From NCBI GenBank assembly GCA_016177765.1, contig JACOUP010000008.1, positions 641,165 through 705,164 on the forward strand: 64,000 nt of DNA. Reading direction: 5' to 3'. The notes under the pieces are model-generated. The model was not told where the DNA came from, did no database searches, and worked only from the letters and a program-made list of their open reading frames with translations. Of this stretch, positions 1 through 64,000 are shown piece after piece (the stretch's first letter is position 1; the number at the start of each line of letters is the position of its first letter). The position numbers were made by a program, and so were the translations under genes. The stretch is from Deltaproteobacteria bacterium. GTDB lineage: Bacteria > UBA10199 > JACPAL01 > JACOUP01.

Positions 1-220
1 CCAAGGGACAGTGGTCAGCTTCCCCCCTTCCGTACCGGTGATCCTGCTTGTCTCCAGAGATCGTTTTGACCTCAAGGAACAATACGGGGGGAGCCTTCAA
101 GTCAGTCTGATCGAAAAACCTTTCTACCCCTACGATCTTCTTTCAGAAGTGAACCGTCTCCTGGGTGATTCACCCAAGGGTGCTTCACCCTTAAAAAGGA
201 AACCCTATGAGCGGGGCTGA
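1..220 (+). CDS. Response-regulator receiver domain, C-terminal part. The 5' end lies outside the window.
   Basis: The translation ...PVILLVSRDRF...GGSLQVSLIEKPFYPYDLLSEVNRLL matches the C-terminal alpha4-beta5-alpha5 region of CheY-like receivers (KPF motif). The frame is open to window edge. Confidence 0.45.
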   Translation, partial: QGTVVSFPPSVPVILLVSRDRFDLKEQYGGSLQVSLIEKPFYPYDLLSEVNRLLGDSPKGASPLKRKPYERG

Positions 221-557
221 AAAACGGCTTTATCCCCGGCGGCGTCTCCGGACCCGTATTGTCTTCGAAGATGAGTGGGGAGAAGGATTCGTCTACTTCT
301 ATTCCACCGATATCTCTTTGGGCGGGATTTTCCTGGAATCGGAGATCCCTCTGAAACAGGGGACCAAGGTCTTTCTCTCGTTCAGCCTGAACGAGGGGGA
401 GAGCGCCATTAAGGCAACGGCTGAAGTGGTTCGCCTCGAAAAAGAAACGGCCGCCTCACTGGTCATTTTGGGGATGGGGGTCCGGTTTCTGGACCTTTCG
501 GATGAAGCGAAAGAGGCGATCAATCACTACCTTGCCGATTCTTCCGAGAAGAGATAA
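207..557 (+). CDS. PilZ-domain protein, a putative c-di-GMP receptor.
   Basis: An RRRLRTR (RxxxR) motif is followed about 25 residues later by DISLGG (DxSxGG). This is the canonical PilZ c-di-GMP binding pair. The gene overlaps the upstream receiver gene by 14 nt. Confidence 0.7.
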   Translation: MSGAEKRLYPRRRLRTRIVFEDEWGEGFVYFYSTDISLGGIFLESEIPLKQGTKVFLSFSLNEGESAIKATAEVVRLEKETAASLVILGMGVRFLDLSDEAKEAINHYLADSSEKR

Positions 558-1645
558 CCAGCCATCGCCCCCAACCCCTTCAGGTCATGGATGTCTGCGG
601 TGAATTGCGGGACCTGAAGGCAAAAATTGTTTTTCCCCGGAACCTCTTCCAAGAGTGAAAGATTTTCGTGGTCCCGTTCCGCCAAGAGTTCCATCTCCTC
701 CAGATTTTGAAGGAGAGGCTCTCTCAAACGGTCCGGAATTTCTTTTTCAGGAACTGATCCATGAACCCCCAAAAAGGAGGTATGAACCCGGTTTACGATA
801 AACCCGCAAAAAGGGAGTTTGAAACGACGGATCTCCTTGAAAAAGTAAAGGGCATCCTGGATCGGGATTGTTTCAGGGCTGGTCACCAGCAGAAAACCGA
901 CTGACTTGTCTCTCAAAAGATCATAAACGGCGGAAGCCCGGTTTTGAAAACCGCCGAGAAGCCCCGCGATGGAAACAAGCATCTCCGACAATTCATGGAG
1001 AAAACTGAAACCGGCCAGCTTGTCAAAGACCGACAAGATTTTTTCTCCCCCCCGGCGGAGAAGCTTAAATCCCCCTCCTGCCATGAAGAGAGACGGTTTT
1101 AAAAACCACTTGAGCAGGCTATTGTTCACAATATTGACCATTTTTTCAGGTCCTTCCAGAAAATCGAGGGCATGGCGTGTCGGCGGGGTATCCAGAACGA
1201 TCAGGTCATAGTCCTTTTGCGCAATCTCGTAGAGCTTTTCCATCGCCATGTACTCCTGGGAACCGGCCAGCATGCTGGAGAGGTGCTGGTAGAGACGGTT
1301 CGCCAGGATTGCCTCGCGCACCGACCGGGAAGGGGAATATTTTTCGATCAGGGCATCGAAAGTCCGCTTGGTATCGAGCATCATGGCGTCCAGAAATCCC
1401 CCTTGAAGGGGGATCTTCTGCGGCTCATCTGAAAGGGTATCTAGCCCCATGGCGCTAGCGAGTCGCCTGGCTGGATCGATCGTCAGGACGATTGTCTTTT
1501 TGCCGCGCCGGGCCGCCTCCAGGGCGATCGCCGCCGCTGTCGTCGTCTTGCCGACGCCGCCGCTCCCGCAGCAGATCAGGATCTTTTTTTCTTCCACCAA
1601 TTTGACAAGTGGGGATGTCACGGTTGGTCCCCCTTTTCGACCCAA
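527..1645 (-). CDS. ArsA/GET3-family P-loop ATPase, first of a tandem pair.
   Basis: Deviant Walker A CGSGGVGKTT and the ArsA signature DTPPTRH (corresponding to DTAPTGH) are present. No arsB/arsC/arsD/arsR genes are nearby. Confidence 0.75.
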   Translation of the reverse strand: MGRKGGPTVTSPLVKLVEEKKILICCGSGGVGKTTTAAAIALEAARRGKKTIVLTIDPARRLASAMGLDTLSDEPQKIPLQGGFLDAMMLDTKRTFDALIEKYSPSRSVREAILANRLYQHLSSMLAGSQEYMAMEKLYEIAQKDYDLIVLDTPPTRHALDFLEGPEKMVNIVNNSLLKWFLKPSLFMAGGGFKLLRRGGEKILSVFDKLAGFSFLHELSEMLVSIAGLLGGFQNRASAVYDLLRDKSVGFLLVTSPETIPIQDALYFFKEIRRFKLPFCGFIVNRVHTSFLGVHGSVPEKEIPDRLREPLLQNLEEMELLAERDHENLSLLEEVPGKNNFCLQVPQFTADIHDLKGLGAMAGYLFSEESAR

Positions 1646-2529
1646 CGACTCAACTCCCGAATCTCTTTTAACCCGAAAGAGTCGGAAAAAAGAAAAGGGA
1701 GCCTGATAAAAGAGGCCCGGGGGAGTTCTTTTTTGAGTTCTTCACAGGCCTCCTGAACAAGAGAGGCTTTTTTTTGACGGACCCGTGCCGCCGCAACGAG
1801 AGGGTAAAGAGGCGACTTTTTCGAAATCGGATCACTCCAGCTTTCAAAGAGAGACTCCTCCTTTCCCGAAAACAGGGGGTCCACCACCCCATTGATAAAA
1901 ACGGGGCCCAAAGGGATTTTTAATTTCTCCCGGCTTAAAGAGGCCATCTCAATCGTCTCCTTGATCGGCATCTCCTCGGGCAAGGTGACCAGACAAAGCA
2001 ATGTTTGTTCCGGATCCTGCAGGAGACCGGCAATTTTTTCGGCGTTCTCCTTCAACGGACCAACCCGAACCGCACTGGCCACGATGCCAGGGACTTGAAG
2101 GAGTGAAACCCCGTGACCGGTCGCCGGGGCATCCACCACGACGCAGTCATAACGGGAAACGAGGGAATAGATCTTGCCCAAGCTCATCAGTTCCGACAGT
2201 CCCGGTGTCGCATCCAGAAAATAACGGACAAACCGGTTTTCAAAAACAGCCGTGTAGAGCGACCGGTATTTGATCTGGCTCAAGACATACTCTTCAAACG
2301 CCTTCTTGGGAGAGATGTTGATCGCCTGCAGGTTCGGGAGGAGTGGTGTCTCTTCAGGACCAAAGGGGGAGCGGCCAAAGAGGTGGGCCACCTGGTCCTG
2401 GGACTGGATCTCGGCCAGGAGCACCTTTTTTTTCTGCTTCGCCAGGGAGAGGGCCAGGGCGGCACTCAGCGTGGTTTTGCCAACACCCCCCTTCCCGCTG
2501 ACAATGAGGAGTTTGGGCGGATCCATCAT
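1618..2529 (-). CDS. ArsA/GET3-family P-loop ATPase, second of the tandem pair.
   Basis: Walker A SGKGGVGKTT and the signature DAPATGH are present. The gene overlaps the downstream paralog by 28 nt. Confidence 0.75.
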   Translation of the reverse strand: MMDPPKLLIVSGKGGVGKTTLSAALALSLAKQKKKVLLAEIQSQDQVAHLFGRSPFGPEETPLLPNLQAINISPKKAFEEYVLSQIKYRSLYTAVFENRFVRYFLDATPGLSELMSLGKIYSLVSRYDCVVVDAPATGHGVSLLQVPGIVASAVRVGPLKENAEKIAGLLQDPEQTLLCLVTLPEEMPIKETIEMASLSREKLKIPLGPVFINGVVDPLFSGKEESLFESWSDPISKKSPLYPLVAAARVRQKKASLVQEACEELKKELPRASFIRLPFLFSDSFGLKEIRELSRWVEKGDQP

Positions 2530-2538
2530 GAAGGGTAT

Positions 2539-3012
2539 TTACTTCTCGTACTTTTTCAGCCTTCTTTCCAGCTCTTCGATCTTTTTGTGAAGATTACGGA
2601 CTTCCGACTGGACGGAAGGGATAGAAGAAACAGATTCAATCGTCGTTTTCAACTTCTCATCAATAAAATCTTTAATGGTCCGTTCCGCCTCATCCTTCAC
2701 GTGGGAAATGGAACTGACGCCGGTTTCGATCGAATTATGGACAAAGGAGGCGATCTTTTCACCGCCGCTTCCGATGATATTCTTGAGGGTTTCGATGGGT
2801 AAAAGACTCCTCTTCTTTTTTTCCTGTTCAAAAATAATCTGTGTCAGGGTTACCGAGGTCATGTCTTCGCCGTTCTTGTTGTCGACCACTTTGATATCTT
2901 CCCCCGCACGGATGAGCCCGGCAATATCGTCCAGGGTAACATAGCAACTCTGCGCCGTATCATAGAGCTTGCGGTTCTGGTACCGTTTGATGGTCCTCGT
3001 TTTTAAGGTCAT
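2539..3012 (-). CDS. phaR: Polyhydroxyalkanoate synthesis repressor PhaR.
   Basis: The N-terminus IKRYQNRKLYDTAQSCYVTLDDIAGLI...GEDMTSVTLTQIIFEQE matches the conserved PhaR DNA-binding domain nearly residue for residue. Confidence 0.8.
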   Translation of the reverse strand: MTLKTRTIKRYQNRKLYDTAQSCYVTLDDIAGLIRAGEDIKVVDNKNGEDMTSVTLTQIIFEQEKKKRSLLPIETLKNIIGSGGEKIASFVHNSIETGVSSISHVKDEAERTIKDFIDEKLKTTIESVSSIPSVQSEVRNLHKKIEELERRLKKYEK

Positions 3013-3461
3013 GAGGCGATTTTCTCCGCGCGCAGGGAAGAGGATTGCAGAGCCCCTTCCTCCCCCGCATTTTCCAAAACCTTCTTGATTGACAAAAGGA
3101 CATCCATCTTGAAGCGATTTTTTTCGGTGGCACTCTCTTGCGAGGTTCGCGCCAGCTCTCCATTGATAACACCAATAATGGAAGAAATGACCTTCTGGCG
3201 GATCTCGTGAAATTCCTCTTCCTCTTCATGCGGAATCTGGCTCACGACCCGATGAAGGACTCTTTGAAGGTTGGCAATCAAAAAACCTAAGGCCTGTTTA
3301 TTGTCTATCGTTGTCTGATTAACTGTCCGGCCGGCGAGCTCGAGCACCTCCCCGACAGCCAGAAGGATCTCCCGCGTTGCCTTTAAAACATGGGCCCTGG
3401 CGTTACCCAGTTTGGAAAAATTCCCCAAAAGAAGGGTCAGATCGAGGAGGGAGGCGGCCAT
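3009..3461 (-). CDS. Phasin-like, predicted all-helical protein.
   Basis: A 150-aa low-complexity amphipathic helical protein with no enzymatic motif. It is translationally coupled (4-nt overlap) to phaR. The phasin call is by context only. Confidence 0.35.
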   Translation of the reverse strand: MAASLLDLTLLLGNFSKLGNARAHVLKATREILLAVGEVLELAGRTVNQTTIDNKQALGFLIANLQRVLHRVVSQIPHEEEEEFHEIRQKVISSIIGVINGELARTSQESATEKNRFKMDVLLSIKKVLENAGEEGALQSSSLRAEKIAS

Positions 3462-3688
3462 TATTTCGGCTCCTCGTCCTTTTTCTCCGGTTTGTTGTCG
3501 GGTTGGACCGCCTTCTTGAAATTTTTGAGGGCCTGCCCTATCGCCCCGCCGACGGTCGGCAGTTTACCGGCCCCGAACACCACCAGGACAATGACCAGGA
3601 TAATGGCCAGTTCCCACGGCCCCAGCCCGGCAAAACCGGCCTGGCGGATTGGAAAATCAATGGCAAGACTTCCAAGGAGGTGCGTCAT
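3461..3688 (-). CDS. tatA: Sec-independent translocase subunit TatA/E, with an unusual ~20-aa N-terminal extension.
   Basis: The core LGPWELAIILVIVLVVFGAGKLPTVGGAIGQALKNFKK fits the TatA TM helix, hinge and amphipathic helix. There is no in-frame ATG/GTG/TTG between the ATG at 3688 and the TM helix. Confidence 0.7.
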   Translation of the reverse strand: MTHLLGSLAIDFPIRQAGFAGLGPWELAIILVIVLVVFGAGKLPTVGGAIGQALKNFKKAVQPDNKPEKKDEEPK

Positions 3689-3742
3689 CAATTAAGCCCG
3701 ACCGCGTCGTAACATACCCCCCCAAGGGGGGCAACCGTTTTT

Positions 3743-6700
3743 TTATTGGTCTATCAGGGAACAGCCAGCTAGTGGCAGAGCGCCTCCTGAACCAGGGTTT
3801 CCTCCAGAACCTGTTGTGGAACCTTCATTATCATTGGCACCACTGGTAGTATCACCGGCAGGGGCCGATTGGTCCGGCTCCGGTTTTTTGGGCTCCTCAG
3901 GGATTCCCGGCCCTGGATTTTCCCCATCCTTGACGCAATCCCCCTGGGTATCCCCTTGGGCCAAATGGGCTTCCACGGCGGCCGAAGCGACGCAAATTTC
4001 GTGTTGTTGTGGCCTCCCTGCCAAGTGGCAAAGGGTAACCTTCCCCTCTTTGCAGACCGGTTTTCCGCTCCCTTTATCCTCGTGATTACAGGGATCCCCC
4101 TCGTTGTCCTGTAGTGAACCGTCGGCGCAATCGTTGTGGTTGCAAACGTCCCCGACGGCGTCCTCGAGTGAAAGATCGGGGCAATCGTTAGGAACACAGG
4201 CATCGCCGACCGCATCCCCCGGCGAACCGTCAAAACAGTCTTCATGATTGCAAACATCCCCAGCCCCATCCTGAAGCGAACCGTCGGCGCAATCATTGTG
4301 GAGACAAGGATCCCCCAGATTGTCGCGCAATGTGAAGTCGGAACAGTCGGAATGATTGCAGGCATCCCCCACGGTATCGCGCAAACTCAAGTCGGGACAG
4401 TCATCGTGGTTACAAGGGTCTCCCACTTCATCATTCGGTTCGAAGGGACAGGAGTCTGACTCGTCGGCCACGCCATCCGCATCCTCGTCATGATTGCAGG
4501 GATCGCTGACAAGGTCGTACGGGGTCCCGTTCGGACAGTCACTATGATTACAGGGATCCCCCTCGTTATCCTGTAGCGAACCATCAACACAATCCGTATG
4601 ATTACAGGGCTCGCCGACCGCATCCTGCAATGAGAGGTCGGCACAATCGTTGTGGACACAGGCCTCCCCTGTTGCATCGACCGGGGAACCATCGGCACAA
4701 TCCCCATGATTACAGGGCTCGCCGGCAACATCTTGCAGGGAACCGTCGGCACAATCGTTATGCAGGCAGGAATCTCCGGTGCTATCCTGGGCAGAACCGT
4801 CGGCACAATCATTGTGATCGCAAACATTACCCGCGGTATCCTGTTCCGAGAAATCAGGACAATCATTGTGAATACAAGGATCTCCTAACGGGTCTTCCAG
4901 AGAGAGGTCGGCGCAATCATTATGAACGCAGGAATCCCCAACCCCGTCCTGCCAGGAACCATCCTCACAATCGTCGTGATTACACGCATCACCCACACTA
5001 TCTTGTGAAGAACGATCGGCACAGTCGTTTGGATTGCAGGGATCACCGATCCCATCATCGGCTATAAAAGGGCAGGAATCATCGCTGTCGGCGATGCCAT
5101 CGTTATCTTCGTCATGATCGCAGACCTCCCCCACACCATCTTGTGCCGACCGATCAGAACAGTCGTTGTGATTGCAGGCGTCCCCCACAGAGTCGCGCGT
5201 TGAGAGATCAGAGCAATCATTGTGGTTGCAAGGATCCCCCACGGCGTCATTCAGATCAAACGGGCAGGCATCCGAAATGTCCGGAGCCCCATCATTGTCG
5301 TCATCCGGCTCGCAAACATCGCCGTAGGGATCGCCATCAAAATTGGCCTGATCGGGATTCGGCTGTAACAGGCAATTATCTTGATCAAACGGAACCTCAT
5401 CCCCGTCTCCGTCATAGTCTGCCGGGAGATCGCTCAAGTTCAGGATCTGTCCGGTGTCGGTCAAGACAAAGATAAGGTTGGCGCTCCCGGCAGACCATGG
5501 ATCAGGCAGGGCTCCGGTTAAAGTCGTACCATTGATGTTCAAAGAACGGTGGATTATCGCCTGATCCCCGTCACGAGAAGCGGCCCAATCGCTTTCACCG
5601 GCGCTGGCATAAACCTTATGGTAGGAGGCATTCATCTGATAAATGCCGGGCGACACACCCTCAAAGAGCACCGGGAAGCCACTCCGCCCGTCATTCCACC
5701 ATTCATCCGACGACGACATATCGGAAATAACGGAAAGCACTGGCCGGTCGGAGGTCACGTAGATATCAAATGTTCCTGGGTTGGCCCCTGGATAGACCAT
5801 TGGCACCGCCGGTTGAACAGGGAGGGAGGTGGCATCCAGCACCCGTCCATCCGGCATCACCATCACCATCAAATGCTGATGGCCCGAATCATCCATCAGA
5901 GGATGCGTCAACGGAACCCCATTGGCCGAAAGCCCCCAGAGAATGGTCTGATTATCGGTCATCCAACCGGATTCCGGACAGCTCCCCTCCTCGTTGGAAC
6001 AGGCCGACACCCGATAGAGTCCCGGCGGGACGTTATCAAAGACCGCCTCCGGGCCGGAGTGGTACTCGGCCGCCTCCCACCAAACCGGTCCATGCATTTC
6101 AGAGATAGCGAAGCTGAGCGACTTCTCACCGGTGATCACGACCCGCAGCGTCCCTGGGGTACTCCCTTGAACAGTGTCCACGACGCCATCCTGGTTCAGA
6201 TCGGGGGGGACCGAAGAGGCGTCATGCGGGTTTGTCGCAAAATAAATCTCCGTGAAGTCATAAAAACCGTCATTGTCATCATCCCAGTCGACATTGTCCC
6301 CCAAACCGTCCCCATCGGTATCGACCGATTCGTTCGGGTCAAGTGGGAATTGATCGGAGTTATCCGCCACACCATCTCCATCTTCATCATGGTTGCAGGG
6401 ATCACCAATCCCATCCTGGGTCGAGAGATCGGCACAGTCGTTATGATTACAGGCATCACCAATCGCATCACGCACTGAAAGGTCGGCACAGTCATTGTGA
6501 TTACAGGCATCACCAACGGTATCGGGCATCGAACGATCGGCACAGTCGTTGTGGTTGCAGGCATCACCAATCGCATCCTGGGCTGAAAGATCAGAGCAAT
6601 CACCGTGATTACAGGCATCACCAATCGCATCCTGGGCTGAAAGATCAGAGCAATCACCGTGATTACAGGGCTCACCAACGGCATCTTGAGCCGAGAGATC

Positions 6701-7105
6701 AGAGCAGTCATTGTGGTTGCAGGCATCACCGATCCCATCCTGGGCCGAAAGATCGGCACAGTCATTGTGATTACAAGCATCACCAACGGTATCGGACATC
6801 GAACGATCGGCACAATCGTTGTGATTACAGGGATCACCAACATTATCGTTCGGGTCAAACGGGCAGGCGTCTTGAAGATCCGGAATGCCATCGCCATCGG
6901 TATCGAGCGTTGGCGGAATCGTCACGGTCTTCTGAAGACGATTCCCCATCGCATCGTAGGTGTAGGTCACGGTAATGCCGTTGCTGTAGGTGATTCCTGT
7001 AATCCGACCGAGATCGTCACGGGCATAAGAAAGCGTGGCCGCCTCTCCCCCATGCGGGTTCAGGAAAAGAAAAAACAGGGCCATGGCAAAAAATTTCTTC
7101 ATCAT
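3743..7105 (-). CDS. Secreted 1,120-aa repeat protein. It has a signal peptide, a single YD repeat, about 30 Asp/Cys-rich 18-aa repeats (thrombospondin type 3-like), a ~340-aa central beta-rich domain and a Cys-rich C-terminus.
   Basis: The N-terminus MMKKFFAMALFFLFLNPHGGEAA is a Sec signal. YTYDAMGNRL is a YD motif. The repeat consensus is D-x-x-G-D-x-C-N-H-N-D-C-x-D-x-S-x-x. The ATG lies 4 nt after the stop of the upstream RHS gene. Confidence 0.8.
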   Translation of the reverse strand: MMKKFFAMALFFLFLNPHGGEAATLSYARDDLGRITGITYSNGITVTYTYDAMGNRLQKTVTIPPTLDTDGDGIPDLQDACPFDPNDNVGDPCNHNDCADRSMSDTVGDACNHNDCADLSAQDGIGDACNHNDCSDLSAQDAVGEPCNHGDCSDLSAQDAIGDACNHGDCSDLSAQDAIGDACNHNDCADRSMPDTVGDACNHNDCADLSVRDAIGDACNHNDCADLSTQDGIGDPCNHDEDGDGVADNSDQFPLDPNESVDTDGDGLGDNVDWDDDNDGFYDFTEIYFATNPHDASSVPPDLNQDGVVDTVQGSTPGTLRVVITGEKSLSFAISEMHGPVWWEAAEYHSGPEAVFDNVPPGLYRVSACSNEEGSCPESGWMTDNQTILWGLSANGVPLTHPLMDDSGHQHLMVMVMPDGRVLDATSLPVQPAVPMVYPGANPGTFDIYVTSDRPVLSVISDMSSSDEWWNDGRSGFPVLFEGVSPGIYQMNASYHKVYASAGESDWAASRDGDQAIIHRSLNINGTTLTGALPDPWSAGSANLIFVLTDTGQILNLSDLPADYDGDGDEVPFDQDNCLLQPNPDQANFDGDPYGDVCEPDDDNDGAPDISDACPFDLNDAVGDPCNHNDCSDLSTRDSVGDACNHNDCSDRSAQDGVGEVCDHDEDNDGIADSDDSCPFIADDGIGDPCNPNDCADRSSQDSVGDACNHDDCEDGSWQDGVGDSCVHNDCADLSLEDPLGDPCIHNDCPDFSEQDTAGNVCDHNDCADGSAQDSTGDSCLHNDCADGSLQDVAGEPCNHGDCADGSPVDATGEACVHNDCADLSLQDAVGEPCNHTDCVDGSLQDNEGDPCNHSDCPNGTPYDLVSDPCNHDEDADGVADESDSCPFEPNDEVGDPCNHDDCPDLSLRDTVGDACNHSDCSDFTLRDNLGDPCLHNDCADGSLQDGAGDVCNHEDCFDGSPGDAVGDACVPNDCPDLSLEDAVGDVCNHNDCADGSLQDNEGDPCNHEDKGSGKPVCKEGKVTLCHLAGRPQQHEICVASAAVEAHLAQGDTQGDCVKDGENPGPGIPEEPKKPEPDQSAPAGDTTSGANDNEGSTTGSGGNPGSGGALPLAGCSLIDQ
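4080..5330 (-). repeat. Second coding array of the same 18-codon repeat, with about 22 units.
   Basis: The repeated CNH(N/G/D)DC(A/S/P)D(L/G/R)S peptide units and the matching DNA periodicity are visible. Confidence 0.8.
6340..6880 (-). repeat. First coding array of degenerate 54-bp (18-codon) repeats inside the 3743-7105 gene.
   Basis: Recurrent ...catcaccaa(t/c)cgcatc...gcacagtc(a/g)ttgtg(g/a)tt(a/g)cagg... units are visible in the DNA. The antisense frames stay open because the repeats are periodic. Confidence 0.85.
6560..6667 (-). repeat. A perfect 2x54-bp tandem duplication.
   Basis: The unit ggcatcaccaatcgcatcctgggctgaaagatcagagcaatcaccgtgattaca occurs twice back to back with 108/108 identity. 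Confidence 0.9.
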
Positions 7106-7109
7106 GAAC

Positions 7110-10100
7110 TCACTTGGCTCCTGAAGCCCTCCCTCCCCCTAAATCCGGGGTCGACCAAAGATTGTTAACCATCCTGTTAGCCGATGGGTTGACAACAAGA
7201 CTGCCATAAAATTCATTGGGGACAAACGGGGCGTTCCTGATCGTCCCGCCAGCCGCCTGAACCGTCGACTGGAAGCTCGGCGAGACCCCCTTGCCGTACT
7301 CCACATAATAATTCGGTACGATAGTTCCCGGATAACTGGTCTTCAATTGGGTATCGGAAAGATAGGACCCTGGTGTGGTCAGGATCTGGAGCTGTTTGCC
7401 GTCATGCCCTGAAGGGGCAGATTTTAAGGTGGAAGCCCCCGATTTGATCTCATAGAGGTCGATCGTCCCTCCCTGCAGAGATTGGGGATTCAAAGAATCA
7501 GGCTCATACCACCCCGGCTGACCAGGGGCATAAACCTTGTAACGGCCGTTAGTATTCGGTTCAAGACCCATATTATTCAATGTGCCCTCTTCAACATAAT
7601 TACCACGCGCCTTGGGATCACCAATCTTGATCTTGCTAGAGAGATATCCAGTCCCGCCTCCTATCACCGTACTCATTCCTATCGAGTTGTAATTGTAGTC
7701 AAACGGTTCTTGGACACCTGTAGCCATATTCAACGTCTGTGTTGAGGCATCACTCACACCCCCTCCCACAGCGCCGCCGACGATCACATTCCCCCCGGTG
7801 ACAAGAGTCGTCACACCACCGGCACAGCCGCCAATGGTGTTCCCCGCGTAAGTCTGCCAGCTGGATACGGAGGGTTCCCAATTCCAGATGCTTGTTGCTA
7901 TGTCGGCAACGCCGGTTCCAACGAACCCAAAGGCTCCTCCGACCGCACAAGCTCCAGCAATAGCCTCTACCACGCAACCATCCCAAAGGCAGTTTCCGGA
8001 GGGATCGATATTCTGAACCGGATCCCCCTTCCCATAGGCATAAAGATTCAAACCGGCGGAATATCCCAACGGATCCCTCGAAATAAACCGTCCGGCGACC
8101 GGATCATAGTAGCGGGCCCGCATGGAGTAGAGACCGGTCGGGTCATTCTGGACACCAAACTTTCCGACAAACTGGAATGGATTAGCGGTTGTCCCGGTTT
8201 TTCTGTTCGGTCGGCCTAGCTCGTCATAGAGGTACTGATCCGTCACCGTCCCGGAAGGGTCAGAGAGGGCGACCGTTGAACCAAGCGGGTCATACTGGTA
8301 GAATCGTACCTGCGATCCATCAGCACTGATCTGACTTGCCAGCCCCAGGCCATAAACATAATAATTCTGTATCGCACCGGCGCTATCCGCCTCCGCAACG
8401 ACATCAGGAAGCCCCCGGTTGTCATCAACCAGGAATTGCGTCGTCTCGCCATTTTGTGTGAGAGAGGTCCGGTTGCCGTCACCATCATAACCGAGGACCA
8501 CCGTCCCTGCAGCGCTGGTCACCTCACTCAACTGGTCTTTGGCATCGAAGGAATAGGAAATGCCGCCGCCAGAGATCAGATTCCCGTTCAAATCATAATC
8601 AAAATTGAGCGGACCCAGTGTCAGGAGTTCATTCTCCTCATTGTAGGTGGCGCCCACCTCCTCCGGGCTAATCCAGGGAGTCAGCGGTTCTTCCTTTTCA
8701 ACACGGGTCCGGCGGCCCAGTTGATCAAGCGTATAATGATAACTGGAAAGAACTGACCCATCGGCCTTGTCGTTGGTGAGATCGGTCAGGCGTGAGGTCT
8801 CATCGTAACCATAGGTTGTCGTCAATCCGTTGGGGAGGGTCACCTCGTTCAGCCGGCCGCCAGTGTCGTAGCGGTAATGAGTGACCTGATCCAGCCAATC
8901 AGTCACCTGCGTCAACTGACGTGAGGGATTGTAGACATACTGGACCGTATGGTCTCCCGGATAGGTGAGTTGGGTCAGGAGTCCGGTCCGGTCGTAGCCA
9001 TAACTGAGATTGAAACCCCTCGGGTCGACAAAGGAGGTGGGACGACCAGCGGCATCATAGGTATACCGAGCCGTTCCCAAGGAATCGGTCCGGGTCAAAC
9101 GGTGACCGTTGGCATCATAAGTAGAGTCGACCGTCGTCCCGTCAGCCAGATGGATGGTGGAAAGGTGTCCCGCGGTATTGTAATCATAAAGGGTCGTCTG
9201 CCCCTTGCCATCCACCATCCGACTCAAACGCCCGGCCAGATCATAAAAATACTGTTCCTCCTCGCCCAAGGTGTTGGTTTGGCCAGTCTTGCGACCCGAC
9301 GAATCGTAGGTGAAGGTCGTCTCATGGCTGGCGGCATTGGTCAGACGGGTCAGATGGCCAGTGCGATTGTAGGCAAAGGAGGTGGTCTGACCCATGGAGT
9401 CAATGAGTGATGTCAACCGGCCGAGGGGATCGTAAGAAAATTGAGTGACGTGTCCACCGGCATCTGTCATTTGTGTTAACAAACCACTGACCGGATCGTA
9501 CTGCCGCACTGTTCTATTTCCCAAGGGGTCGGTCGCCTCCGTCAGCCGACCCAGCAAATCATAACGAGTACTCCAGGTCTGACCGGAGGAGTCGGTTCGT
9601 GAGGTCACGTTCCCTTCCTGATCATAAACAAAACTACTGACCCGGCCGGAGGGATCGGTCATGGAAGAAAGATTCCCCGCCGCATCGTAGGTCATCCGGA
9701 GCGTCCGGTTCTCGGCATCGGTCACAGCAGTTTTTCTGTTCAAGGCATCATAGGTAAACGTGGTCTGGTTCCCCAACGGGTCCTGAATGGACTCCATAAA
9801 GTCGTTGGCGTTCCAGCGGAGCTCGATCGCATTGCCGTTTCTGTCAATGACCCGCGCTGGGTTCCCATTGGTGTCATATTCATAACGAACCACCGAGCCG
9901 TCCGGCGACGTCACTGAATTGAGCTGGTCGTCCGGATTATAGGCAAAGGTGGTGGTCTGGCCGAGTGGATTGGTCATGGTGGCGACACGATCGGCGCCAT
10001 CATAAGTCTGCCGTGTCACCCCTCCGGTCGGATCGGTCGTTGTGATCAATCGCCCCTGATTGTCGTATTCAAAAGTGGTTGTCTGGCCTTCCGGATCGGT

Positions 10101-13100
10101 AAAGGCAGTGGCCTGACCAAATTCGTTGTAGGTATAACGACTTTCAACCGTTTGCTCCCCAACAACCTCCCAAACACGTGTCAGATTCCCCTCGCTATCA
10201 TATTCCAGGTTCCGCTCATGACCGGTTGGTTCGACGGTCTTGACCAGATCATCGGTTTCCAGATTATATTCAAACCGGGTCACATTGCCAAGCGGATCAG
10301 TGAGGGAAACCAGGTTCCCCCGTGCATCGTAGGTGGAACTTAACCGGTTTCCTTTTCGGTCCGTCATCCCGGAACGGAGGCTATCAACATTGTATTCGTA
10401 CAGGATCGGACGGCCCAGCGGATCCTGGCTCTCCACAACCCTTAAAGAATCATCATAGACCTGACGGAGCATCTGACCGAGCGGGTCGGTGACCAAAACC
10501 CGCCCCGGCTGTCCGTCGACCTCGTACAAAATCTGCGTCCGGTGGACCCGGCCGTCTTCCTGGGCCACCACCCTGGAGAGATCATCGTAACTGTTCTTGA
10601 CCAACCTGTTGCCGCGTGGGTCGGTCACCTCCGTCATCTGATGGAGAGGGTCATACCGGTAGGTATAACTTCCGGACCGGACATCAGTGAAACCGGTCAG
10701 GTCCTCTCCTGTGTACCCGAATTGGACCGACCGGCCGGCAGGGTCGGTGACCGAGGCGATCTTGAACTCTTCGTCACTCGCGTAGGCGAAAACAAGGCTC
10801 CTGCCGGTGGAGCTGGTCACCTGTGTCAAACGATTCTTCAGATCGTAAGAGAGGGAGAGTCTATTGCCCTTCCGGTCAGTGACCTGATCCAGACGGCCGT
10901 TGGCCAAGAAGTGAAGGGTGGAATGGTCCTTGGTGGCCAGGGTGAAACCATTGTCATCATTCTTGATCAGTGAAGAAAAGATCCCGGGAGGAGACTGATA
11001 GGTCCCGTCACCGTTCGAGGCGTACGTCTCCGAACGACCATCCCCCCACCGGATCTGTACCGACCCATCCCCCCATTCGGTCGCCACAATATTATAGTTG
11101 TGCGTCCAGCCAAACCCAAGGGGCCCCACATATTTGTCCTGACTATTGTAGGTCCGGGCAAAATTGAGGCCAAATCCGCGCCCTGAAAGGAGCAGGTCTG
11201 TGTGATGGTAGGCGTAATTTCCCGTTGCCGTGTTGACGGGGTCGCTGACATTCTGGACCGTCGGACTCTTGTTGCCGAATTTTTCATTCGCCATAGAGCG
11301 ACAGATGGCGTCACAGTAAGGCGGCTGTTGGACGCTTAAGGTGACAGGAACCGTCGCGGTACCGTCGGATGGATCATTACTGCTGGCCACTTGAAGAACT
11401 GTATCTACGGTTGCCGCTGGTTGAAGGTCTGCGGTGTTAACCGTTACCTGAAGTTGATCGGTCTGGCCGGCCGCCAAGAGATGGGTTGACCGGACAAGAG
11501 TATCAGTTTCGCCGCCGTTTTTCACCACAGTCATCCATGGGGTTGGAGTTGTGGCACTCACGTTGTAGTAAAGTGGACCGGTCCCGGTATTGGTAACCGT
11601 CACCTGCTGGGTCTGGTTGACCGTTCCTTTCAAAACCGTGATCTGGATCGGACTCCCGGTGAAGACAAAATTAGCATTGTCATCCGGGTTGCAGACATCG
11701 TTGATCCCGTCATTCGTATAAAAGGGACATAAATCACTCCCATCCGTAATGCCGTCCCCATCTTCATCATGATTGCAGGCATCCCCATAAGAATCGCGCA
11801 GGGAGAGGTTGGGGCAATCGTTATGACTACAAACATCACCGGTATCATCCTCGGGCGAACCGTCGGCGCAATCACTGTGGTTGCAGGCATCCCCAACATT
11901 ATCCTGGAGCGAGAGGTCGGCGCAATCACTGTGGTTGCAAGGGGCACCAACCGTATCCGGATCGGCACAATCGCCATGATCACAGGGGTCTCCAGCCGCA
12001 TCCTGATTAGAACCATCAGGACAATCGTTATGCACGCAGGCATCCCCCCAGGAGTCGCGCGGGGAAAAATCCGGACAATCGTTATGCACACAAGCATCTC
12101 CAACGGAATCCCTTGCCGTAAAATCGCCGCAGTCGTTGTGGTTGCAGGGATCGCCAATCGAATCATCCGGATCAAAGGGGCAACTGTCGGCAGTGTCAAC
12201 ACGGCCATCGCCGTCTTCATTGTGGTTACAGGCATCGCCGATATTATCCTTGAGACTCCCATTGGGACAAACGTCACGGTTCACATTGATGAAGTGGCTA
12301 CCAGTGGCCCCGTTACTATCATAACAAATGATGCCGATCGAATTCCAACCCGGCACCAGTTGAACATCGGCGTTGAAGGAGGCGGAACCACCGGAAAGGG
12401 ACCGGCTACTGTTCCAACCAGCGGTGCTGTTTTGAACAAGCACCGAACTCAGGTTGCTGTTAGGGTCACTACAAGTCCCGTCGATTGTTACATACGGGGC
12501 TGTTGTTACCGTGCCATCCGATGGTGAAATGATCAGGGCTGTCGGGGGATTGTTGGGGGGTGATTCCGTCGTAAAGGCCCACCTCGTCCAATTACGACTT
12601 TGGGCCTCGCCGTCATACCCAAAAACCTGCCAATAGTAGGTGGTGTTATAGTTAAGGCTGATCCCGTTGGCCGAGGGTTGCCAGGCCGTCGCCGTGCTGT
12701 TGGTCCAACCGTTCATTAAAGGGGAACTGAAGTCGCTATTATCATCCAACTGGATATAGTAATTTACAATGCTGTCGCCCGCATCCGGATCACTACAGGC
12801 CCAATCCAGAGTTACCGATCGGCTGACACCGGTCGCCCCGTGGGAGGGAGAGGTCAGGGTACAGTCATTGGGGGGATTGTTTACAGCAGTCACAGTCAAC
12901 TGCAGATTGTAACTGGGGATCTGACCATCATTGCCATAGTCTTCAACTTTGACAAGATAGGTATCCGGATTTAATCGTCGCGTGATGCGCGAATAGTAGT
13001 TGCCTCCCCCGATGTCGTCATTTGTGGTAATGACACCGCCGGCGGCCTGTTCGAGGGTCAGGACCGTGTCGTAGCCGCTCGCCCCCGATGTCTCGATCGT

Positions 13101-14036
13101 GACATCCAAAGTTGTGTCGAGTCGGAACCAGATCCAGTCAACATCACCCGTCGGAACAATGCTGTGGGTTGTTGTCGTATTGAGAGACTGTGGTTTGGCC
13201 GTTAAGGAAGTATTGTCCGGCTCATACGAATCTTGGGGCAAGACCACATTGATCGAGGCCCAAACCGTTGAAGAACCACCAACCAATATTGTCGACCCCC
13301 CTGAAGTTTTTAACTGCCAGTCATCCCGGTAGGTCCCAGAAGTGGCCGGGGTCCGCATCGAAACACTAAAGACGACGCCGGAACCCGGATTCACGCTAAA
13401 TCCGATCGGGATATTATTAGTACTCGTGGACATCGAACCGCTGACGTAGCGGAGGTAATAGTTGCTCTGCCAGACGGTGGTCCCGTTATTGTAAATCGTC
13501 CACTGCTTGGTAAAATTGGTACTGGTATTAAGGGTAGTTCCGTCGGGATGGGATTCACCACCAAAAGAGGCTGAGGTGAGGTTGGGGACGAGGGAATAGT
13601 TCTGGACATAAGATGCCGGTGGGCCCACATACCTCGTGGTGCTCAGGGTGTTATAACCGCTGGCGCTCACACTCACAGGGTAGGTGTAGTTTGACGGCAA
13701 GGTCAGGGACCAGCTACCGGCCGAATTCGTCGTGGTCATCGCACCGTAGGGACAACTGTTGCCAAAACTAACCGAGGCCCCCGAAATACCAACGCCGCTT
13801 TGGGAGTTGGTTACCGCCCCCCCGATGGTCGACATCTGAACATTGGAACAGGTTAAGGTCTGCGCCTGGAGAGGGACATCTTGATACTCGGAGGAAGGGG
13901 GCAGAGCCGGGGTGGCACTGCCAACAACGGGAGTGGATTCTATCACCTCATCCGATTTTAAATCGAGGTTCTCAAGCCCTCCGCAGGAAGCGAGGAGGAG
14001 AAAAAGGGAGAGGAATAATAAAACCACTTTCCTCAT
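7110..14036 (-). CDS. Giant RHS/YD-repeat lipoprotein with teneurin/Tc-toxin-like architecture. Domain order: lipobox signal, carboxypeptidase-regulatory-like, Ig-like and FN3 domains, PPC domain, thrombospondin type 3-like repeats, RHS plug and YD shell, RHS core, and a ~290-aa uncharacterised C-terminal domain.
   Basis: The MRKVVLLFLSLFLLLASCGG lipobox is preceded by GGGGG 6 nt before ATG 14036. The ORF-track start at 14072 is TTG. The PPC motif (DWIWFRL...GNYYSRI...YNLQLTV), many YD repeats and the terminal core YYDPVAGRFISRDPLGYSAGLNLYAYGKGDPVQNIDPSGN are all present. The C-terminal domain that follows is Gly-zipper rich. Confidence 0.9.
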   Translation of the reverse strand: MRKVVLLFLSLFLLLASCGGLENLDLKSDEVIESTPVVGSATPALPPSSEYQDVPLQAQTLTCSNVQMSTIGGAVTNSQSGVGISGASVSFGNSCPYGAMTTTNSAGSWSLTLPSNYTYPVSVSASGYNTLSTTRYVGPPASYVQNYSLVPNLTSASFGGESHPDGTTLNTSTNFTKQWTIYNNGTTVWQSNYYLRYVSGSMSTSTNNIPIGFSVNPGSGVVFSVSMRTPATSGTYRDDWQLKTSGGSTILVGGSSTVWASINVVLPQDSYEPDNTSLTAKPQSLNTTTTHSIVPTGDVDWIWFRLDTTLDVTIETSGASGYDTVLTLEQAAGGVITTNDDIGGGNYYSRITRRLNPDTYLVKVEDYGNDGQIPSYNLQLTVTAVNNPPNDCTLTSPSHGATGVSRSVTLDWACSDPDAGDSIVNYYIQLDDNSDFSSPLMNGWTNSTATAWQPSANGISLNYNTTYYWQVFGYDGEAQSRNWTRWAFTTESPPNNPPTALIISPSDGTVTTAPYVTIDGTCSDPNSNLSSVLVQNSTAGWNSSRSLSGGSASFNADVQLVPGWNSIGIICYDSNGATGSHFINVNRDVCPNGSLKDNIGDACNHNEDGDGRVDTADSCPFDPDDSIGDPCNHNDCGDFTARDSVGDACVHNDCPDFSPRDSWGDACVHNDCPDGSNQDAAGDPCDHGDCADPDTVGAPCNHSDCADLSLQDNVGDACNHSDCADGSPEDDTGDVCSHNDCPNLSLRDSYGDACNHDEDGDGITDGSDLCPFYTNDGINDVCNPDDNANFVFTGSPIQITVLKGTVNQTQQVTVTNTGTGPLYYNVSATTPTPWMTVVKNGGETDTLVRSTHLLAAGQTDQLQVTVNTADLQPAATVDTVLQVASSNDPSDGTATVPVTLSVQQPPYCDAICRSMANEKFGNKSPTVQNVSDPVNTATGNYAYHHTDLLLSGRGFGLNFARTYNSQDKYVGPLGFGWTHNYNIVATEWGDGSVQIRWGDGRSETYASNGDGTYQSPPGIFSSLIKNDDNGFTLATKDHSTLHFLANGRLDQVTDRKGNRLSLSYDLKNRLTQVTSSTGRSLVFAYASDEEFKIASVTDPAGRSVQFGYTGEDLTGFTDVRSGSYTYRYDPLHQMTEVTDPRGNRLVKNSYDDLSRVVAQEDGRVHRTQILYEVDGQPGRVLVTDPLGQMLRQVYDDSLRVVESQDPLGRPILYEYNVDSLRSGMTDRKGNRLSSTYDARGNLVSLTDPLGNVTRFEYNLETDDLVKTVEPTGHERNLEYDSEGNLTRVWEVVGEQTVESRYTYNEFGQATAFTDPEGQTTTFEYDNQGRLITTTDPTGGVTRQTYDGADRVATMTNPLGQTTTFAYNPDDQLNSVTSPDGSVVRYEYDTNGNPARVIDRNGNAIELRWNANDFMESIQDPLGNQTTFTYDALNRKTAVTDAENRTLRMTYDAAGNLSSMTDPSGRVSSFVYDQEGNVTSRTDSSGQTWSTRYDLLGRLTEATDPLGNRTVRQYDPVSGLLTQMTDAGGHVTQFSYDPLGRLTSLIDSMGQTTSFAYNRTGHLTRLTNAASHETTFTYDSSGRKTGQTNTLGEEEQYFYDLAGRLSRMVDGKGQTTLYDYNTAGHLSTIHLADGTTVDSTYDANGHRLTRTDSLGTARYTYDAAGRPTSFVDPRGFNLSYGYDRTGLLTQLTYPGDHTVQYVYNPSRQLTQVTDWLDQVTHYRYDTGGRLNEVTLPNGLTTTYGYDETSRLTDLTNDKADGSVLSSYHYTLDQLGRRTRVEKEEPLTPWISPEEVGATYNEENELLTLGPLNFDYDLNGNLISGGGISYSFDAKDQLSEVTSAAGTVVLGYDGDGNRTSLTQNGETTQFLVDDNRGLPDVVAEADSAGAIQNYYVYGLGLASQISADGSQVRFYQYDPLGSTVALSDPSGTVTDQYLYDELGRPNRKTGTTANPFQFVGKFGVQNDPTGLYSMRARYYDPVAGRFISRDPLGYSAGLNLYAYGKGDPVQNIDPSGNCLWDGCVVEAIAGACAVGGAFGFVGTGVADIATSIWNWEPSVSSWQTYAGNTIGGCAGGVTTLVTGGNVIVGGAVGGGVSDASTQTLNMATGVQEPFDYNYNSIGMSTVIGGGTGYLSSKIKIGDPKARGNYVEEGTLNNMGLEPNTNGRYKVYAPGQPGWYEPDSLNPQSLQGGTIDLYEIKSGASTLKSAPSGHDGKQLQILTTPGSYLSDTQLKTSYPGTIVPNYYVEYGKGVSPSFQSTVQAAGGTIRNAPFVPNEFYGSLVVNPSANRMVNNLWSTPDLGGGRASGAK
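7113..7995 (-). other. Variable C-terminal, putative toxin/effector domain of the RHS protein.
   Basis: This ~293-aa region lies after the DPxG core boundary. It contains GxxxG-rich stretches (GGCAGGVTTLVTGGNVIVGGAVGGGVS) and matches no catalytic motif I recognise. Confidence 0.6.
11750..12260 (-). repeat. Thrombospondin type 3-like 18-codon repeat array inside the RHS gene.
   Basis: It carries the same D-x-C-N-H-N-D-C repeat family as the downstream gene, here about 9 units. Confidence 0.75.
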
Positions 14037-14111
14037 TAACAAGACCCCCGAGGCGACGGGTGCTTCACCCAAGGCCCGTGGAAGGAGCCTAAGTCAGAGA
14101 AGACACAGTGT

Positions 14112-14117
14112 GTCAAT
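14112..14117 (-). promoter_or_regulatory. Candidate -35 box (TTGACA) upstream of the RHS gene.
   Basis: The minus-strand sequence is TTGACAcactgtgtcttctctgacTTAGGCT. Only the -35 is a good match and the -10 is weak. Confidence 0.2.
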
Positions 14118-14130
14118 CTTTTTTTATTTT

Positions 14131-14787
14131 CTAGATCAGAATCGCCTTCTGGAGGGCCTGGATCGCCTGTTGATACCCTTTGGCCCCAAAAATCGCAGAC
14201 CCGGCGACAAAGATATCGGCCCCCGCCTTGGAGATCGCCCCGGCGGTCTCCGGTTTGATCCCCCCATCGACCTCGATCAGGAAGGAAAGTTTTTTTTCGT
14301 CACGGATTTTCTTCAGGGCCGCCACCTTGGGGATCCCTGCTTCAAGGAACTTCTGCCCGGCAAAACCGGGGTAAACGGTCATGATTAGGAGATAATCGAT
14401 TTTTGACAACAGCGGAATGATCGTTTCAACAGGAGTATCGGGATTCACCGCAACACCGGCCTTTTTGCCTAAGGCCCTGATTTTTTCCGCCACCAAACCA
14501 AGATTGGGACAGGCCTCGGCATGGACTGAAATCATATCGGCTCCCGCCTCGGCAAATAGGGAAATATACTTCTCCGGTTTTTCAATCATCAGGTGACAAT
14601 CCAGCGGTATGGTGGCCACGCGGCGAATCGCCCGAACAACATCCGGACCGATGGTGAGGTTCGGGACAAAGTGGCCGTCCATGATATCGACATGGATCAG
14701 GTCGGCGCCAGCCTCGGTCACCGCCTTGACCTCATCACCCAGTTTGGAAAAATCAGCCGATAAAATGGACGGGGCGATCTGTTTCAT
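14131..14787 (-). CDS. rpe: Ribulose-phosphate 3-epimerase.
   Basis: ILSADFSKLGDEV...HVDIMDGHFVPN matches the Rpe signature. Confidence 0.9.
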   Translation of the reverse strand: MKQIAPSILSADFSKLGDEVKAVTEAGADLIHVDIMDGHFVPNLTIGPDVVRAIRRVATIPLDCHLMIEKPEKYISLFAEAGADMISVHAEACPNLGLVAEKIRALGKKAGVAVNPDTPVETIIPLLSKIDYLLIMTVYPGFAGQKFLEAGIPKVAALKKIRDEKKLSFLIEVDGGIKPETAGAISKAGADIFVAGSAIFGAKGYQQAIQALQKAILI

Positions 14788-15716
14788 GACCCTAATTTTG
14801 TCCCCACCTCAAGCGGGTGCCCTCTCAAAAACTCCGCGGCGGAAAGCCGCTTTCCCCCCTCCAGTTGCAGTTCTTCCAAACGGAGAATCCCGTGACCGCA
14901 AGCAACATCAATCCCGGAAGGGTGGGTCGCCAGAATTTCTCCCGGCCTCTGTTTTTTATTTTTTTCAGGGATCACCGAGGCAGTGTAAATTTTAAGCCTT
15001 TGGGTGTCAAGAAAGGTATACGCCCCCGGCCAGGGATTCGTCCCCCGAATTTTACAAAAAATCGCCTTCGCCGAACAATTCCAGTCAATCAGACCGTCTT
15101 CTTTCTCTAAGGAAGGGGCCCAAGTCACCATTTCCTCAACCTGAGGAGAGGCCTGCAACTTCCCTTCCTTCAACCGTTGAATCGTCTCAACAAGGAGTTC
15201 CGCCCCGATATTTGCCAGTCGTTTGCCCAAAAGAAGGCTGTTATCCTCCTCCTGAATCGGAACCTTTCTTTGAAGATAGATCGGGCCGGCGTCCAGTCTT
15301 TCCACCATCTTTAAGGTGGTCACCCCGGTTTCCGCCTCGCCGTTGATCAGCGCCCATTGGACAGGGGCGGCCCCACGATACTTTGGCAAGAGTGAAAAAT
15401 GGAGGTTGAGACACCCTTGAGGTGGGATCATTAACATTTTCTTTGGCAGAATTTTCCCATAGGCAACCACAACAATCAGGTCCGGCGATAATTCAGTTAG
15501 CGTTCGGAGAAAAGAGTCGTCTAATTTTTCCGGTTGAAAAAGGAGCCGTTGGCTCTTTTTGGCAAGGGTAGCCACGGGGGGGGACGAAAGTTTTCGCCCC
15601 CGCCCCACCGGCCGGTCCGGCTGGCTGATAACCCCTATGATCTCTTCACCAGAAGCAAGGAGCGCCTCAAGACTGGGAAGGGCAATTTCTGGGGAACCAG
15701 CAAAAAGGATCTTCAT
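14784..15716 (-). CDS. fmt: Methionyl-tRNA formyltransferase.
   Basis: MKILFAGSPEIALPSLEALL...SLLPKYRGAAP matches the Fmt N-terminus and the SLLP motif. Confidence 0.9.
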   Translation of the reverse strand: MKILFAGSPEIALPSLEALLASGEEIIGVISQPDRPVGRGRKLSSPPVATLAKKSQRLLFQPEKLDDSFLRTLTELSPDLIVVVAYGKILPKKMLMIPPQGCLNLHFSLLPKYRGAAPVQWALINGEAETGVTTLKMVERLDAGPIYLQRKVPIQEEDNSLLLGKRLANIGAELLVETIQRLKEGKLQASPQVEEMVTWAPSLEKEDGLIDWNCSAKAIFCKIRGTNPWPGAYTFLDTQRLKIYTASVIPEKNKKQRPGEILATHPSGIDVACGHGILRLEELQLEGGKRLSAAEFLRGHPLEVGTKLGS

Positions 15717-16294
15717 CCGATATAGGCCCGTTTCGAAGTGGACGGGACTTCCTCAAACTCTTCATGCTTGGGGGAATCACCCTTCTCCAATTTCTTTTTG
15801 TAAAGGTCTCGTTTGAGGCGCGAGAGACGGTCCACCAAAAGAATCCCGTCCAGGTGATCAATTTCATGCTGGAAGGCGACCGCCAATAACTCCTCTGCCG
15901 GGATCCGGATCGGACGTCCCTCTTTGGAAAACCCCTGAACAATAATCTTGGCGGAGCGTTTCACCGGGAGAATCAACTGCGGGAGGGAAAGACACCCCTC
16001 TTCCCAGAGAATCTCCCCCTCCCGATGGACAATCTCCGGATTAATGATCGCCTTGGGGTCCGGTTTTCTTTTCTCACCCTTGGGTGAAGCACCCTCAAGT
16101 TGACCAATATCAATCACGAGAACCCTTTTTAAAACCGCCACCTGAGGGGCGGCCAGTCCTACCCCCGGCGCGGCATACATCGTCTCCAGCATGTCATCAA
16201 TAAGCCGCCCCACGGTTTTGTCCGAGGGAGAAACCGGTAACGATTTTTTTTTCAGTACCGGGTCCGGGTATTTGACAATCGGAAGGAGTGCCAT
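15713..16294 (-). CDS. def: Peptide deformylase.
   Basis: GLAAPQVAV...EGCLSLP...QHEIDHLDG are the three PDF motifs. Start re-derived at MALLPIV. Confidence 0.9.
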   Translation of the reverse strand: MALLPIVKYPDPVLKKKSLPVSPSDKTVGRLIDDMLETMYAAPGVGLAAPQVAVLKRVLVIDIGQLEGASPKGEKRKPDPKAIINPEIVHREGEILWEEGCLSLPQLILPVKRSAKIIVQGFSKEGRPIRIPAEELLAVAFQHEIDHLDGILLVDRLSRLKRDLYKKKLEKGDSPKHEEFEEVPSTSKRAYIG

Positions 16295-16295
16295 T

Positions 16296-18338
16296 TTACA
16301 AGAGGTTGAGCGGATCGATATCAACGATCAACCGCAGGCCGGATGGTAAAATACCGCCTTCTCCGGCGTCAAGGAGTTCCTTCAGCAATTTTTGAAACTC
16401 CCCCATTTTTTTGACCTTGGCCAGGAGATGCCAGCGGTACCGGTTCCTCAATTTTTCCAGCGGGCAAGGGGCTGGACCGAGGAGGGTGACCGCCAGCGGC
16501 AATTTCTCTTTGAGGAGTCCCGCCATCGTCACCGCCGTGATTTCAACCTTCTCCCGATCGGTGCCGTTCCACTCCAACCGAACAATCCTGGAGAATGGTG
16601 GGTAGTTGAGCTCTTGGCGTTCCATCAATTCCTTCCGGTAAAATTCCAGGATGTTGTGGGCAGGCAGGCTTTCAAAACAGGGGTGGTCCGGGTGATAGGT
16701 CTGGATAAAGACACGCCCCGGGTCGGAGCCGCGCCCGGCCCGTCCGGCGACTTGCAAAAGAAGATGAAAGGTTCTCTCCGAGGCCCGGAAGTCAGGGAAG
16801 TTGAGGATCGTATCGGCATTCAGGACCCCAACGAGGGTGATCCCCGGATAATCGTGCCCCTTGGCAATCATCTGTGTCCCGATCAGGATGTCAATCTCCT
16901 GGCGTTGAAGCCTTGCCAGGAGTTCAGGCCAGGCCTCTTTGCGGGTCATGGTGTCGCGATCCAATCGGGCTACACGGGCCTCCGGGAAAATCGTTCTGAC
17001 CTCTTCCTCTACCTTTTCCGTCCCAAAACCGGATTCCCGAATCCGATCGCCGCCGCACTGGGGGCATTGGGTCGGGGCCTCGACCCGCCAGTCACAGTAG
17101 TGACAGTGCAATTGCCGTTTCTTTTGATGAAGCGTGAGGGAGACATGACAACGGGGGCAAGGGAAATACTCCCCACAATAATGACAGACCAAAAAGTTGG
17201 CAAAGCCTCGGCGATTTAAAAAAAGGAGGGACTGTTGATGACGGTAAAGGTTTTCGGCAAGGGCGGCCAGCAAAGATTTTGAAAAAATGGAGGTTTTTTC
17301 CTCCTTGCGCATGTCACTAATGACAATTTCTGGCAGGGAGGCCCCCGTTGCCCTTTCAGGGAGGAAGAAATAGCTGTGGGCGCCCGTAGTGCATTGGTAA
17401 AATGATTCCAGGGAGGGGGTCGCCGAGCCGAGGAGGAGAAAAGCCCCCTCCTTTTGACACCGCCTGCGGGCGATCTCCCGCGCATGATAACGAAGGCGGT
17501 CCTCCTGCTTGTAGGAGGGGTCCTGTTCTTCATCCATCACTATCAGTCCCAGGTTCGAAAATGGTAAAAATACAGCGGAACGAGTCCCGACAACGAGAGA
17601 GCCTTCTCCGTGATAAACCCTCTGCCAGGTCTGCAACCGTTCCCCATCGGAAAGACCGCTATGGTAGAGGAGACACTGGTTACCGAATCGATCCCTGACC
17701 CTTTCCACTAATTGAGGGGTCAGGCCGATCTCCGGCGTCAGGAGGAGCACCTGTTTTTTTTCTTCAAGGAGTTTCTGAATAACCTGGAGGTAAACTTCTG
17801 TTTTACCACTGCCGGTCACGCCATGGAGGAGAAAAAGCCTTTCCCCCGACCGGCGGGCCTCATCAATTTTGGCAAGGGCAGACTTCTGGTGAGGATTTAA
17901 GTTAAGGACGGGTGGCGATGGGGAGCCCTCAACGAAAGGTCGGAGGCTGTACCTTACTGTAGTGCCGAAGACCTTCGGCGAGGGCGACCCGGAGACAGGA
18001 CCCGTCCGTATCCGAAATCGTGGTCGACCAAGTACCGCTGGCAAGGCAACCTTCAAGACCTCGCCAATCGGGCTCAGCACCTCCCGAGAGACCTCCTTTA
18101 ATAAGGCAAGCATCCGTTCAGAAAAAACCGGTTCCGGATCCAAAACCTCAAGGATCTCTTTAATCCCGCTGATAGAAGTTGTTGATGGGAATGAGAGGAC
18201 GATCCCGACCATCTTTCTTCGGCCAAAAGGGACCAGTACCCTCGATCCAGCCTTTATTGGAGATAACTGGCCCGGCGCAAGCCGGTAAGTAAAGGTCCGG
18301 TTTTTAGGAATCGGCAGGGCGACTTCGACAAAAAGCAT
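16296..18338 (-). CDS. priA: Primosomal protein N' (PriA helicase).
   Basis: LLHGVTGSGKTEVYLQ is Walker A, followed by DEEQD and Cys4 zinc-binding CxxC pairs. Start re-derived at MLFVEVALPIP. Confidence 0.9.
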   Translation of the reverse strand: MLFVEVALPIPKNRTFTYRLAPGQLSPIKAGSRVLVPFGRRKMVGIVLSFPSTTSISGIKEILEVLDPEPVFSERMLALLKEVSREVLSPIGEVLKVALPAVLGRPRFRIRTGPVSGSPSPKVFGTTVRYSLRPFVEGSPSPPVLNLNPHQKSALAKIDEARRSGERLFLLHGVTGSGKTEVYLQVIQKLLEEKKQVLLLTPEIGLTPQLVERVRDRFGNQCLLYHSGLSDGERLQTWQRVYHGEGSLVVGTRSAVFLPFSNLGLIVMDEEQDPSYKQEDRLRYHAREIARRRCQKEGAFLLLGSATPSLESFYQCTTGAHSYFFLPERATGASLPEIVISDMRKEEKTSIFSKSLLAALAENLYRHQQSLLFLNRRGFANFLVCHYCGEYFPCPRCHVSLTLHQKKRQLHCHYCDWRVEAPTQCPQCGGDRIRESGFGTEKVEEEVRTIFPEARVARLDRDTMTRKEAWPELLARLQRQEIDILIGTQMIAKGHDYPGITLVGVLNADTILNFPDFRASERTFHLLLQVAGRAGRGSDPGRVFIQTYHPDHPCFESLPAHNILEFYRKELMERQELNYPPFSRIVRLEWNGTDREKVEITAVTMAGLLKEKLPLAVTLLGPAPCPLEKLRNRYRWHLLAKVKKMGEFQKLLKELLDAGEGGILPSGLRLIVDIDPLNLL

Positions 18339-18431
18339 GGTGAAATCCTTAGCAGGTCCATTAGCTAGAGGCAAAAAATCTCTCATTGAACTCTGTTATT
18401 TTTTTGGTTAGGGTCCGTCCGCCGTTAGAAA

Positions 18432-18505
18432 CGGGACGTAGCGCAGCCCGGTAGCGCACCTGCTTCGGGAGCAGGGGGTCCGGGGTTCAAATCCCCGCGT
18501 CCCGA
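18432..18505 (+). tRNA. tRNA-Pro (anticodon CGG).
   Basis: Acceptor CGGGACG pairs with CGTCCCG. The D-arm is GCGCAGCCCGGTAGCGC. The anticodon stem CCTGC/GCAGG carries the loop TTCGGGA. The T-arm is CGGGGTTCAAATCCCCG. CCA is not encoded. Confidence 0.85.
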
Positions 18506-18521
18506 CAATTCACTTTCTGGA

Positions 18522-18893
18522 TCATGAAAGATATTTCCTGATTTTGATGATGAGAAAATCGAGGTCACAAGGTTTTTTAATAAATTCCCTGGCCCCCAAT
18601 TTTTTGACTTCTTCTTCGAGACCCGCCCTATCAACACCGGTCAGAACCAGGACAGGGATCTTTTCGGTCTCCCGGTGAGAACGGAGATTATCCAAAACGG
18701 TGGCCCCTTCTCCCACCGGCATCCGCATGTCGAGGATGATAAGGTCCGGTTTCTTCTTGTGGGCCAGCTCGATGGTACGAACCCCTTCATAGGCAACGCA
18801 GGTCTCAAAACCGTTTCTCTCCAGTCCGTCGCGAAGGGTACGGACAAGATCCCGATCGTCATCCGCCACCAAAATGGTCCGTTTGCCCTCCAT
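18522..18893 (-). CDS. Single-domain CheY-like response regulator.
   Basis: ILVADDD...DLIILDMRMP...KPCD are receiver motifs. A GGAGG RBS lies before ATG 18893. Confidence 0.8.
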   Translation of the reverse strand: MEGKRTILVADDDRDLVRTLRDGLERNGFETCVAYEGVRTIELAHKKKPDLIILDMRMPVGEGATVLDNLRSHRETEKIPVLVLTGVDRAGLEEEVKKLGAREFIKKPCDLDFLIIKIRKYLS

Positions 18894-18967
18894 CCCCCAA
18901 AGACCTCCGGCTCTCATAGCGATTATACCACAAGTTCCCTTTTGCCAAGACTGATTTCATCTCAACC

Positions 18968-19717
18968 CTAGACCCTCGGCAAAAACAGTTCCAGAAAGTG
19001 TGAGATGGCGGTCTTGGCGGAATTGGCGAATTTCCGGAAGCGGACAAGTTCAAAAATTTTTCCCGGTTCCTGAAGCAGGAACTGGACCGCCCTGATCGGA
19101 CTGATGGACAGATCGGGCCTCAAGAACTGTTCAAAATCGGGGAGCGCCTGCGACACCGGATCGAAAATCGCCCGGACCGCCAGAAACGGCAATTTTTTCC
19201 TGACCGCCCAACGGGCCACCTCGGCCGTTTCCATTTCCAAGGCCAGAACCTCAGCCCGCGTCCCCAAAAACGCCTTTTCGTGTGGTTTCGCAATAATCTT
19301 GTCGACGGTCAACAGAGAGCCCTGATGGTACGGCAGTTTTCCCGCCTCAGCCACTTCTTTGGCCAGATTGAGCCATTTTTGAGTGGATCGGGCCACGACC
19401 TCAACATCCGGATTCAGGACACGGACATCGGTCGCCAAGATGAGATCACCCGAGGTGATGGCCGGTTGAGTCGCCCCGGCACAACCGGTCGAAAGGAGCA
19501 GACTGGGGGCATACCGTTCAAAAAGGAATGAAAGCGCCTTGAAGGTATTCCCCCGCCCCATACCGGTCCGGACGAGGAGAATAGGAACCCGCTGAAACTC
19601 CCCTTCGACGATCGTCAATGGGGGTTGGTTCACGACATGCCGTGGAGTCACCCGCCCGGTAAATCCCTTTAGTTCATCACGCAGGGCGGCGATGATGGCG
19701 ATCGGCTGAGGCGTCAC
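18968..19717 (-). CDS. Nucleoside phosphorylase family protein, MTA/SAH nucleosidase- or futalosine hydrolase (MqnB)-like.
   Basis: IAIIAALRDELKG...STGCAGA...GDLILATDV follows the PNP_UDP_1 family pattern. Confidence 0.55.
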   Translation of the reverse strand: MTPQPIAIIAALRDELKGFTGRVTPRHVVNQPPLTIVEGEFQRVPILLVRTGMGRGNTFKALSFLFERYAPSLLLSTGCAGATQPAITSGDLILATDVRVLNPDVEVVARSTQKWLNLAKEVAEAGKLPYHQGSLLTVDKIIAKPHEKAFLGTRAEVLALEMETAEVARWAVRKKLPFLAVRAIFDPVSQALPDFEQFLRPDLSISPIRAVQFLLQEPGKIFELVRFRKFANSAKTAISHFLELFLPRV

Positions 19718-21288
19718 AAGACTCTCTGGTATTGTTCAATGGTCTGCTTCCAAACCGGCACACCGCAGTAACGATCCCCTTCGGGGCAATACGGGGTCTC
19801 CCCCGCCCTCTTTCGCAGATAGCAGGGGGCCAGGATATGCCCGGCAATCCGGGGATGGATCTCTTTGACCTGACTGATTTCATCGATGGTCGCAAAAAAG
19901 ATTTCCTCTTGGCTGTCGTAACAGGCCCGCGTCCGCCACTTATGGTGGAGATTCAAGAGATCCCCCGACTCCGTGAAGCGGATCGGAAAGGCGTTGGGCA
20001 GGAGGTAGAGCGCCTTTTCCGGTTCAACCCCGTCGTCCAGCAACCGATTGATCTCGGAAAAAAGACCACTCATTGTTTTTTCAAAAAGTTCCCGGGCCGG
20101 GTCAAACTCCTTAACCAGCATCGGGAGGAGATAATCGGGACGACCGGTGTAATGGGTCTTGAGGATCGGTCGCGAAGCGGGCGTCATCCGGTGGCGTTGG
20201 TCCTGAGAATCGGCGGTGTGGGAGATTTTCTTCTGAAAGGTATAATGCGGGTGCACCATCGCCCGGGAGAGTTTGCTCAAGCTGTTAATATTTAAGGTGT
20301 CGCCAAGGTAGGAATTTCGGGCCGGGTCCATCGCGAGGGTGATCGCCTCGTCATCGGAGAGTTTTTCGCGTGTCAGCCCAAAGAGCTGCCGGACCGACTG
20401 GGCCAGACTCTCTTCGGCATTTTTTTTATAGTCCACCAATTTAGAGACATGCCCTTCCAGTGATCGGTCAAACTCGTCGATAAAATTCTGCGAGGAGTTC
20501 AAACGATCGGTGGTTTGAAACTGTTCTAAAATTTTAAACTCCGGTGTCTCCTCCAGCGGCAGGGGGTCTTTCAAATCCTTTTCAAAATCAGGATCGATCT
20601 TTTTCACCTCCTCAACCATCCTCTCCACCACGTAACGCTGTTCTTCTGGCGTATCAAAGAGCTGGCAGAGGCGCCAGTAGCGGATCAGCGTCAAGGCGCT
20701 GACCGAATGATACATATAGGCATGGATCGCCACCGGCAGGAGGTAGCGGGCCACCTCGTACCCCCTTTTCTTCAGGGCGTTTTCGTATTTCCCTGCAACC
20801 TTTTCCCTCTGGGGAAAGATCTTGTAAAACCGACGCCGGATCTCCGGCAAAAGGATCTCAATCATCTGGTTGTATTTTTCCATAAGGCCGTCAACCACCG
20901 TCACATACCGCTCGGCCTGTTTTTCCGAAAGTCCAGGGATGGTGTAATGCCCACGGGCCACCTTCACATACCGCTGACTCACCTGTTCCGAATTATAATA
21001 AGGATGGCTGTGCAAAAAAGACCAGATGAACTGCCGGCTGATCTTGTCCAGGGCAAAGACAAAGGTGGCATGCTGGCGTGTCGTGAGGTGCCCGGCATGG
21101 AGGGTCGATTGGGCGATCTTGTCCCGCAACACTAATGCCTTTTCATCCTTGGTGACGTCGTCAAGGCTCACAATCCCCCTGGAGGAATAACAGGTCCGGG
21201 CGGTCGCCACCGCCAGGTTGTACGGTTGCTCAATCACCCCTTCAAGGGTCACCACCGGCGGTTCGGAAAGGAAGGGGGAATTTGTCAT
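19714..21288 (-). CDS. Divergent ThyX-fold (flavin-dependent thymidylate synthase-like) protein, 525 aa.
   Basis: GHLTTRQHATFVFAL...SRQFIWSFLHSHPYYNSEQVSQRY corresponds to the ThyX segment GHETPFEH.VFTF....ARQ..RHR.......S.RY, but RHR reads HSH. The ORF-track start (21543) would overlap the divergent neighbour. I re-derived the start at MTNSPFL (21288). Confidence 0.5.
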   Translation of the reverse strand: MTNSPFLSEPPVVTLEGVIEQPYNLAVATARTCYSSRGIVSLDDVTKDEKALVLRDKIAQSTLHAGHLTTRQHATFVFALDKISRQFIWSFLHSHPYYNSEQVSQRYVKVARGHYTIPGLSEKQAERYVTVVDGLMEKYNQMIEILLPEIRRRFYKIFPQREKVAGKYENALKKRGYEVARYLLPVAIHAYMYHSVSALTLIRYWRLCQLFDTPEEQRYVVERMVEEVKKIDPDFEKDLKDPLPLEETPEFKILEQFQTTDRLNSSQNFIDEFDRSLEGHVSKLVDYKKNAEESLAQSVRQLFGLTREKLSDDEAITLAMDPARNSYLGDTLNINSLSKLSRAMVHPHYTFQKKISHTADSQDQRHRMTPASRPILKTHYTGRPDYLLPMLVKEFDPARELFEKTMSGLFSEINRLLDDGVEPEKALYLLPNAFPIRFTESGDLLNLHHKWRTRACYDSQEEIFFATIDEISQVKEIHPRIAGHILAPCYLRKRAGETPYCPEGDRYCGVPVWKQTIEQYQRVL

Positions 21289-21399
21289 TGGGGTCGTAAT
21301 CCTAGTCTCGGCTACCGGGATTGTCCACCGGCTATTTTGATGGCAACTTTGCCCCTCAACTGCCGATAATAACGACATCTTTTGAGAAAGGGGTTTACC
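21289..21399. promoter_or_regulatory. Divergent intergenic region between the ThyX-like operon and the DUF4116 operon.
   Basis: This 111 nt lies between two re-derived start codons. It contains TTGATG and GATAAT hexamers, although their spacing is non-ideal. Confidence 0.25.
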
Positions 21400-22125
21400 A
21401 TGGGACTCCAGGGTTTTAAGGATGCTCAGATCCGACAAAAAGTGGAAGCCGCAATCCACCAGGTTTGCGGTGACCCTCACCAAAATTGGTGGTGTGACCC
21501 GGCGACCTACACCAATGCCAACCTCACCGAGGTTGCCAATCATCCGAATCTTTTCTGCTCTTCTGCCTACAAAGATAGCGGGAAGGGGCTCTGCGACATT
21601 TTAAAGGATGGAGATGGGGGAGATCAGGCGTCAGCGGTTGATGATATAATCCAAAGATGGGCCGGAGTCAGTCTCTACATCCAAGGCCTGAGGATCGGCA
21701 CAAGGATCGAGGCGTTCGGGCAGGCCTTTAAAAGCTACGCGGTCCAAATGGCTGATAAAAATTATAAAGCGGACCCTTCCCAAAAAATGAAATACCTTAA
21801 AATGATGGAGGCCTCTCGCCTCGAGATAGAGGCAATCTTAAACGGCCTCGATGCCCCCTTCGGAGAAGCCAGTGATGCGGCAGATTCCATGACCCAACAA
21901 TTCAGGGAGGCCAACCGACCGACCGGTGGTTCAACAGGCTGTCTGTTCCCCCCATTTGCCTCTCTTTTCCGATCGGTCCGGACAACCGCCCCTGATGAGG
22001 GGGTCTCTTTTGAACAGTTGCCGGCAATCGTCCGGAAGGGACTGGACCGACAGAAGGAACCCTTCGATGTCCTCTTGAGGGGAGAGATCCCGGTGCCGGC
22101 CGAGGTCAAAAAACCTGCCCCATGA
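21400..22125 (+). CDS. Hypothetical protein of 241 aa with no recognisable domain.
   Basis: A continuous ORF with AAAGGGG before ATG 21400. Its stop overlaps the next gene's start (ATGA), so the two are translationally coupled. Confidence 0.5.
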   Translation: MGLQGFKDAQIRQKVEAAIHQVCGDPHQNWWCDPATYTNANLTEVANHPNLFCSSAYKDSGKGLCDILKDGDGGDQASAVDDIIQRWAGVSLYIQGLRIGTRIEAFGQAFKSYAVQMADKNYKADPSQKMKYLKMMEASRLEIEAILNGLDAPFGEASDAADSMTQQFREANRPTGGSTGCLFPPFASLFRSVRTTAPDEGVSFEQLPAIVRKGLDRQKEPFDVLLRGEIPVPAEVKKPAP

Positions 22126-25091
22126 GCCTTTACGAAATCAACGGTCAAAGGAGCACTCAGGAAGAGTTCCTCCGGCTGAAGGGGATGTTTGAAGAACTTG
22201 GCCACCCGACAGAAGCGGTCTTTGCTGAAGACCCTGACGGGGTCTCGCGCATCACAAGGACAGAGCTGGACCAACTGCTTGATCCTGATAACGACTCCCA
22301 GCTCACGATCAGGGACTTCGCCGCGATCCCTTGGAGCCAGATGGGAACCTTCCTCCCGAGCATTGACAGGATTCTGAAACGTCACGGCTATTCCATGGCG
22401 GAGAAAATAACCGACTTAAGGACCGGCGTCAAGGTCTGCCGTGTTCTTGAGGACCCGCAGGATTGCTACTTGAGGGCTATACGAATGAACCCGTCGAATA
22501 TCCTCTGGATAGACAAAAAATCAGCGGACGATGGACAGCTCCTGACAACAGTCATTATCAACGTTGACGACCCGGACCTGCTGCAAAAGGCCAAGGAACG
22601 CCTTGCCCAACTGCGGTCCCCGGAGTTTGCCGACCGGCCGTCGGCCGATTTTACCAATGACCGGAAATTCGCCAATGAGGCCTGGGGAATCCTGCGCCGG
22701 GACCGCGAGTTCATGCTCTTGGCCTGCCAAAGATTTCCTGACCTCTTTCTCCGGTTTGCCGATGAAGGGCTTTTGAAAGATGCCGATTTCATACTAACTC
22801 TCGCCGAGGCAGGGACCATTGTTAAGGGCAATGTTGTCGATCCTTCCTTGTGGCAAAATCGGGACTTCGTCCGGAAGATGGTTGGCACATACGGGGGTTA
22901 TCTCAATTACGCCAGGGCCTTTCAGGATGATGACGAGATTGTTTCGATCGCCGTCCATGCCCCTTTTGGAGGGGCCGTCTATTTTTCGGCGAGCGAACGA
23001 TTGAAGGCAAGACCCGATTTTTTTCTGGCGGCCGTCGGGAATCCCGCGATCAACATCCTCTACCAGGCCCCTGATTCAATCTTGAGTGACATCCCAACGA
23101 TGAAGGCGGCGGCCCGGAAGGTCTTTGAGGGGATGGAACAAGACCTCTTCCTCAGACCCTGGAATCCAGAGGAGACCGCTTTATCCCGCTTCCCGGACCG
23201 GATGTTTGAAGATGACACCCTCTTTAGCGTCATTTTAAAGGCGGCCTTTTGGGAGACCACCTCTGCCAACCCCTACCTCTGGCAACACCCCCGCCTTGCC
23301 CTGAGGGCCCTCCGGATGTTTGAAAAGGAAAAAGACGAGGCCCGTACTCTTTATGCCAAGGCCCTCATCAAAAGATTTTCTGAAGACCATGCCTATGCGT
23401 TGGAGTTGGTGCAGATCGATGGGACCGCTCTTAATCTCCTGAATTCAAAGTGGGGGAAAGACGCGGAAATCGCCCTCGCCGCCGTTGGTCAAAACGGCTG
23501 GGCCTACCCGCTTGTTGATGCCGGCTTACGGAAGAGTGACCCAAGGATCCGCAACAGCGCCCTCCAACAGATCTATGGAGATTCTCTCTACGCCGACCCA
23601 AAGAGTTGGGAAGACCCGGGGCCGGTCATCGAGGCATTGGATCTGGATAAAAGGGCAAGACCCTTTGCCGCGGATAGATTGAACGATCCCGATTTTGGCC
23701 GCCGGATGGCGGCGATTGACGGCCTCTCGATCCGCCACCTCCCTTACCCTCTCAGGGAAAACCCGGTGATCTTTAGAGAGGCCATTGCCCAAAATGGACT
23801 GGCCCTCGGACTGGCCCCCCGGTATGACCCCCCCAACGACCACCCGATCGCCACCGAAGAACTCTCGGAGATCGCCATCCGTCAAAACCCGCTTGCCTAC
23901 CGATATGTCGACGACCGTTTTAGAAATGAAAGATTGTTCAGGATCGCCCTGGAAAAATTCTACGGGGCCGGCTCCGTTTATGCCAACCCGACCACCTGGA
24001 AAAATCCTGAGGCGGTGGATCAGGCGATTCAGGACAACCCGGACGCAACCGCCTTTGTTTGGGATTCCCTGCAAGACCGTCGGTTTGCAATGGCCCTTGT
24101 CCAGCGGGATGGCCGGTATTACGATCTCCTCCCCTTCTCTTTACGCGAAGAGCCGGAAATCGCCCTCGCCGCCGCCAAGGATAACGACTCTGCCTTCAAA
24201 TCAATCGACCTGGAGGCGCAGGGGGTGGAATATATCGCCCGTGCCGCCGTGGTCAACACCCGCGCCGTCCTGAAAAATGCAGGTGCGACAAGAGATAAAA
24301 TCTGGAAAACGGTGATTGAGGCCTTGCACGCCGAGGGGGCCTGGTTCCCTCCGGAGATAGAGACGGATGAAAAAAGTTTCCATGCCGGACTCAAAAAACA
24401 GTACGGCATCTCCCATCCGGAACGGTTCCGTTCCTTTGCCACCCTCTACCGACTGATCCAAAACAGGGAAAAACGGGGACCGGAGGACACCAGAGAAACC
24501 GCCCTCCTGATCTACCCGGCAATCGATTGGAACGGGGCCTTTGAGGACTCCCCGGAAATAGAACGGTTTGCGAGAAACGACGGATTCAGGACTATTTATT
24601 TTGAAGCGGATCGCGACGCGGATATTGTCGCCATCCTCGACCACTACACAAACTGGGGCCGTGAACCGGTCCACACCGGTCTCTTGGCGGCGCACTCAAA
24701 TTCCCATGAGCAGGTCTACGGTTATCCTGGTGATGGAGAAGAAGCGGCGCTGGATGTTGATGATTTCGAAAAACCGACCTTTGCCCGTTTTGGTCGGTAT
24801 TTCAAACGCCAGTTGTTGGTCATCGGCTGTTCTGTCGGTCGGGGGCGAGAAAAAGGGATTAATCTGATGAATCCGATGGCGAATCGCCTCCCCCCCAGTG
24901 TGAGACTTTACGGTTCCACAATAGAACAGGGTGTAAAAGAGGTCCGGTTTGCCGGCCTGGAACTGAAACCAAGATGGCCGTACGATGGTTCTGTCTATAC
25001 GACCCGAGGCAGGAGGCAAACCGATCTCCCGCCCAATACCGCTCCTGATACCGCTCCCGACGTGACCCTCATCACTACTGTGTATCGCTGA
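22122..25091 (+). CDS. DUF4116-repeat protein of 989 aa with a C-terminal His/Cys (CHAT/caspase-like?) module.
   Basis: At least 6 repeats of the type ...E(F/I)(A/M)L(L/A)A(V/C)...NG.AL.YA... are present, and the C-terminus carries HTGLLAAHSNSH ... QLLVIGCSVGRG. There is no signal peptide. Confidence 0.65.
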   Translation: MSLYEINGQRSTQEEFLRLKGMFEELGHPTEAVFAEDPDGVSRITRTELDQLLDPDNDSQLTIRDFAAIPWSQMGTFLPSIDRILKRHGYSMAEKITDLRTGVKVCRVLEDPQDCYLRAIRMNPSNILWIDKKSADDGQLLTTVIINVDDPDLLQKAKERLAQLRSPEFADRPSADFTNDRKFANEAWGILRRDREFMLLACQRFPDLFLRFADEGLLKDADFILTLAEAGTIVKGNVVDPSLWQNRDFVRKMVGTYGGYLNYARAFQDDDEIVSIAVHAPFGGAVYFSASERLKARPDFFLAAVGNPAINILYQAPDSILSDIPTMKAAARKVFEGMEQDLFLRPWNPEETALSRFPDRMFEDDTLFSVILKAAFWETTSANPYLWQHPRLALRALRMFEKEKDEARTLYAKALIKRFSEDHAYALELVQIDGTALNLLNSKWGKDAEIALAAVGQNGWAYPLVDAGLRKSDPRIRNSALQQIYGDSLYADPKSWEDPGPVIEALDLDKRARPFAADRLNDPDFGRRMAAIDGLSIRHLPYPLRENPVIFREAIAQNGLALGLAPRYDPPNDHPIATEELSEIAIRQNPLAYRYVDDRFRNERLFRIALEKFYGAGSVYANPTTWKNPEAVDQAIQDNPDATAFVWDSLQDRRFAMALVQRDGRYYDLLPFSLREEPEIALAAAKDNDSAFKSIDLEAQGVEYIARAAVVNTRAVLKNAGATRDKIWKTVIEALHAEGAWFPPEIETDEKSFHAGLKKQYGISHPERFRSFATLYRLIQNREKRGPEDTRETALLIYPAIDWNGAFEDSPEIERFARNDGFRTIYFEADRDADIVAILDHYTNWGREPVHTGLLAAHSNSHEQVYGYPGDGEEAALDVDDFEKPTFARFGRYFKRQLLVIGCSVGRGREKGINLMNPMANRLPPSVRLYGSTIEQGVKEVRFAGLELKPRWPYDGSVYTTRGRRQTDLPPNTAPDTAPDVTLITTVYR

Positions 25092-25149
25092 TCAAAACCT
25101 CACTTTTTCGGGGCAACTCTCCGCGGCTGGTGCCGATAAGGGGGCCGTT

Positions 25150-26109
25150 ATGGGCCCTTCCTGCCAGCATCTTGCCGCTTCCGACTCAATTGCCGCCGGG
25201 CTTTGTGGGCAGGCGGAATTGGCAGGGGCACTCTCAATGGCAGGGGACAACCCTTCCGCCCCCCAAGTCTATCAGGCCTCTATTGATACCTGTGAGGGAG
25301 AGTTCTATCGGGCGGCCCTCCGTCTCAGGACCCAATTTGGTGGGGACCCTTCCTCCGGAGTTGATCACCACTCACTCCCCTTTTGCGCGCGGCTCCAGCA
25401 AGAGTATCAAACAGAGATTCCCTGGCTCCCATCCGGAGACCTCTTCGTCAAAATAAACCAAAAGATAGAAATGGTTGGTTTGGATCTGCAAAGGCAAGGC
25501 CTGGTCCCTGGAACCCCCCTCTTCCGCAGAGATCTTGCCAACAAACTTTACCGCTGGACAAGGCTCCCGGAATCGGAAGGAGGGTTGGGTATCCAAAATG
25601 ATGACCGATTCCAATCACTCCTTGATGGGAGCTGGAGGGAAAAGGATCTGGGTGAGATTATTAAGGTAAAAAAGGTCGTCTGTCTTGAATTCGCCAAACT
25701 CCTCCGGACCCTCTTTTTGATGGCTGGTATCGACTCCCGCTTTGTCCGGGCCCTGGATAAAGAAGGAAACGCGATCGATCATATCGCCATTGAGGTCTTT
25801 TTCGACCCCAATGATCCTGATAACCATGTCGTTATTGATGCTCGGCAAAACCCTGAATGGGTCGCCCAACCCAAAGCGACGGGGTATCAACCGATCACGA
25901 GCCGTGTGGCCCTTTCCTACCACCATTTCAACGCCGTCCAAAGACAACCGGCCAGGGTCGAATCCTGGGTTGGCCCAAAACCGGCCTCCGTCGCTGAGGC
26001 CGAAAGGATTGAGAAAGGACACCTCCTGACCGGGATCCGTCTTAATCCGGATGATCCTGTCGGTCGTCGGCTCTACGACCGGTGGAAGAGTTGGCACAAG
26101 GAAGATTAG
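25150..26109 (+). CDS. Transglutaminase-like (papain-fold cysteine protease) domain protein.
   Basis: VVCLEFAKLLRTLFLMAGIDSRFVR...GNAIDHIAIEVFF...DNHVVIDA shows a Cys, His and Asp triad in canonical spacing. Confidence 0.6.
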   Translation: MGPSCQHLAASDSIAAGLCGQAELAGALSMAGDNPSAPQVYQASIDTCEGEFYRAALRLRTQFGGDPSSGVDHHSLPFCARLQQEYQTEIPWLPSGDLFVKINQKIEMVGLDLQRQGLVPGTPLFRRDLANKLYRWTRLPESEGGLGIQNDDRFQSLLDGSWREKDLGEIIKVKKVVCLEFAKLLRTLFLMAGIDSRFVRALDKEGNAIDHIAIEVFFDPNDPDNHVVIDARQNPEWVAQPKATGYQPITSRVALSYHHFNAVQRQPARVESWVGPKPASVAEAERIEKGHLLTGIRLNPDDPVGRRLYDRWKSWHKED

Positions 26110-26894
26110 GGCTTTTTAGGCAAAAAGGCCTCGAACGGATCCGATCTGCGAGGCTCTTTGTAGTAGTAATAGAGCCTTCCCATAATGTTCACCGTCCGGA
26201 CAGAGGGGTTCTGTTCTGCCACCACGCGCCCCTCCGGAGTGGTTGGTTGAAAGACCATCCCTCTCGCTTCTCCATTGTTAATATCGGCTGTCTTGTATCT
26301 CACAAAAACCCGGAAGGTATTGACAGGGATCTCTTGACCACGAGGGGGAAGTTCCAAGAGGACATCTTGATCGGACGGCGTGACATCAGCACGAACCCTT
26401 GTATTCCCATTAACCCCTTCCATCACGTTTGGCCTATCAGCGACGACCGGCATCTTCCCCCCTCCTTCCAACCCCTTCAGGGTCTCTGCTGGTGGTTTGT
26501 AAGCGGTCCCCGGTTCTCGAACACCCCCTGCCAAGGCCGGTTGTTCAGCGGACTCAAAAACCAGATTTTTCAAATCCCCTGTGGAAGGGTCGTACTGGGC
26601 GGTAGCCTTTGTCCCCAGACTGTAATCAACTGTCTTGGGGCCTGAAAATTCGTTCTGTCCATTCCCCACCTCCCCCCAAAATTGCGCATCCTCGTCATCC
26701 CTCACCTCGGCGTACCGCAGGATCCCTTTGGCATCCTTAAAACCGACATGGTCCCCCGGTTTCAAAAGGCCCATTTCTCCATGCCGATGATAATAAATAA
26801 GCCCGCCATTCTTGTACTGGCGGTATTGATCGCGAGACGGGGCCAAGGCCGACAGCGGCGGCGGTGTTCGGTCCAAACCATTCACAGAACCCAT
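26106..26894 (-). CDS. Hypothetical protein of 262 aa.
   Basis: An ORF with no recognisable motif, convergent on the transglutaminase-like gene with a 4-nt overlap. Confidence 0.45.
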   Translation of the reverse strand: MGSVNGLDRTPPPLSALAPSRDQYRQYKNGGLIYYHRHGEMGLLKPGDHVGFKDAKGILRYAEVRDDEDAQFWGEVGNGQNEFSGPKTVDYSLGTKATAQYDPSTGDLKNLVFESAEQPALAGGVREPGTAYKPPAETLKGLEGGGKMPVVADRPNVMEGVNGNTRVRADVTPSDQDVLLELPPRGQEIPVNTFRVFVRYKTADINNGEARGMVFQPTTPEGRVVAEQNPSVRTVNIMGRLYYYYKEPRRSDPFEAFLPKKP

Positions 26895-27041
26895 AAAAAC
26901 CTCCTTTTAAAGGTACCCCCTATCTCAAGTAAGCAATCACCGTGCCATCGGAGTCACCAAGCCGCTAATTTTCAACTATTTGATATTTTTGAAATTTCTG
27001 TGTATGTTGGAGGCCTGTCATTCAGGAGAGGGGGTTAAAAA

Positions 27042-27941
27042 TTGCCCATTTCACCGAAATCACGTCGTAATTTTGACACTGTCTTGACTTCAAGACTCCC
27101 TGGCTGGGTGCGGAGCGGCGCCTTTGCGATGATCCTCTCCTGCCTCTTTTTTTCGCTCATGGGGGTTGGGGTCAAGTTCAGCACCCGGACCCTCCCCCTG
27201 TTCGAAGTCGTCTTTTTCCGTTCCATCATCAGCGCTCTGATCTTAGGAATTCTCATCAAGAGGCGGCACCAGTCCCTCAGGGGTTTCAACGAGAAGGTCC
27301 TCCTCCAACGAGGGCTGGCCAGCTTCCTGGCCCTCCTCTGTAACTTTTATGCCATCTCCAAAATCCCTTTGGCCGATGCCTCGGTCCTGACAAACAGCTC
27401 CCCCCTTTTTGCCGTTATCCTCTCGGTGATCTTTCTCAAAGAAAAACTGAACGGCCGCCTTCTTTTTCTCCTCTTTCTTTCCGTCATCGGAATCTTTTTT
27501 ATCCTGAAACCAACTCTTGATTGGTGGAACATTCCCAGTCTGGTCGCCCTGGCCGCCGCCTTTTTTGCCGCCATCGCTTTTGTCATCATCCACCAACTCC
27601 ACGAAACGGAGTCTTCTCTCACCATCGCCTTCTACTTTGCGGTCGTCGCCTCCTTCGGTTCGCTCCCCCTGATGTTGATCAATTTCCAGATGCCGGTCGG
27701 GATGGAGCGCTGGTTTTTGGTCTTCATGGGGGTCTGCGGCACTTTTGGACAGGTTTACCTCTGTGAAGCCTATAAAAACGAACAGGTCTCCTGGATCACT
27801 TCTCTGATCTATACGACCGTCCTCTTCGCCTTTCTCTGGGGGATTCTCTTTTTTGGCGAGATCCCCGACCGCTATTCCCTCATCGGGACCCTCCTGACCG
27901 TCGCCTCCTGCATCGCGATTATCCGATTGCGAAAAACCTGA
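27042..27941 (+). CDS. EamA/DMT-superfamily transporter.
   Basis: About 10 predicted TM helices in two EamA-like halves. Confidence 0.75.
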   Translation: MPISPKSRRNFDTVLTSRLPGWVRSGAFAMILSCLFFSLMGVGVKFSTRTLPLFEVVFFRSIISALILGILIKRRHQSLRGFNEKVLLQRGLASFLALLCNFYAISKIPLADASVLTNSSPLFAVILSVIFLKEKLNGRLLFLLFLSVIGIFFILKPTLDWWNIPSLVALAAAFFAAIAFVIIHQLHETESSLTIAFYFAVVASFGSLPLMLINFQMPVGMERWFLVFMGVCGTFGQVYLCEAYKNEQVSWITSLIYTTVLFAFLWGILFFGEIPDRYSLIGTLLTVASCIAIIRLRKT

Positions 27942-27961
27942 TTGGCGATACAATCCCCCCC

Positions 27962-29485
27962 ATGCGCAAGATCCCCGCGACGATGGCAACCCAGCATCCG
28001 GATAACGCCCAGGCCCCCTATTGGGGAACCTCCCCTTTTATTTCAACGGGAGAAGAGGTGGAAGAGGCGTACCGCTGTTTTGCCGACTTGGGCATCGACG
28101 AATATATGTGGGACTGGGAGGGAAAGTTTGTCGATGAAGCGGTCGTGGACCGTCTTTTGAATCACTACCTCCCCTATTTCCGAAAAAACCAGTTGGGAAG
28201 AGACAAGTTCCTGACCTTTCGGATCCCGAACATCTGGAAGGAAAAGGCCCATCACCGCCTGGCCCGTTCCTACATGGGGATCCTGACCGCCGCCCATACC
28301 GCCCGTGACTATAAAGTCCACTGCCCCCCCATTTTCGAGGTCATCCTGCCGATGACCACCTCACCGGACCAGTTGATCGCGATCCATGAACGGTACCACC
28401 ATGCCTTTCAGTACGAACGGATGGTCTTTGGAGCCCCCGCAACGAAAAAACCGTTTCTTGAAGTGATCCCGCTCATCGAAGGGAGCGTGACCCTCCTTCA
28501 ATCGGGCGAAATTTTGGCGACTTACCTCAAAAAAATTCAAAAACTGTACCGACAAAAAATTTCCACCATCCGTCCCTTTATCGCCCGCTCGGACCCGGCG
28601 CTCGACTCCGGCTATATCCCGGCCCTCCTCGGCGCGAAGGGGGCGTTGTCGGAATATTACCGGTTCGAGGAAAAGAGCGGGGTTCGTGTCTTCCCGATTA
28701 TCGGCGTCGGTTCCCTCCCGTTCCGCGGCGGGTTGAACCCGGATAACCTGGAGAGTTTCATGGAGCTGTATGCCGGTGTCCGCACCGTCACCATTCAATC
28801 CGCCTTCCGGTACGATTACCCGTTGGACAAGGTAAAAAGGGCGATCCGGACCCTCAAGGAAAAACTGCCGCGGCGAAGGGCGGTGATTGTCGACCCCAAA
28901 ATTTTGCAAAGAATGGTTCAGATCGCCCAACTTTTTGCCGCTGAATACCAGCCGGTGATCGAAAATCTGGCTGGAACCATCAATCAACTCTCCCCATTCA
29001 TCCCCCAACATCGGGAGAGGATTCTCCATACCGGCCATTTTGGTTACTCCCGCAAAATCGGCCGGTCAAAAAAGTCTCTCCCGCGGGCGATTACCTTTAC
29101 CGCCACTCTCGCCTCCCTCGGTATCCCCCCTTCTCTTATCGGGACCGGACGAGGGTTGAAGAAGGCCCTTAAGGAACGGCATGGCCCGCTCTTGGACAGG
29201 CTTTTTCCATCGCTTCCTCAAGAATTGCAAGAAGTCGGTGGTTACCTGAACCGGGAAAATCTTGAATTTTTGAGCCGTAAAGACCCGGCCTGGCAATTCA
29301 TAAAAAAAGATGTCTCTTTCCTGGAGTCTTACTTGGGGACCCGGATGGAACCAAAGACAACCGATCAGTATACCCACAGAAACATGACTTCGAATATTTA
29401 TCACCTCTGGCGGGCCGAAAGAGACCCACGGTTGTTAGCCGAAGAGATCCTCCGCGCCGCCCGGGTCCGAAGGAGCCTCGGATGA
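27962..29485 (+). CDS. Phosphoenolpyruvate carboxylase, archaeal type (PepcA family).
   Basis: The N-terminus IPATMATQHPDN and the ~500-aa length match my recollection of the archaeal-type PEPC family. The call rests on memory of that N-terminal motif only. Confidence 0.55.
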   Translation: MRKIPATMATQHPDNAQAPYWGTSPFISTGEEVEEAYRCFADLGIDEYMWDWEGKFVDEAVVDRLLNHYLPYFRKNQLGRDKFLTFRIPNIWKEKAHHRLARSYMGILTAAHTARDYKVHCPPIFEVILPMTTSPDQLIAIHERYHHAFQYERMVFGAPATKKPFLEVIPLIEGSVTLLQSGEILATYLKKIQKLYRQKISTIRPFIARSDPALDSGYIPALLGAKGALSEYYRFEEKSGVRVFPIIGVGSLPFRGGLNPDNLESFMELYAGVRTVTIQSAFRYDYPLDKVKRAIRTLKEKLPRRRAVIVDPKILQRMVQIAQLFAAEYQPVIENLAGTINQLSPFIPQHRERILHTGHFGYSRKIGRSKKSLPRAITFTATLASLGIPPSLIGTGRGLKKALKERHGPLLDRLFPSLPQELQEVGGYLNRENLEFLSRKDPAWQFIKKDVSFLESYLGTRMEPKTTDQYTHRNMTSNIYHLWRAERDPRLLAEEILRAARVRRSLG

Positions 29486-29964
29486 CAAAAGAGATTGAAG
29501 CGGTCGCCGCGGTGATAGAACAGGACGGCAAATTTCTGATCACAAAACGGCTTAAGGAGTCTCACCTGGGGCATTGTTGGGAATTTCCGGGCGGCAAAAG
29601 AGAAAATGGAGAAACGGTCGAAGAGTGTGCCGTTCGTGAGTGCCAGGAAGAGATCGGCGTTGTTATTGAACCGGTCCGCTATCTCAAGGCGGTCCGGTAT
29701 GAATACCCGGATGTCAAAGTCTTTCTCCACTTTGTCCTCTGTCGCCTCGTCTCCGGAGACCCCCAGCCGATTGAATGTGCCGACCCGACCTGGATCCGAC
29801 CCGAAGAGTTTGCCAAATATGAATTCCCGGCGGCGGACCGGCAGGTTATCGAGGAATTGATTATAAGGATGGGTGGCGAGGGTCGGGCGCCCGGCCGAGC
29901 GGAACGGGTGAGCACGGCTGGGCGGAACCCGAGACAGGACCCATCCGAGGGGACTGGAGGTTAG
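29482..29964 (+). CDS. NUDIX hydrolase, MutT-like.
   Basis: The Nudix box GGKRENGETVEECAVRECQEEIGV is present. Confidence 0.85.
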   Translation: MTKEIEAVAAVIEQDGKFLITKRLKESHLGHCWEFPGGKRENGETVEECAVRECQEEIGVVIEPVRYLKAVRYEYPDVKVFLHFVLCRLVSGDPQPIECADPTWIRPEEFAKYEFPAADRQVIEELIIRMGGEGRAPGRAERVSTAGRNPRQDPSEGTGG

Positions 29965-29967
29965 ATC

Positions 29968-30414
29968 ATGAAGAAAAAATTTCCCGTCAAAGCCGAGGTC
30001 ACCGTTTATTTCTCCGACTGCGACCCGATGAACCACTGCAACAACGCCCGGTTTTTCACCTTTTTCGAGTATGCCCGGATGCAGTACTATAAAAAACTGA
30101 AGGCACTCGATCTCCGAAAGATGAACGCCTCCAGCCCCTTTGCCTTTATCGTCGCCGAGGTCTCCTGCACCTTCCGGTCTCCGGCCTCCATTGATGAAAC
30201 GCTCGTTATCAAGACTTGCATCAGCGAGATAAAGACCAAAAGTTTTGTTATGGAATACGAGGTTCTGGAAAAAAAGAGCCGCCGTCCGGTAGCCCTTGGC
30301 CGATCGGTTCAAGTGATGTATAATTACAAAAAAAAGCGAAGCTTTCCAATCCCTCCCCATCTCCGGCGGAAGATCGAAAAACTGGAAGGGTGGTTCACCC
30401 AAGGAATCCATTGA
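29968..30414 (+). CDS. Acyl-CoA thioesterase of the 4HBT/YbgC hotdog family.
   Basis: VYFSDCDPMNHCNNARFFTFFEYAR is the hotdog-fold thioesterase motif. Confidence 0.8.
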   Translation: MKKKFPVKAEVTVYFSDCDPMNHCNNARFFTFFEYARMQYYKKLKALDLRKMNASSPFAFIVAEVSCTFRSPASIDETLVIKTCISEIKTKSFVMEYEVLEKKSRRPVALGRSVQVMYNYKKKRSFPIPPHLRRKIEKLEGWFTQGIH

Positions 30415-31229
30415 AACGTTTCTCGGATATTGCCCATTTGCCTGAAGAAGAGATCGAACTGGCCGAGGCGGCCCTGCTCGTCGCCAAGGAACAGTACCCG
30501 GATCTCGATGTCTCTTCTTACCTGACGAAGCTCGATGAAATGGGGGAAAGGGCTCGCCTACGGGTAGGTCAGGTGGTTGGCGGCCGGCAGATCATTGAAG
30601 GACTCAACAACTACCTTTTCAAGGAAGAGGGATTTCATGGCAACGTAGAGGATTACTACAGCCCCACCAACAGCTTTTTGAACGATGTCCTCGATCACCG
30701 GACGGGAATTCCGATAACCCTCTCAGTCATCTATATCGAAACAGGGCGGCGGGCCGGAATCCCGCTCCAGGGCGTCGCCTTTCCGGGACACTTCCTGGTA
30801 AAATATTCAAACGAGGGGGAGGAGATTGTCCTCGACCCCTTCCATCAGGGCAGAATCTTGTCTGAGAAGGATTGTTCGGAACAGCTCCGCCGGATGTTTG
30901 GTGAAAAACTGCGTTTTGACAAAAAACTTTTCCGGGCGGCCACGAAGAAGGAGGTTCTGACCCGAATGCTGACTAACCTCAAGGCTATTTATACGACCAG
31001 GAAAGATTTTGAAAAGGCGCTCCGGATGATCAGTCATATTGTCAGTCTTAATCCCAAGGCAAGCCAGGAAATTAAAGAGCGGGGTATTCTCTATACACAG
31101 ATCGGCTGTTACCAACAGGCGATTGAGGATTTCAAGAATTACCTTGTCTGCGAACCGGGGGCCGTTGACCGGGAGATTATTGAACAATATATGAGAGAAC
31201 TCTCCGCCAAGGTTCCTTCGGTCCATTAA
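30390..31229 (+). CDS. SirB1-family protein with a transglutaminase-like N-terminal domain and TPR repeats.
   Basis: TGIPITLSVIYIETGRRAGIPLQGVAFPGHFLVKY matches the SirB1/YchA family core. Confidence 0.65.
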   Translation: MVHPRNPLKRFSDIAHLPEEEIELAEAALLVAKEQYPDLDVSSYLTKLDEMGERARLRVGQVVGGRQIIEGLNNYLFKEEGFHGNVEDYYSPTNSFLNDVLDHRTGIPITLSVIYIETGRRAGIPLQGVAFPGHFLVKYSNEGEEIVLDPFHQGRILSEKDCSEQLRRMFGEKLRFDKKLFRAATKKEVLTRMLTNLKAIYTTRKDFEKALRMISHIVSLNPKASQEIKERGILYTQIGCYQQAIEDFKNYLVCEPGAVDREIIEQYMRELSAKVPSVH

Positions 31230-31251
31230 GGGCAGACACGGGGGTCTGCCC

Positions 31252-31578
31252 CTACTTCTTTTCTTCCATCGTCTCACGAACTTTTTTGACGTCGGCCGCC
31301 TCCATCCGGGAGGGGATCCCGAGCGACCCCATCACCTCATTGGTCATCCGGGCGGTCACCTTGTTTCTGGCAGACCCTGTTCCATCAATATCCGCCTCCA
31401 AAAACCGGTCGATTTTCTCCGTTGAAACGCCGGTATTCAGGAGCGTATCGAGCAGGTCGTTATAGCCAAAAGAACCGGAGGCCTCGAGTTGTCGAAAGGC
31501 TTGGGCCAGTTTCAGACAATCGGGACAGATTTTCTTTAAAAAACCAGCCTTGATCTGACAATAAAGACAAACCGCCAT
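31252..31578 (-). CDS. Small zinc-ribbon protein (CxxC...CxxC).
   Basis: CLYCQ ... CPDC at the N-terminus. Confidence 0.4.
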   Translation of the reverse strand: MAVCLYCQIKAGFLKKICPDCLKLAQAFRQLEASGSFGYNDLLDTLLNTGVSTEKIDRFLEADIDGTGSARNKVTARMTNEVMGSLGIPSRMEAADVKKVRETMEEKK

Positions 31579-31598
31579 ATTTTGAGAAGTATAGTATT

Positions 31599-32306
31599 TT
31601 AACTCTTGGTGGCCCCCGGCATAACCTGGGCCTCTCCCTCAACGGCGCCGGTATCCTTTGGGACCTTCTTGCGGGAACGGCTCGTCAGTTCATTCCCCTC
31701 TTCCTTGTGAATGATAACCACCGCAATGGTGTCATCGATGCTGGCCGCGATCCTGCCGACAAACTGCCCTTCCGGATCAGCCTCCGTACAGGAACGACGG
31801 AAGGCGTTGCAAACCTCTTTTTCAAGGACGGAGACCTTCTCGCCGGCCATCTCTATCTTGGAAACCGAACCGCTCTCCTCCTCTCTTGCTCCCTCCCTGT
31901 TGCCAACAGCCCCGGATGAATCATCCTTGGTCGGATTCACAACCTTTTTATCCGGATCCCGCCGCTCCCGGGCATACGCCTCACGAACCAGGAATTGTTG
32001 CAAAAAGCCGCTTCCACCGGACCCCTCGTTGATCAGGAGGACCATCGAAGAGGCGGGGACCGCACCGGCCTCCCCCGTCATCGTAACGATCCCGTTTTCA
32101 TCGGGTGGCGAGAGGACCATCCGCCCCAAGACAGGGGCCGGCAGGGAGACCGGAGGGGCATCGGCGGCAGTACCACTGCTCGTCCCCCCTGAGACTTCAC
32201 CGGAAACGTCGTCGGCAGGCCCTCCACCGGGGGTGGTTCCCTGATTACAAGAGGCAAAACAAAGAAGGACTAGAAATAAACCAGCCTTCAACCGCCAGAA
32301 AGACAT
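31599..32306 (-). CDS. Putative lipoprotein.
   Basis: Signal peptide with lipobox LLCFASC, followed by a Gly/Ser/Thr-rich linker. Confidence 0.5.
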   Translation of the reverse strand: MSFWRLKAGLFLVLLCFASCNQGTTPGGGPADDVSGEVSGGTSSGTAADAPPVSLPAPVLGRMVLSPPDENGIVTMTGEAGAVPASSMVLLINEGSGGSGFLQQFLVREAYARERRDPDKKVVNPTKDDSSGAVGNREGAREEESGSVSKIEMAGEKVSVLEKEVCNAFRRSCTEADPEGQFVGRIAASIDDTIAVVIIHKEEGNELTSRSRKKVPKDTGAVEGEAQVMPGATKS

Positions 32307-32339
32307 AGAGGTAGTATACCCCTTTGATCCCCCCTTAAG

Positions 32340-32406
32340 GAAATTGTTTGTCTTTTAATATCAAAATAATATATAATTTATCATATAAATATATATTATA
32401 TCTTAT
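32340..32406 (+). promoter_or_regulatory. AT-rich promoter-like tract upstream of the kinase gene.
   Basis: This 67-nt stretch is almost entirely A/T (tatcaaaataatatataatttatcatataaatatatattatatcttat) in an otherwise GC-rich background and carries multiple TATAAT-like hexamers. Confidence 0.4.
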
Positions 32407-35400
32407 ATGGATATTATTCCCCATGAACCGATCGGTCGCTATCCTGTCCTTAAAAAGTTAGGGGGAGGGAGTTTTAGCGAGGTCTATCTCGTTCAGGGGG
32501 AGAGTGGTCCCTGTGCCTTGAAACTCCTCAAAAGTCCGCTTGACCCCCAAAGGGAAAAGGAGATGTTGGCCGATTTCAAAAACGAGTTCACCGTCCTCAA
32601 GAATCTCAACCACCCCCATATCACCCGAATCCTTGACTTTGGGTATGATGAAAAACTGAAGCGGTATTATTTCACCAGTGAATTTATCGAAGGAAAGGAC
32701 CTCTTTGCTGCTACAGAAGGGAGGCTGTTCGAACAGATCCTGGAATGGATCATCCAGGCCCTGAGGGCGCTGGCCTATCTTCACAGTTATGGCATCCATC
32801 ATTTTGACCTGAAGGCGGCCAATCTCCTCGTCGGATCAGACCAAAGTTTGAAGATGATCGACTTCGGTCTCGCCTCGATGAGGCCTCCCGATAAGAGAAT
32901 CGGGACTCCCAGCTACATGGCCCCCGAGATTATCAACAGGGAACGGCCTGACGGAAGAGCCGATCTCTACTCCCTGGGTGTCCTTTTCTACTACTGCCTC
33001 ACCCGTCAAAACCCTTTTCGTGCCAGCGGGGTTGAAGAAACCCTTCAACGCCAACAGATGTTGACCCCTCCTCTTCCCTCAAAGATCAACAAACACCTTC
33101 CCCGATTTTTAGATCCAATCCTCATGCGCCTCCTGGAAAAGAACCCGGCCAACCGTTTCCCGCATGCCACCGAGGTCATCCGGGAGATCAACCATCTCTC
33201 CCCAAAAAAATTCCCCCTGGAAACGGCTGAAACCCTCCTTTCCTATATCCCTGAAGAAGGGCGCTTCATCGGTCGTGAAAGTGAACTCCAGACTCTCAAA
33301 GAAATCTTCGAGGAAATTTATAAAAAACAGCCGTCTCGTTCTCAAATAATCCTGATCTCGGCTGAGAGGGGCTGCGGCAAGAGCCGTCTCCTCAAAGAGA
33401 TGAAATACCATGCACAACTTCAGCAGGTGACCGTTCAGGCCGCTTCCTGCCGTGAAAAAGAACAGATCCCCGACTGGCTGGCACAACTGTCACTGGTTTC
33501 TGAAAAAAACACTGCGCCACGGCTCTTTATTCTGGATGACGCCGAGCTTTTGCAAAATCAGGAGGAGTGGCTCACTTCTTTGAAAGCAAGTCTCTCCCGG
33601 CTTTCTTACCATGCCGGAGAAGCGGTTTCAGGAACCCTTGTCCTGGTGGGTGTTGAGGCCGGAAACCCCTTCCTGCACGATTCGTTGGAGGGATTTGTTG
33701 AAAAAGTGATCCCCTTGCAACCGTTCACCAAAGAGGAGTTCAGCGACTACATTGTTTCCCTCACCGGCCTGGATAACCCACCTCCCCTGTTACGGAGCGG
33801 TCTTTATAAAAGAACGGGTGGCACACCTCTCTTCGTGACTGAAGTTCTCAAATCGCTGATCCGCCAAGGGGCGCTTTTTGATGCCGGTGGGCGGTGGAAG
33901 GAGACAATGTTCGAGGATGTCGGTGTTGACTTTTCCAAAATCGATCTTCCCGAAAATCTCGAAGAGCTCTTGTTCGCCCGTTACCGTACCGAACCCCCTG
34001 AAAGCCAAATACTTCTTCAGGTGATCTCCGTTTTTAGGCGTCCGGTGTCACTCCTTGAAATCGCCGGCGTGGCAGAAACCGAGGATGTCGTTCTTCCCCT
34101 CTCCAGGCTGGTTCAGGGAGGGACCCTCTCAAAGCGGGAGATTGTTTATGAATGGACCAACCTCCTGATGGGGGAGGTGATTTACAAACAGCTTTCCCAA
34201 GAGGAGTCGGGTGCCTGGCATGAAAAAATTGCTGGTTTTCTCGAATCGCAAGGAGGTGAGGTCTCCCCGGAGGAAACGGCCTTTCACAAGGCCCATGTCC
34301 GGGATCCTGAAAAGGCGATCCTGGAAACGATCCGGCTGGGGAATTTTTATCTGGAAAGGGGACGCGGTCACCAGGCCACTCAGGCTTTCGGTTGGGGACT
34401 GCAACGACTGACGCCAAAAGACCCAAGACGGCCTGAATTTCTGATGAAGTTGGGAGAAGCCTATCTGATCCATCAAGAGTACCCGAAGGCCCTTCAGACA
34501 CTCGAAGAGGCCGAGGCCATTTTTACCCGGGAGAATTCAACCAGCAACCGGCGTCTTGACAACCTCCTGAGGATCGGCGGGACCTATTTCAAGACCGGTT
34601 ACAACAAAAAGGCCAAGGAATTTTTCTCCAAGACGAGAAAATTACTCCAAGAATTCAAGGAAGACCACGTCCACCGGTTGATCTGTGCCAACTTTGAAGG
34701 GGCCATTCTCTTCCAGGAGGGAAAACTGAAGGAGGCGGAATCCGTTTTTCTGGAGTCGAGAAAGAGCTGGCATCAGCAATTGTCCACCGCGGAAAAGGCC
34801 AGGGTCACGAACAACGATCTTGGGCTGGTCACCCTCACCGAAGGGAAAACCAATGAGGCCTTGCGGATCTTTCGCGAAGACCTGGACTATTACACCTCCA
34901 TCCAGGATGAATTGCTCATGGCCCGAAATCATTATAATATCGCCGAGGCCTGCTTTGTGCTTCAAGAATACGGGGAAACGATCGACCACTACAAAAAGGT
35001 GATCCCCCTTACCCAAAAGACAGAGAACTGGGAACTCCTGTTCAGGACCTACAATGGTCTGGGAAATGTCTACAACATGATCCACGACGAGGATAACAGC
35101 GCCCAGCATTACCAGCGGGGTCTGGAACTGTCTGAAAAAATGGGGGATCTGAGGAGCGCCTCTTCCATCTCTATCAACCTCGCGATCATTGAAAACAAGC
35201 GAAAAGATTTTCAAAAGGCATTGGGTTCCTTGAAACCGGCCCTCTTTTTCTTCAAGAAATTGCGGCTGAAATCAGCCTTTGACTGGAATTCGCTGGCGCG
35301 GGGACTCCTCGAACAGGCCGATATTGAGCGTCAAACCGGCAACTTTGACAAGGCCCGGGCCTCTCTCGACGAAGCACTTGTCATGGTCCGCCATGCTGAA

Positions 35401-36102
35401 GGGATGAAAGGCCAGGTCTTCTGGATCTTGCAGGCCAAGGTAGAACTTCTTTTGGAACAGGGAAAGAAAAAAGAGGCTAAAGCACTACTCGCCGAGGTCC
35501 AAGAATCAATCCAAGAAGAACGACAACAACAAAAATTTGAAGAACTCCTTCAAAAAATTGGGGGTCATTCCTCAAAAAGGATTATTCCGGTAAAAATAAA
35601 CGGCAAGATTGCCGGCACACTGACACTCAATCCGGATTTCTCTATAAAAGCGGGACAGGTCTTGGAACTTTCTATCCCCCTCTCTCCTTCTCTCCCGCTG
35701 AAAGGAAAAATCGAAGATAAAACCGCCTACGATCCCACGAAGTGTTGGGATGATTACAAAACTCTGATCCTCGCCAAGGCCTATCAGGCTAGTCATTTCA
35801 GGCCACAACCAACCGCTAAAATTCTGGGGATCGGTATCGCAACACTCTATAGAGTGATCCGGCAGAAGGGTTTGATGGATGAAAACCATCCTTTCTATCG
35901 TGAAACCTTTCATTATCAATCAGGAAAAAAACTGAGGGAGTACCTGCCCGAAATTTTTAAGGCGGCCTTGGCCCATGCCCGACAAAGGCCTTACAGGGCA
36001 ATCGCCCTCCTGAAGGTGAGTCCCGGATTTTTTTACAAAATAATGAAAATCAGGTCTTCTCCCGCCGGGCCCAGAGGAAGAGGAGGAGGCCGATCACGAT
36101 GA
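32407..36102 (+). CDS. Multidomain regulator: Ser/Thr protein kinase, P-loop (STAND/AAA-like) NTPase, TPR repeats and a C-terminal Fis-type HTH.
   Basis: GGGSFSEV...ALK, HFDLKAANLLV, DFGLA and GTPSYMAPE give the kinase. ISAERGCGKSRLL is the P-loop. TPR-like helical repeats follow, and AKILGIGIATLYRVIRQKGL is the HTH. Confidence 0.85.
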   Translation: MDIIPHEPIGRYPVLKKLGGGSFSEVYLVQGESGPCALKLLKSPLDPQREKEMLADFKNEFTVLKNLNHPHITRILDFGYDEKLKRYYFTSEFIEGKDLFAATEGRLFEQILEWIIQALRALAYLHSYGIHHFDLKAANLLVGSDQSLKMIDFGLASMRPPDKRIGTPSYMAPEIINRERPDGRADLYSLGVLFYYCLTRQNPFRASGVEETLQRQQMLTPPLPSKINKHLPRFLDPILMRLLEKNPANRFPHATEVIREINHLSPKKFPLETAETLLSYIPEEGRFIGRESELQTLKEIFEEIYKKQPSRSQIILISAERGCGKSRLLKEMKYHAQLQQVTVQAASCREKEQIPDWLAQLSLVSEKNTAPRLFILDDAELLQNQEEWLTSLKASLSRLSYHAGEAVSGTLVLVGVEAGNPFLHDSLEGFVEKVIPLQPFTKEEFSDYIVSLTGLDNPPPLLRSGLYKRTGGTPLFVTEVLKSLIRQGALFDAGGRWKETMFEDVGVDFSKIDLPENLEELLFARYRTEPPESQILLQVISVFRRPVSLLEIAGVAETEDVVLPLSRLVQGGTLSKREIVYEWTNLLMGEVIYKQLSQEESGAWHEKIAGFLESQGGEVSPEETAFHKAHVRDPEKAILETIRLGNFYLERGRGHQATQAFGWGLQRLTPKDPRRPEFLMKLGEAYLIHQEYPKALQTLEEAEAIFTRENSTSNRRLDNLLRIGGTYFKTGYNKKAKEFFSKTRKLLQEFKEDHVHRLICANFEGAILFQEGKLKEAESVFLESRKSWHQQLSTAEKARVTNNDLGLVTLTEGKTNEALRIFREDLDYYTSIQDELLMARNHYNIAEACFVLQEYGETIDHYKKVIPLTQKTENWELLFRTYNGLGNVYNMIHDEDNSAQHYQRGLELSEKMGDLRSASSISINLAIIENKRKDFQKALGSLKPALFFFKKLRLKSAFDWNSLARGLLEQADIERQTGNFDKARASLDEALVMVRHAEGMKGQVFWILQAKVELLLEQGKKKEAKALLAEVQESIQEERQQQKFEELLQKIGGHSSKRIIPVKINGKIAGTLTLNPDFSIKAGQVLELSIPLSPSLPLKGKIEDKTAYDPTKCWDDYKTLILAKAYQASHFRPQPTAKILGIGIATLYRVIRQKGLMDENHPFYRETFHYQSGKKLREYLPEIFKAALAHARQRPYRAIALLKVSPGFFYKIMKIRSSPAGPRGRGGGRSR

Positions 36103-36586
36103 GACCGGCAACGGCCATGTTCATGGCTGAGGCGACATCCGATTCGGGAAGCGGTTTTCCCAGGATCCCGGCCCGCCAACCATAGGTCGTCGTCACATTC
36201 AGATAACGATCTTTGACCGGCAGGATGATCATTCCGGAGGCGGCAACACTCAAGACGAGGGCACCTCCTGGAAATCCCTTGCCCAGTTTTGCCAATTCAA
36301 ACTTGAGAAGAAATCCCAACAGAAAGGTGAGATAATAACCGAACAGGATGAGCCCGACAATCCAGCCTGGGACGTTCATCGCCTCCACAAAATACATCCA
36401 CATCCAGTCGGGGGCGATCCGGTAACTCCAAAAGACGACAACGATGAAGAGAAAGAGAACCAGTGTCCCTGCGACGAAGGCGCGGGTGCGAAATAGCGGC
36501 CTCCCCTCCGGATTTTTCAGGGCAAACCCGTAAAGAAGACCAAGAAAAATGAGGAACGGCCAGTCAATGATAAATGTTGGAACCAC
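36050..36586 (-). CDS. Hypothetical membrane protein.
   Basis: 4-5 predicted TM helices. Confidence 0.45.
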   Translation of the reverse strand: MVPTFIIDWPFLIFLGLLYGFALKNPEGRPLFRTRAFVAGTLVLFLFIVVVFWSYRIAPDWMWMYFVEAMNVPGWIVGLILFGYYLTFLLGFLLKFELAKLGKGFPGGALVLSVAASGMIILPVKDRYLNVTTTYGWRAGILGKPLPESDVASAMNMAVAGLIVIGLLLFLWARREKT

Positions 36587-36593
36587 CCCCTTA

Positions 36594-37646
36594 TTAGATG
36601 AGGTTATTCTCCTTGTACCACCTTACTGTATCCTGGACAAGCCTTTTAGGATCCTGATACTGATACCGGTAGCCAAGGGCCTTGATCTTGTCGCAACTGT
36701 AACTGACGTCATGCCCGATATATTTGGCAGAATCTTTTTCGAAGAGCCTCCTGGCTTTTTTTGAAAAACCTTTGATCCACCAGTCATTCAAAGTAGCCAA
36801 AGCAGAAACGATCCCCCGCACAAGGCTGACCGGGACAGGTGGGATTTTAACCAACCGATGTCCCGCCGCCTCGGCAATCATCCGGGCCATCTCGATGGTC
36901 GGGAGGGCAAAATTGTCGGTGTTGTAGACCTCCCCTTTCGCTTCTTCCTTCTGGGAGACAAAAAAAGCGATCCCGCAGATGTCGCGAACCGAGGCGATCG
37001 GAACAAGGCTCGTGAAATTTCCGGGGATCATGACCTTCTTTGATTTGCCAAACTGGGTTACCAGCTGGGCCCCGCCATAAACCGCCCGTGGGCCGATCGG
37101 TGCCGCCGGTCGGATCATGGAGACAGAGATTCCCTTTGCCGCACAAAATTGACGGACGAACTCCTCTTGCTCCTTCTTGGACTGGAGATAAGGGTTCATC
37201 CCCTGAAGAGGAAAATTTTCACTGATCGGCAACTGATCCCGGGGCGGCAGGCCATAAAGGCCGGCGGCGCTCCAAAGCACCAATCTTTTCAGGCCCGGGG
37301 CCTCTTCAACAATCAGTTCACAGAGATTTTTTGTCCCTTGAACATTCACCTGATAGAGGAGTTCCCACGGTGCCGAATAACTGAAGACTGCGGCGATATG
37401 AAAGATAAAATCAACCCCATGAACCGCTGCCCGCAAGGACTCCTTGTTGGTGATATCGGCAGGGACAAATTCGACCCCCCACTTTTTAAAGAGACTCGGA
37501 TAGCGCCCGGTTTTCGGGTCATCCTGTTCGGAGCGAAACGGAAGATCGGTCGCCCGGACCTGATGTCCCGCTTCCTTCAAAATCTCGACCATGTGGGTCC
37601 CCATAAAACCGGCGGCACCGGTAACCAGCGAGAGGGGTGGGTTCAT
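36594..37646 (-). CDS. NAD-dependent epimerase/dehydratase, 3-beta-HSD-like short-chain dehydrogenase.
   Basis: VTGAAGFMGTHMV is the Rossmann motif, followed by a YxxxK region. Confidence 0.8.
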   Translation of the reverse strand: MNPPLSLVTGAAGFMGTHMVEILKEAGHQVRATDLPFRSEQDDPKTGRYPSLFKKWGVEFVPADITNKESLRAAVHGVDFIFHIAAVFSYSAPWELLYQVNVQGTKNLCELIVEEAPGLKRLVLWSAAGLYGLPPRDQLPISENFPLQGMNPYLQSKKEQEEFVRQFCAAKGISVSMIRPAAPIGPRAVYGGAQLVTQFGKSKKVMIPGNFTSLVPIASVRDICGIAFFVSQKEEAKGEVYNTDNFALPTIEMARMIAEAAGHRLVKIPPVPVSLVRGIVSALATLNDWWIKGFSKKARRLFEKDSAKYIGHDVSYSCDKIKALGYRYQYQDPKRLVQDTVRWYKENNLI

Positions 37647-37655
37647 AAACGTCTC

Positions 37656-38648
37656 CTAATGTTTAGCTAACCACTGACGGATGACGGGATAGACTTCCTG
37701 CGGGGCATACCGCCCCAGCAGAAGGTCGGCATGAGAGTACTCCGCCTTGCACCCGTAATCCCTGCCAAAGGTGACAAATTTTTTGTCCCTGGAGCGGATC
37801 TTGTCATAGGCATAGCGGCAGTCATGGACTGGCGTCAGGCCATCCGTAGAGCCGGCAAGGATCAGCGTTGGCGCGGTTATTTTTTTCAGGTGATCACGAT
37901 AACTGAACCGGTGGTCAACACTCCTGAAATGGTTGTGCTTGTACCAATCGTGGAGTTGCAGAACCAGCGCCGGAGGGGAGTTCTCCACACAATACTGGCA
38001 GGCCAGGGCCAGCGTCGTTTTTTCAATATTATCCAGGCAGAAATAAAAATTATCTTCAAAAGGGACGATATATTTCAAAAAGGGGGCGGCGGCCCTGGCA
38101 AACAACTTGTTGGGTAGCGTCACAACCAGGTGTTTCAGAACACAATCAAAGGCAAGGAGCAGTTTGACAAAACCAGGCTTAGCCTCGGCACTCATGGAAG
38201 AACCGACAATGATCAAACTTTGGCAAACGTCGTTGCCCAAGGTTTCTATCGCCGCATAGGCAACGGTTCCTCCCAGACTGTTCCCCAACCAGTGAAGTCT
38301 CTTTTGTCCAGTCGCCTTCTGGATGAAAGAAACAACCGCGGGGAGGTCTTTGAAAACATAATCATCAAAGTTCCAGTTGGCAAAATAGGCCAGGGGTCCC
38401 TGCTTGGCACTCCCACCGGTGCCACGGAGTTCCATCACCCAAACATCATAGCCGACCGCGTGTAGCTGCTTGGCAATGGAAAGACGCGGTTCCACGAAAT
38501 CGAGCGAGTACCGGTTCGTCCCGATGCCATGAATGGCCAAAATGGGGAACTTTTTCGATGACCTTCCGCGATACCGATACAACGCCAGATTCCAATCATC
38601 GGATGTCTTGACGTGATAGATTTCCGGCTGGAGATCCCGAACAGACAT
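37656..38648 (-). CDS. Alpha/beta-fold hydrolase, lipase/esterase-like.
   Basis: ILAIHGIGTN ... the GNSLGG nucleophile elbow. Confidence 0.7.
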   Translation of the reverse strand: MSVRDLQPEIYHVKTSDDWNLALYRYRGRSSKKFPILAIHGIGTNRYSLDFVEPRLSIAKQLHAVGYDVWVMELRGTGGSAKQGPLAYFANWNFDDYVFKDLPAVVSFIQKATGQKRLHWLGNSLGGTVAYAAIETLGNDVCQSLIIVGSSMSAEAKPGFVKLLLAFDCVLKHLVVTLPNKLFARAAAPFLKYIVPFEDNFYFCLDNIEKTTLALACQYCVENSPPALVLQLHDWYKHNHFRSVDHRFSYRDHLKKITAPTLILAGSTDGLTPVHDCRYAYDKIRSRDKKFVTFGRDYGCKAEYSHADLLLGRYAPQEVYPVIRQWLAKH

Positions 38649-38691
38649 TCGGGTCTTTTCTGTCAGACAATCAGGCGATTGTCAAATTTTG

Positions 38692-39501
38692 CTAGAACCC
38701 TTTGACCTTGCCGGCCCTCTTGTAGAGATGGGTCAGGATGAACCAGCCAACAAGCATCACCCCGAGCAGGTAAAACCAACAGCCGGAGGTCCAGGTGGTG
38801 TGCTGGTTGAGCATCGCCCAAACGAGCGGGATGGAAAGATAGGTGTTCTGCTTGGAACGAAGGCCAGCCATGGCAACAAGGGCAGCATCCGGGGCCTGAC
38901 CGCTTTTCACGGCAGTAATAATCTTTTGCTGCGCCGGCCAGATCCGGAACCAGACGTTGAAGGCCATAATTGTTCCAAACATCGACCCGACATGAATGGT
39001 ATAACCTCGGAATCCAAAACCGGCCCAGGAGTCCATCAGGTAGAGAACAACGCCGGTCAAGAGAACCGCCGCCACTGTTGTCATCTTCATATTTTTGCCA
39101 AGCGGGCTTTTAACGAGGGCTTCGTAAATAAACGGACTAAGGAAAGTCACCGCTATCATGACGAAGGCTGGAAGGCCCCAACCGGTACCGGCATCCTTGA
39201 ACAACGCCCCCCCATGGTAGAAGACGACCATCAAAAGGAGAACACCGGTGCCCCAGGTCCAGGCGGCCCCCCAGCGGAACCAAAAGAGGGCCCGTGGCAT
39301 TAGCTCCGGAACTACCTTTTTCTTGGTCTCCCCATCCATCGTCCCAGCGAACGGGCCGTTCACGAAATTAAAGAAATAGAGATGACCAATCCAGATAATA
39401 CCGGCCACCACGTGAAACCACCGAAATATTGATTGGATGATATCCATTGCCATGGCAACACCCCCATTTGTTAGGATCCGGCCTCTGATCTGCCAGATCA
39501 A
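38692..39501 (-). CDS. Hypothetical polytopic membrane protein.
   Basis: 6-7 TM helices with conserved His in TM1 (HVVAGIIWIGHLYFF). Confidence 0.45.
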   Translation of the reverse strand: MIWQIRGRILTNGGVAMAMDIIQSIFRWFHVVAGIIWIGHLYFFNFVNGPFAGTMDGETKKKVVPELMPRALFWFRWGAAWTWGTGVLLLMVVFYHGGALFKDAGTGWGLPAFVMIAVTFLSPFIYEALVKSPLGKNMKMTTVAAVLLTGVVLYLMDSWAGFGFRGYTIHVGSMFGTIMAFNVWFRIWPAQQKIITAVKSGQAPDAALVAMAGLRSKQNTYLSIPLVWAMLNQHTTWTSGCWFYLLGVMLVGWFILTHLYKRAGKVKGF

Positions 39502-39648
39502 CCCGACCGTGTCAATAAAAACAAACTGACTTTGTCAGACATACCTCTCAAAATGAACATGCTCCTTGGCAAAACCGATCTCGACCGCTGTTTTTTTCGA
39601 TAAAATACACCTCGACAACAATTTCTGATATAGGTATATTCAACCAAT

Positions 39649-39939
39649 ATGAAGGCCGTCCTGGTCTATTGGCACAAAGCGAGACTTCACGGCCGGTATG
39701 TGCTTGAAATGGAGATTCACAGTGTTGGTCGTTCGGTAAAATACCCGGATGGCGTCAAGTACGGGCTTATTTTAACCGACTTACGTAGCGGCAAAAGGGT
39801 CCTGATGGATAATCATCACCCAAAAGGCCCTCATATTCATTTGAATGGTCAAGAAATACCTTATCAATACAGTGATGAGGAAAAATTGATTCAAGATTTC
39901 AAGGCTTTGGTATTGGAAAACATGGGGGTGAAGATATGA
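39649..39939 (+). CDS. Small uncharacterised protein of 96 aa, the first gene of a low-GC two-gene cassette.
   Basis: ATG 39649. Its stop overlaps the next ATG (ATGA). GC is about 42% against a higher-GC background. Confidence 0.55.
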   Translation: MKAVLVYWHKARLHGRYVLEMEIHSVGRSVKYPDGVKYGLILTDLRSGKRVLMDNHHPKGPHIHLNGQEIPYQYSDEEKLIQDFKALVLENMGVKI

Positions 39940-40301
39940 AACATCTCATCGTATCACTGAAAACCGCTGATGAGGTCTTGGATGATTTCAAAAAGGCGTT
40001 TCGTAAAGCAAAGAAGGGAAGTTTTAAACAACCTCATTATGAAATCAGCTTTGACAACAAAAACGACTTTGATCGCTTTGCCAGAAACTTGCACGTGCTG
40101 AAGTACATTCTTATCTTCAAACCAAAATCGATTTACGAACTAGCAAAGATTACAAGGATGGATGTTTCGAACTTGAATAAGATCATCCTCTTCTTTGAAA
40201 AAGCTGGTGCCCTCAGCGTCAAAACGTCCAAAGTTTCTGGACGGACAGTAAAAAGACCAGTTGTCGAATACGACACGGTCAAATTTAACCTGGCCGCGTG
40301 A
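39936..40301 (+). CDS. Small winged-HTH DNA-binding protein of 121 aa.
   Basis: IYELAKITRMDVSNLNKIILFFEKAGAL is an HTH-like segment. The gene is coupled to the upstream gene. Confidence 0.55.
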   Translation: MKHLIVSLKTADEVLDDFKKAFRKAKKGSFKQPHYEISFDNKNDFDRFARNLHVLKYILIFKPKSIYELAKITRMDVSNLNKIILFFEKAGALSVKTSKVSGRTVKRPVVEYDTVKFNLAA

Positions 40302-40340
40302 ATGTAGCTGGGGAATGATAAACCTCAATTCCGCACCTCT

Positions 40341-40450
40341 TTCCCCTCCCCCTTGATGGGGGAGGGTGAGGGAGAGGGTGATAAGAAAAATAGAGTGAAA
40401 GAATCTTCCGGGACCACCCTCCCTTTCATTCCCTCCCGTCAAGGGAGGGA
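40341..40450. repeat. Intergenic C-tract/G-tract hairpin element, copy A.
   Basis: cccctccccc-ttgat-gggggaggg and ccctccc-gtcaa-gggaggg hairpins, with the flanking G-tract run gggggagggtgagggagaggg. Confidence 0.7.
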
Positions 40451-40507
40451 AAATTTTAAGGGAATTTCAACTGGAATTAAGGATAAAAAGGAAGTTATAT
40501 GCCCCAA

Positions 40508-41098
40508 TTATTCTAAAGGTCTTGTTTCTGAGTTCAAAGCTGACTGAGCTGCGGCAGTTTTGGACGTTATGAATTTTGCACCAAAATATATCGAAGATAG
40601 ATACGTCATAACAGTGACAACAACCAATCCCCAATAGAGTGTTGTGTTCAGTATTACATTCGACTTCTTTTTGAAAGCCTTAGCAATATTGGTTTTTGTA
40701 TCAACTAAATATTTCAATTGAGAATCTATTTTGTAAAAATAGTCTCCCTTTTGATCAGTGCTCATTCCGCTGAGGCTAGGGTTATTTTGGTTATCGAACA
40801 AGAGTCTTTCAAATCTCAGATTTTCCTCAATATACCAATTGTAAAATTCAGTAAGCTTGGCATCAATCACCGTTGTTCTCCATAAATATAGTAGACTAAA
40901 CATGAAACAGATGCCAAAGCCCCACCATACAAACTCGAGCAGAGAACTCACTCCAGCAAGGTGTCCAAGGAGCGATTGGGTAAATAGGAAACCTAGAACG
41001 GTCGCATCAAGTCCTGAAAGAAAATATACCAGTTTATATGAATTACTCAGTACGTTTGACTGTTTACTGATGATAGCATCATACGAGATGGCAAGCAT
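40508..41098 (-). CDS. Low-GC hypothetical 3-TM membrane protein.
   Basis: GC is about 35%. It has two N-terminal TM helices, a soluble middle and a C-terminal TM helix. It is convergent with the two-gene cassette. Confidence 0.45.
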   Translation of the reverse strand: MLAISYDAIISKQSNVLSNSYKLVYFLSGLDATVLGFLFTQSLLGHLAGVSSLLEFVWWGFGICFMFSLLYLWRTTVIDAKLTEFYNWYIEENLRFERLLFDNQNNPSLSGMSTDQKGDYFYKIDSQLKYLVDTKTNIAKAFKKKSNVILNTTLYWGLVVVTVMTYLSSIYFGAKFITSKTAAAQSALNSETRPLE

Positions 41099-41136
41099 AA
41101 TTAGGTTGTTCTATCTACTGCTGTTGCGTTTCCAGT

Positions 41137-41856
41137 CTAAACATACTTCTCAAAATGGACATGCCCTTTGTCAAAGCCGATCTCTGCGGCTGCTTTTTCG
41201 ACAGCCGTGATCATCGGGATAAGGCCACAGACGTAGATCTGTTTTCCTTCCGGTCTGACCCTCCTTTTCAAAACATCTTGCACATAACCAACCTCCCCGG
41301 CCCACCCCGACGGCCCCTGTTTTTGGGGCCGTGAAACGACAGGAATATAGCAAAAATTCTTGTGAAACGCTGAAAGTTTCCGCCATTCCTCATCGTAGAG
41401 AATTTCATTTTCGTAACGAACGCCAAAAATAAGAGTGATCTCTCTCTGACATTTTTTATGGAAAAGTTCCAGGATCATGCTCCGGAGTGGGGCCAGTCCA
41501 GTCCCGGTCGCGATGAAAATCGGATTATAATCGACCGGCTCTTTTATCACAAACCCGCCGTAAGGAAAGGTGATCACCACCTTATCCCCTTTCTTTAAAC
41601 TCCAGAACCAGTTTGTCGCGGCCCCCCCTTCGACCCGTTTAATGCAGAGATCAATGGTTCCCGTTTCATAGGGGGCTGAGGCGATCGAATACGGTTTGCG
41701 GAGGATTTTTCCCGGTTGAGGGATATGGATGGAACAGAACTGCCCTCCCTTGAAGGACACCCACTTCCCCTCCGGACAGTGGAGATGGAAGGTCCGGACG
41801 GTGGGCGTCAGCTCAACCACCTTTTCCAACCGGGTTGTGATCGGCTCGAGGGGCAT
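41137..41856 (-). CDS. Ferredoxin-NADP reductase-like FAD/NAD(P)-binding oxidoreductase.
   Basis: RKPYSIAS is the RxYS FAD motif and GTGLAP the NAD(P) motif. Start re-derived at MPLEP. Confidence 0.75.
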   Translation of the reverse strand: MPLEPITTRLEKVVELTPTVRTFHLHCPEGKWVSFKGGQFCSIHIPQPGKILRKPYSIASAPYETGTIDLCIKRVEGGAATNWFWSLKKGDKVVITFPYGGFVIKEPVDYNPIFIATGTGLAPLRSMILELFHKKCQREITLIFGVRYENEILYDEEWRKLSAFHKNFCYIPVVSRPQKQGPSGWAGEVGYVQDVLKRRVRPEGKQIYVCGLIPMITAVEKAAAEIGFDKGHVHFEKYV

Positions 41857-41860
41857 CCTT

Positions 41861-42061
41861 CTATAAAGGTGTTTTGATCCCGATCGCTCGAAGGGCACAC
41901 CACCCTTTTTTCCCCTCGTAGATCATAAAGGCCCCAAGGCCGATCATCGTCAAACCCACCGGAGGGATCAAAAGAAGCGGCAGACCCAAACCGGCCAGCA
42001 CCGAACCGGCGATGATCCGCACCTTCTTCCCTTTTTGATCAATATTGCAAGTCTGTTTCAT
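41861..42061 (-). CDS. Small membrane protein, DUF2892/YgaP-like.
   Basis: IDQKGKKVRIIAGSVLAGLGL followed by a second TM helix. Start re-derived at MKQTCN. Confidence 0.4.
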   Translation of the reverse strand: MKQTCNIDQKGKKVRIIAGSVLAGLGLPLLLIPPVGLTMIGLGAFMIYEGKKGWCALRAIGIKTPL

Positions 42062-42087
42062 CCATGCGACGCTAACACCAGATTCAA

Positions 42088-43035
42088 ATGCGAGTAAATA
42101 CAAAAATAATTAAAGAAAGGGCCCACGAAGTGGGCTTTGAACTGGTTGGCATCGTCCCAGTGAAGCCGGTCCCCGATATCACCTTTTTTCAGAACTGGCT
42201 TTCCCGCGGCTACCACGGAACGATGACTTATTTGGAAAAGGGAATGGAAAAAAGGGCCGATCCCGAAAAAATCCTGCCAGGCGTCCGGTCGGTCATCTGC
42301 TGTGGGATGAATTACCATACCGGTCAGCAACGTTCCATTGATCAAAAATCCCCCGACAGGGGGTGGATTTCGGCCTACGCCTGGGGGGAAGATTATCACG
42401 AGCTCGTCGGCGACAAGCTCCAGAAGTTAGAGAAATTCATCCATCAGGAAGCGGGCCCCACGGTCAAAACTAAAAGTTATACCGATACCGGGGCGATCCT
42501 CGAACGAAGTTATGCCGCCCGTGCCGGTCTCGGCTGGATCGGAAAGAATAGTTGCCTCATCAATAACGGGATCGGTTCTTTTTTCTTTTTGGGGGAAATC
42601 CTGACAACACTCGAACTCGACTACGACAAACCAACCTTTGACCAGTGCGGAAGTTGCAACAAGTGCCTCGATGCCTGCCCGACCGGGGCGCTGGTGGAAC
42701 CGTATCTGCTCGATGCCCGTCGCTGTATCGCCTACCTGACCGTCGAGTATCGCGGAGAATTGGGGGAGTTTGCTGATAAGCTGGAAGGAAATGTCGCCGG
42801 TTGTGATATCTGTCAGGAGGTCTGCCCCTACAATGAAAAAATTCCGGTCACCGCCGAAAAACGGTTCTACCCCAGAGAAGGGCTAGTCGCCCCGCATCTT
42901 GAAACACTGATCGGCTCTCAAAGTCCGGTGCCACGGATTAAACAGAAAGAGTGGGAGAGAAATCTCAAGGTTGTAGATAGCCATTTTCCAAAAACCAGCG
43001 GTAAGCCTCTTCAATCGTCTTCCGGAACGGGGTGA
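42088..43035 (+). CDS. queG: Epoxyqueuosine reductase QueG.
   Basis: The N-terminus ELGFDLVGI..., two ferredoxin-type clusters CGSCNKCLDACP and CDICQEVCP. Confidence 0.8.
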   Translation: MRVNTKIIKERAHEVGFELVGIVPVKPVPDITFFQNWLSRGYHGTMTYLEKGMEKRADPEKILPGVRSVICCGMNYHTGQQRSIDQKSPDRGWISAYAWGEDYHELVGDKLQKLEKFIHQEAGPTVKTKSYTDTGAILERSYAARAGLGWIGKNSCLINNGIGSFFFLGEILTTLELDYDKPTFDQCGSCNKCLDACPTGALVEPYLLDARRCIAYLTVEYRGELGEFADKLEGNVAGCDICQEVCPYNEKIPVTAEKRFYPREGLVAPHLETLIGSQSPVPRIKQKEWERNLKVVDSHFPKTSGKPLQSSSGTG

Positions 43036-43951
43036 TCGTATACCCCAGTTCCCGGATCGCCTTTTCGGATGAAAAATAAAAACAGTGGCCGAGGTAATGG
43101 GCCGTTTCAGTGGTGATCGAAGGCCTTTTTTTGGTGAAAAGGGCAATCCCTTCCAAGAGCCGGGCCATCCCTTTATACAAAGGAGTTGGGAGTTGAAAGG
43201 AAGGGGGCCTTGCCCCGACCAGATCAGCCACCACCGTCATGATTTCCTTCCAGGTAAAATTCTCCCCACCCAAGATGTACCGCTCCCCAACCTTTCCCTT
43301 CTTCCAGGCCAAGAGGTGCCCCCGTGCCACATCCCTCACATCACAGGTGCAACAACCCCCAGGGACATAAAAGGGGACCCGTCCTTTTTTTATACTGAGT
43401 ATCAGCCGGCCAGAATGGGCATGGATCTCCCCGGGACCGAAAATCGTGGCCGGGTTCACGACCACCGCACTCAACCCCTGGGCCACTCCTTTCTCTACCT
43501 CTTTTTCCGCGAGGTATTTACTATTGTTGTAGTTGATCCGGTACGGCCACCAATCGAACGGGAGCGTTTCGTCACCGAGTGCCCCATCGGGAACACGCCC
43601 CAAGGCCGCAATGGAACTGGTATGGATAAGTCTCCCAACGCCGTTCTCAAGAGAGGCCTCGACAATATTCCGGGTTCCCTCAACATTAACCTGTGTCTGG
43701 ATCTCTTTCTCGCCGCGCCAAAAGGAAATGTAGCCGGCAACATGAAAAACTATCTCCATCCCGCGGACCGCCTCAAAAACCGATTTCCGGTCGGTCACGT
43801 CCCCGATGAATTCCTCGACCTTCATCCCTTCCAGAAGCCTTCGGGGAGAACTCTTGCGGAGGAGGACTTTTACCCGATGCCCCTCTTCAAGAAGGAGACG
43901 GACAACATGGGCCCCCAGGAAACCGGTCCCCCCTGTCACAAGGATCTTCAT
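42965..43951 (-). CDS. NAD-dependent epimerase/dehydratase (short-chain dehydrogenase), HpnA/DFR-like.
   Basis: MKILVTGGTGFLGAHVV is the Rossmann motif. Confidence 0.8.
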   Translation of the reverse strand: MKILVTGGTGFLGAHVVRLLLEEGHRVKVLLRKSSPRRLLEGMKVEEFIGDVTDRKSVFEAVRGMEIVFHVAGYISFWRGEKEIQTQVNVEGTRNIVEASLENGVGRLIHTSSIAALGRVPDGALGDETLPFDWWPYRINYNNSKYLAEKEVEKGVAQGLSAVVVNPATIFGPGEIHAHSGRLILSIKKGRVPFYVPGGCCTCDVRDVARGHLLAWKKGKVGERYILGGENFTWKEIMTVVADLVGARPPSFQLPTPLYKGMARLLEGIALFTKKRPSITTETAHYLGHCFYFSSEKAIRELGYTITPFRKTIEEAYRWFLENGYLQP

Positions 43952-44022
43952 GCCCCAGGGGATACTCGGAATACCTGGTTCTTGACAAGGGCTTAAAAGT
44001 CTGACTAAATTAGTACTAGATC

Positions 44023-44412
44023 ATGGAACCAACCGCAGATACCGCCTTATCAACACCCAGCCCGAATCAGCCGGCTTTTGGGAGTGAGGTCCTGCAACTG
44101 ACCCAGAAGGCGATCGAGAAGGTCAAATATTTCGCCTCTCAGGATCCGGAGGCCGGCAAGAAGGGGTTTCGGGTTTATGTGCAGGGGGGGGGTTGTTCCG
44201 GTTTTCAGTACGGCTTTAACTTTGACGAAAGGCGCGACGGGGACACCGTGGTCACTGCCAGCGATATCGAGGTCCTCGTTGACCCGACAAGCCTCCCTTA
44301 CCTCAAAGGGTCGACCGTCGATTTTATGGATGACTTTCGCGGCTCCGGATTCAACGTCACCAACCCGAACGCCAAGGCCTCCTGCGGTTGCGGCACTTCG
44401 TTTACTGTTTAA
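44023..44412 (+). CDS. erpA: Fe-S cluster insertion protein, ErpA/IscA/SufA family.
   Basis: GGGCSGFQY ... NPNA..SCGCGTSF is the A-type carrier signature. Confidence 0.85.
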   Translation: MEPTADTALSTPSPNQPAFGSEVLQLTQKAIEKVKYFASQDPEAGKKGFRVYVQGGGCSGFQYGFNFDERRDGDTVVTASDIEVLVDPTSLPYLKGSTVDFMDDFRGSGFNVTNPNAKASCGCGTSFTV

Positions 44413-44477
44413 AAATACTAATATTTGTTTTGAGAAATGGCGTTGCATGCTGGATGGGATACCGGTAATGAGAAGGC

Positions 44478-45299
44478 ATGTCTTTGGTTTCAGAAAAATC
44501 TGATGATTTCGGTCCTCAACTAAAAGCCCTGATTCAAAATCTTCGGACCATCGATGCTTCGTCAGGTCCCATCGACTGTTCTTTCTTGGATTGGGTGACT
44601 CCTTTAGCCTTGCTTCCTTTGGCGGCTCATATTCATGCAAAGAAAAAACTGGTTTCGGGTTTGGGAAGTTATTTACAAACTGTTCGATTTCCTGATGGTG
44701 CGGATCAAATCGGCGGATTTCAAACGGGGCAAACCTATTTGCCGATTGCCCGTTTCGCTACAAAATCAATTCCACACTTGGAACAATTCACCAATCACTT
44801 TGCCCAACTTGTTTTGCAAAGTTTAGGATCGGCGGGGGAACATCTCCGCAATGCTTGGTTTTACGCAATTGCAGAGTTGGTGACCAACATCGCTGAACAT
44901 TCCCAGAGTTCGTTAGGATGGCTACACGCACAATACTGGCCCGCCAAAGGTTTCTTGGATGTCGTGGTGTTGGACCAAGGAAGGGGTTTTCGAAAAACGT
45001 ATGAGGAGGCCCACGGCAAAACATACACCCATCAAGAGGCAATTCGACGAGCCTTGGAAGGACACTCTGTCAAAGACGATGTGGAGCGGGGCAAAGGATT
45101 ACGGACCACAAAGGCCCTTGTGACACAATCCCCTATCAATGGTAAATTCCTCATAATATCAGGCAATTTTGGTTATTATGCTGACCCGCAAAAGCAAACA
45201 TGGTTAAATTTGGGTGCTTGGCAATGGGATGGTGCTATAATAGCGTTCAGGATCAACCGGGTCAGCAAGCCCGTGGATATTTACCCCTATGTTGAATAG
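44478..45299 (+). CDS. GHKL (HATPase_c)-type ATP-binding protein, RsbW-like.
   Basis: ELVTNIAEHS (N-box), DQGRGF (G1) and GKGL (G2) are present. Low GC, about 43%. Confidence 0.55.
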   Translation: MSLVSEKSDDFGPQLKALIQNLRTIDASSGPIDCSFLDWVTPLALLPLAAHIHAKKKLVSGLGSYLQTVRFPDGADQIGGFQTGQTYLPIARFATKSIPHLEQFTNHFAQLVLQSLGSAGEHLRNAWFYAIAELVTNIAEHSQSSLGWLHAQYWPAKGFLDVVVLDQGRGFRKTYEEAHGKTYTHQEAIRRALEGHSVKDDVERGKGLRTTKALVTQSPINGKFLIISGNFGYYADPQKQTWLNLGAWQWDGAIIAFRINRVSKPVDIYPYVE

Positions 45300-45627
45300 A
45301 AATTCAAAACCGAAGAGCGTTGCCGTCAAAGAATTATTTGGCACAACGGTCAGTACGCGCCAGGCGGTGCAGGAGTTTGCAAAATACGTTCCCTCCAAAA
45401 CTTCCAAAGTAGTGATTGATTTTGACGAAGTGGAATTTGTCTCACGTTCTTTTGCCCATGAGTTTCTGCGGTTCCAAAAAACCCATCCGGCGGTTGAAAT
45501 TCAGAACTGTTCAAAAGACGTGAAAAAGATGTTCGACACTGTTCGCCGGTCCAGTTCTTCCGCGTATTCGGACGAGGACATCACCGATTCGTCTATCAAC
45601 TTGGCGGATTTATCGCTACACTTCTAG
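45289..45627 (+). CDS. DUF4325 (STAS-like) protein.
   Basis: VVIDFDEVEFVSRSFAHEFL matches the DUF4325 core. It overlaps the GHKL gene by 11 nt. Confidence 0.5.
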   Translation: MLNRNSKPKSVAVKELFGTTVSTRQAVQEFAKYVPSKTSKVVIDFDEVEFVSRSFAHEFLRFQKTHPAVEIQNCSKDVKKMFDTVRRSSSSAYSDEDITDSSINLADLSLHF

Positions 45628-46162
45628 GACCAGAGACCCGCTAACCAGTTTTGGAGTATTATGACAACGGATAGCTCAATTTTGGGTTCACCGATGGGTG
45701 TGCAGGTTTTTCCCTCACAATAACCTTGAATCGCCCTTTGCAGACGTGCTCTTGCTTCTTCGGGAGTTTTTCCATAACCACGTTTCCGTACTGTAACATC
45801 CGCTGTGTGGGGGCTATTTCCCTGTGGGAAAGCCAAACTGGCTGGCCTTATACTGTTCCGCCACCTCTGACTTTGGGTCAGTAACCGGAACCGATTCACC
45901 GCTGATTTCGTCACCCGCTTGAAACTGGAACTTTTCTTGAGTCACATCACCGATCGCTACGGAGAAATACCTTTCTTCGCCGCCGATCTGGCCTTGGAGA
46001 TAAAGCACATATCCCAAATAGCTGTGACTTCTCTGGTCGAACGAACGGAGGAGTTTTATGCGTGGTTGAATCGCAGCGAGAATACCAGTCCAAGAAATTT
46101 TAGAGGATTCGCTCACGAGGACTCCAAAAGTTGGACTAGTTGCCTGAAATTTGCTTGAAACA

Positions 46163-46933
46163 CTATTCCTTGTAAGCGGGGGTCTTCTCAAATTCTTTCC
46201 GCTTTTCAACAAGCGATTCTGATAGCTCATTCAGACCCAGCACTTTTGCAACGACTGAGAAAATGTTGAAGGATCTGTGAATATAACACCCAAGGTTTTG
46301 TCTATACGGCACCACCTTCGGGGTTCCCATCATTCCTCTCATGCGAAAGCGCTCTGATCCTCCGTCGAAGTTCGCCTCATATAATTCCATGACTTGGGGA
46401 TAATCTCCATGAACATAACCCGACAAGCAATTGCCAATGGCGTCAAGCACTCTACGAGTGCGTTCTCGATTCTCAATTGGTTCAAAATACCGACCCTGCG
46501 ACGCAACCTTCTTTTTTCGAGGAATACGTTCTACCCGACTGTCGTCTACCAGCATTTCCTCGGTTGATTTAAGATCACTGTCGAAGAAAACATCTATGAT
46601 CCTTTGTTGATGCACGGTTTGTTGGCCTGTTTCGTGAGCTTCCTGAACGAACTGTATATCCTCAAGAAATTCCTGAATTGTGCGAAGTAGGACTCCAACC
46701 TCTTGAGTGTGTCCAACTCGCAGTAGGGCCATACTTGCATACAAGCCGCTTATAACTCGAACAGCCTTCAACGCTTGAAAGTGTCGAGAGTCAGGATTTG
46801 CATATCGAAATCGTTCCTTGCCTCTTTCCTCAAGGGAAAGTGGCTTACCAATTACAACAGCAAAACGATGGGCAGCCTTTTCGAGAATTTGGATACACTC
46901 AAGTTGGTAGGCTAATTTTTCCTTTTCGGTCAT
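46163..46933 (-). CDS. Hypothetical protein of 257 aa starting 3 nt from the tRNA-Ala 3' end.
   Basis: The true start MTEKEK is at 46933. The upstream 94 aa of the six-frame ORF are a tRNA read-through artefact (...[21 protein letters not shown]). Confidence 0.5.
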
Positions 46934-46935
46934 TG

Positions 46936-47008
46936 TGGAGCAGGGGGGGATCGAACCCCCGACCTCCTGATTGCGAACCAGGCGCTCTCCCAGCTGAGCT
47001 ACTGCCCC
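46936..47008 (-). tRNA. tRNA-Ala (anticodon CGC).
   Basis: Minus-strand sequence GGGGCAGTAGCTCAGCTGGGAGAGCGCCTGGTTCGCAATCAGGAGGTCGGGGGTTCGATCCCCCCCTGCTCCA. The G3:U70 Ala identity pair is present, and the anticodon loop is TTCGCAA. Confidence 0.85.
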
Positions 47009-47067
47009 TTTCCCTTTACCGATAACTCCCCCACTGATTTTTGACAAGAAAGATGTTGATTCCTCGC

Positions 47068-47448
47068 TCACTCGATGATCAACGGTCGCCCAAGCACCGC
47101 GTGAATGCCAACCGCAAAGATGACTGTGGAAAAGGCCGACAAGACGCCGAGCCAGAGAATCCCCTCCAGTGCTCGCCATCTGGCGGGAAAGCGGGATTTC
47201 ACCATCCGTTTCCAAAGATAGAAAAAACCGACAAAAGAAGGAGGGACCAGCACCAGATTGATCATCTCATCCCCGGCCCAAAACCAAAAGAAGGCAAAGA
47301 AAAGCAGGCCCAGATAAGGAAAATACAAAAGACGCATCAGAACAACCACCCATCCAACCCCTGAAGAAGCCGCAAGAATCAGGAAGACCGTTGCGAGAGA
47401 TGTAGCACCAGAAACCCACAGCAGAAAAAGGGGAGAGACCAGGTCCAT
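47068..47448 (-). CDS. Hypothetical 4-TM membrane protein.
   Basis: Hydrophobic throughout. Function unknown. Confidence 0.4.
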   Translation of the reverse strand: MDLVSPLFLLWVSGATSLATVFLILAASSGVGWVVVLMRLLYFPYLGLLFFAFFWFWAGDEMINLVLVPPSFVGFFYLWKRMVKSRFPARWRALEGILWLGVLSAFSTVIFAVGIHAVLGRPLIIE

Positions 47449-47516
47449 GAGACAAGGCTAAGGGAAGGGTTGATTTTTGACAAGGAAGATGTTCTTAGCG
47501 GAGGGGTGAGGGGGAA

Positions 47517-48548
47517 ATGAAAGCGATTATCTTTGACGAACCGGGCGGGTTGGAAAAACTGAAATACGTCGAAGACTTCCCAACACCGGAACCGAAAGCG
47601 GGGGAGGTCCTGCTCAAGGTCAAGGCCTCCTCCCTCAATCACTTGGACATCTGGATCCGGAACGGGATCGCCGCCTACGGGACGACCTTTCCCCATATCT
47701 CCGGCTGTGATATCTCCGGGGTTATCGAAAAAACAGCGGGTGGCGCTAGCCACTGGAAAAAAGGGGATGAGGTCCTGATTTATCCGGGGATCACCTGTGG
47801 GATCTGTGAGGCGTGTGAATCGGGCCGGGAGAACCTCTGCAAGGGTTACACGATCATTGGGGCGGGAACCAACGGCGGGTTTGCCGAATACTGTCTGGTG
47901 CCGGCCAAGAATCTTTTTCGAAAACCCAAAAACCTCTCCTTTGAAGAGGCGGCCGCCTTTCCACTAGTCACCCTCACCTCCTGGCATATGCTAAAAACCC
48001 GTGCCAATCTTAAGAAAGGTCAATCGGTCCTTGTGTTGGGGGCCTCCAGTGGCATCGGTACCGCCGCCGTCCAGATCGCCAAGGCGGAAGGGGCGTTCGT
48101 GATCGCCACCGCCGGTTCTGCAGATAAACTGGAGAGGGTCAAGAAATTGGGGGCGGATGAACTGATCGACCACAACAAAGAAGACATCTTGGAACGGGTC
48201 AAAAAAATCACCGGCGGTCGGGGGGTTGATGTTGTTTATGAGCATATCGGCCCGACGACTTGGGACAAAAGTATAAAATCACTGGTGAAGGGGGGAACGC
48301 TCGTCACCTGCGGTGCGACCACCGGACCAACGGTCCAAACCGACCTCCGTTATGTTTATTCTCGTGAACTGTCGATACTCGGTTCCCTCATGGGGACACG
48401 CAAAGAATTGGAAGCTCTCCTGCCATTGATAGAATCTGGAAAAATCAAGACCCCGATCGATTCGACCTTTCCGTTAAAAGAGGTGGCGGTAGCGGAAAAA
48501 AAGCTTGAGTCGCGAGACTTCTTCGGAAAGATTGTGGTGAGAGTATGA
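47517..48548 (+). CDS. Zn-dependent alcohol dehydrogenase or quinone oxidoreductase (MDR family).
   Basis: A GroES-like N-terminus and [15 protein letters not shown] Rossmann motif. Confidence 0.85.
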
Positions 48549-50230
48549 GCCAAAAGAAAAAACTGAACCCTTACAGTGCCCGGATCACACAGAATCTGGA
48601 CCAGCCCGGTTCGCAGGCGATGCTCTACGCCTTGGGTCTGACTGAAAAAGATCTGGCCAAACCGTTCGTCGGGATCGCCTCGACCGGCTACGAGGGGAAC
48701 CCCTGCAACATGCACTTGAATGACCTGGCCCGACTCGTCAAACAGGGGTGCCATGAGGCGGGGTTGACCGGACTTATCTTTCACACGATCGGCGTCTCTG
48801 ACGGGATCTCCATGGGGACCGAGGGGATGAATTATTCACTCCAGTCGCGCGAAATTATCGCCGACTCAATCGAAACAGTCATGGCGGCCCACTGGTATGA
48901 TGCCAACATTTCAGTAGTCGGGTGCGATAAAAATATGCCCGGTTCCGTAATGGCGATGGGGCGCTTGAACCGTCCCAGTATCATGGTTTATGGGGGGACA
49001 ATCCAGGCGGGCCACTTTCAGGGAAAAACCCTGGATATCGTCTCCGCCTTTGAAGGGTTGGGGCAATGCCTCGCCGGAAAAATTTCCCAAGATGACCTGA
49101 AAGGGATCCTGCAACATGCCTGCCCCGGGGCTGGTGCCTGTGGCGGGATGTACACCGCCAACACAATGGCCTCCGCCATCGAAGCGCTTGGGATGAGCCT
49201 GCCGTACAGTTCCTCTTACCCCGCCGTGAGTCAGGAAAAAAGAACCGAATGCCTCAAGGCCGGCGCGGCACTCCGCAATCTATTGGAAAAAGATATCAAG
49301 CCGCGCGACATCATGACCCGTAAGGCGTTTGAAAATGCGATCACGATCGTAATGGCGCTCGGCGGTTCGACCAACGCCGTCTTGCACCTGATCGCGATGG
49401 CCAAAACGGTTGGCGTCAAACTGACGATCGACGACTTTCAAAAAATCAGCGACCGAACCCCCTTTATTGCCGACCTTAAACCGAGTGGACAATATGTCAT
49501 GGAAGACCTCTCGGCGGTCGGCGGTGTCCCGGCGGTGATGAAACTCCTCCTCAAAGAAAAATTGCTCCATCGGGATTGCCTCACGGTAACGGGACAGACC
49601 ATTGCCGAAAATCTTGAGAATTTGCCCGATCTAAAAACAGGGCAGAAGATTATCACCCCACTCTCCCGCCCGATCAAAAAAACAGGTCATATCCAGATTC
49701 TGTACGGAAACCTGGCGGCTGAAGGGGCCGTTGCCAAGATCACCGGAAAAGAGGGGAACTCATTTACCGGTCCCGCCCGCGTCTTTGACAGTGAAGAAGA
49801 GGCGATCACGGCGCTTCAGGCCAAAAAGATCAAGAAGGGGGACCTCCTCGTCATCCGTTATGAAGGACCCAAAGGGGGGCCCGGGATGAGTGAGATGTTG
49901 AAGGTCACGGCGGTCGTGATGGGGGCCGGTCTTGGGAAGGATGTCGCACTGATCACCGATGGTCGGTTCTCCGGCGGGACTCACGGTTTTGTGGTCGGTC
50001 ATATCACCCCGGAGGCGCAGGTTGGTGGAACCTTGGCGATTGTCCAGGATGGAGATAAGATCACCATCGATGCCGAAAAGCATGAGATCAATCTCAGTCT
50101 GAGCCTAAAAGAAATTGACAACCGGCTCTGCCGGTGGAAGGCCCCGCCGCTCAAGGCGACCCAAGGGACCCTCTACAAATATATCAAGAATGTCTCTTCC
50201 GCCTCCGAAGGGGCGGTGACCGATTCATAA
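48545..50230 (+). CDS. ilvD: Dihydroxy-acid dehydratase.
   Basis: GCDKNMPG and [17 protein letters not shown] are the IlvD motifs. Confidence 0.9.
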
Positions 50231-50291
50231 AATCCTCTTAAATATCGCAACATTTCTGGTCTCTAACCGATACCCTCAGTAAGAAAGTGAC

Positions 50292-51710
50292 ATGGCCAAG
50301 ACCTACCATTGCACAGCCGCCACACCCAGTACCACCCTCGGTCCCGTCACTCTGACAGAGGAAAATTGTACCATCGGCGACGGAGATCAACCGGACAAAA
50401 CGGTCCGTTTTGTGCAAGCCACCTTCCCGCTCAACACCCTTTCCGTTTTCGATATGAATATCGATCGTGCCAACACCCTTTCCCGTTTGGAAAAACAGTT
50501 TGACGTCGAGGGGTTCAAGGCACTTCTGACCGGCCGTGTCGCCGCTAATCCGGATGGGGGAACCGCTGTCGAGGTTTTAAAAGAGCTTCCTTCTGCCGTC
50601 CTCGTAGTGGGCGGGATCTACTTTGCTACCGATGATGAAAGAATCAGTTGGCTTGGTGGCGATAGGACCCGGCAGGCGGATGGTTTCGTCTTTGATAACG
50701 GTGCCCTCTCTTACGAACGGGGAAATTTTGAATCCGGCGGTTATCTCCTGTTCGACCAACAAGGGGTGCCAAGCTTTGTACCCAAAAAAGAATTCGGTTT
50801 TGGCGATCTCAACGACAAGTTTTGTTCCCAAGGTCATTGTGAACCAAGGGAGAAATACCGGCTGGTCGTGCAATCCAACCGGGTACTCGTTCTGGATGGT
50901 CATGCCGACGAAAACAGGGATGATGTCGCCGATTTTGCCTCGGCCCTCTCGGCGAATAGAGACGGTTCTGTATCTCTTACGGTCGCCTTCGAACCGGGCA
51001 AAGAGCCGAATGGTTCCGGGCCGACGCCGCTCGAGTTTGCCGAACTCTTGGCCCGGCACGAAAGTCGCTTCGCCATTAATCTGGATGGAGGGCCTTCGAC
51101 GCAACTGGCCTTCCGTCATCGTTCTTTAGGAATACCGAATGATCTTGTTCCAAGAAAAGCAGGTAGTCCTAACAGGATGCCGCAACTCTTTGTGGTCAAT
51201 TCCACCCCCTTCCCGGAACTCTGGAAGGCGGTCACGGATGATGACTTGCTGACCATCCATGAATGGAATCGGTTGTCTCCCTGGATTTTAGAAAATTGGG
51301 AGAAAAACGGGGTCTCCACCCTCTCCCAATTTTTGGAGGATGCGGTCATCAACAGAAACTGGGTGATCGCCCCGGCTATTCTCAGGAAACTGCACGAAAT
51401 CGGGATCGAACCCCAAAAGGTTGCTATCATCGCTGAACGGCAAAAAGCGGCAGAAACAGTTTACACCGCCTTTCGTCAAGCCACTGAAAATGATAAGCGT
51501 CTGGAAATGCGTGAGATCAGCGCCTTTTGGAGTTCGTTGGAGGGGATCCCTCAATCCGATCGCCGGGCGGGGGTCCTATTTTTTCTCGATTTTTTACGAA
51601 GCCACCCGGAATGCTCGCTGGATGAAAGGAGCCGTTCCTTTCTTTCAAAGGCGTTCGGCCCTTACATCAACCCGATCTGGTCGTTGCGTTTCAGAAAAAT
51701 TGAAGGTTAG
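50292..51710 (+). CDS. Phosphodiester glycosidase family protein (DUF2233-type) with an extra C-terminal domain.
   Basis: AINLDGGPSTQLAF is the family motif. No signal peptide is evident. Confidence 0.55.
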   Translation: MAKTYHCTAATPSTTLGPVTLTEENCTIGDGDQPDKTVRFVQATFPLNTLSVFDMNIDRANTLSRLEKQFDVEGFKALLTGRVAANPDGGTAVEVLKELPSAVLVVGGIYFATDDERISWLGGDRTRQADGFVFDNGALSYERGNFESGGYLLFDQQGVPSFVPKKEFGFGDLNDKFCSQGHCEPREKYRLVVQSNRVLVLDGHADENRDDVADFASALSANRDGSVSLTVAFEPGKEPNGSGPTPLEFAELLARHESRFAINLDGGPSTQLAFRHRSLGIPNDLVPRKAGSPNRMPQLFVVNSTPFPELWKAVTDDDLLTIHEWNRLSPWILENWEKNGVSTLSQFLEDAVINRNWVIAPAILRKLHEIGIEPQKVAIIAERQKAAETVYTAFRQATENDKRLEMREISAFWSSLEGIPQSDRRAGVLFFLDFLRSHPECSLDERSRSFLSKAFGPYINPIWSLRFRKIEG

Positions 51711-51719
51711 AGAGGTCTC

Positions 51720-52061
51720 ATGCCTGAAAAACCGGTCCTTTACTTTGATGACATGTGTCACCTTTGCCGTTGTTCCGTCCAGCGTTGGCAACGAGCGACC
51801 GGTAATCGCATCGATTACCTCCCCTCGCCAACCCGTCTAGAGGCAGTTCAACTGGTGGAGTCTGACGGAAAGATTTATAACGGCGCTGAGGCGGTCTTTC
51901 GAGTTTTATCCTACGCACCCGGATGGAAGAGAAACTTCCTCAAATCCTACGAAAGATTCTATATCTTTGCGACAACGAGCGAGTGGTTTTACAGGGTTGT
52001 GGCCAGACACCGGAAATTATTTTCAAAACTTATTCGGTGTCCTTCGGAGGAACGGCATTAA
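51720..52061 (+). CDS. DCC1-like thiol-disulfide oxidoreductase (DUF393).
   Basis: VLYFDDMCHLCR is the N-terminal CxxC motif of the family. Confidence 0.65.
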   Translation: MPEKPVLYFDDMCHLCRCSVQRWQRATGNRIDYLPSPTRLEAVQLVESDGKIYNGAEAVFRVLSYAPGWKRNFLKSYERFYIFATTSEWFYRVVARHRKLFSKLIRCPSEERH

Positions 52062-54189
52062 GGAAATCAAGACGCCTTTGGGCCACTTCCGTCACTGAAT
52101 CCAGAGGGAAGGGTGGTACACCCAAAGGTTCCGAGAGGGAGCGCAGGGAGTATCTTTGGGTCCCTTCATCATACACAATGAAGAGCCCGAACAACGCCTG
52201 AAAGGTCGCTTCATTCGACGTATAATAATATTCCGGTTCTTGCCGGTAAGGACTAAAGAGAGCCGATAGAGCATCCGTCAACCATTCAAGCCCGCCCTTT
52301 TCCACGTCATCAAAGAGAGAACCGCCTATTGCCTTCGGATCACGGCCACTCTCCTTCTGCCAGAGCGCACCCACAGCCTGACTCGCCGCCTTAAAAGAGG
52401 TCTCATCCACAACCTTGTTCCGGATCAGACTGCCCCAGATGGCATGGGCATACTCGTGGCGCAAAGGGGCAACATACTGTTCATCCCAGACAAGATAGAT
52501 CCGGCTGTTATCCAGTATAAAACCAAAAAGATCCCCTGCGGCGATTCGTTCAAAACTCCGATAGGCCTCCGTAATCCTTTCTCTGGCCTCTTGGAACTTC
52601 CCTTCGCGAAGAAGGCTCTCTCCACTTTCGAGGAGATCAACGGCATGATTGTAATAAACATTCCAGAAGGTTTCTCGGGTAACAAAATTGACAGTCGGTT
52701 GAGAGGCCTCCTTGCCAACCTGTGCGATTAATCCCGGGGGGTACCGGCCAAGGGTTTCCTGCGTAAAGGAAACGAGGCGATTGCCAAACCCTTCTTCTGA
52801 ATGGAGCCTCGGCTCTTGGGGATCGACCAGGACAGGAATCTTTTCTCCCGCTACCTCGGCTAGGCCGATTGGTTGAAATGCCTTGGGTGACACACCATTG
52901 TGTGACTCACCCTTGGGAACCGGTCTCTTCTTGGTAAGTCCCGCCGACCGGAGACCGGAAATGATCTTCCAAAGAGTCACTTCCGAGGGGATAGGCACCC
53001 TGTACCCGTTGAATTCCATCAGGGGAGAAAAAGAAAAGGCATACGGAGTCGTATCCACAGAGGAGGAAGGATGGATGAGATCCGGATTGAGCCCGGTCGC
53101 CCGGGCAAGAAACCCCTTTTCTGTCTCCGGCGTTGACGCATCAACAACAATGGACCCCCGTAAAGCAAGCGACCGGAGGACCCTTTCGACCTCTCCATTG
53201 AAACTCGTCGCGAGGGTAAAACGGGAAAGTGTCCCATAGTCAGCGGATCTTTTAAAAAAGGAGAATGAATCTTCTTTTGGTTTTTCATGAAAGCGATCCG
53301 GAAGGAAGAAATAGATCTCTTCCCTTCCGTTCAGATCGTCCAGGATGGAATCAATCGACGCGATATATTTCTGGAGTCGTTCCTTGAGCTCTAAATCAGT
53401 CGTGGGTGATTGAAGCGCCGCTTGAAGGTTCTTTTTTGCCTGCCGCATCGCGCCCAGAACCAATCCCGTCGTTTGACGATCCAGCTTCCCATGATAAAAA
53501 ACAGGGCCCGGGTAGGAATGTTCCCTCTGCTTCAGGTCAGAAACCGCTTCTTCCACCTTCCTGTAGAAATGATACCGCTGATCCAGGGGGACCCCGGCAA
53601 CGGACAACGAAATGCTCGCAATTCGAACAAACCGGTTAAATTCACGGACCCCATAAAGCCGGCCGTTGGAACCAATGGACGAAAAATTCTCCTCCGTCAA
53701 ATGCGGTTGTTCCACGGAACAACGGTAAGGAACCGGTAGAATCGCTTTGTCATCCCAGGCATCGGCGGCAACTTTTGAACGATTAAGTAGAAAAGAAACC
53801 GTCTCGTCAAAATTCAACCGGCGGACAAGCCGGCTCCCTGCCGTAGAAGTGGACCGATCCTTGGCCTCATACCAGGTCCTTTCGTAGAGAAGATAGGAAT
53901 CTTTCTCATCCGGACCGGGAACTGTTCCCGGTAAGTCCTTAAAAACAATATAATGATCTCGAAAGGAATCTGATTTTTGACCGCGAGGGGGTGGAGGATC
54001 CAACGGAGCGGTATGAAGAACCTCCTTCACGTCGCTTCCTATTCCAAGTGCGATAAGAGCGATTGTCTCCTCTAGACTCCTGGGTGTAACGCGAGGAGTC
54101 TCGACTCGGGGAGTCTCCACCACAGGGATTTGAATACAAACCGACTTTGTGGGTCGCGGGGGGGCCATCGTTGCCTTTATTATCGGCAA
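52030..54189 (-). CDS. Large hypothetical protein with a HExxH (zincin-like) motif.
   Basis: LRHEYAHAIWG is the motif. The rest of the protein is unrecognisable. Confidence 0.45.
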   Translation of the reverse strand: MPIIKATMAPPRPTKSVCIQIPVVETPRVETPRVTPRSLEETIALIALGIGSDVKEVLHTAPLDPPPPRGQKSDSFRDHYIVFKDLPGTVPGPDEKDSYLLYERTWYEAKDRSTSTAGSRLVRRLNFDETVSFLLNRSKVAADAWDDKAILPVPYRCSVEQPHLTEENFSSIGSNGRLYGVREFNRFVRIASISLSVAGVPLDQRYHFYRKVEEAVSDLKQREHSYPGPVFYHGKLDRQTTGLVLGAMRQAKKNLQAALQSPTTDLELKERLQKYIASIDSILDDLNGREEIYFFLPDRFHEKPKEDSFSFFKRSADYGTLSRFTLATSFNGEVERVLRSLALRGSIVVDASTPETEKGFLARATGLNPDLIHPSSSVDTTPYAFSFSPLMEFNGYRVPIPSEVTLWKIISGLRSAGLTKKRPVPKGESHNGVSPKAFQPIGLAEVAGEKIPVLVDPQEPRLHSEEGFGNRLVSFTQETLGRYPPGLIAQVGKEASQPTVNFVTRETFWNVYYNHAVDLLESGESLLREGKFQEARERITEAYRSFERIAAGDLFGFILDNSRIYLVWDEQYVAPLRHEYAHAIWGSLIRNKVVDETSFKAASQAVGALWQKESGRDPKAIGGSLFDDVEKGGLEWLTDALSALFSPYRQEPEYYYTSNEATFQALFGLFIVYDEGTQRYSLRSLSEPLGVPPFPLDSVTEVAQRRLDFLNAVPPKDTE

Positions 54190-54227
54190 AAAGGGGGGGT
54201 GGGTTGCCCTTAATTTTTAGTGGGTGA

Positions 54228-54869
54228 TTACTTGAAAAGTAGAATAATTTCATGTGGTTCCGCAATCAGAAAATCCGGCTGACTGGCGTGGACTTCCTCC
54301 TCACCCCGGAACCCGTACGTCACCCCACAGGTCAGGATCCCGGCATTCTTTCCGGTCTCGATATCAACCCGGCTGTCCCCAATCATCACCGCTTGGGCCG
54401 GGGGGCAGTTGAATTCTTTTAAGAGGTGATGAATCGCCGCCGGGTCCGGTTTTTTCGGAAAACCATCCTCCCCCCCAATGATCGCCGAGAAATAATGGTC
54501 CACCTTGAGCCCCTTGAGGATCGGAAGGCTAAAAACCCCCGGCTTGTTGGTCAAAACCGCCTGCGTTTTCCCTTTAAAGTGATGCAAAACTTCCTTCACC
54601 CCTGCAAAAAGTTGCGTCTGGTCCAGCAGGTGTTCGAGGTAATGAGTTTTAAATATTTTCAACGCCTCTTTAAACTTCGCTCCCCCCTCCTCCCCCACTG
54701 ATTTGGCGATAAGTGGTCGGACGCCATTGCCGACATAACTATAAACAACCTCGTTGGAAACAGTCGGCAGACCCAACTGGGTCAAGGTCCAGTTGACGGA
54801 ATTGGCAATATCTTGTTTTGAATCGATCAGCGTGCCATCGAGATCGTAGATGAGGAGAGAGATCTTCAT
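54228..54869 (-). CDS. HAD-family phosphatase, phosphoglycolate phosphatase-like.
   Basis: LLIYDLDGTLIDS is HAD motif I. LTNKP and GDSRVDIETGKNAG are motifs II and III. Confidence 0.8.
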   Translation of the reverse strand: MKISLLIYDLDGTLIDSKQDIANSVNWTLTQLGLPTVSNEVVYSYVGNGVRPLIAKSVGEEGGAKFKEALKIFKTHYLEHLLDQTQLFAGVKEVLHHFKGKTQAVLTNKPGVFSLPILKGLKVDHYFSAIIGGEDGFPKKPDPAAIHHLLKEFNCPPAQAVMIGDSRVDIETGKNAGILTCGVTYGFRGEEEVHASQPDFLIAEPHEIILLFK

Positions 54870-54879
54870 AATCAGACCG

Positions 54880-54925
54880 CCCCCCAACCCCCTCCTTAGC
54901 TAAGGAGGGGGAGAAAGGGGGAGGT
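54880..54925. repeat. Intergenic hairpin element, copy B.
   Basis: The palindrome ccccctcc-ttagctaa-ggaggggg, followed by gagaaagggggagg. Confidence 0.55.
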
Positions 54926-54977
54926 CTGGGATACTTACGATTTTGACAAAAGAGATTCAAGCTGTTACTCGGAAAGA

Positions 54978-55838
54978 ATGAACATTACCTTCGTTTTCAT
55001 CCTTTTTCTTACACATTTAGCCTGTGGTCTCTTGATCACACTTTTGTTTCTTCCTGAGGCGGGGATTGACAGACGCTTCTTCAAATCGATCAGCTTTTGG
55101 TCCTTTCTGTTCTTAGCAAGTGCGCTCCTTTTAGAAAGGCATTACGCCTTCTCGCTCCCGCTCCCGTTCAAGGTCTCTCAAGGGCGATTCGCCCAACCCT
55201 CAACGGAACTCCTCAACATCGCCAACATCTTAGGGGTTACGCTGGCCGCAACCTGTTTTCTCTTTTGGATGTTTGCCCGATGGGGGAGCCTGCGGCTCTT
55301 TATTGTTATCCGGTTTGCAGGCCTTCTCGCCCTGGGGCTCCTCTGTGTGGAGGCGTTGATCTATCGACCCCAGCTCAATCCGCTCTGGGTCTCCACCATC
55401 AACCTGCCGCTCAATTTTATCTCGTCGGCGCTTCTTCTCGGTTCCTTCCTGGCCGGGATGATCTTTGGCCATTGGTACTTGATCGACACGGAGATGCCAA
55501 AAAAACTCCTCTTGCAGATGGCCTGGATCCTGATCGGCGCCCTCGCCCTGCGGGTCCTCTCTATTGCAGTCACCCTCCTCCTTTATAAGGAACTGGTCTA
55601 CCCGGAAACCAACTTTATGGAGAACCTGATTTCACTCGCCGGCCATGGGATCTTTTTCTGGCAGAGGGTCCTTGTGGGGCTTGTGATCCCTGCGATTGCG
55701 GCCGTGATGGTCTGGTCGACCGCACGGGGGGGATCGAACCAGTCGGCAACAGGGATTATGTATGTCGGGATCGCCTTTATCTTTATCGGTGAACTGGCGG
55801 CACGGTATCTGTTCCTTCTTTCAGCGATCCCGTTGTGA
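54978..55838 (+). CDS. Hypothetical polytopic membrane protein with 8-9 TM helices.
   Basis: Hydrophobic throughout. Its stop overlaps the next ATG. Confidence 0.5.
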   Translation: MNITFVFILFLTHLACGLLITLLFLPEAGIDRRFFKSISFWSFLFLASALLLERHYAFSLPLPFKVSQGRFAQPSTELLNIANILGVTLAATCFLFWMFARWGSLRLFIVIRFAGLLALGLLCVEALIYRPQLNPLWVSTINLPLNFISSALLLGSFLAGMIFGHWYLIDTEMPKKLLLQMAWILIGALALRVLSIAVTLLLYKELVYPETNFMENLISLAGHGIFFWQRVLVGLVIPAIAAVMVWSTARGGSNQSATGIMYVGIAFIFIGELAARYLFLLSAIPL

Positions 55839-56155
55839 AAAAATTCTCCTCCAACGACAAAAGAGAATCAATCACCACCTGCCGTGACTGCGGAGCCAAG
55901 GATCTCTACCTGCAAAAAACTTTTCCCCGAAAGATCGGGATTCCAATTGTGGTGATCGGCATTATTGCGAGCTTCTGGACCTACGGCTTGTCCTTACTCG
56001 TCGTGGCGCTGATCGATTTTATCTTCTTTCACTTAAGCCCCTGGATGCTCGTTTGTTACCGGTGCCATGCCGAGCATCGCGGTTTTGCACAGGGCCTTAA
56101 TTTTAAGGAATTTGATCGGCACACCGATGAATTGTACCGGTATGGGGGGAATTAA
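55835..56155 (+). CDS. Small membrane protein with two CxxC pairs.
   Basis: CRDC ... CYRC flanking a TM helix. Coupled to the upstream gene. Confidence 0.4.
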   Translation: MKKFSSNDKRESITTCRDCGAKDLYLQKTFPRKIGIPIVVIGIIASFWTYGLSLLVVALIDFIFFHLSPWMLVCYRCHAEHRGFAQGLNFKEFDRHTDELYRYGGN

Positions 56156-56164
56156 ACCCCCTCA

Positions 56165-56255
56165 CCCTGACCCTCTCCCGCCAGGGGAGAGGGAAATATC
56201 TTTTAATAAAATTTCCCCTCCCTTGATGGGAGGGGATGAAGGGGAGGGTGAAAGT
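56165..56255. repeat. Intergenic hairpin element, copy C, between convergent genes.
   Basis: ccctctccc-gccag-gggagaggg and cccctccc-ttgat-gggagggg hairpins, followed by atgaaggggagggtg. Confidence 0.7.
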
Positions 56256-57566
56256 TTAGAGACTTTTCTCCCAGCGGACACGGCTTTCGATGATCTTAGC
56301 CCTGCCCAGAGAAGCACATTCCCTGAACAACCCGTAAAAAATGGCCGACAGGGTCAGCAGGCAATAGGGGAAAAAACAAAAAATCGCCAGCGCCTGTCGT
56401 TTGGAAATCCCACCAGAGAAACGAAAGACCGAGAGGAATGTCAGTGAATAACTCAGGGTACAAACCAGCAAGACCACCCCATAAAAAAAAGTGGGGGTGA
56501 GCCATCCGGTAATAATCTGAAAAATCATCCGCCCAACCCCAAAGAGGGTAAACCAGCCGAGGAAATATTTAATCACCTCAAAAGAAAAAAACTGCCCCTT
56601 GTGCAGGAAGTAAAACCAATAATCGTGGCCAATCTTGTAAAAAGTGGTCGGGAGGTAAAGAAGGGCATGGAGGTACCAGTAAAGGACCACCGGCAGGACA
56701 AAAAGCCAGAGCGGTAAAAAATCTTTCTTGAGAAAAAGCCCCCTGTGTTTGGCAATCACCTGCAAGGTACCGCGGGCCCAGCGGGTCCTCTGGCGGAAGA
56801 GACCGGAGATCGTTTCAGGCACCGCCGTAAAACCGACCGCCTCCTCTTCCATCGCAATCCGGTACCCGGCCCGTGTCAGTTCGAGACAGACATCAAAATC
56901 CTCGGTCGCGGTCTCTGCCGGAATTCCCCCGATTTTTTCTAGTGCTGATTTCTTGGCGGCAAAAAATTGCGGAACCACGGAAACAGTCTTGAGGGTATGC
57001 TGCGCCGCCCGCCAGGCGGAAGAAAGGGTGTACTCCAGTTCCTGAAACCAGGTCAGGAATTTTCGGGTTGGGATCGCCCGAACATTGGCCGCCACCGCCG
57101 CCACCTCGGGGGATGAAAGAGGTTGAACAATCGCCAGAAGGGCCTCCGGCGCAACGGTCGTGTCGGCATCCAGGACAATTAACGCCTCATGGGTCGCCTG
57201 CTTCAAGGCCGCGTTCAAGACACGCGCCTTCCCCAAACGGTTTGTCTGGATCAACCGGATGTTCGGCCCCCTCCTCTGAAACTCTTCAACAATCGCCACG
57301 GTCCGGTCTCTTGAACCATCATCAATGACAATGATTTCTTTTTCGTTGGGATAAGCCGCCTTCAAAAGGCTTTGAAGTGTGGGGCCGATATTTTTCCCCT
57401 CGTTGTAGGCCGGGATTAAAATGGAAAGAGGGGGGGCATAGGTAGTGGCGTCCGGCCTCAGGCGGACGCCACTACGTTTTCGTGGGATTAAAAGGAGGAG
57501 GATCAAGACGGCGTAAAGAACCGAGAGGAACAACATCAGGGCGGTCTGGATCGATTGGATGACCAT
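56256..57566 (-). CDS. Family-2 glycosyltransferase, processive and cellulose-synthase-like.
   Basis: ILIPAYNE, DDGSRD, DAD and the QRTRWARG (QxxRW) motif, plus C-terminal TM helices. Confidence 0.8.
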   Translation of the reverse strand: MVIQSIQTALMLFLSVLYAVLILLLLIPRKRSGVRLRPDATTYAPPLSILIPAYNEGKNIGPTLQSLLKAAYPNEKEIIVIDDGSRDRTVAIVEEFQRRGPNIRLIQTNRLGKARVLNAALKQATHEALIVLDADTTVAPEALLAIVQPLSSPEVAAVAANVRAIPTRKFLTWFQELEYTLSSAWRAAQHTLKTVSVVPQFFAAKKSALEKIGGIPAETATEDFDVCLELTRAGYRIAMEEEAVGFTAVPETISGLFRQRTRWARGTLQVIAKHRGLFLKKDFLPLWLFVLPVVLYWYLHALLYLPTTFYKIGHDYWFYFLHKGQFFSFEVIKYFLGWFTLFGVGRMIFQIITGWLTPTFFYGVVLLVCTLSYSLTFLSVFRFSGGISKRQALAIFCFFPYCLLTLSAIFYGLFRECASLGRAKIIESRVRWEKSL

Positions 57567-57644
57567 ACGGAGCGCTTCCTACCGGTTTTTGCCCCCTTCG
57601 TCAACTGTCGTCCTCTCTTGCTCTTTTCATTCCTTTTGTTATGA

Positions 57645-57690
57645 GTATCCCCTCTCCCCCTTGTGGGAGAGGGTTAGGGTGAGGGGAAAA
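57645..57690. repeat. Intergenic hairpin element, copy D, in the metH leader.
   Basis: cccctctcccc-cttgtg-ggagaggg, followed by ttagggtgaggggaaaa immediately before ATG 57691. Confidence 0.6.
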
Positions 57691-60600
57691 ATGAATCGTT
57701 ACCTGGAAATCGCGAAAGAAAGGGTCCTGATCTACGATGGGGCGATGGGGACGAATATCCAGATTCGTCAGCTCTCGAGCGACCCCTCGCGAAAACTGAC
57801 CAAAAAAGATTATGGCGGGCATGACGGCTGGAACGAAAATCTGGTCTTCACGAGACCCGATGTCATTGAAGAGGTCCATGCCTCCTTTTTGGAGGTCGGT
57901 TGTGACGTCCTCGAAACCAATACCTTTGGGGGATCACGCCTCAAGCTGGATGAGTTTGGCGCCGGCCCAAGAGTCCTCGAGTATAATTCGACGGCGGCCC
58001 GTTTGGCGCGAAAGGTTGCCGACCAGTACAGCACCCCTTCACACCCCCGTTTTGTCGCCGGTTCGATCGGTCCAACCGGGATGCTCCCCTCCACCGATGA
58101 CCCGGCCTTGGGAAAGATCACCTATGATGAACTGGTCAAAATATTTGCTGAACAGACCGAAGGGCTTGTCGAAGGGGGGGTTGATCTTCTCCTGATCGAA
58201 ACCTCCCAAGATATTTTGGAGGTGAAGGCCGCCATCACCGGCATCCGTCGCTACTTCAAAACAAAGGGGCGTCAGCCTTTACCCATCCAGGCCCAAGTTA
58301 CGCTTGACCCGACCGGTCGGATGCTCTTGGGCACAGATATCGGGGCGGTGGTGACCATCCTCCAAGGGCTCCGTGTCGATGTCATTGGTCTCAACTGTTC
58401 TACCGGCCCTCAGGAGATGAGGGATTCGGTTCGTTTCCTCGCCGAGAACTGTTCGCTCCCCCTTTCCATTATTCCGAACGCCGGAATCCCTTTGAACAAG
58501 GATGGCCAGGCCTTCTACCCGCTGGACCCTGACGGTCTCGCCAAAAGTCTAAAGGAATTCGTTGCCGATTTCGGGGTCGAGATCGTCGGCGGCTGTTGCG
58601 GTACCACCCCGGCACACCTCAAGGCGGTTACCCAAGCGTTGAGAGGACAAGGGGGCTCCACCCAAACGAGAAAAAAGAGGTCTCCGGTAACTTCGCAATC
58701 ATATGTAGCCAGTACTATGAAACAAACTGCCCTGCGCCAGCAGCCGGCGCCAACGTTGATTGGGGAGAGGATGAATTCCCAAGGGTCCAAGAAGATGAAG
58801 GAGCTGTTACTGACCGACCAATACGACACCATCTGCCAGATCGGTCGGAAACAGGTCGATGAAGGGGCTCATCTTTTGGATCTTTGTCTCGCGCTGACGG
58901 AACGGGATGATGAGGCGGTCCAGTCAAAGATTTTGGCAAAAAAGTTGGCCCAACAGGTCGAGGCCCCACTGGTCATCGACTCCACGGATGCCCAAGTGAT
59001 TGAGGCCTGTCTCAAGGTTTACGGTGGTCGGCCGGTGGTCAACTCCATCAACATGGAAAATGGGTTGGAGAGGATCAAGGCGGTCTGCCCGCTCGTGGAA
59101 GAACATGGCACCGCCGTCGTCGCCCTCACAATCGATAAAGACTCAGGAGGGATGGCGAAGACGGCAGAAACTAAATTTGCAGTGGCTAAAAAGATTCATG
59201 ACTATGTCACTTCTCACTACCAAATCCGGCCGGAAGACCTGATCTTTGACGCCCTTACCTTCACTTTGTCGACCGGAGATGACGAATTCAAAAATTCGGC
59301 GGTGGAAACGTTGGAGGGGATCCGAAAAATAAAGGCAGGGCTTCCCGAGGTCCATACAACTCTCGGGGTTTCCAATGTCTCTTTCGGCCTCGGCCGGCCG
59401 GCCCGACGGATTTTGAATTCTGTCTTTCTCCATCATGCCGTCCAGGCAGGACTGGATACCGCCATCGTCAACCCGGCCGAGATTTTGCCCTACTTCGAAA
59501 TCCCGGAAGAAGAAAGAATCCTGGCGGACGGCCTTATTTTTAACAGAAGCCCGGACGCACTGCCTAAACTGATTACCGCCTTCGAGAATAAAACCGTCGG
59601 GCCGGCCACCCCTTCCAAAGAGGATGAAAACTTTGTCAACCTCTCACCGGAGCAAAAAATCCATTATAAAATCCTGCACCGGAAACCGGAGGGGATAGAA
59701 GCATTGATCGATGAGGTCCGCCAGCGCCGGGACCCGGTAGACATCTTGAACAATGTCTTGCTCCCGGCGATGAAGGAGGTCGGGGATAAATTCGGTGCTG
59801 GTGAATTGATCCTCCCCTTTGTTCTCCAATCGGCCGAGGCGATGAAAAAGGCGGTGGCCCATCTGGAGCAATTTTTGGAAAAGAGCGCCTCGACGACCAA
59901 GGGAACCGTTGTCCTTGCAACGGTTTATGGTGATGTTCATGACATCGGCAAGAATCTGGTCAAGACAATCCTCTCCAACAACGGTTACGTGGTCCATGAC
60001 CTTGGCAAGCAGGTCCCGATCCAGACGATCCTGGACAAGGCCCAGGAGGTGAATGCCGATGCGATCGGTCTTTCGGCGCTCCTCGTCTCTACCTCCCGAC
60101 AGATGCCGGCCTGTATCGAGGAATTGTACAAGAGGGGGATGAAATATTCTGTTATTATCGGCGGCGCTGCGATCAATCGAAGATTTGGTCGCAGAATATT
60201 TTTTGTGGAAGGACAACCTTATTCCGGAGGCGTCTTCTATGCCAAGGATGCCTTTGAAGGGCTGGATATCATGAACATCCTGACGAGCAAGGATCAACAA
60301 CCGGCCTTTTATGAAAAAGTCCTCCACGAAGCAAAACTAGAGGTCGCCGGCAAGGGAACGGAAGAAGCTTCAAAAACAACGGTCACAATCAAAATCCCCC
60401 GTTCAACCATCCAGCCGCTAAAAATAATCCCCAAACCACCGTTCTGGGGGACACGGGTCTTGGACCGGATCGACCTCCGTGAGGTTTTTCCCTTGATGGA
60501 TTTTAATTCCCTCTACCGCCTCTCCTGGGGGGTCAAGACTCGTGATAGTGAAGAGTACAAAAAAATGCTAAAAGAAAAATTTGAGCCGTTGCGGCTTGAA

Positions 60601-61188
60601 CTCCAAAAGGAGGTTCTGCGGGAAGGGTGGTTCATGCCGAAGGTCCTCTACGGCTTTTACCCCTGTCAATCTGAAGGGGAGACGATCCATATCTACGACC
60701 CGTTGGATGCCAAAAAGAGGCTGACCAGCTTCGAATTCCCGAGGCAACCGGATGCCGGCCACCTTTGTCTCGCCGATTACATCAACCCGGTCGACTCCGG
60801 TCTGATCGATCTCATCGCCTTCCATCTGGTCACGATGGGGGAGAAGATCAGTAACGTTTGTGAAGATCTGAACAAAAGGGGCGATTACTCAAAAAGTTAT
60901 TACCTCCACGGCCTTTCAGTCGAGGCCACCGAGGGGCTCGCCTCCTGGATCCATCAAAAGATCCGAAGCGCCTTGGGTCTTAAAGAAGAGGAAGGAAAGC
61001 GTTACAGCTTCGGCTACCCCGCCTGCCCGAATCTTGAGGACCAGGGAAAACTTTTTTCAATTCTGAAACCAGAAGAAGCGATCGGTGTTACACTGACTTC
61101 CGCCTTTCAGATGATCCCGGAACAATCAACCTCCGCACTGATCTTCCACCACCCGGAAGCAACTTACTACAACGTCAAAATTAAATAG
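57691..61188 (+). CDS. metH: Cobalamin-dependent methionine synthase.
   Basis: The Hcy-binding GGCCGTTP, pterin-binding, B12-binding (DVHDIGKNLV) and AdoMet-reactivation domains are all present. Start re-derived at MNRYLEI. Confidence 0.9.
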   Translation: MNRYLEIAKERVLIYDGAMGTNIQIRQLSSDPSRKLTKKDYGGHDGWNENLVFTRPDVIEEVHASFLEVGCDVLETNTFGGSRLKLDEFGAGPRVLEYNSTAARLARKVADQYSTPSHPRFVAGSIGPTGMLPSTDDPALGKITYDELVKIFAEQTEGLVEGGVDLLLIETSQDILEVKAAITGIRRYFKTKGRQPLPIQAQVTLDPTGRMLLGTDIGAVVTILQGLRVDVIGLNCSTGPQEMRDSVRFLAENCSLPLSIIPNAGIPLNKDGQAFYPLDPDGLAKSLKEFVADFGVEIVGGCCGTTPAHLKAVTQALRGQGGSTQTRKKRSPVTSQSYVASTMKQTALRQQPAPTLIGERMNSQGSKKMKELLLTDQYDTICQIGRKQVDEGAHLLDLCLALTERDDEAVQSKILAKKLAQQVEAPLVIDSTDAQVIEACLKVYGGRPVVNSINMENGLERIKAVCPLVEEHGTAVVALTIDKDSGGMAKTAETKFAVAKKIHDYVTSHYQIRPEDLIFDALTFTLSTGDDEFKNSAVETLEGIRKIKAGLPEVHTTLGVSNVSFGLGRPARRILNSVFLHHAVQAGLDTAIVNPAEILPYFEIPEEERILADGLIFNRSPDALPKLITAFENKTVGPATPSKEDENFVNLSPEQKIHYKILHRKPEGIEALIDEVRQRRDPVDILNNVLLPAMKEVGDKFGAGELILPFVLQSAEAMKKAVAHLEQFLEKSASTTKGTVVLATVYGDVHDIGKNLVKTILSNNGYVVHDLGKQVPIQTILDKAQEVNADAIGLSALLVSTSRQMPACIEELYKRGMKYSVIIGGAAINRRFGRRIFFVEGQPYSGGVFYAKDAFEGLDIMNILTSKDQQPAFYEKVLHEAKLEVAGKGTEEASKTTVTIKIPRSTIQPLKIIPKPPFWGTRVLDRIDLREVFPLMDFNSLYRLSWGVKTRDSEEYKKMLKEKFEPLRLELQKEVLREGWFMPKVLYGFYPCQSEGETIHIYDPLDAKKRLTSFEFPRQPDAGHLCLADYINPVDSGLIDLIAFHLVTMGEKISNVCEDLNKRGDYSKSYYLHGLSVEATEGLASWIHQKIRSALGLKEEEGKRYSFGYPACPNLEDQGKLFSILKPEEAIGVTLTSAFQMIPEQSTSALIFHHPEATYYNVKIK

Positions 61189-61238
61189 ACTTTTCACCCT
61201 CTTTAGATAGAATACTGCCGCTAAACAAGGGGGGAATC

Positions 61239-61709
61239 ATGGACGAGAAAAAACATGGGGCCTGTTGTGGACTTACACTCATACGTTTCTGGGCCGGGAT
61301 CTGGTTCCTCTGGGCCGGGTATAGCAAGCTGAACGCCGCCTATCTTACCGGCGGCGGTTTTGAAGGGTACGTTCAGAAGTTCATGGAGGCGGGAAGCGTT
61401 GGCTTCTACAAAACCTGTCTCGCCAGTGTGCTGGCCCATGCCAAAATTTTTTCCATCCTGACCGCCTTTGGAGAATTGGCGGCGGGTCTCAGTCTCCTTT
61501 TGGGATTCATGACCATTTTATCCTCGGTCGGCGTCATTATCATGTGCCTTAACTACCTGCTGGCGACTTGGAATTTCGGACCGGCCTCAATCGGGCTGAA
61601 TATCACCATGATTATCTGCGGTATTGCATTCATCGTCGGCAAGGCGGGAGGGTGTCTCGGACTGGACGCCAAATTCTGCCCCATGACCAAAAAGTGTTGT
61701 AGTGGATAA
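61239..61709 (+). CDS. DoxX-family membrane protein.
   Basis: 4 TM helices with a DoxX-like N-terminal pattern (RFWAGIWFLWAGYSKL). Confidence 0.55.
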   Translation: MDEKKHGACCGLTLIRFWAGIWFLWAGYSKLNAAYLTGGGFEGYVQKFMEAGSVGFYKTCLASVLAHAKIFSILTAFGELAAGLSLLLGFMTILSSVGVIIMCLNYLLATWNFGPASIGLNITMIICGIAFIVGKAGGCLGLDAKFCPMTKKCCSG

Positions 61710-62611
61710 TGCAAATTAAACTGGCCCATAGTCCGGATGCCGATGATGCCTTCATGTTTTATGCCCTGGAGACCGGAAAGGTCCCGACCGGGGATCTCAT
61801 GATTGAGCATGTTCGAGAAGATATCGAATCCCTGAATCAAAAGGCGGAACAGGGGCTCTACCACGTTACCGCCCTCTCCTTTCACGCCTACCCGGCCGTG
61901 GCTGATAAATATGCGCTGATGACAGTCGGCGGCTCTGTCGGGGATGGTTATGGCCCTATCGTAGTGGCCGCCAAGAAAATGAAGCCCCACCAGCTCAAGA
62001 AAAAGTTGATGGCGATCCCGGGCAAAAAGACAACCGCCTTTCTAGTGATGCGGATGGTTGAACCGACGATCGGTTATGTCATTCGGCCGTTTGATAAAAT
62101 CCTGGAGATTGTCAAGGAGGGAAAGGCGGAGACTGGTCTCGTGATCCACGAAGGGCAGTTGACCTACGAGGCAATGGGGCTTTTCAAAGTGATCGATCTT
62201 GGCAAATGGTGGCACGATGAGACAGGACTCCCACTCCCACTCGGGGCCAACGCCGTCCGCAAAGATCTCCCAGCCGACGTTCAAAAAAGGCTGGCCAGTT
62301 TGATCCGGCAAAGCGTTCAATACGCCTTGGATCACCGGGAAGAAGCGGTGGCCTATGCCCTTTCCTTTGCCCGTGGTCTTGAACCGGAAAAGGCAGGCCA
62401 GTTCATCGGGATGTATGTCAACCACTGGACGCTTGATTATGGCCACAAGGGAAGAAAGTCGGTGATTACACTTCTCTCCCGCGCCCATGAGATGGGGCTC
62501 TTACCGGAGTCCCCACGGATCGACTGGGTTTCCCCGGAAGAGCCTGACCAAGAGGAGACGGCGCCTGAAGAATCGACCGAGAAATTACCGTTTCCTAATG
62601 AAACAAGTTAG
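61709..62611 (+). CDS. Futalosine-pathway menaquinone enzyme, MqnA/MqnD family (probably the 1,4-dihydroxy-6-naphthoate synthase MqnD).
   Basis: The N-terminus IKLAHSPDADDAFMFYAL is characteristic of the MqnA/MqnD periplasmic-binding-protein-like fold. Confidence 0.65.
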   Translation: MQIKLAHSPDADDAFMFYALETGKVPTGDLMIEHVREDIESLNQKAEQGLYHVTALSFHAYPAVADKYALMTVGGSVGDGYGPIVVAAKKMKPHQLKKKLMAIPGKKTTAFLVMRMVEPTIGYVIRPFDKILEIVKEGKAETGLVIHEGQLTYEAMGLFKVIDLGKWWHDETGLPLPLGANAVRKDLPADVQKRLASLIRQSVQYALDHREEAVAYALSFARGLEPEKAGQFIGMYVNHWTLDYGHKGRKSVITLLSRAHEMGLLPESPRIDWVSPEEPDQEETAPEESTEKLPFPNETS

Positions 62612-62698
62612 GGTTCTTAAATATTCTCAACATTTTTTCTTGAAGATCATGATTTTTCGGTTTATGATGCCCCCCGCTATCAATGAAAGGAGAGATTT

Positions 62699-62851
62699 AT
62701 GAGGAATAGGCGTTTACAGTGGGGAATCTTGGGGATCGTATTGATCGGCTTAGCGTCACTCCCCCTTTTTTTTCATGCCTGTGGGAGTTCATCGGATGAC
62801 AGCTCTTCCACCACCAACCACACCATCACCCTGAAAGGAGCCTCAAAATGA
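62699..62851 (+). CDS. Small (50-aa) signal-peptide protein, absent from the ORF track.
   Basis: AAAGGAGAG RBS, 8 nt, then ATG. The product is MRNRRLQWGILGIVLIGLASLPLFFHACGSSSDDSSSTTNHTITLKGASK. Its stop overlaps the next ATG (ATGA). Confidence 0.35.
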   Translation: MRNRRLQWGILGIVLIGLASLPLFFHACGSSSDDSSSTTNHTITLKGASK

Positions 62852-63507
62852 AGAAACTCATCATTCTCCTCTCAGTGTTGATGATTTCAGCCCCGGTTTG
62901 GGCGGCCACAGGGACCTCTTCGGCCACCGTCAAGATGTTCAAGGCCTGGCTTTCCCTAAACGGGGACTGTTCAAGCCCCGTTGCCTTCATCAATGAGCCG
63001 AGCGGGAAGTCGTTTGATTTTGCCTCAAACCCGACCTTGGGAACCGGTTCCATCGCCGCCGGGACCTACAAGTGCTTCATCATCAAGATATCGGACAATG
63101 TCTCCTTCACCCCTTCTGCCAATGAGGGAACCGCCTGTGTTGCGGGGACCTCCTATACGATGGATGTCTGCCGGGACTACGGGAACGGGCAAGTCCCTCA
63201 GGTGACCAATCCTGACGACGGCTCCAAAACAACGTGCACCAGCGGTGAGGACACCATCTATGTTTACATCAGCCGTTTTTCAACGGCAGCGGCCGGAAGT
63301 CAGGACAACAACGCCTTTGCCCCACCCACCCAGGACGGGGACAGCACCAACGGTTTCAAACTAGCCAACGATATCGTCGTCTCCGCCGATCTGACCGGCA
63401 CCTTCACCTTTGGCACGGATAATAAGGTGGGTGAGCAACAAACAGGCTCTCAAGGCGCGACACAGTGCGGTATGGAGCCTCCCGACTTCGGTTTCGCGGC
63501 TCAGTAA
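62848..63507 (+). CDS. Secreted hypothetical protein of 219 aa.
   Basis: Signal peptide MKKLIILLSVLMISAPVWAA, followed by a Cys-containing Thr/Ser/Gly-rich mature region. Confidence 0.55.
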   Translation: MKKLIILLSVLMISAPVWAATGTSSATVKMFKAWLSLNGDCSSPVAFINEPSGKSFDFASNPTLGTGSIAAGTYKCFIIKISDNVSFTPSANEGTACVAGTSYTMDVCRDYGNGQVPQVTNPDDGSKTTCTSGEDTIYVYISRFSTAAAGSQDNNAFAPPTQDGDSTNGFKLANDIVVSADLTGTFTFGTDNKVGEQQTGSQGATQCGMEPPDFGFAAQ

Positions 63508-63548
63508 GCGAGAGACGGTCAGCCTTGGGTGAATCACCCTTGGGTGGA

Positions 63549-64000
63549 TCACCCTTGAGCCGCCGGCAGTTCTTTGTCCGCACTCCAATCGCTCCACGAT
63601 CCTTCGTAGAGCTTCCCCTCAAAGCCAGCCATCCGGAGGGCCAGAAGGTTGGTACAGGCGGTAACCCCGGAACCGCAGTAACAGATCATTGTTTTGACCT
63701 GATCGGCCCCGATCTGTTCAAATTTTTTCCTCAGTTGTTCCGGCTTTAGGAAGAGGCCTGTCTCCGGATCAATTATCTCTGTGAAAGGAAGATTGATCGC
63801 CCCTGGAATATGGCCGGGTCTTGGGTCAATCGGCTCAATCTCCCCCCGGTACCGCTCCGCAGTCCTGGCATCGATCAGCAAGACCTCGGGATCATCCCTC
63901 ACCGCCTCAACGACTCTTTTATCCACGACCCACTTTTTTTTGGGTCTGGCGATAAAAGTTGCCGGTGAATAAACGGGAATCTCCCGCGAAATCTTCCCCC
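63549..64000 (-). CDS. sseA: 3-Mercaptopyruvate/thiosulfate sulfurtransferase (rhodanese), C-terminal catalytic domain. The 5' end lies outside the window.
   Basis: CYCGSGVTAC is the 3-MST-type active-site loop CG(S/T)GVTA. The frame stays open upstream to the window edge. Confidence 0.65.
   Translation of the reverse strand, partial: GKISREIPVYSPATFIARPKKKWVVDKRVVEAVRDDPEVLLIDARTAERYRGEIEPIDPRPGHIPGAINLPFTEIIDPETGLFLKPEQLRKKFEQIGADQVKTMICYCGSGVTACTNLLALRMAGFEGKLYEGSWSDWSADKELPAAQG

Follow-up and report, generated by a model that had tools for sequence, protein, structure and literature searches.

The gene directly downstream of an RHS lipoprotein gene, in the 64,000-nt stretch of DNA analysed here (the window), encodes a modular, predicted Sec-exported protein whose 18-aa Cys/Asp repeat is, judged by alignment, a bacterial thrombospondin type 3 (TSP3) repeat that has lost 10 residues. 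The conserved link between this protein (the partner) and the RHS protein is an N-terminal signal peptide with a leader of two YD repeats. On balance, and with modest confidence, we read the partner as a Sec-exported envelope or surface protein with a stalk of contracted TSP3 repeats and an RHS-linked YD leader, co-expressed with the RHS lipoprotein.

The partner ORF is open across 3.36 kb, with short ORFs alone in the other frames, and an AGGAG motif lies 12 nt upstream of its ATG. As the sequence-only reading had stated, the gene begins right after the RHS stop codon (Table 1). Neither a promoter-like nor a terminator-like site is predicted where the two genes meet, and no small ORF separates them; both lie on the same strand, tightly linked, and both carry the 18-aa unit. 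The 4-nt gap without a predicted promoter or terminator suggests that they are co-transcribed, and they may also be translationally coupled, as had been proposed. Two independent short-read assemblies (L004 and L005) match the window at 100% identity and confirm the first 465 nt of the partner gene. Both end at position 6640, inside array 1, so the copy number of this array is that of the present assembly only. The exact partner protein, with either ATG start, is absent from a collection of 15 billion proteins.

The RHS protein matches Pfam RHS_repeat (E 1e-122), DUF6531 and Rhs_assc_core. It includes six strict and two irregular copies of the unit, which bears out the claim that the two proteins have it in common. 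Its C-terminal 300 aa have no Pfam match and its C-terminal domain has no significant match in PDB. Pfam matches are also absent for a 150-aa ORF at 3009-3461 and for the 153-aa gene of a related locus described below (L008).

Table 1. Features of the partner gene and of the upstream RHS gene, in window coordinates
Feature	Position	Strand	Basis or comment
Partner gene, Sec-exported (predicted) modular protein, 1120 aa	3743..7105	(-)	Intact ORF, ATG start (7105)
Predicted signal peptide, aa 1-23 (MMKKFFAMALFFLFLNPHGGEAA)	7037..7105	(-)	Read from sequence
N-terminal two-YD-repeat leader, aa 24-64	6914..7036	(-)	Pfam RHS_repeat and TIGR01643 above cutoffs
First canonical bacterial TSP3 repeat (LDTDGDGIPDLQDACPFDPNDNVGDP), opens array 1	6830..6913	(-)	
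Unit array 1, 8 x 18 aa (CNHNDCxDxSxxDxxGDx)	6398..6829	(-)	
Canonical TSP3 calcium loops, mostly Cys-free, closing array 1	6230..6397	(-)	
Central non-repeat region, two tandem ~120-aa beta-rich domains	5426..6229	(-)	
Eukaryote-like canonical TSP3 repeats	5231..5425	(-)	Match solved structures
Unit arrays 2-4 (2 + 10 + 6 units), two canonical 28-aa TSP3 repeats between	4091..5230	(-)	
C-terminal Cys-containing segment (…KVTLCHLAGRPQQHEICVASAAVEAHLAQGDTQGDC…)	3920..4090	(-)	
Pro/Gly/Ser-rich linker and tail, end LPLAGCSLIDQ	3746..3919	(-)	
Gene junction: RHS stop TGA (7110-7112), 4-nt spacer (GTTC), then partner ATG	7106..7112	(-)	
RHS lipoprotein gene, 2308 aa from M13, lipobox LLASC	7110..14036	(-)	NCBI MBI1909619.1
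Loop array inside RHS protein	11694..12305	(-)	Between N-terminal Ig-like domains and BACON-like/DUF6531 region

The N-terminus of the partner (MMKKFFAMALFFLFLNPHGGEA, followed by A) resembles a Sec signal, in agreement with the earlier prediction: a basic n-region, an 11-residue hydrophobic core and a cleavage-like site (G-E-A followed by A) can be read from the sequence, and Kyte-Doolittle hydropathy averages 2.8 over aa 5-15. The tandem Cys/Asp repeat is also present as described, with 26 strict units (C-x4-C-x12-C at exact 18-aa spacing) in four arrays where about 30 copies had been claimed; 2000 shuffles of the partner sequence gave a mean of 0.26 units and a maximum of three. These units amount to 468 aa (42% of the partner) and canonical TSP3 repeats to a further 18%, so the protein does not consist 'almost entirely' of the 18-aa repeat. 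Its non-repeat central region alone comprises 268 aa (aa 293-560). The two domains of this region are 29% identical (E 3e-13). It has no Pfam match and no homolog in a search of 5.8 billion proteins, and AlphaFold, run on the region as a single sequence, gives an all-beta model of low confidence (pLDDT 45.6).

The first canonical TSP3 repeat shares 71% identity with the corresponding junction of the RHS protein. Array 1, which follows it, has a 54-nt period at the DNA level (8.2 copies, 77% matches) and ends with a loop-closing Cys and then NHDEDGDG. Matches to solved structures are confined to the eukaryote-like TSP3 part, with aa 562-690 matching thrombospondin-2, thrombospondin-1 and COMP in PDB (E 2e-10 to 4e-7). 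The C-terminal part is 115 aa long and its Cys-containing segment has no Pfam match. The tail motif G-C-x-L-I is common to the partner and two other unit-bearing proteins (P0125 and P0122), and the tail of the L008 partner reads G-G-C. The partner stops five residues past G-C, with neither a transmembrane nor a basic segment beyond, and read-through reveals no transmembrane segment. The whole partner stays below the cutoff of every curated C-terminal sorting model, as do the tails of P0122 and of the L008 partner when scanned by themselves.

The consensus of the unit, drawn from 65 units in six proteins, is C-[NVI]-H-N-D-C-x-D-x-[ST]-x-x-D-x-[VI]-G-D-[AP], with both Cys invariant. It can be described as a 14-residue acidic loop between two Cys (C-x-D-x-S/T-x-x-D-x-x-G-D-x-C), successive loops being joined by N-H-N-D. 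The unit is extremely rare: its profile matches 15 of 1.84 billion representative proteins, and a degenerate DNA pattern finds it in three MAGs among 185,579 species genomes. It lies outside annotated families, as had been suspected, with no match to any Pfam, NCBIfam or PDB entry; against PDB the unit profile finds no thrombospondin and its best score (E 2.2) is to esterases. A 54-column profile searched against 5.8 billion sequences gives nothing at E <= 1e-3, the profile probably being too short to reach significance. An AlphaFold model of a six-unit segment, using a pseudo-alignment of 22 repeat windows, is of low confidence (pLDDT 45.3). The segment D-C-x-D-x-S resembles the calcium cage of LDL-receptor class A domains; the Pfam scan contains no Ldl_recept_a match. 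A beta-roll of the RTX type, one of the folds initially envisaged, is not indicated, since there is no GGxGxD nonapeptide, Cys occur throughout and what the unit represents is a shortened TSP3 loop.

The other suggestion, a relationship to TSP3, holds up well. MAFFT aligns the unit with canonical 28-aa repeats from the same proteins through one 10-residue gap, with 42-58% identity at the aligned positions. Within a single array, canonical and short forms alternate in register, with linkers of 4 or 15 residues only, and the C-x12-C loops keep the register of the canonical C-P-F-x-P-N-D-x-x-G-D-P-C loops. Like the unit, TSP3 repeats (PF02412, TSP_3; bacterial PF18884, TSP3_bac) are Asp-rich, Cys-stapled, tandem and almost without regular secondary structure. 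The unit keeps their Cys-bounded 14-residue acidic loop (the segment C-P-x-x-x-[ND]-D-x-x-G-D-x-C), whereas it has lost the 15-residue DxDxDGxxDxxD calcium loop, on which the family model is centred, and has N-H-N-D there. The period drops from 28 aa to 18 aa, and the second Cys of the unit occupies the position of the third Asp of the canonical motif. The whole partner scores 50.6 bits against Pfam TSP_3 (cutoff 25) over five stretches, all of them canonical copies, and thus contains TSP3 repeats. Pure-unit segments (148 and 184 aa) match neither TSP_3 nor TSP3_bac, even at E <= 10.

The array ends examined are informative about the disulfides. The true ends all begin on a loop-opening Cys (CPF.. 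or CPDGS..); arrays finish with a loop-closing Cys and NH[DE][DE], with no Cys after, the sole exception being P0018. Examples of the sequences after the closing Cys are VHDDF, NPDDN, NHEDK and NHDED. The two-loop arrays of P0124 and P0127 contain exactly four Cys and the three-loop array of P0125 contains six, consistent with Cys pairing inside the 14-residue loop rather than inside C-N-H-N-D-C. We predict from these patterns that the bounding Cys pair closes each loop as a disulfide. The loop is also predicted to bind Ca2+ by virtue of its descent from the parent repeat; the deletion removes the canonical DxDxDG loop. In unrelated secreted proteins, enzymes among them, the unit joins domains, lying between catalytic or binding domains and C-terminal anchors (for example, a lipase-like domain, eight units and then GGC, a transmembrane segment and RRR in P0122; an undefined region of ~500 aa with Cys-containing repeats and then 12 units in P0018; two units with TSP3 loops after them in P0124; and PP2C in P0068). 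The enzymes have no RHS neighbour within the short flanking DNA covered. Such use between domains makes a stiff spacer or stalk the most likely role of the unit.

The leader at the N-terminus of the partner matches Pfam RHS_repeat over aa 30-60 (30.2 bits, cutoff 22) and TIGR01643 YD_repeat_2x (20.2 bits, cutoff 15.8), both matches falling within aa 30-62. It is therefore a two-YD module and not the one YD repeat first recognised. The partner has no further YD repeats, no Rhs_assc_core and no long shell-forming array. Its leader shares 67-69% identity with the leaders of P0109 and of the partner in L008, 43% with that of the partner in L006, and only about 40% with any repeat pair in the neighbouring RHS protein. 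In the 243 bp covered upstream of P0109, no gene reads into its start.

The synteny of an RHS gene and a downstream YD-led gene recurs in two related MAG loci. L008 includes an RHS gene, a 153-aa gene and then a 719-aa YD-led protein of about 30 units. L006 includes an RHS gene with five loops, one ORF and then a 1067-aa YD-led protein with DUF5122 propellers and no unit. The expected synteny is thus found for the YD-led gene and not, in L006, for a unit-bearing one, and the shared repeat does not define the pair. A start consisting of a signal peptide and two YD repeats was found in 23 metagenomic genes, and an RHS-like ORF is present in the same locus for 13 of them (12 on the same strand), a proportion that may be inflated because the loci came from a YD-peptide scan in which those holding RHS were perhaps seeded more easily. 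In loci spanning 8 kb or more, the RHS-like ORF accompanies the YD-led gene in eight of ten cases. The passengers vary widely (for example, Collagen with Hint, PD40 propeller, GLUG, Big_5/TIG and Ig-like domains). The YD motif, first described as an 'orphan', is part of a conserved leader carried by many unrelated passengers. Literature searches returned nothing relevant on the YD leader or on RHS combined with TSP3.

In our preferred interpretation, the partner would be expressed from one transcript with the upstream RHS lipoprotein and exported via Sec to the cell envelope or surface. Strings of two to ten loops, together with canonical TSP3 repeats, would most likely form stiff, extended, disulfide-stapled stalks that space out the YD leader, the two central beta domains and the Cys-containing C-terminal segment. 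In the RHS protein, the loop module would act as a spacer, setting the toxin cage apart from the lipid-anchored N-terminal domains. The YD leader would link the partner to the RHS protein in function and perhaps by physical contact; the partner may also serve as a scaffold for the toxin, as the sequence-only reading proposed. A more specific form of physical docking, which we regard as rather unlikely, is that the leader is a docking tag whose two N-terminal beta-hairpins, once exported, join a YD sheet of the neighbouring RHS protein in trans, in the manner of TcB and TcC.

Orphan rhs C-terminal fragments, like the partner, are YD-containing frames directly 3' of a full-length rhs gene. They consist of a core end and a toxin tip, without a signal peptide, whereas the YD pair of the partner is N-terminal, behind a signal peptide and ahead of a non-toxin passenger, and is closer to leaders from other genomes than to the adjacent RHS protein. 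The Tc toxins provide a precedent for YD repeats interacting across separate chains: TcB and TcC, which are separate polypeptides, jointly build one Rhs cocoon (PMC8765631). They too are encoded by two adjacent genes, both with RHS/YD repeats. The partner, however, has only two YD repeats, with no RHS core and no beta-propeller, and the RHS protein here is already a complete shell with DUF6531 and Rhs_assc_core. TraA of Myxococcus xanthus combines a PA14 domain, cysteine-rich tandem repeats (TIGR04201) and MYXO-CTERM; its repeats have been proposed to form a rigid stalk, and its C-terminal tag has an invariant Cys (PMC3325183). The partner is likewise a predicted secreted protein with Cys-rich tandem repeats, and the tail of the L008 homolog and of P0122 consists of G-G-C and then a transmembrane and a basic segment. 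It differs from TraA in the sequence of its repeat, in having no PA14 domain and in carrying the G-C motif without a transmembrane or basic tail. NCBIfam scans of the partner and of a pure-unit segment gave no match above cutoff to TIGR04201 or TIGR03901.

The most serious alternative, doubtful but not negligible, is an independent surface adhesin or matrix protein that gained its spacer by domain shuffling within the genome and has no partnership with RHS. The use of the unit as a general linker in unrelated secreted proteins would suit this, as would L006, where the RHS protein and its YD-led neighbour have no unit in common, and P0109, with no upstream gene in the DNA covered. NCBIfam lists TSP3-rich MYXO-CTERM proteins, MtsC among them, as cell-cell cohesion proteins; the match of the partner to this type is weak (53.9 bits, cutoff 350). 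Such independence fits less well with the 4-nt distance from the RHS stop and with a layout of RHS and YD-led genes that persists in L008, L006 and the 13 metagenomic loci despite unrelated passengers. The near invariance of Cys, His, Asp and Cys inside six residues raises another idea, to which we give little weight: that C-x-H-x-D-C forms Zn, Cu or Fe sites and that the partner works outside the cytoplasm as a high-capacity metal binder or a redox protein, not as a disulfide-stapled stalk. The host MAGs are apparently from groundwater, according to the record names, where extracellular thiols could remain reduced. A pure-unit segment also resembles the zinc-binding zf-MIZ model (SP-RING/MIZ, PF02891), but the score is below cutoff (27.0 against 33.5 bits) and involves only 13-residue stretches on C-x-H-x-x-C-x-D. 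Moreover, Pro replaces His in 4 of the 65 units (CNPNDC, CVPNDC, CAPNDC), a change easier to understand for a turn residue than for a ligand, and array ends keep just one Cys of the motif, as suits loop-closing disulfides and not CxHxxC sites.

Two further explanations have very little to recommend them. Lying directly 3' of the toxin-encoding end, with no small ORF between, the partner occupies the place of an immunity protein for the RHS C-terminal toxin; we find this highly improbable for a repeat-rich protein of 1120 aa with predicted Sec export, when L008 and L006 have a separate gene between RHS and partner and the YD leader heads passengers of all kinds. It is equally hard to credit an assembly artefact or a pseudogene produced from mis-joined repeats. 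The common end point of both short-read contigs in array 1 and the absence of the exact protein from the large collection could be taken in this sense, but the frame is open throughout and the L008 homolog, from another genome, has the same architecture. In addition, the arrays are 61-77% identical in DNA, so collapse is not expected.

The unit is thus an unannotated repeat with a clear origin, TSP3 minus its calcium loop. It offers a compact system in which to study the shortening of calcium-wire repeats into spacers, with a disulfide topology that can be predicted. Short-read assemblies lose genes bearing such arrays because their contigs break inside them. If the docking idea were true, RHS cages would be platforms displaying interchangeable accessory proteins (stalks, propellers, Ig arrays, collagen-Hint proteins and 90-aa mini-proteins), and the partner would be one such accessory, its contracted-TSP3 stalk setting the reach of the complex. 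The display and delivery of RHS proteins outside the T6SS are poorly understood. The YD leader is common to many unrelated secreted proteins beside Sec- or lipoprotein-type RHS genes, and this recurrent YD-led accessory gene provides an experimental handle on both processes.

The ORF whose product is referred to here as the partner lies directly downstream of the RHS gene, as the sequence-only reading had it: the RHS stop and the partner ATG at 7105 were both confirmed, with an AGGAG 12 nt upstream of the ATG. No promoter-like or terminator-like site was predicted at the junction. The true RHS start is probably M13, at 14036, where MRKVVLLFLSLFLLLASCGG would be the lipoprotein signal. The RHS protein (MBI1909619.1) has as its sole annotation 'thrombospondin type 3 repeat-containing protein'. 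The surrounding genes are ordinary housekeeping genes, with rpe, fmt, def and priA on the upstream side and a tatA-like gene, a PhaR-like gene and ArsA-like ATPases downstream. The tatA-like gene (…GLGPWELAIILVIVLVVFGAGKLP…) is directly 3' of the partner, with an 8-bp G/C hairpin lacking a U-run between them, and its stop overlaps the start of an unannotated ORF. The C-terminal ~300 aa of the RHS protein, past the DPxG...DPSG core end, include Gly-zipper-like hydrophobic stretches (GACAVGGAFGFVGTG; GGVTTLVTGGNVIVGGAVGGG); searches with this tip found no Pfam family and nothing significant in PDB. Between the tip and the partner there is no small immunity-like ORF, in contrast to L008 and L006, two related MAG loci. 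Elsewhere in the window are a 989-aa protein whose sole Pfam match is DUF4116 (E 5e-36, whole protein) and a ThyX (Thy1) ORF, 524 aa as called in a Logan contig, whose two Thy1 stretches suggest a tandem-fused ThyX.

Coordinates of the features discussed (window positions unless a locus is named)
Feature	Position	Strand	Remarks
Partner ORF	3743-7105	-	intact, 1120 aa, ATG start
RHS ORF	7110-14072	-	2320 codons, upstream of partner
Gene junction	7110-7112 (RHS stop TGA), then GTTC, then partner ATG	-	
RHS C-terminal region	7110-8010		~300 aa
Partner C-terminal segment	3920-4090		four Cys
Partner Gly-Cys tail	3746-3781		AGCSLIDQ-stop
tatA-like gene	~3462-3700	-	
Unannotated ORF	3009-3461		150 aa
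ThyX ORF	19714-21543	-	two Thy1 stretches
DUF4116 protein	22122-25091	+	989 aa
Gly-Cys tail, L008 protein	L008:5600-5732		
Collagen-Hint protein	L011:7477-8613		
YD mini-protein	L039:3360-3623		
YD mini-protein	L058:9923-10183		
YD mini-protein	L015:114-419		
YD mini-protein	L028:1160-1447		
YD mini-protein	L045		

The Sec signal proposed earlier for the partner is supported by its sequence, which shows a basic n-region, a hydrophobic core of 11 residues and G-E-A|A. Behind it lie two YD repeats rather than the single one first described, since Pfam RHS_repeat (30.2 bits over aa 30-60) and TIGR01643 YD_repeat_2x each exceed their cutoff; signal and pair together are called here the YD leader. 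The partner contains 26 copies of C-x4-C-x12-C, the pattern that defines the 18-aa unit, spaced by exactly 18 aa and distributed over four arrays (8, 2, 10 and 6 copies); in 2000 shuffled versions of the partner the mean count was 0.26 and the highest 3. The repeat is real, and it is shared with the RHS protein (six strict and two irregular copies), as had been claimed. The partner is not made almost entirely of it: units account for 42% of the sequence and canonical thrombospondin type 3 (TSP3) repeats for another 18%, and there are also a repeat-free centre of 268 aa, comprising two tandem domains (29% identity, E 3e-13), and a C-terminal part of 115 aa. The total of 69 Cys is odd, the Cys of the C-terminal LAGC being a candidate for the unpaired one. 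A C-terminal segment with four Cys (KVTLCHLAGRPQQHEICVASAAVEAHLAQGDTQGDC) has no Pfam match and no counterpart in the L008 homolog.

In unit-bearing proteins, units and canonical bacterial TSP3 repeats of 28 aa, here of the form C-N-H-DEDGDGxxDxxDx-C-P-F-x-P-N-D-x-x-G-D-P-C, alternate while keeping one register, and MAFFT aligns the two with one 10-residue gap at 42-58% identity. The unit is thus a TSP3 repeat minus its DxDxDGxxDxxD calcium loop, and the likeness to thrombospondin type 3 noted earlier is well founded. Judged by sequence, this leaves an acidic loop of 14 residues with a Cys at either end, and N-H-N-D connects one loop to the next. True array ends all begin with the loop-opening Cys (CPF.. 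or CPDGS..) and, in all proteins except P0018, terminate with the loop-closing Cys and NH[DE][DE] without further Cys (for example, VHDDF, NPDDN, NHEDK and NHDED); neighbouring loops are separated by either 4 or 15 residues, never by another length. This pattern fits closure of every 14-residue loop by a disulfide, which is also how the parent repeat is built, but not pairing within CNHNDC. Nor does it fit C-x-H-x-x-C metal sites, and Pro in place of His in 4 of 65 units counts against His as a ligand; a metal-binding array is therefore improbable. We infer both the loop disulfides and Ca2+ binding by the unit. AlphaFold gave no usable model of a unit segment (pLDDT 45).

The consensus, C-[NVI]-H-N-D-C-x-D-x-[ST]-x-x-D-x-[VI]-G-D-[AP] (65 units, six proteins), falls outside named families, as suspected. 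Pure-unit segments matched no Pfam family (the sole match, zf-MIZ at 27 bits, is below its cutoff of 33.5) and no NCBIfam model, and the unit profile found nothing in PDB (best E-value 2.2); thrombospondin and COMP structures match solely the canonical region of the partner (aa 562-690). The database scan suggested by the earlier reading, an exhaustive HMMER search of 1.84 billion representative proteins with the unit profile, returned 15 at E <= 1e-3, including the window's RHS protein. A DNA pattern encoding CNHNDC-x12-CxHxDC was found at four loci in three MAGs (185,579 species genomes scanned), at least two of which appear, from their record names, to come from groundwater. The unit is real; it is very rare and carries no annotation, but can be recognised as a known repeat altered by a deletion.

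Other proteins carry it in varied settings: P0122 (a lipase-like domain, eight units, then G-G-C, a transmembrane segment and RRR), P0018 (12 units behind an undefined region of ~500 aa that holds Cys-containing repeats), P0124 (two units, then TSP3 loops), P0125 and P0127 (two to three loops) and P0068, a PP2C protein in a WXG100/FtsK neighbourhood. In all six it joins other domains or precedes a C-terminal anchor, as a spacer or stalk would; a stalk role has likewise been suggested for the Cys-rich repeats in TraA (PMC3325183). Four unit-bearing proteins (the partner, P0125, P0122 and the L008 protein) finish in a Gly-Cys motif behind a low-complexity linker. Three share G-C-x-L-I (AGCSLIDQ-stop in the partner, GGCNLIIF-stop, and GGCQLIKK... 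followed by a transmembrane segment and RRR); the fourth reads GGGGGGCAAS... before a transmembrane segment and KKK. Two of the four stop 5-6 residues past the Cys, without a membrane segment. No curated C-terminal sorting model matched these tails at cutoff; they may represent a variant tag for sorting or lipidation.

Synteny, also raised by the earlier reading, is conserved in gene order though not in repeat content. In L008 (Deltaproteobacteria bacterium RIFCSPHIGHO2_01_FULL_43_49) a 153-aa gene comes after the RHS gene, and then a 719-aa protein that shares with the partner the signal peptide, the pair of YD repeats and the first TSP3 repeat, and has about 30 units and a G-G-C, transmembrane and KKK tail. 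In L006 an RHS homolog (P0123, five loops) and one ORF precede a 1067-aa protein with the same leader, whose passenger (DUF5122 propellers, He_PIG, TSP3) contains zero units. Conservation of the gene pair therefore lies in adjacency and the leader, not in the shared repeat. Leaders share 67-69% identity between genomes but only ~40% with any repeat pair in the RHS protein beside them, and so are not recent local copies. That the partner is an unrelated adhesin merely sharing a spacer with the RHS protein is, in our judgement, unlikely.

Scanning metagenomes with the leader gave 79 loci, and 23 were retained in which we judged the match to lie directly behind a signal-like N-terminus of a separate ORF. 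A large RHS-like ORF is present in 13 of the 23 (phmmer E 3e-14 to 1e-171 against the window's RHS core), a proportion to be read knowing that YD peptides may preferentially seed RHS-holding loci; among loci of at least 8 kb it is 8 of 10. It lies on the same strand as the YD-led gene in 12 of the 13, mostly directly adjacent. Passengers are very diverse, among them Collagen + Hint, PD40 propeller + InlB B-repeat, GLUG, Big_5/TIG and Ig-like domains. There are also mini-proteins of 86-101 aa, which consist only of signal peptide, 2xYD and a short conserved tail, either ...KV(I/V)VLPLLGGLVLP or a Trp-rich W-G-x-G-V-W-G-C-x-x-W; those of L015 and L028 are directly upstream of a large RHS ORF. 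The YD-led L011 protein, in which a Hint (intein-like) domain comes after a collagen triple-helix region, is directly upstream of a 2127-aa RHS-like ORF.

Two independent short-read Logan contigs carry the RHS gene at 100% identity to the window. Both stop at exactly 6640, inside array 1, whose copy number thus rests on this assembly; the array copies share just 61-77% DNA identity, yet the contigs break there. An exact look-up did not find the partner in the protein collection, probably because of these breaks. We give hardly any credence to the partner being an immunity protein, or to its being an assembly artefact.

We lean towards one operon that encodes both the RHS lipoprotein and the partner, as its Sec-exported accessory. 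The accessory's long contracted-TSP3 arrays would form disulfide-stapled, probably Ca2+-dependent stalk segments, and its YD leader would link it to the RHS protein. TcB-TcC offers a precedent for YD repeats of two polypeptides assembling together (PMC8765631); docking of partner and RHS protein is putative, by analogy with that assembly across two chains. No description of such YD-led proteins beside RHS genes was found in the literature. The partner is one member of this wider class.

Follow-up and report, generated by a model that had tools for sequence, protein, structure and literature searches.

A lipoprotein-type RHS protein of a deltaproteobacterial MAG with a predicted glycine-zipper C-terminal module and an orphan tail

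The RHS protein described here, encoded by a deltaproteobacterial MAG (protein accession MBI1909619.1), carries after the ...NIDPSG motif of its RHS core a C-terminal region (CT) of 294 residues (30.3 kDa; positions 7113-7994, minus strand, of the window, by which we mean the whole 64-kb stretch of DNA that was analysed). This CT is built of two parts, a glycine-rich module shared across a large family (CT 1-124) and an orphan tail (CT 125-294). The explanation that we cautiously prefer, at somewhat better than even odds, is that the protein is a polymorphic toxin of the Sec/lipoprotein pathway whose CT module inserts into membranes.

Architecture of the RHS protein

The RHS open reading frame spans 7110..14072 (-); with the ATG at 14036 as start, the gene occupies 7110..14036 (-) and encodes 2,308 residues (Table 1). 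The N-terminus reads MRKVVLLFLSLFLLLASC, and contains a lipobox (LLASC) whose cysteine is Cys18, as read by eye from the translation. Pfam placed CarboxypepD_reg at residues 70-134, N_BRCA1_IG at 164-264, Ig-like domains at 406-588, TSP_3 repeats at ~600-780 and BACON_2 at 806-884. N_BRCA1_IG reached E 3.6e-18 and this NBR1-type Ig domain also matched NBR1 in the PDB (4ole, E 5e-10); the other N-terminal adhesin-type domains scored below curated cut-offs. The DNA of the thrombospondin-type-3 (TSP3) block is 65-72% identical to the repeats of the downstream gene. The preliminary description of a complete RHS lipoprotein, with adhesin-like N-terminal domains, Ca-binding-type repeats, a YD shell and a DPxG core, agrees with these Pfam and NCBIfam assignments, the Ca-binding-type repeats being TSP_3.

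TIGR03696 aligned to the RHS core over positions 1-75 of 76. Within the core, 23 residues separate the Asp of RDPLG from that of IDPSG, the same spacing as in the catalytic pair D1141/D1164 of Tse5 (PMC10684867), and the motif suggests that the aspartyl autoprotease would cleave the CT off after ...IDPSG.

Table 1 Features of the RHS gene and of the gene downstream of it (window coordinates)
Feature	Position	Strand	Evidence
Signal peptide with lipobox, MRKVVLLFLSLFLLLAS followed by C (Cys18)	13983..14036	(-)	Motif read by eye, not by a dedicated signal-peptide predictor
N-terminal adhesin-type domains, aa 70-588: CarboxypepD_reg-like, NBR1-type Ig, PPC-like, Ig-like	12273..13829	(-)	Pfam
Thrombospondin-type-3 / CNHNDC repeat block, aa ~590-790	11667..12269	(-)	Pfam TSP_3 E 1.5e-6
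DUF6531 plug domain, aa 932-1005	11022..11243	(-)	Pfam E 1.9e-19
YD/RHS repeat shell, aa ~1006-1936	8229..11021	(-)	Pfam RHS_repeat, 23 stretches, E 1e-122; NCBIfam YD_repeat_2x E 1.6e-105
RHS-associated core with aspartyl autoprotease motif, aa 1937-2014, ...RDPLG...NIDPSG	7995..8228	(-)	TIGR03696 (Rhs_assc_core) E 1.4e-19
CT module, predicted four-helix glycine-zipper membrane-insertion module, CT aa 1-124	7623..7994	(-)
CT tail, orphan hydrophilic 170-aa region (CT aa 125-294)	7113..7622	(-)	No significant homologue, no family
Downstream gene, secreted 1,120-aa TSP3/CNHNDC-repeat protein, translationally coupled	3743..7105	(-)	Pfam TSP_3 E 1.5e-13; signal peptide
Signal peptide and N-terminal YD repeat of the downstream protein, aa 1-62	6920..7105	(-)	Pfam RHS_repeat aa 30-60, E 5.7e-7

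The closest solved structures to the shell were T6SS-type Rhs shells (PDB search, E 5e-62 to 5e-50). A solved teneurin-like protein matched less strongly (E 2e-45, as against E 5e-62), and the structures of TcC and TcB-TcC fusions aligned only to the final ~110 residues, which form the core (E 1e-7 to 1e-10). Pfam detected no NHL propeller in the protein: DUF6531 leads straight into the YD repeats with no space for NHL before the first of them, and the TEN_YD-shell score was 52.7 bits at a cut-off of 50. Nor were PAAR, VgrG or DUF4150 found in the protein (Pfam), T6SS genes (VgrG, Eag chaperone) among the checked flanking genes (rpe, fmt, def, priA, tatA, phaR and other housekeeping genes), or TcA and TcB-type SpvB/propeller domains in the protein or its checked neighbours. 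The earlier label "teneurin/Tc-like" is not upheld by this lack of an NHL propeller and of TcA/TcB, together with a shell nearest to ordinary T6SS-type Rhs shells. We class the protein among the RHS polymorphic toxins, and not among the teneurin-like, Tc or T6SS types.

A two-part C-terminal region

Pfam and NCBIfam gave no match to the CT, even at E=10, and PADLOC and PHROGs gave none, in line with the earlier claim that it fits no curated toxin family. Nor did sequence comparison against the PDB yield anything meaningful, whether the query was the whole CT, its tail, the core-plus-module stretch or the module profile. A C-terminal sorting signal (MYXO-CTERM, PEP-CTERM or T9SS CTD) was rejected on account of the missing terminal TM helix and Pfam match. 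The region had been proposed as a single ~290-aa glycine-zipper domain, which is right for CT 1-124, rich in GxxxG, but not for the remaining 170 residues, which are hydrophilic.

The module contains 20% Gly (GRAVY +0.42). AF2 modelled it as a four-helix glycine-zipper bundle with pLDDT >93, and the fold-search neighbours of this model were nearly all integral membrane proteins; structure prediction, which had been suggested as a check on the CT, yielded no usable model of the tail (single-sequence pLDDT 31). The idea of membrane insertion is supported, as an appearance and for the module only, by the four-helix model, by these fold neighbours and by the pairing of relatives with ORFs of 2-3 TM helices (see below). 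Counting against our preferred explanation, the module helices are barely hydrophobic, with only one 19-residue window attaining a KD value of 1.64.

A phmmer search of 1.84 billion representatives identified 65 protein clusters (50% identity) that match CT 10-130 only. The RHS core motif lies just ahead of the module in 56 of the 57 clusters with sufficient upstream sequence (48 found by regex, plus eight of nine regex misses in which the motif was seen on inspection). Aligned with 41 relatives at 31-42% identity, the module shows an SSWQxYxG..GG..GG signature and four predicted helices in the ~120 residues after the core, and the copy studied here retains the invariant G19, G55, G56 and G60 as well as the near-invariant D31, S44 and Y49. 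Searching the word-indexed database with a profile of the module alignment recovered 8 fragments only. Fourteen of the 15 GTDB loci that carry the module are from Bacillota. In most relatives the entire CT consists of the module and a short tail, and in a few the module is followed by a nuclease tail of GIY-YIG or HINT type. A GIY-YIG tail (Pfam E 9e-6) is present in P0009 and L010, where LRR and HEAT ORFs come next, and P0033 has a PT-HINT tail plus one more domain. ESKFG-type tails occur in P0045/48/52, and one tail of this type is succeeded by a DUF4304-like ORF. The module was also found after LXG-like N-termini and in a WXG100 (T7SS/WXG) neighbourhood. Recurrence of one CT domain on different N-termini, the expected sign of a polymorphic toxin, was therefore observed for the module (RHS, LXG-type, T7SS/WXG, varied tails) but not for the tail, which was found nowhere else.

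Against the PDB, the module profile picked up ClyA at E 0.04, a value that is not meaningful. No sequence relation was detected between the module and Tse5-CT, the CTD of the Bacillus inaquosorum teneurin-like protein (BiTLP) or the SGS1 helices, and the module is for this reason likened to them by analogy only; an SGS1 alignment that seemed to extend into the module disappeared when the module was searched alone. Under the preferred explanation, the module is what this large uncurated family has conserved and is probably its toxic agent, acting by pore formation or depolarisation. Since it precedes a nuclease in some relatives, the order of domains suggests that it could also act as a membrane-entry device for cargo.

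In the tail (18 kDa, GRAVY -0.6) Gly, Pro, Asn and Ser are abundant. In the exhaustive phmmer search of the same 1.84 billion representatives the tail matched only itself and, by chance, P0017, which was rejected as a homologue: the match straddles two PPC-like repeats, each scores at most 33 bits, and the significance arose from adding up nine near-identical repeats. Nothing was found for the tail in the word-index search at E<=10 or in the JGI metagenomes, nor in Pfam, NCBIfam, PADLOC, PHROGs or PDB sequences. Residues 80-149 weakly resemble an Ig-lambda V domain (E 0.4, PDB sequences), and we treat the idea that the tail is a beta-sandwich of PPC or Ig type as a lead only.

An alternative that we consider unlikely, though it is the strongest of those weighed here, assigns the toxic activity to this tail: the module would serve for entry and translocation alone, and the tail would be a divergent nuclease of the PD-(D/E)xK type that works in the cytoplasm of the target, with a soluble immunity gene elsewhere in the genome. 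The tail strings GNYVEEG ... WYEPDSL ... IDLYEIKSG ... KQLQ follow the PD-(D/E)xK pattern in the correct order and spacing, a resemblance at the motif level only, and the profile of the ESKFG-type tails lands exactly on 'GTIDLYEIKSGASTL'. The GIY-YIG and PT-HINT tails behind the same module in relatives fit this view, as does the precedent of Tde1, in which an N-terminal glycine zipper drives translocation of the effector, carrying a DNase across the membrane (PMC10240207). However, the ESKFG alignment falls short of significance (E 0.03-0.1 with one target; hhalign probability 1%), and no Tox-REase or other Pfam family matched at E<=10. The empty PADLOC and PHROGs searches, the failure of AF2 to produce a fold, the weak Ig V-like signal in the second half, the Gly/Pro/Asn/Ser-rich composition and the lack of an immunity candidate in 64 kb also speak against a nuclease.

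The size of the CT is a further point against the explanation centred on the module. Rhs shells of similar length hold cargo of 15-16 kDa in cavities of ~32,000-35,000 cubic angstroms (PMC10684867), and at about twice the usual cargo the 30.3-kDa CT may be too large to sit wholly inside the shell.

The missing immunity gene and the neighbouring repeat protein

Near the RHS gene there is no ORF with at least 2 TM helices and none of an immunity family, as the preliminary description had noted for the sequence after the gene, and no immunity candidate was found in the 64 kb. Searching the window by tblastn with the immunity candidates of relatives gave no match, and the search for an antisense or overlapping immunity gene turned up spurious repeat-frame ORFs only. 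Among relatives with the module and a short tail, 14 have a small ORF with 2-3 TM helices after the toxin gene, adjacent to it in 13 and ~1.7 kb downstream in L007. These ORFs encode 81-184 residues, except for a 76-residue partial ORF in L004, and fall into at least three sequence families. The pairing of a toxin with a membrane immunity gene is documented for Tse5/Tsi5, TspA/TsaI and EsxX/ExiCD (PMC12744356, PMC10684867). An adjoining TM ORF is absent from the window and from L003, both of which have Sec-signal RHS genes; since a candidate membrane immunity gene accompanies most relatives, including several with Sec signals (a 2-TM ORF lies downstream in L004, L022, L023 and L024), its absence is specific to these two loci and not class-wide. 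It counts against the preferred explanation, which predicts that the module alone endangers sibling cells.

A second alternative, which we regard as distinctly improbable, would account for this absence by the choice of target. Here the toxin would be directed at non-kin, for example monoderm bacteria or eukaryotic cells, and the producer would be shielded by its outer membrane and by encapsulation of the toxin, so that no immunity protein would be needed. This is consistent with the concentration of the module family in Bacillota, where the cytoplasmic membrane is directly reachable, with the two Sec-signal loci that have no adjoining TM ORF, and with the finding that encapsulated Tse5-CT requires no cytoplasmic immunity (PMC12744356). 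Against it, the four other Sec-signal relatives do carry the downstream 2-TM ORF, and an immunity gene may sit beyond the 64-kb window.

In place of an immunity gene, as had been stated at the outset, the next gene begins 4 nt past the RHS stop codon (junction TGA-gttc-ATG, with AGGAG ~12 nt ahead of the ATG) and encodes the secreted repeat protein of Table 1. In the window, at L003 and at L026/L027, three loci unrelated to one another, a secreted repeat protein that starts with a signal peptide and a YD head is encoded downstream of a Sec-type RHS gene, and L004 and L005 have a TSP3 protein with a YD-like repeat at its end just upstream. The downstream protein may serve the RHS protein as an accessory at the surface. 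It is conceivable, though we give this little credence, that these features together define a class of immunity-less surface RHS weapons in diderms, in which a module derived from Bacillota is used against foreign cells (these could be monoderms or eukaryotes, for example) and the YD-headed protein is a dedicated accessory. Such an accessory could dock onto the shell through its N-terminal YD hairpin, which would extend the beta-spiral, and could in this way tether or present the toxin.

Proposed mode of action and comparison with known systems

Under the preferred explanation, the RHS protein would be exported and lipid-anchored through Cys18, with the lipobox pointing to a location presumably at the cell surface. 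The Ig-like, PPC-like and TSP3 domains would project the YD shell outward and bind the target; the shell would enclose the CT until the aspartyl autoprotease of the core freed it; and the released four-helix module, here bearing its unique tail, would enter the cytoplasmic membrane of the target, with presumed toxic effect. The locus would supply no immunity protein in cis, its operon partner being the secreted TSP3-repeat protein with the N-terminal YD repeat. A very unlikely third alternative, in which the protein is mainly a surface adhesin for cell-cell interaction with a teneurin-like use of its YD shell, and in which the immunity gene is missing because the CT is no antibacterial toxin, draws on the numerous adhesin-type domains and TSP3 repeats, the co-transcribed TSP3 repeat protein, the lack of an immunity gene and the enrichment of teneurin-like proteins (TLPs) in social bacteria, but is opposed by the intact autoprotease core, by a module family whose other members come with immunity-type ORFs and are swapped with nucleases, and by the toxicity of the bacterial TLP CTDs so far tested (PMC13018210).

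Among known systems, Tse5 (PA2684) of Pseudomonas aeruginosa is an Rhs effector whose C-terminal fragment forms pores and depolarises membranes, and its immunity protein, Tsi5, is a membrane protein (PMC10684867, PMC12744356). It has a homologous Rhs shell (PDB 8cp6, E 5e-50) and the equal protease spacing noted above, its hydrophobic/amphipathic helical CT is released for membrane insertion as we infer here, and Tsi5 is mirrored by the membrane immunity candidates beside relatives of the module. Tse5 differs in being PAAR-bearing and T6SS-delivered, whereas the window protein lacks PAAR and starts with a lipoprotein signal; the CT sequences are unrelated, that of the window being twice as large with its extra hydrophilic tail, and the locus has no Tsi5-like gene. 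The bacterial TLPs, defined by an FN-plug, an NHL propeller and a YD shell, share the YD shell, a polymorphic CT and variable N-terminal adhesion domains, and those of Myxococcota and Thermodesulfobacteriota have SPII lipoprotein signals, comparable to the lipobox LLAS/C read by eye here. The hydrophobic CTD of BiTLP makes membranes permeable when it acts from the periplasm (Raoelijaona et al. 2026, PMC13018210). By contrast with the window protein, which lacks the NHL propeller, has a shell nearer to T6SS-type Rhs and combines a 30.3-kDa CT with no downstream immunity gene, TLP CTDs average ~15 kDa and nearly all have an immunity gene directly downstream (PMC13018210).

The order of RHS core, TM helices and toxin domain has a precedent in SGS1 of Aedes aegypti, in which an Rhs/YD shell is followed by C-terminal TM helices, stored within the shell, and Tox-SGS (PMC9935623). 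SGS1 resembles the window protein in having, after the autoprotease site, predicted TM helices and then a further C-terminal domain; it is, however, a eukaryotic protein that descends from bacteria and has two beta-propellers, the helical regions have no detectable similarity, and the tail does not match Tox-SGS. The T7SS glycine-zipper depolarising toxins EsxX, TelE and TspA have GxxxG-rich helices that enter the cytoplasmic membrane, as predicted for the module, and polytopic membrane immunity proteins like those beside its relatives, some copies of the module itself lying behind LXG-like N-termini. Unlike the window protein, these three and Tde1 are not RHS-encapsulated; they are likened to it by feature and not by sequence, and the window locus has no immunity gene. 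WapA of Bacillus subtilis is a Sec-exported, wall-anchored RHS contact-dependent toxin of a monoderm host, with wall-binding repeats, a tRNase CT and the immunity gene WapI downstream. It too is a Sec-dependent surface RHS protein whose polymorphic CT is delivered without a T6SS; the window protein differs in using a lipid anchor in place of wall-binding repeats. The SitA-type outer-membrane-exchange lipoprotein toxins of myxobacteria, which are transferred with the help of TraAB and have the immunity gene SitI downstream, have only the lipobox in common with it, and no SitI-like gene is present here.

The locus leaves the overall understanding of RHS toxins, from which many new toxin and delivery domains have come, unaltered. 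It does point to a large family of four-helix glycine-zipper modules that follow the RHS core and have no Pfam 2025 model. Most members of the family appear to be membrane toxins and others entry devices for nucleases, and a profile of it would annotate hundreds of "hypothetical" RHS C-termini together with their membrane immunity genes. The YD-headed repeat protein that recurs beside Sec-type RHS genes gives a testable starting point for finding an accessory factor, and the module with its orphan 18-kDa tail and no immunity gene offers a test case for how producers of a surface membrane toxin avoid fratricide.

Architecture of the RHS lipoprotein

The RHS ORF (window 7110..14072 (-)), read from the ATG at 14036, encodes a 2,308-residue protein that is identical to MBI1909619.1 of a 'Deltaproteobacteria bacterium' MAG, forms a singleton cluster and begins with MRKVVLLFLSLFLLLAS-C, a lipobox with Cys18. 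The preliminary description of the gene was correct, as the ORF, lipobox, Pfam/NCBIfam architecture (Table), unmatched C-terminal region and 4-nt junction with the next gene were all recovered. Within the RHS core, RDPLG and IDPSG lie 23 residues apart, a spacing equal to that of the catalytic aspartates D1141/D1164 of Tse5 (PMC10684867). The protein is a further member of the RHS polymorphic toxins, with a Sec/lipoprotein delivery route.

By contrast, the 'teneurin/Tc-like' label did not hold. A bacterial teneurin-like protein (TLP) in the sense of PMC13018210 was ruled out by the absence of an NHL propeller and by a shell nearer to T6SS-type Rhs (E 5e-62 to 5e-50 against solved structures, versus 2e-45 for a bacterial TLP and ~1e-10 for metazoan teneurins), although an SPII lipoprotein signal and variable adhesion domains are common to Gram-negative TLPs and the RHS protein. 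A Tc toxin was ruled out, with no TcA or TcB in the protein or its neighbours and TcC structures aligning to the core only, as was a T6SS Rhs effector (no PAAR, VgrG or Eag in the protein or the flanking genes checked). The gene lies downstream of rpe, fmt, def and priA and upstream of the partner gene, tatA, a 150-aa ORF, phaR and two ArsA-like ATPases. The 150-aa ORF has no family match and shares 4 nt with the start of phaR. Elsewhere in the window, most of the larger ORFs checked proved to be standard chromosomal genes (metH, ilvD, PEP carboxylase, a Ser/Thr kinase and others), alongside a protein with DUF4116 repeats and a 719-aa ORF without Pfam match. Neither these ORFs nor the flanking genes included any T6SS, Tc or CDI component.

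Table. Features of the RHS protein, the window and related loci (window positions unless an amino-acid range or locus is named; E-values from Pfam/NCBIfam)
Feature	Location	Strand	Evidence or remark
CarboxypepD_reg-like	aa 70-134		below cut-off
NBR1-type Ig (N_BRCA1_IG)	aa 164-264		E 3.6e-18
Ig-like domains	aa 406-588		below cut-off
Thrombospondin-type-3 (TSP3) repeats	aa ~600-780		E 1.5e-6
BACON-like	aa 806-884		below cut-off
DUF6531 plug	aa 932-1005		E 1.9e-19
RHS-repeat stretches, n=23	shell		E 1e-122
RHS-associated core	aa 1937-2014		E 1.4e-19
YD-headed protein, window	3743-7105	-	TSP3 repeats
YD-headed protein, L003	8528-10048		TSP3/NIDO; next gene after RHS gene
YD-headed protein, L026/L027	L026:9001-12720		PPC-like repeats; after probable-lipoprotein RHS + 116-aa ORF
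TSP3 protein with YD-like repeat at end	L004:2794-3642; L005:3667-5004		immediately upstream of RHS gene
Small TM ORFs directly past RHS stop	L008, L009, L011-L017, L021, L022, L023, L024, L004
DGR, L003	932-1086, 1313-1467, 4289-4443		template repeat 155 nt
Tandem ArsA-like P-loop ATPases	527-2529, 2539-3461	-	past phaR
ThyX-type thymidylate synthase ORF	19714-21543	-	unusually long (609 aa), two Thy1 stretches (apparent duplication); public gene call in L001, 524 aa
DUF4116 protein	22122-25091	+	989 aa, largely DUF4116 repeats (Pfam E 5e-36); adjoined by 241-247-aa ORF without hit on record

The glycine-zipper module and its relatives

The 294 residues past ...NIDPSG (the CT; window 7113-7994; 30.3 kDa) remained without a Pfam or NCBIfam match at a cut-off as loose as E=10, in agreement with the earlier observation that no known toxin motif fits it. 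The CT had been described as a single ~290-aa Gly-zipper domain; this stands for the first ~124 residues, to which the GxxxG-rich part is limited (20% Gly, GRAVY +0.42), and fails for the remaining 170, which are hydrophilic (GRAVY -0.6). An exhaustive phmmer search of 1.84 billion cluster representatives returned the protein itself, 65 clusters (E 1e-10 to 1e-3) aligning to CT residues ~10-130 only, and one repeat protein, P0017, aligning to the tail (CT residues 125-294). The CT is therefore a widespread, uncurated glycine-zipper module (residues 1-124), probably acting at membranes, followed by an orphan tail, a split that is new here.

In 56 of the 57 hits with enough upstream sequence (our own count after inspecting regex misses; the sole exception is a frameshifted fragment), the matched stretch begins a few residues past the RHS core motif NP....D..G. 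The alignment carries the signature ..G.DD.I...G...G..GQ...D.....SSWQ.Y.G...GG..GG, of which the RHS protein retains the invariant G19, G55, G56 and G60 and the near-invariant D31, S44 and Y49. With this alignment, AlphaFold2 predicted four helices over CT 7-121 (7-38, 46-65, 70-91 and 102-121; pLDDT 93-98), each containing [GAS]xxxGxxx[GAST] zippers, and left the tail unmodelled. A Foldseek search of the model against the PDB gave no significant match, the weak matches all being transmembrane helical proteins. The module profile found no solved relative among PDB sequences (best, ClyA, E 0.04), and Pfam placed no family over the module region in any of 49 CTs (the RHS protein and 48 relatives). 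Most likely, the module is a membrane-inserting unit.

Loci of relatives were collected by a pattern scan of GTDB genomes (15 loci; 14 from Clostridia or other Bacillota, one gammaproteobacterial) and by look-ups of individual hits (seven loci). In the majority, the CT consists of the module and a short conserved tail (G-R-x-S..AVFKSGLTKL.N.TA..MS.KV), with a median of 84 aa beyond the matched stretch. Thirteen such loci carry a small ORF with 2-3 predicted TM segments directly after the toxin gene, 7-150 nt away where measured; in L007 a homologous TM ORF lies ~1.7 kb downstream, past a 430-aa ORF. These ORFs (81-184 aa; L004 holds a 76-aa partial ORF at a contig end) each combine 2-3 N-terminal TM helices with a small soluble domain, and none has a Pfam match. 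By sequence they can be grouped into at least three unrelated families (L008/L016; L009/13/14/15; L007/12/17/21), and by eye the N-termini are alike in those of L022, L023, L024 and L004 and in the second ORF past the ESKFG-tail gene of L005 (see below). The same arrangement of toxin and membrane ORF is found in Tse5/Tsi5, TspA/TsaI and EsxX/ExiCD, membrane-depolarising toxins adjoining polytopic immunity proteins (PMC12744356, PMC10684867), and the small TM ORFs are probably uncurated membrane immunity proteins.

In a minority of relatives, an enzyme follows the module. The domains behind it include GIY-YIG (P0009/L010, Pfam E 9e-6, and P0062; L010 has LRR and HEAT-repeat ORFs downstream), PT-HINT plus another domain (P0033) and an 'ESKFG' tail (P0045/48/52), whose gene in L005 precedes a DUF4304-like ORF and two small TM ORFs. 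The module also occurs in RHS proteins whose N-termini are LXG-like (P0030, P0039, P0063, P0065) and, in L020, in a non-RHS protein adjoining WXG100 genes. Since it is found with varied tails, N-termini and delivery contexts, the module bears the polymorphic-toxin signature put forward in the preliminary description, namely the same C-terminal domain on other N-termini.

The orphan tail and solved precedents

For the tail, no significant match was found among the 1.84 billion cluster representatives (phmmer), and none in a word-indexed database at E<=10, in Pfam, PADLOC and PHROGs, or in JGI metagenomes. P0017 was taken as a chance match, as it straddles the junction of two PPC-like repeats and its E-value arises from nine near-identical repeats of <=33 bits each. 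Against PDB sequences, an Ig-lambda V domain aligned over tail 80-149 without significance (E 0.4), and single-sequence AlphaFold2 reached pLDDT 31. By eye, the first half of the tail contains a PD-(D/E)xK-like string (GNYVEEG ... WYEPDSL ... IDLYEIKSG ... KQLQ), as would be expected were the tail a nuclease cargo, and the ESKFG-tail profile falls precisely on its (D/E)xK strand; however, that alignment is not significant (E 0.03-0.1 in a one-sequence search, hhalign probability 1%), and we consider a nuclease unlikely.

Two solved Rhs proteins offer precedents, neither with detectable sequence similarity to the module. Beyond the autoprotease site of the SGS1 Rhs/YD shell come ~230 aa of helices, kept inside the shell and predicted to turn transmembrane, and then the Tox-SGS domain (PMC9935623); in the Rhs protein Tse5, a pore-forming CT is brought to membranes (PMC10684867). 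The mechanism we propose for the RHS protein is by analogy: the module is probably the toxic principle in most family members, and in some it lies upstream of what would be a cytoplasm-acting cargo, like the glycine zipper of Tde1 (PMC10240207). In Rhs shells of comparable length, the cavity measures ~32,000-35,000 cubic angstroms and holds fragments of 15-16 kDa (PMC10684867); the 30.3-kDa CT would be either packed very tightly and unfolded, or partly outside the shell (perhaps the tail).

Immunity and the partner gene

Four bases separate the RHS stop TGA from the ATG of the partner gene, and AGGAG lies ~12 nt upstream of that ATG; there is no room for a small ORF either between the two genes or past them. 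The partner gene is followed by tatA, the 150-aa non-membrane ORF and phaR, and no ORF with >=2 TM segments was found near the locus except spurious frames inside repeats, the window's only small polytopic ORFs lying >20 kb away. Together with tblastn of 16 immunity candidates from relatives against the window (0 matches), this survey confirmed the reported lack of an adjacent immunity gene. An immunity ORF is likewise absent from L003, the locus of a distant relative (P0004) with a Sec signal, the module and a short tail. As other Sec-signal relatives carry a 2-TM ORF, the missing immunity is a feature of the window and L003 rather than of the class. Possibly, immunity is encoded elsewhere in the genome, the target is not kin, or the producer is shielded by its outer membrane plus encapsulation.

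L003 also harbours a diversity-generating retroelement (DGR) adjoining the RHS gene, with bAvd, a reverse transcriptase and an Lcl_C/DUF1566 target. A second variable repeat lies within the RHS gene (aa ~96-148 of P0004, an N-terminal lectin-like domain), and mismatches fall almost solely at template adenines. A tie between an rhs toxin and a DGR-targeted DUF1566 domain has been noted before (PMC6642488).

The partner protein (1,120 aa) has a signal peptide, one ordinary YD repeat at its head and long TSP3/CNHNDC arrays. Three unrelated loci (Table) encode, downstream of the Sec-type RHS gene, a secreted repeat protein that opens with a signal peptide and 1-2 YD repeats, and in L010 a TSP3 motif lies within the RHS protein itself. 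The repeat blocks of the RHS and partner genes share only 65-72% DNA identity, and their duplication is therefore old. At the partner C-terminus (window 3743-3990 (-)), a Cys/His motif, KVTLCH...EAHLAQGDTQGDC, precedes low-complexity Gly/Ser/Pro and ...PLAGCSLIDQ-stop; the GC(S) recalls the way a MYXO-CTERM-type sorting signal opens, but no transmembrane helix comes after it. The tatA start lies ~50 nt downstream. YD-headed or YD-ended repeat proteins may be RHS accessories or tethers, and we hypothesise that the YD-headed partner docks or tethers via beta-strand addition to the shell.

We regard the two unusual features of the locus, its missing immunity gene and its partner gene, as leads and not as findings. 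Taken together, the genomic evidence suggests a membrane-acting module family whose members usually have a membrane immunity ORF beside them.

What the first reader, a model, noticed from the sequence alone, without database searches (positions are those of the whole stretch)
39649..41100. Low-GC islet: coupled 96-aa + 121-aa wHTH gene pair facing a low-GC 3-TM membrane protein gene
GC drops to about 35-42% across these three genes. The first two overlap (ATGA) in the way toxin-antitoxin or regulator-effector pairs do. The second has a winged-HTH-like segment, and the first has a His-rich core (DNHHPKGPHIH) with no known motif. The convergent gene encodes a small membrane protein resembling abortive-infection effectors. 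The islet is bounded on the right-hand side of the pair by copy A of the GC-hairpin element. The composition and architecture suggest a horizontally acquired stress or defence module.
Basis: partly seen in the sequence, partly recalled or inferred. Interest (0 to 1): 0.55.

Follow-up and report, generated by a model that had tools for sequence, protein, structure and literature searches.

The report
TumE–TumA toxin–antitoxin pair in inserted islet
The two overlapping genes are an untested branch of the recently described TumE–TumA toxin–antitoxin family, sitting in a 1.6-kb piece of foreign DNA inserted behind a housekeeping gene; the neighbouring membrane-protein gene is an unrelated orphan, so this is a fairly ordinary selfish gene pair, not a three-gene defence system.

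Summary
Three ORFs lie at the stated coordinates, and they sit in the lowest-GC stretch of the window (0.40 against 0.527).

- **P1 (96 aa)** is a compact member of the TumE/DUF6516 toxin family.
- **P2 (121 aa)** is an HVO_A0114 winged-helix protein.
- **The pair is a unit.** P2 follows P1 in 85 of 85 related loci that have room, with an ATGA junction in 78 of 80. Neighbourhoods are unrelated. Both genes are under strong purifying selection.
- **New here: a likely operator.** A palindrome, ATATWGGT-N7/8-ACCAATAT, is conserved in 70 of 83 loci. It spans the −10 box and the P1 start codon. P1 lacks a Shine–Dalgarno sequence and is probably leaderless. P2 has one.
- **New here: an insertion.** A 58-nt direct repeat duplicates the 3' end of the adjacent oxidoreductase gene and brackets the islet. 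Relatives have the uninterrupted site.
- **P3, the membrane protein, is not part of the module.** It is an ORFan absent from all 86 related loci. Defence-system profiles gave no supported hit.

Verdict: a new member of a known kind, most likely an autoregulated type II toxin–antitoxin pair. Toxicity is inferred, not shown.

The parts
39539..39596 (-). Left copy of the 58-nt direct repeat. It is a non-functional spare copy of the 3' end of the oxidoreductase gene, stop codon included, and reads ...KKTAVEIGFAKEHVHFERYV* on the minus strand.
   Evidence: the repeat finder family D1: 83% identical to 41141-41198, spacing 1602 nt. Translation. Matches the conserved C-terminus of orthologues.
39612..39640 (+). 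Sigma-70-type promoter of the pair: -35 TCGACA (39612-39617), 17-nt spacer, -10 TATATT (39635-39640). The -10 box ends 8 nt before the P1 ATG, so the mRNA is probably leaderless or nearly so.
   Evidence: Best promoter-like site in the islet, 10 of 12 matches. The -35 and -10 positions are conserved in unrelated loci. P1 has a core Shine-Dalgarno in only 2 of 80 loci.
39628..39650 (+). Putative operator: inverted repeat ATATAGGT - ATATTCA - ACCAATAT. It spans the -10 box, and its right arm ends in the first two bases of the P1 start codon.
   Evidence: The pattern ATATWGGT-N7/8-ACCAATAT (at most 1 mismatch per arm) is found upstream of P1 in 70 of 83 loci. The right arm runs into the ATG in 49. 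It is virtually absent elsewhere in 1.4 Mb of loci. Binding by P2 is inferred.
39649..39939 (+). P1, 96 aa: compact TumE/DUF6516-family protein and putative toxin. Conserved core D54-N55-x3-K59-G60-x-H62-x-H64.
   Evidence: 312 homologues, some named DUF6516 or carrying PF20126. 14 of 32 close and 36 of 44 distant relatives hit Pfam 'Toxin TumE'. AF2 model pLDDT 95.4. Non-synonymous change is far below synonymous change, i.e. purifying selection.
39936..40301 (+). P2, 121 aa: HVO_A0114-family winged-helix DNA-binding protein, putative antitoxin and autorepressor. Its Shine-Dalgarno (GGGGGTGAAG) lies inside the end of P1.
   Evidence: PF25212 at 30.7 bits against a 27.6 cut-off. 29 of 29 relatives hit it. 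phrog_11214 at 3e-13. Directly downstream of P1 in 85 of 85 loci. Core SD in 72 of 80 loci, ATGA junction in 78 of 80.
40337..40452 (.). Two GC-rich REP-like hairpins between the convergent P2 and P3 genes. Probably a host-genome repeat acting as a bidirectional terminator; not part of the conserved cassette.
   Evidence: Fold of 40299-40510: -80 kcal/mol, z -3.4. A similar element lies at 56207-56251. No Rfam family reaches threshold. Conservation among loci stops at the P2 stop codon.
40508..41098 (-). P3, 196 aa: orphan membrane protein with 2-3 hydrophobic segments. It is cargo of the islet and not linked to the pair elsewhere.
   Evidence: The only match in 5.8 billion proteins is itself. 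No tblastn hit in 86 loci, phages or plasmids. Open stretch longer than all 1000 shuffles; GC3 0.37.
41141..41198 (-). Right copy of the 58-nt direct repeat. It forms the functional 3' end of the FAD/NAD-binding oxidoreductase gene (longest ORF 41137-41898, minus strand; called at 239 aa in the public record).
   Evidence: Relatives L089 and L090 have this gene followed directly by the Urate_ox_N gene.

Best explanation
P1 and P2 form a self-contained type II toxin-antitoxin cassette of about 700 bp from the TumE-TumA superfamily, arranged toxin first.

P1 is the TumE-type toxin. By homology with the tested members it should block protein synthesis. Its invariant Asp/His cluster (D54, H62, H64, with N55, K59 and G60) is the likely active site.

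P2 is the antitoxin. I infer that its N-terminal part neutralises P1. I also infer that its HVO_A0114 winged-helix domain binds, as a dimer, the palindrome ATATAGGT-N7-ACCAATAT. That palindrome covers the -10 box and the start codon, so binding would shut off the operon's own promoter.

P1 is translated from a leaderless, Shine-Dalgarno-less start. P2 has a strong Shine-Dalgarno sequence and an ATGA-coupled start. That should keep antitoxin in excess over toxin.

In this genome the cassette lies in a 1.6-kb islet together with an unrelated orphan membrane-protein gene and host-type hairpin repeats. The islet was inserted immediately behind an oxidoreductase gene, and the last ~58 nt of that gene were duplicated in the process.

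Shown here: family membership by homology, strict pairing, the conserved palindrome, the translation signals, the insertion and its repeat. Inferred: toxicity, neutralisation, DNA binding, leaderless transcription.
For: P1 homology. There are 312 homologues at 56-100% identity, several named DUF6516 or carrying PF20126. 14 of 32 close relatives (best E 4.9e-11) and 36 of 44 distant relatives (best E 2.4e-16) hit Pfam 'Toxin TumE'. A 36%-identical plasmid homologue with the same gene layout scores 46.2 bits against a 23.4 cut-off and covers model positions 3-80 of 81.

TumE is an experimentally validated translation-targeting toxin with diverse antitoxins (PMC10584680).

P2 is in PF25212 above the gathering score, as are 29 of 29 relatives.

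Pairing: 85 of 85 loci. ATGA junction in 78 of 80. No recurrent third gene. Neighbourhoods are unrelated. Other TA genes lie nearby in some loci. Some MAGs carry two copies (contig names).

Operator palindrome in 70 of 83 loci with essentially no background. Promoter. Shine-Dalgarno asymmetry 2 of 80 against 72 of 80. Purifying selection on both genes.

Insertion: empty sites in L089 and L090, the 58-nt repeat, GC minimum of the window, foreign GC3.
Against: The window P1 itself does not reach any Pfam or NCBIfam threshold; membership rests on its close relatives.

Only subcluster 1a TumE proteins (gammaproteobacterial, antitoxin upstream) were tested experimentally. This branch has the opposite gene order and a different partner family, and is untested.

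The predicted fold has six strands and one helix, not the seven strands and two helices described for TumE. I could not superpose the models because the AlphaFold database library was unavailable.

The pair is unusually well conserved and fixed in this population. That would also fit a non-toxic regulatory pair.

The P2 model is poor (pLDDT 66.9). No complex model could be made.
Confidence: 0.7

Rival explanations
1. One reading: the three genes form one horizontally acquired stress or defence module, in which the pair senses or regulates and the membrane protein P3 acts as an abortive-infection-type effector.
For: All three genes lie inside the same 1.6-kb insertion bracketed by one direct repeat, and all have foreign composition. 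P1 gives a marginal PADLOC hit, PDC-M43A at E 8e-4.
Against: P3 has no homologue anywhere: 5.8 billion proteins, phages and plasmids. It is absent from all 86 loci that carry the pair. No third gene family recurs next to the pair; the commonest is in 5 of 82 loci. None of the 43 relatives scanned shares the PADLOC hit. P3 matches no PADLOC, Pfam, NCBIfam or PHROG family. GC-rich repeats also found elsewhere in the genome separate P3 from the pair.
Confidence: 0.05
2. The pair is not a toxin-antitoxin system. It is a conserved chromosomal regulatory couple: a winged-helix repressor (P2) with a small non-toxic co-factor or ligand- or metal-binding partner (P1) that modulates its DNA binding. It would be kept for a cellular function, especially in Bdellovibrionota.
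For: Both proteins are under strong purifying selection, with saturated synonymous sites. The pair is fixed in the sampled population. It is concentrated in one broad lineage, Bdellovibrionota and allies. Toxicity has never been tested for this branch. The His/Asp cluster could equally bind a metal, and the published function predictions for some TumE clusters include transition-metal binding.
Against: There is homology to a family in which all six tested members were toxic and were neutralised by their partners. The genomic location differs in almost every locus, there is no conserved regulated neighbour, and the operator lies on the pair's own promoter. This is the pattern of a selfish autoregulated cassette, not of a regulator with a target operon. 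Some genomes have more than one copy. GC is lower than the flanks in 69 of 77 loci. The pair also occurs on a conjugative plasmid among other TA genes.
Confidence: 0.17
3. The islet is the decayed remnant of a larger integrative element, such as a genomic island or prophage, that integrated site-specifically into the 3' end of the oxidoreductase gene. The TA pair and P3 are the surviving cargo after the integrase was lost.
For: A direct repeat that duplicates the 3' end of a gene is the classic footprint of integrase-mediated insertion. The same geometry occurs at L011 with a different target gene. TA modules are often the last survivors of degraded elements (established knowledge).
Against: There is no integrase, transposase or phage gene in the islet or beside it. 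The repeats are only 83% identical, with mismatches spread throughout and no clear identical core. The conserved DNA among loci ends at the -35 box and at the P2 stop codon, with no shared element ends. This reading concerns how the islet arrived and is compatible with the best explanation of what the pair does.
Confidence: 0.25

Closest known systems
TumE-TumA toxin-antitoxin superfamily (DUF6516 / Pfam PF20126 'Toxin TumE'; Durairaj et al., Nature 2023, PMC10584680)
   Same: P1 is homologous to TumE through its close relatives. It is paired bicistronically with a small DNA-binding partner, has no detectable relative among solved structures, and carries a conserved His/Asp core consistent with the predicted hydrolase or metal site.
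   Different: The gene order is toxin first, whereas the paper reports DUF6516 predominantly downstream of its partner. The partner is an HVO_A0114 winged-helix protein, not the RelB-like or hypothetical partners of the tested subcluster 1a. P1 is only 96 aa, essentially the bare 81-position Pfam domain, with six strands and one helix predicted. This branch has no experimental data.
HVO_A0114 family (Pfam PF25212), putative winged-helix DNA-binding proteins
   Same: P2 and all 29 relatives tested match above or near the curated threshold over model positions 7-84 of 84. Ten of them also show weaker MarR-type similarity.
   Different: The papers searched attribute no function to the family. Here it is tied strictly to a TumE gene and to a conserved palindrome, which gives it a concrete proposed role as antitoxin and autorepressor.
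Toxin-first type II TA systems with a DNA-binding antitoxin (HigBA, MqsRA, HicAB, BrnTA); comparison from my own knowledge, not tested here
   Same: The toxin gene is upstream, the antitoxin has an HTH-type DNA-binding domain, and a palindromic operator overlaps the promoter.
   Different: No sequence or fold relationship to those toxins was found; the P1 fold search found no solved relative. The leaderless, SD-less toxin start combined with an SD-led antitoxin start is a particular feature of this family.

Membership tests
TumE toxin (Pfam PF20126 / DUF6516) | Sequence homology to the family, directly or through close relatives | tested here: met
   The window protein alone gives no hit even at E<=10. 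It is, however, 60-84% identical to proteins named DUF6516 or carrying PF20126. 14 of 32 close relatives (best 4.9e-11) and 36 of 44 relatives at 27-51% identity (best 2.4e-16) hit the model. A 36%-identical homologue scores 46.2 bits against a 23.4 cut-off over model positions 3-80 of 81.
TumE toxin (Pfam PF20126 / DUF6516) | Alpha+beta fold: antiparallel seven-stranded sheet packed by two helices, with no relative in the PDB | tested here: inconclusive
TumE-TumA toxin-antitoxin system | Conserved two-gene arrangement with a small partner gene | tested here: met
   A P2 homologue lies directly downstream in 85 of 85 loci with room. ATGA junction in 78 of 80. The order is reversed relative to the tested subcluster.
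TumE-TumA toxin-antitoxin system | The toxin arrests growth and inhibits translation, and the cognate partner neutralises it | not testable with these tools
   This needs expression and metabolic-labelling experiments. It has been shown only for six gammaproteobacterial subcluster-1a pairs.
HVO_A0114 family (Pfam PF25212) | Match to the family model at or above the gathering score | tested here: met
   30.7 bits against a 27.6 cut-off, residues 36-115 on model positions 7-84 of 84. 29 of 29 relatives match, best 5.4e-26.
Type II toxin-antitoxin systems (general) | Autoregulation through an operator in the module's own promoter | tested here: inconclusive
   A conserved palindrome overlaps the -10 box and start codon in 70 of 83 loci with negligible background. 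Promoter. Protein-DNA binding and repression cannot be tested here.
Known or candidate anti-phage defence systems (PADLOC-DB) | Significant match of the components to defence-system models | tested here: not met
   P2 and P3 have no hit. P1 has only PDC-M43A at E 8e-4, and none of the 43 relatives scanned shares it.
Integrase-borne genomic island | Flanking direct repeats that duplicate the target gene's 3' end | tested here: met
   58-nt repeat, 83% identical, spacing 1602 nt. Both copies encode the oxidoreductase C-terminus. Empty site in L089 and L090.
Integrase-borne genomic island | A site-specific recombinase gene within the element | tested here: not met
   The islet holds only P1, P2, the hairpins and P3. 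None matches a recombinase, and the adjacent genes scanned are the oxidoreductase, Urate_ox_N, an alpha/beta hydrolase, a YgaP-like membrane protein and QueG.

The most novel reading that the evidence does not exclude
The ~700-bp TumE/HVO_A0114 cassette may be a minimal mobile unit that spreads without a recombinase of its own. On this reading it leaves a genome together with ~60-70 nt of the neighbouring gene's 3' end and re-enters another genome by a single crossover at the orthologous gene end. That would duplicate the gene end, as seen in the window (58 nt, oxidoreductase) and independently at L011 (72 nt, a different gene). The repeat copies in the window differ mainly at synonymous sites (pN 0.13, pS 0.46), as expected if the spare copy came from a functional foreign orthologue. 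A leaderless toxin start embedded in the operator would make the unit self-sufficient wherever it lands.
Probability: 0.12. Interest if true: 0.6.

Novelty: new member of a known kind. Interest (0 to 1): 0.3.

Why it matters
The practical gain is annotation. P1 is 'hypothetical protein' in the public record, and the gene tables seen here show P2 only with a weak HVO_A0114 match. They can now be read as an untested, toxin-first branch of the TumE-TumA family. That branch is present in at least 203 species-level genomes, mostly predatory Bdellovibrionota and their relatives.

The analysis yields three concrete, testable features that I did not find in the papers searched:
- a strict TumE / HVO_A0114 partnership;
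- a conserved palindromic operator that overlaps the -10 box and the start codon;
- a leaderless toxin start paired with an SD-led antitoxin start.

It gives the HVO_A0114 family its first specific functional hypothesis. It also shows that the three-gene 'defence islet' reading should be dropped. None of this overturns current understanding.

Tried and rejected
- **Direct family scans of P1** (Pfam, NCBIfam) gave nothing. Membership had to be shown through relatives.
- **PADLOC.** The marginal PDC-M43A hit did not generalise, so it was rejected as evidence for defence.
- **Solved structures.** Sequence and profile searches for P1 and P2 found nothing significant. The 8cyk 'HALC1_878' hit is a computationally hallucinated design, so it is chance.
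- **Structure of P2.** The single-sequence model was poor, pLDDT 66.9, and I use it only as a rough secondary-structure guide.
- **Validated TumE sequences.** The paper's supplement lists accession numbers only, not sequences, so no direct alignment to tested toxins was possible.
- **Phage collection.** No P1 homologue, although weak or moderate PHROG families exist for both proteins.
- **Rfam on the islet.** Only sub-threshold chance hits on the hairpins.
- **Presence/absence polymorphism.** None was found in the source population.
- **Shared element ends.** None exist beyond the -35 box and the P2 stop codon.
Full report
**1. The observation**

The three ORFs are where the finding puts them:
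- P1 39649-39939 (+), 96 aa
- P2 39936-40301 (+), 121 aa
- P3 40508-41098 (-), 196 aa

P1 and P2 share the four bases ATGA. GC falls to 0.33-0.44 across the region. The 1544 nt between the repeats described in section 6 is the lowest-GC stretch of that length in the whole window: 0.402 against a mean of 0.527 and an sd of 0.026. Third-position GC is 0.49, 0.48 and 0.37 for P1, P2 and P3. In four neighbouring genes it is 0.59-0.67.

**2. What the pair is**

P2 matches Pfam HVO_A0114 (PF25212) above its curated cut-off, 30.7 against 27.6 bits. It also gives weaker MarR-type winged-helix matches and a match to phrog_11214 at 3e-13.

P1 alone matches no Pfam or NCBIfam model. It does have 312 homologues, nearly all exactly 96 aa. 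Several are named 'DUF6516 family protein' or carry PF20126. Scanning relatives one by one against Pfam 'Toxin TumE' gave these results:
- 14 of 32 close relatives hit, best E 4.9e-11.
- 36 of 44 relatives at 27-51% identity hit, best E 2.4e-16.
- The model has only 81 positions. A 94-aa relative covers positions 3-80 with residues 13-88. The 96-aa protein is therefore essentially the whole TumE domain.

DUF6516 was renamed TumE by Durairaj et al. (Nature 2023, PMC10584680). In that work six gammaproteobacterial members stopped E. coli growth, their partners (TumA) neutralised them, and one of them reduced 35S-methionine incorporation. The authors noted that the partners are diverse and that the toxin gene usually lies downstream of its partner. 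I found no later experimental paper on TumE and none on HVO_A0114.

**3. Conserved residues and fold**

D54 and H64 are invariant across the 44 distant relatives. N55, K59, G60, H62, G35, Y38, L80 and F84 are at least 90% conserved.

As reported for TumE, nothing in the PDB resembles it by fold (best Foldseek E 0.76) or by sequence or profile. A viral structure library gave nothing either.

**4. The pair is a strict, self-contained unit**

A scan of one genome per species found relatives of P1 in 203 genomes. Most are Bdellovibrionota, Bacteriovoracia or Oligoflexia. Some are Myxococcota, unclassified 'Deltaproteobacteria', Chlamydiae, Nitrospira and Elusimicrobia MAGs.

- In all 85 loci with room downstream, a P2 homologue follows immediately. 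The junction is ATGA in 78 of 80.
- P3 has no tblastn match in any of the 86 loci.
- No other gene family recurs next to the pair. The commonest is found in 5 of 82 loci and, judged from its sequence, looks like another toxin of the BrnT type.
- Neighbourhoods are unrelated: between pseudopilin genes and trigger factor, between pheT and pheS, and next to a PIN-domain gene.
- A 36%-identical pair with the same 4-base overlap lies on a conjugative Phyllobacterium plasmid, among VapBC and VbhA genes.
- Three MAGs contribute two loci each (contig names).
- The pair has lower GC than its flanks in 69 of 77 loci.
- Against the seven closest loci, synonymous sites are near saturation (pS 0.62-0.98) while non-synonymous differences are 0.07-0.18. 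Both genes are therefore maintained by selection, and the sampled copies diverged long ago.

**5. Regulatory anatomy (new here)**

Outside the coding sequence, the only DNA conserved between loci is about 45 nt upstream of the P1 ATG. Conservation stops exactly at the P2 stop codon.

The upstream stretch holds a -35 box (TCGACA in the window, TTGACA in others), a 17-nt spacer and a -10 box (TATATT, 39635-39640). It also holds an inverted repeat, ATAT(A/T)GGT-N7/8-ACCAATAT, at window 39628-39650.
- The palindrome occurs in 70 of 83 loci.
- Its right arm runs into the start codon in 49 loci.
- In 13 further loci the first match found lies 15-18 nt or more upstream of the ATG, and in several of those a second palindrome is visible at the ATG, with a -35-like TTGA.. 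hexamer in the upstream spacer.
- The pattern is essentially absent elsewhere in 1.4 Mb of locus DNA.

The -10 box ends 8 nt before the ATG, and P1 has a core Shine-Dalgarno in only 2 of 80 loci. P2 has one, inside the last codons of P1, in 72 of 80 loci.

I infer three things. P2 dimers bind the palindrome and repress the promoter. The P1 message is leaderless. The unequal translation signals keep the antitoxin in excess. These steps are inferred from conservation, not demonstrated.

**6. The islet is an insertion**

A 58-nt direct repeat (39539-39596 and 41141-41198, 83% identical, 1602 nt apart) brackets P1, P2, the hairpins and P3.
- The right copy is the working 3' end of the FAD/NAD-binding oxidoreductase gene.
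- The left copy is a spare coding end...AVEIGFAKEHVHFERYV*, that still matches the conserved C-terminus of orthologues.
- In two other species (L089 and L090, orthologues at 64% and 70% identity) the oxidoreductase gene is followed after 74-85 nt by the Urate_ox_N gene. That gene is the islet's left neighbour in the window. This is the empty site.

The two repeat copies differ more at synonymous than at non-synonymous sites (pN 0.13, pS 0.46, 19 codons). This hints that the spare copy came from a functional foreign orthologue and did not decay in place. The sample is small.

The same geometry occurs independently at L011. There a 72-nt repeat duplicates the 3' end of a different, convergent 312-aa gene. 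About 15 of 81 loci have some flanking repeat.

The islet contains no recombinase gene, so the insertion mechanism is unresolved. All ten contigs in the source population that carry the exact oxidoreductase also carry the islet.

**7. The other contents of the islet**

P3 is very probably a real gene, since its 200-codon open stretch beats all 1000 shuffles (maximum 163). It has two strong hydrophobic segments (about 47-78 and 148-177), and residues ~22-44 look like a weaker third by eye. It is an ORFan: it matches only itself among 5.8 billion proteins, and nothing in phages, plasmids, Pfam, NCBIfam, PHROGs or PADLOC. I found no support for an abortive-infection role.

The GC-rich hairpins (about 40337-40452; -80 kcal/mol for the 212-nt stretch containing them, z -3.4) resemble hairpins at 56160-56251, outside the islet. 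They match no Rfam family. I read them as a host REP-type repeat that also serves as a terminator between the convergent genes.

**8. Verdict**

The three-gene defence-module reading is not supported.

The best explanation is an autoregulated, toxin-first TumE-TumA-type toxin-antitoxin cassette (confidence 0.7). It is carried in a small insertion together with an unrelated orphan gene. The main rival is a non-toxic regulator pair (0.17).

It is a new member of a known kind. The strict HVO_A0114 partnership, the operator, the leaderless start and the gene-end duplication are useful details that I did not find described in the papers searched. They do not change the picture of what such modules are. 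Interest: 0.3.

Noticed in passing
window 56160-56251: A second site with the same kind of GC-rich hairpins (CCCTCTCCCGCCAGGGGAGAGGG; TTCCCCTCCCTTGATGGGAGGGGA) as those between P2 and P3. This looks like a genome-wide REP-type repeat family. Several public assemblies of this organism break at the hairpins (L101-L103 end there).
   Followed up: partly
L011 4834-4905 and 5678-5749: A 72-nt direct repeat (79% identical) brackets the pair. The right copy is the 3' end of a convergent 312-aa gene (...KTDKLKFFATGDHPME*). The left copy is a degenerate spare of the same end. This is the same geometry as in the window, with a different target gene.
   Followed up: partly
L005 / L006 / L010, pair at 4001-4653 (L005 coordinates): The cassette sits between pheT and pheS, inside the otherwise conserved thrS-infC-rpmI-rplT-pheS-pheT gene cluster and on the opposite strand.
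   Followed up: no
L028 4908-4995 and 5698-5753: The repeats flanking the pair include an operator-like ACCAATATG followed by a coding start, MTELQRRNGFSLDV, that looks like a pseudopilin leader. In this locus the usual palindrome upstream of P1 is missing. In the Chlamydiae MAG (L001/L008) the pair also lies just after pseudopilin genes.
   Followed up: no
window 41861-42103 (-): A small YgaP-like transmembrane protein gene (66-80 aa) lies between QueG and the oxidoreductase gene in this genome. In the relatives L087-L090 those two genes are directly adjacent. This is another small lineage-specific difference next to the islet.
   Followed up: no
L003 4288-4650 versus L004: The public gene table for the NCBI assembly shows no P2 homologue at this locus; it lists two short antisense ORFs instead. 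Yet tblastn finds an intact 121-aa P2 at 85% identity, and the gene table for the Logan assembly of the same sample does call it.
   Followed up: partly
L091 (Phyllobacterium zundukense plasmid NZ_CP017943.1, 148040-153303): A distant TumE + regulator pair lies in a cluster of addiction genes (VapBC, a VbhA antitoxin, DUF2958 and DUF2285 proteins) on a conjugative 586-kb plasmid.
   Followed up: no
loci L033/L073, L030/L074, L032/L065: Three MAGs each contribute two separate loci encoding the pair, so some genomes carry at least two copies.
   Followed up: no
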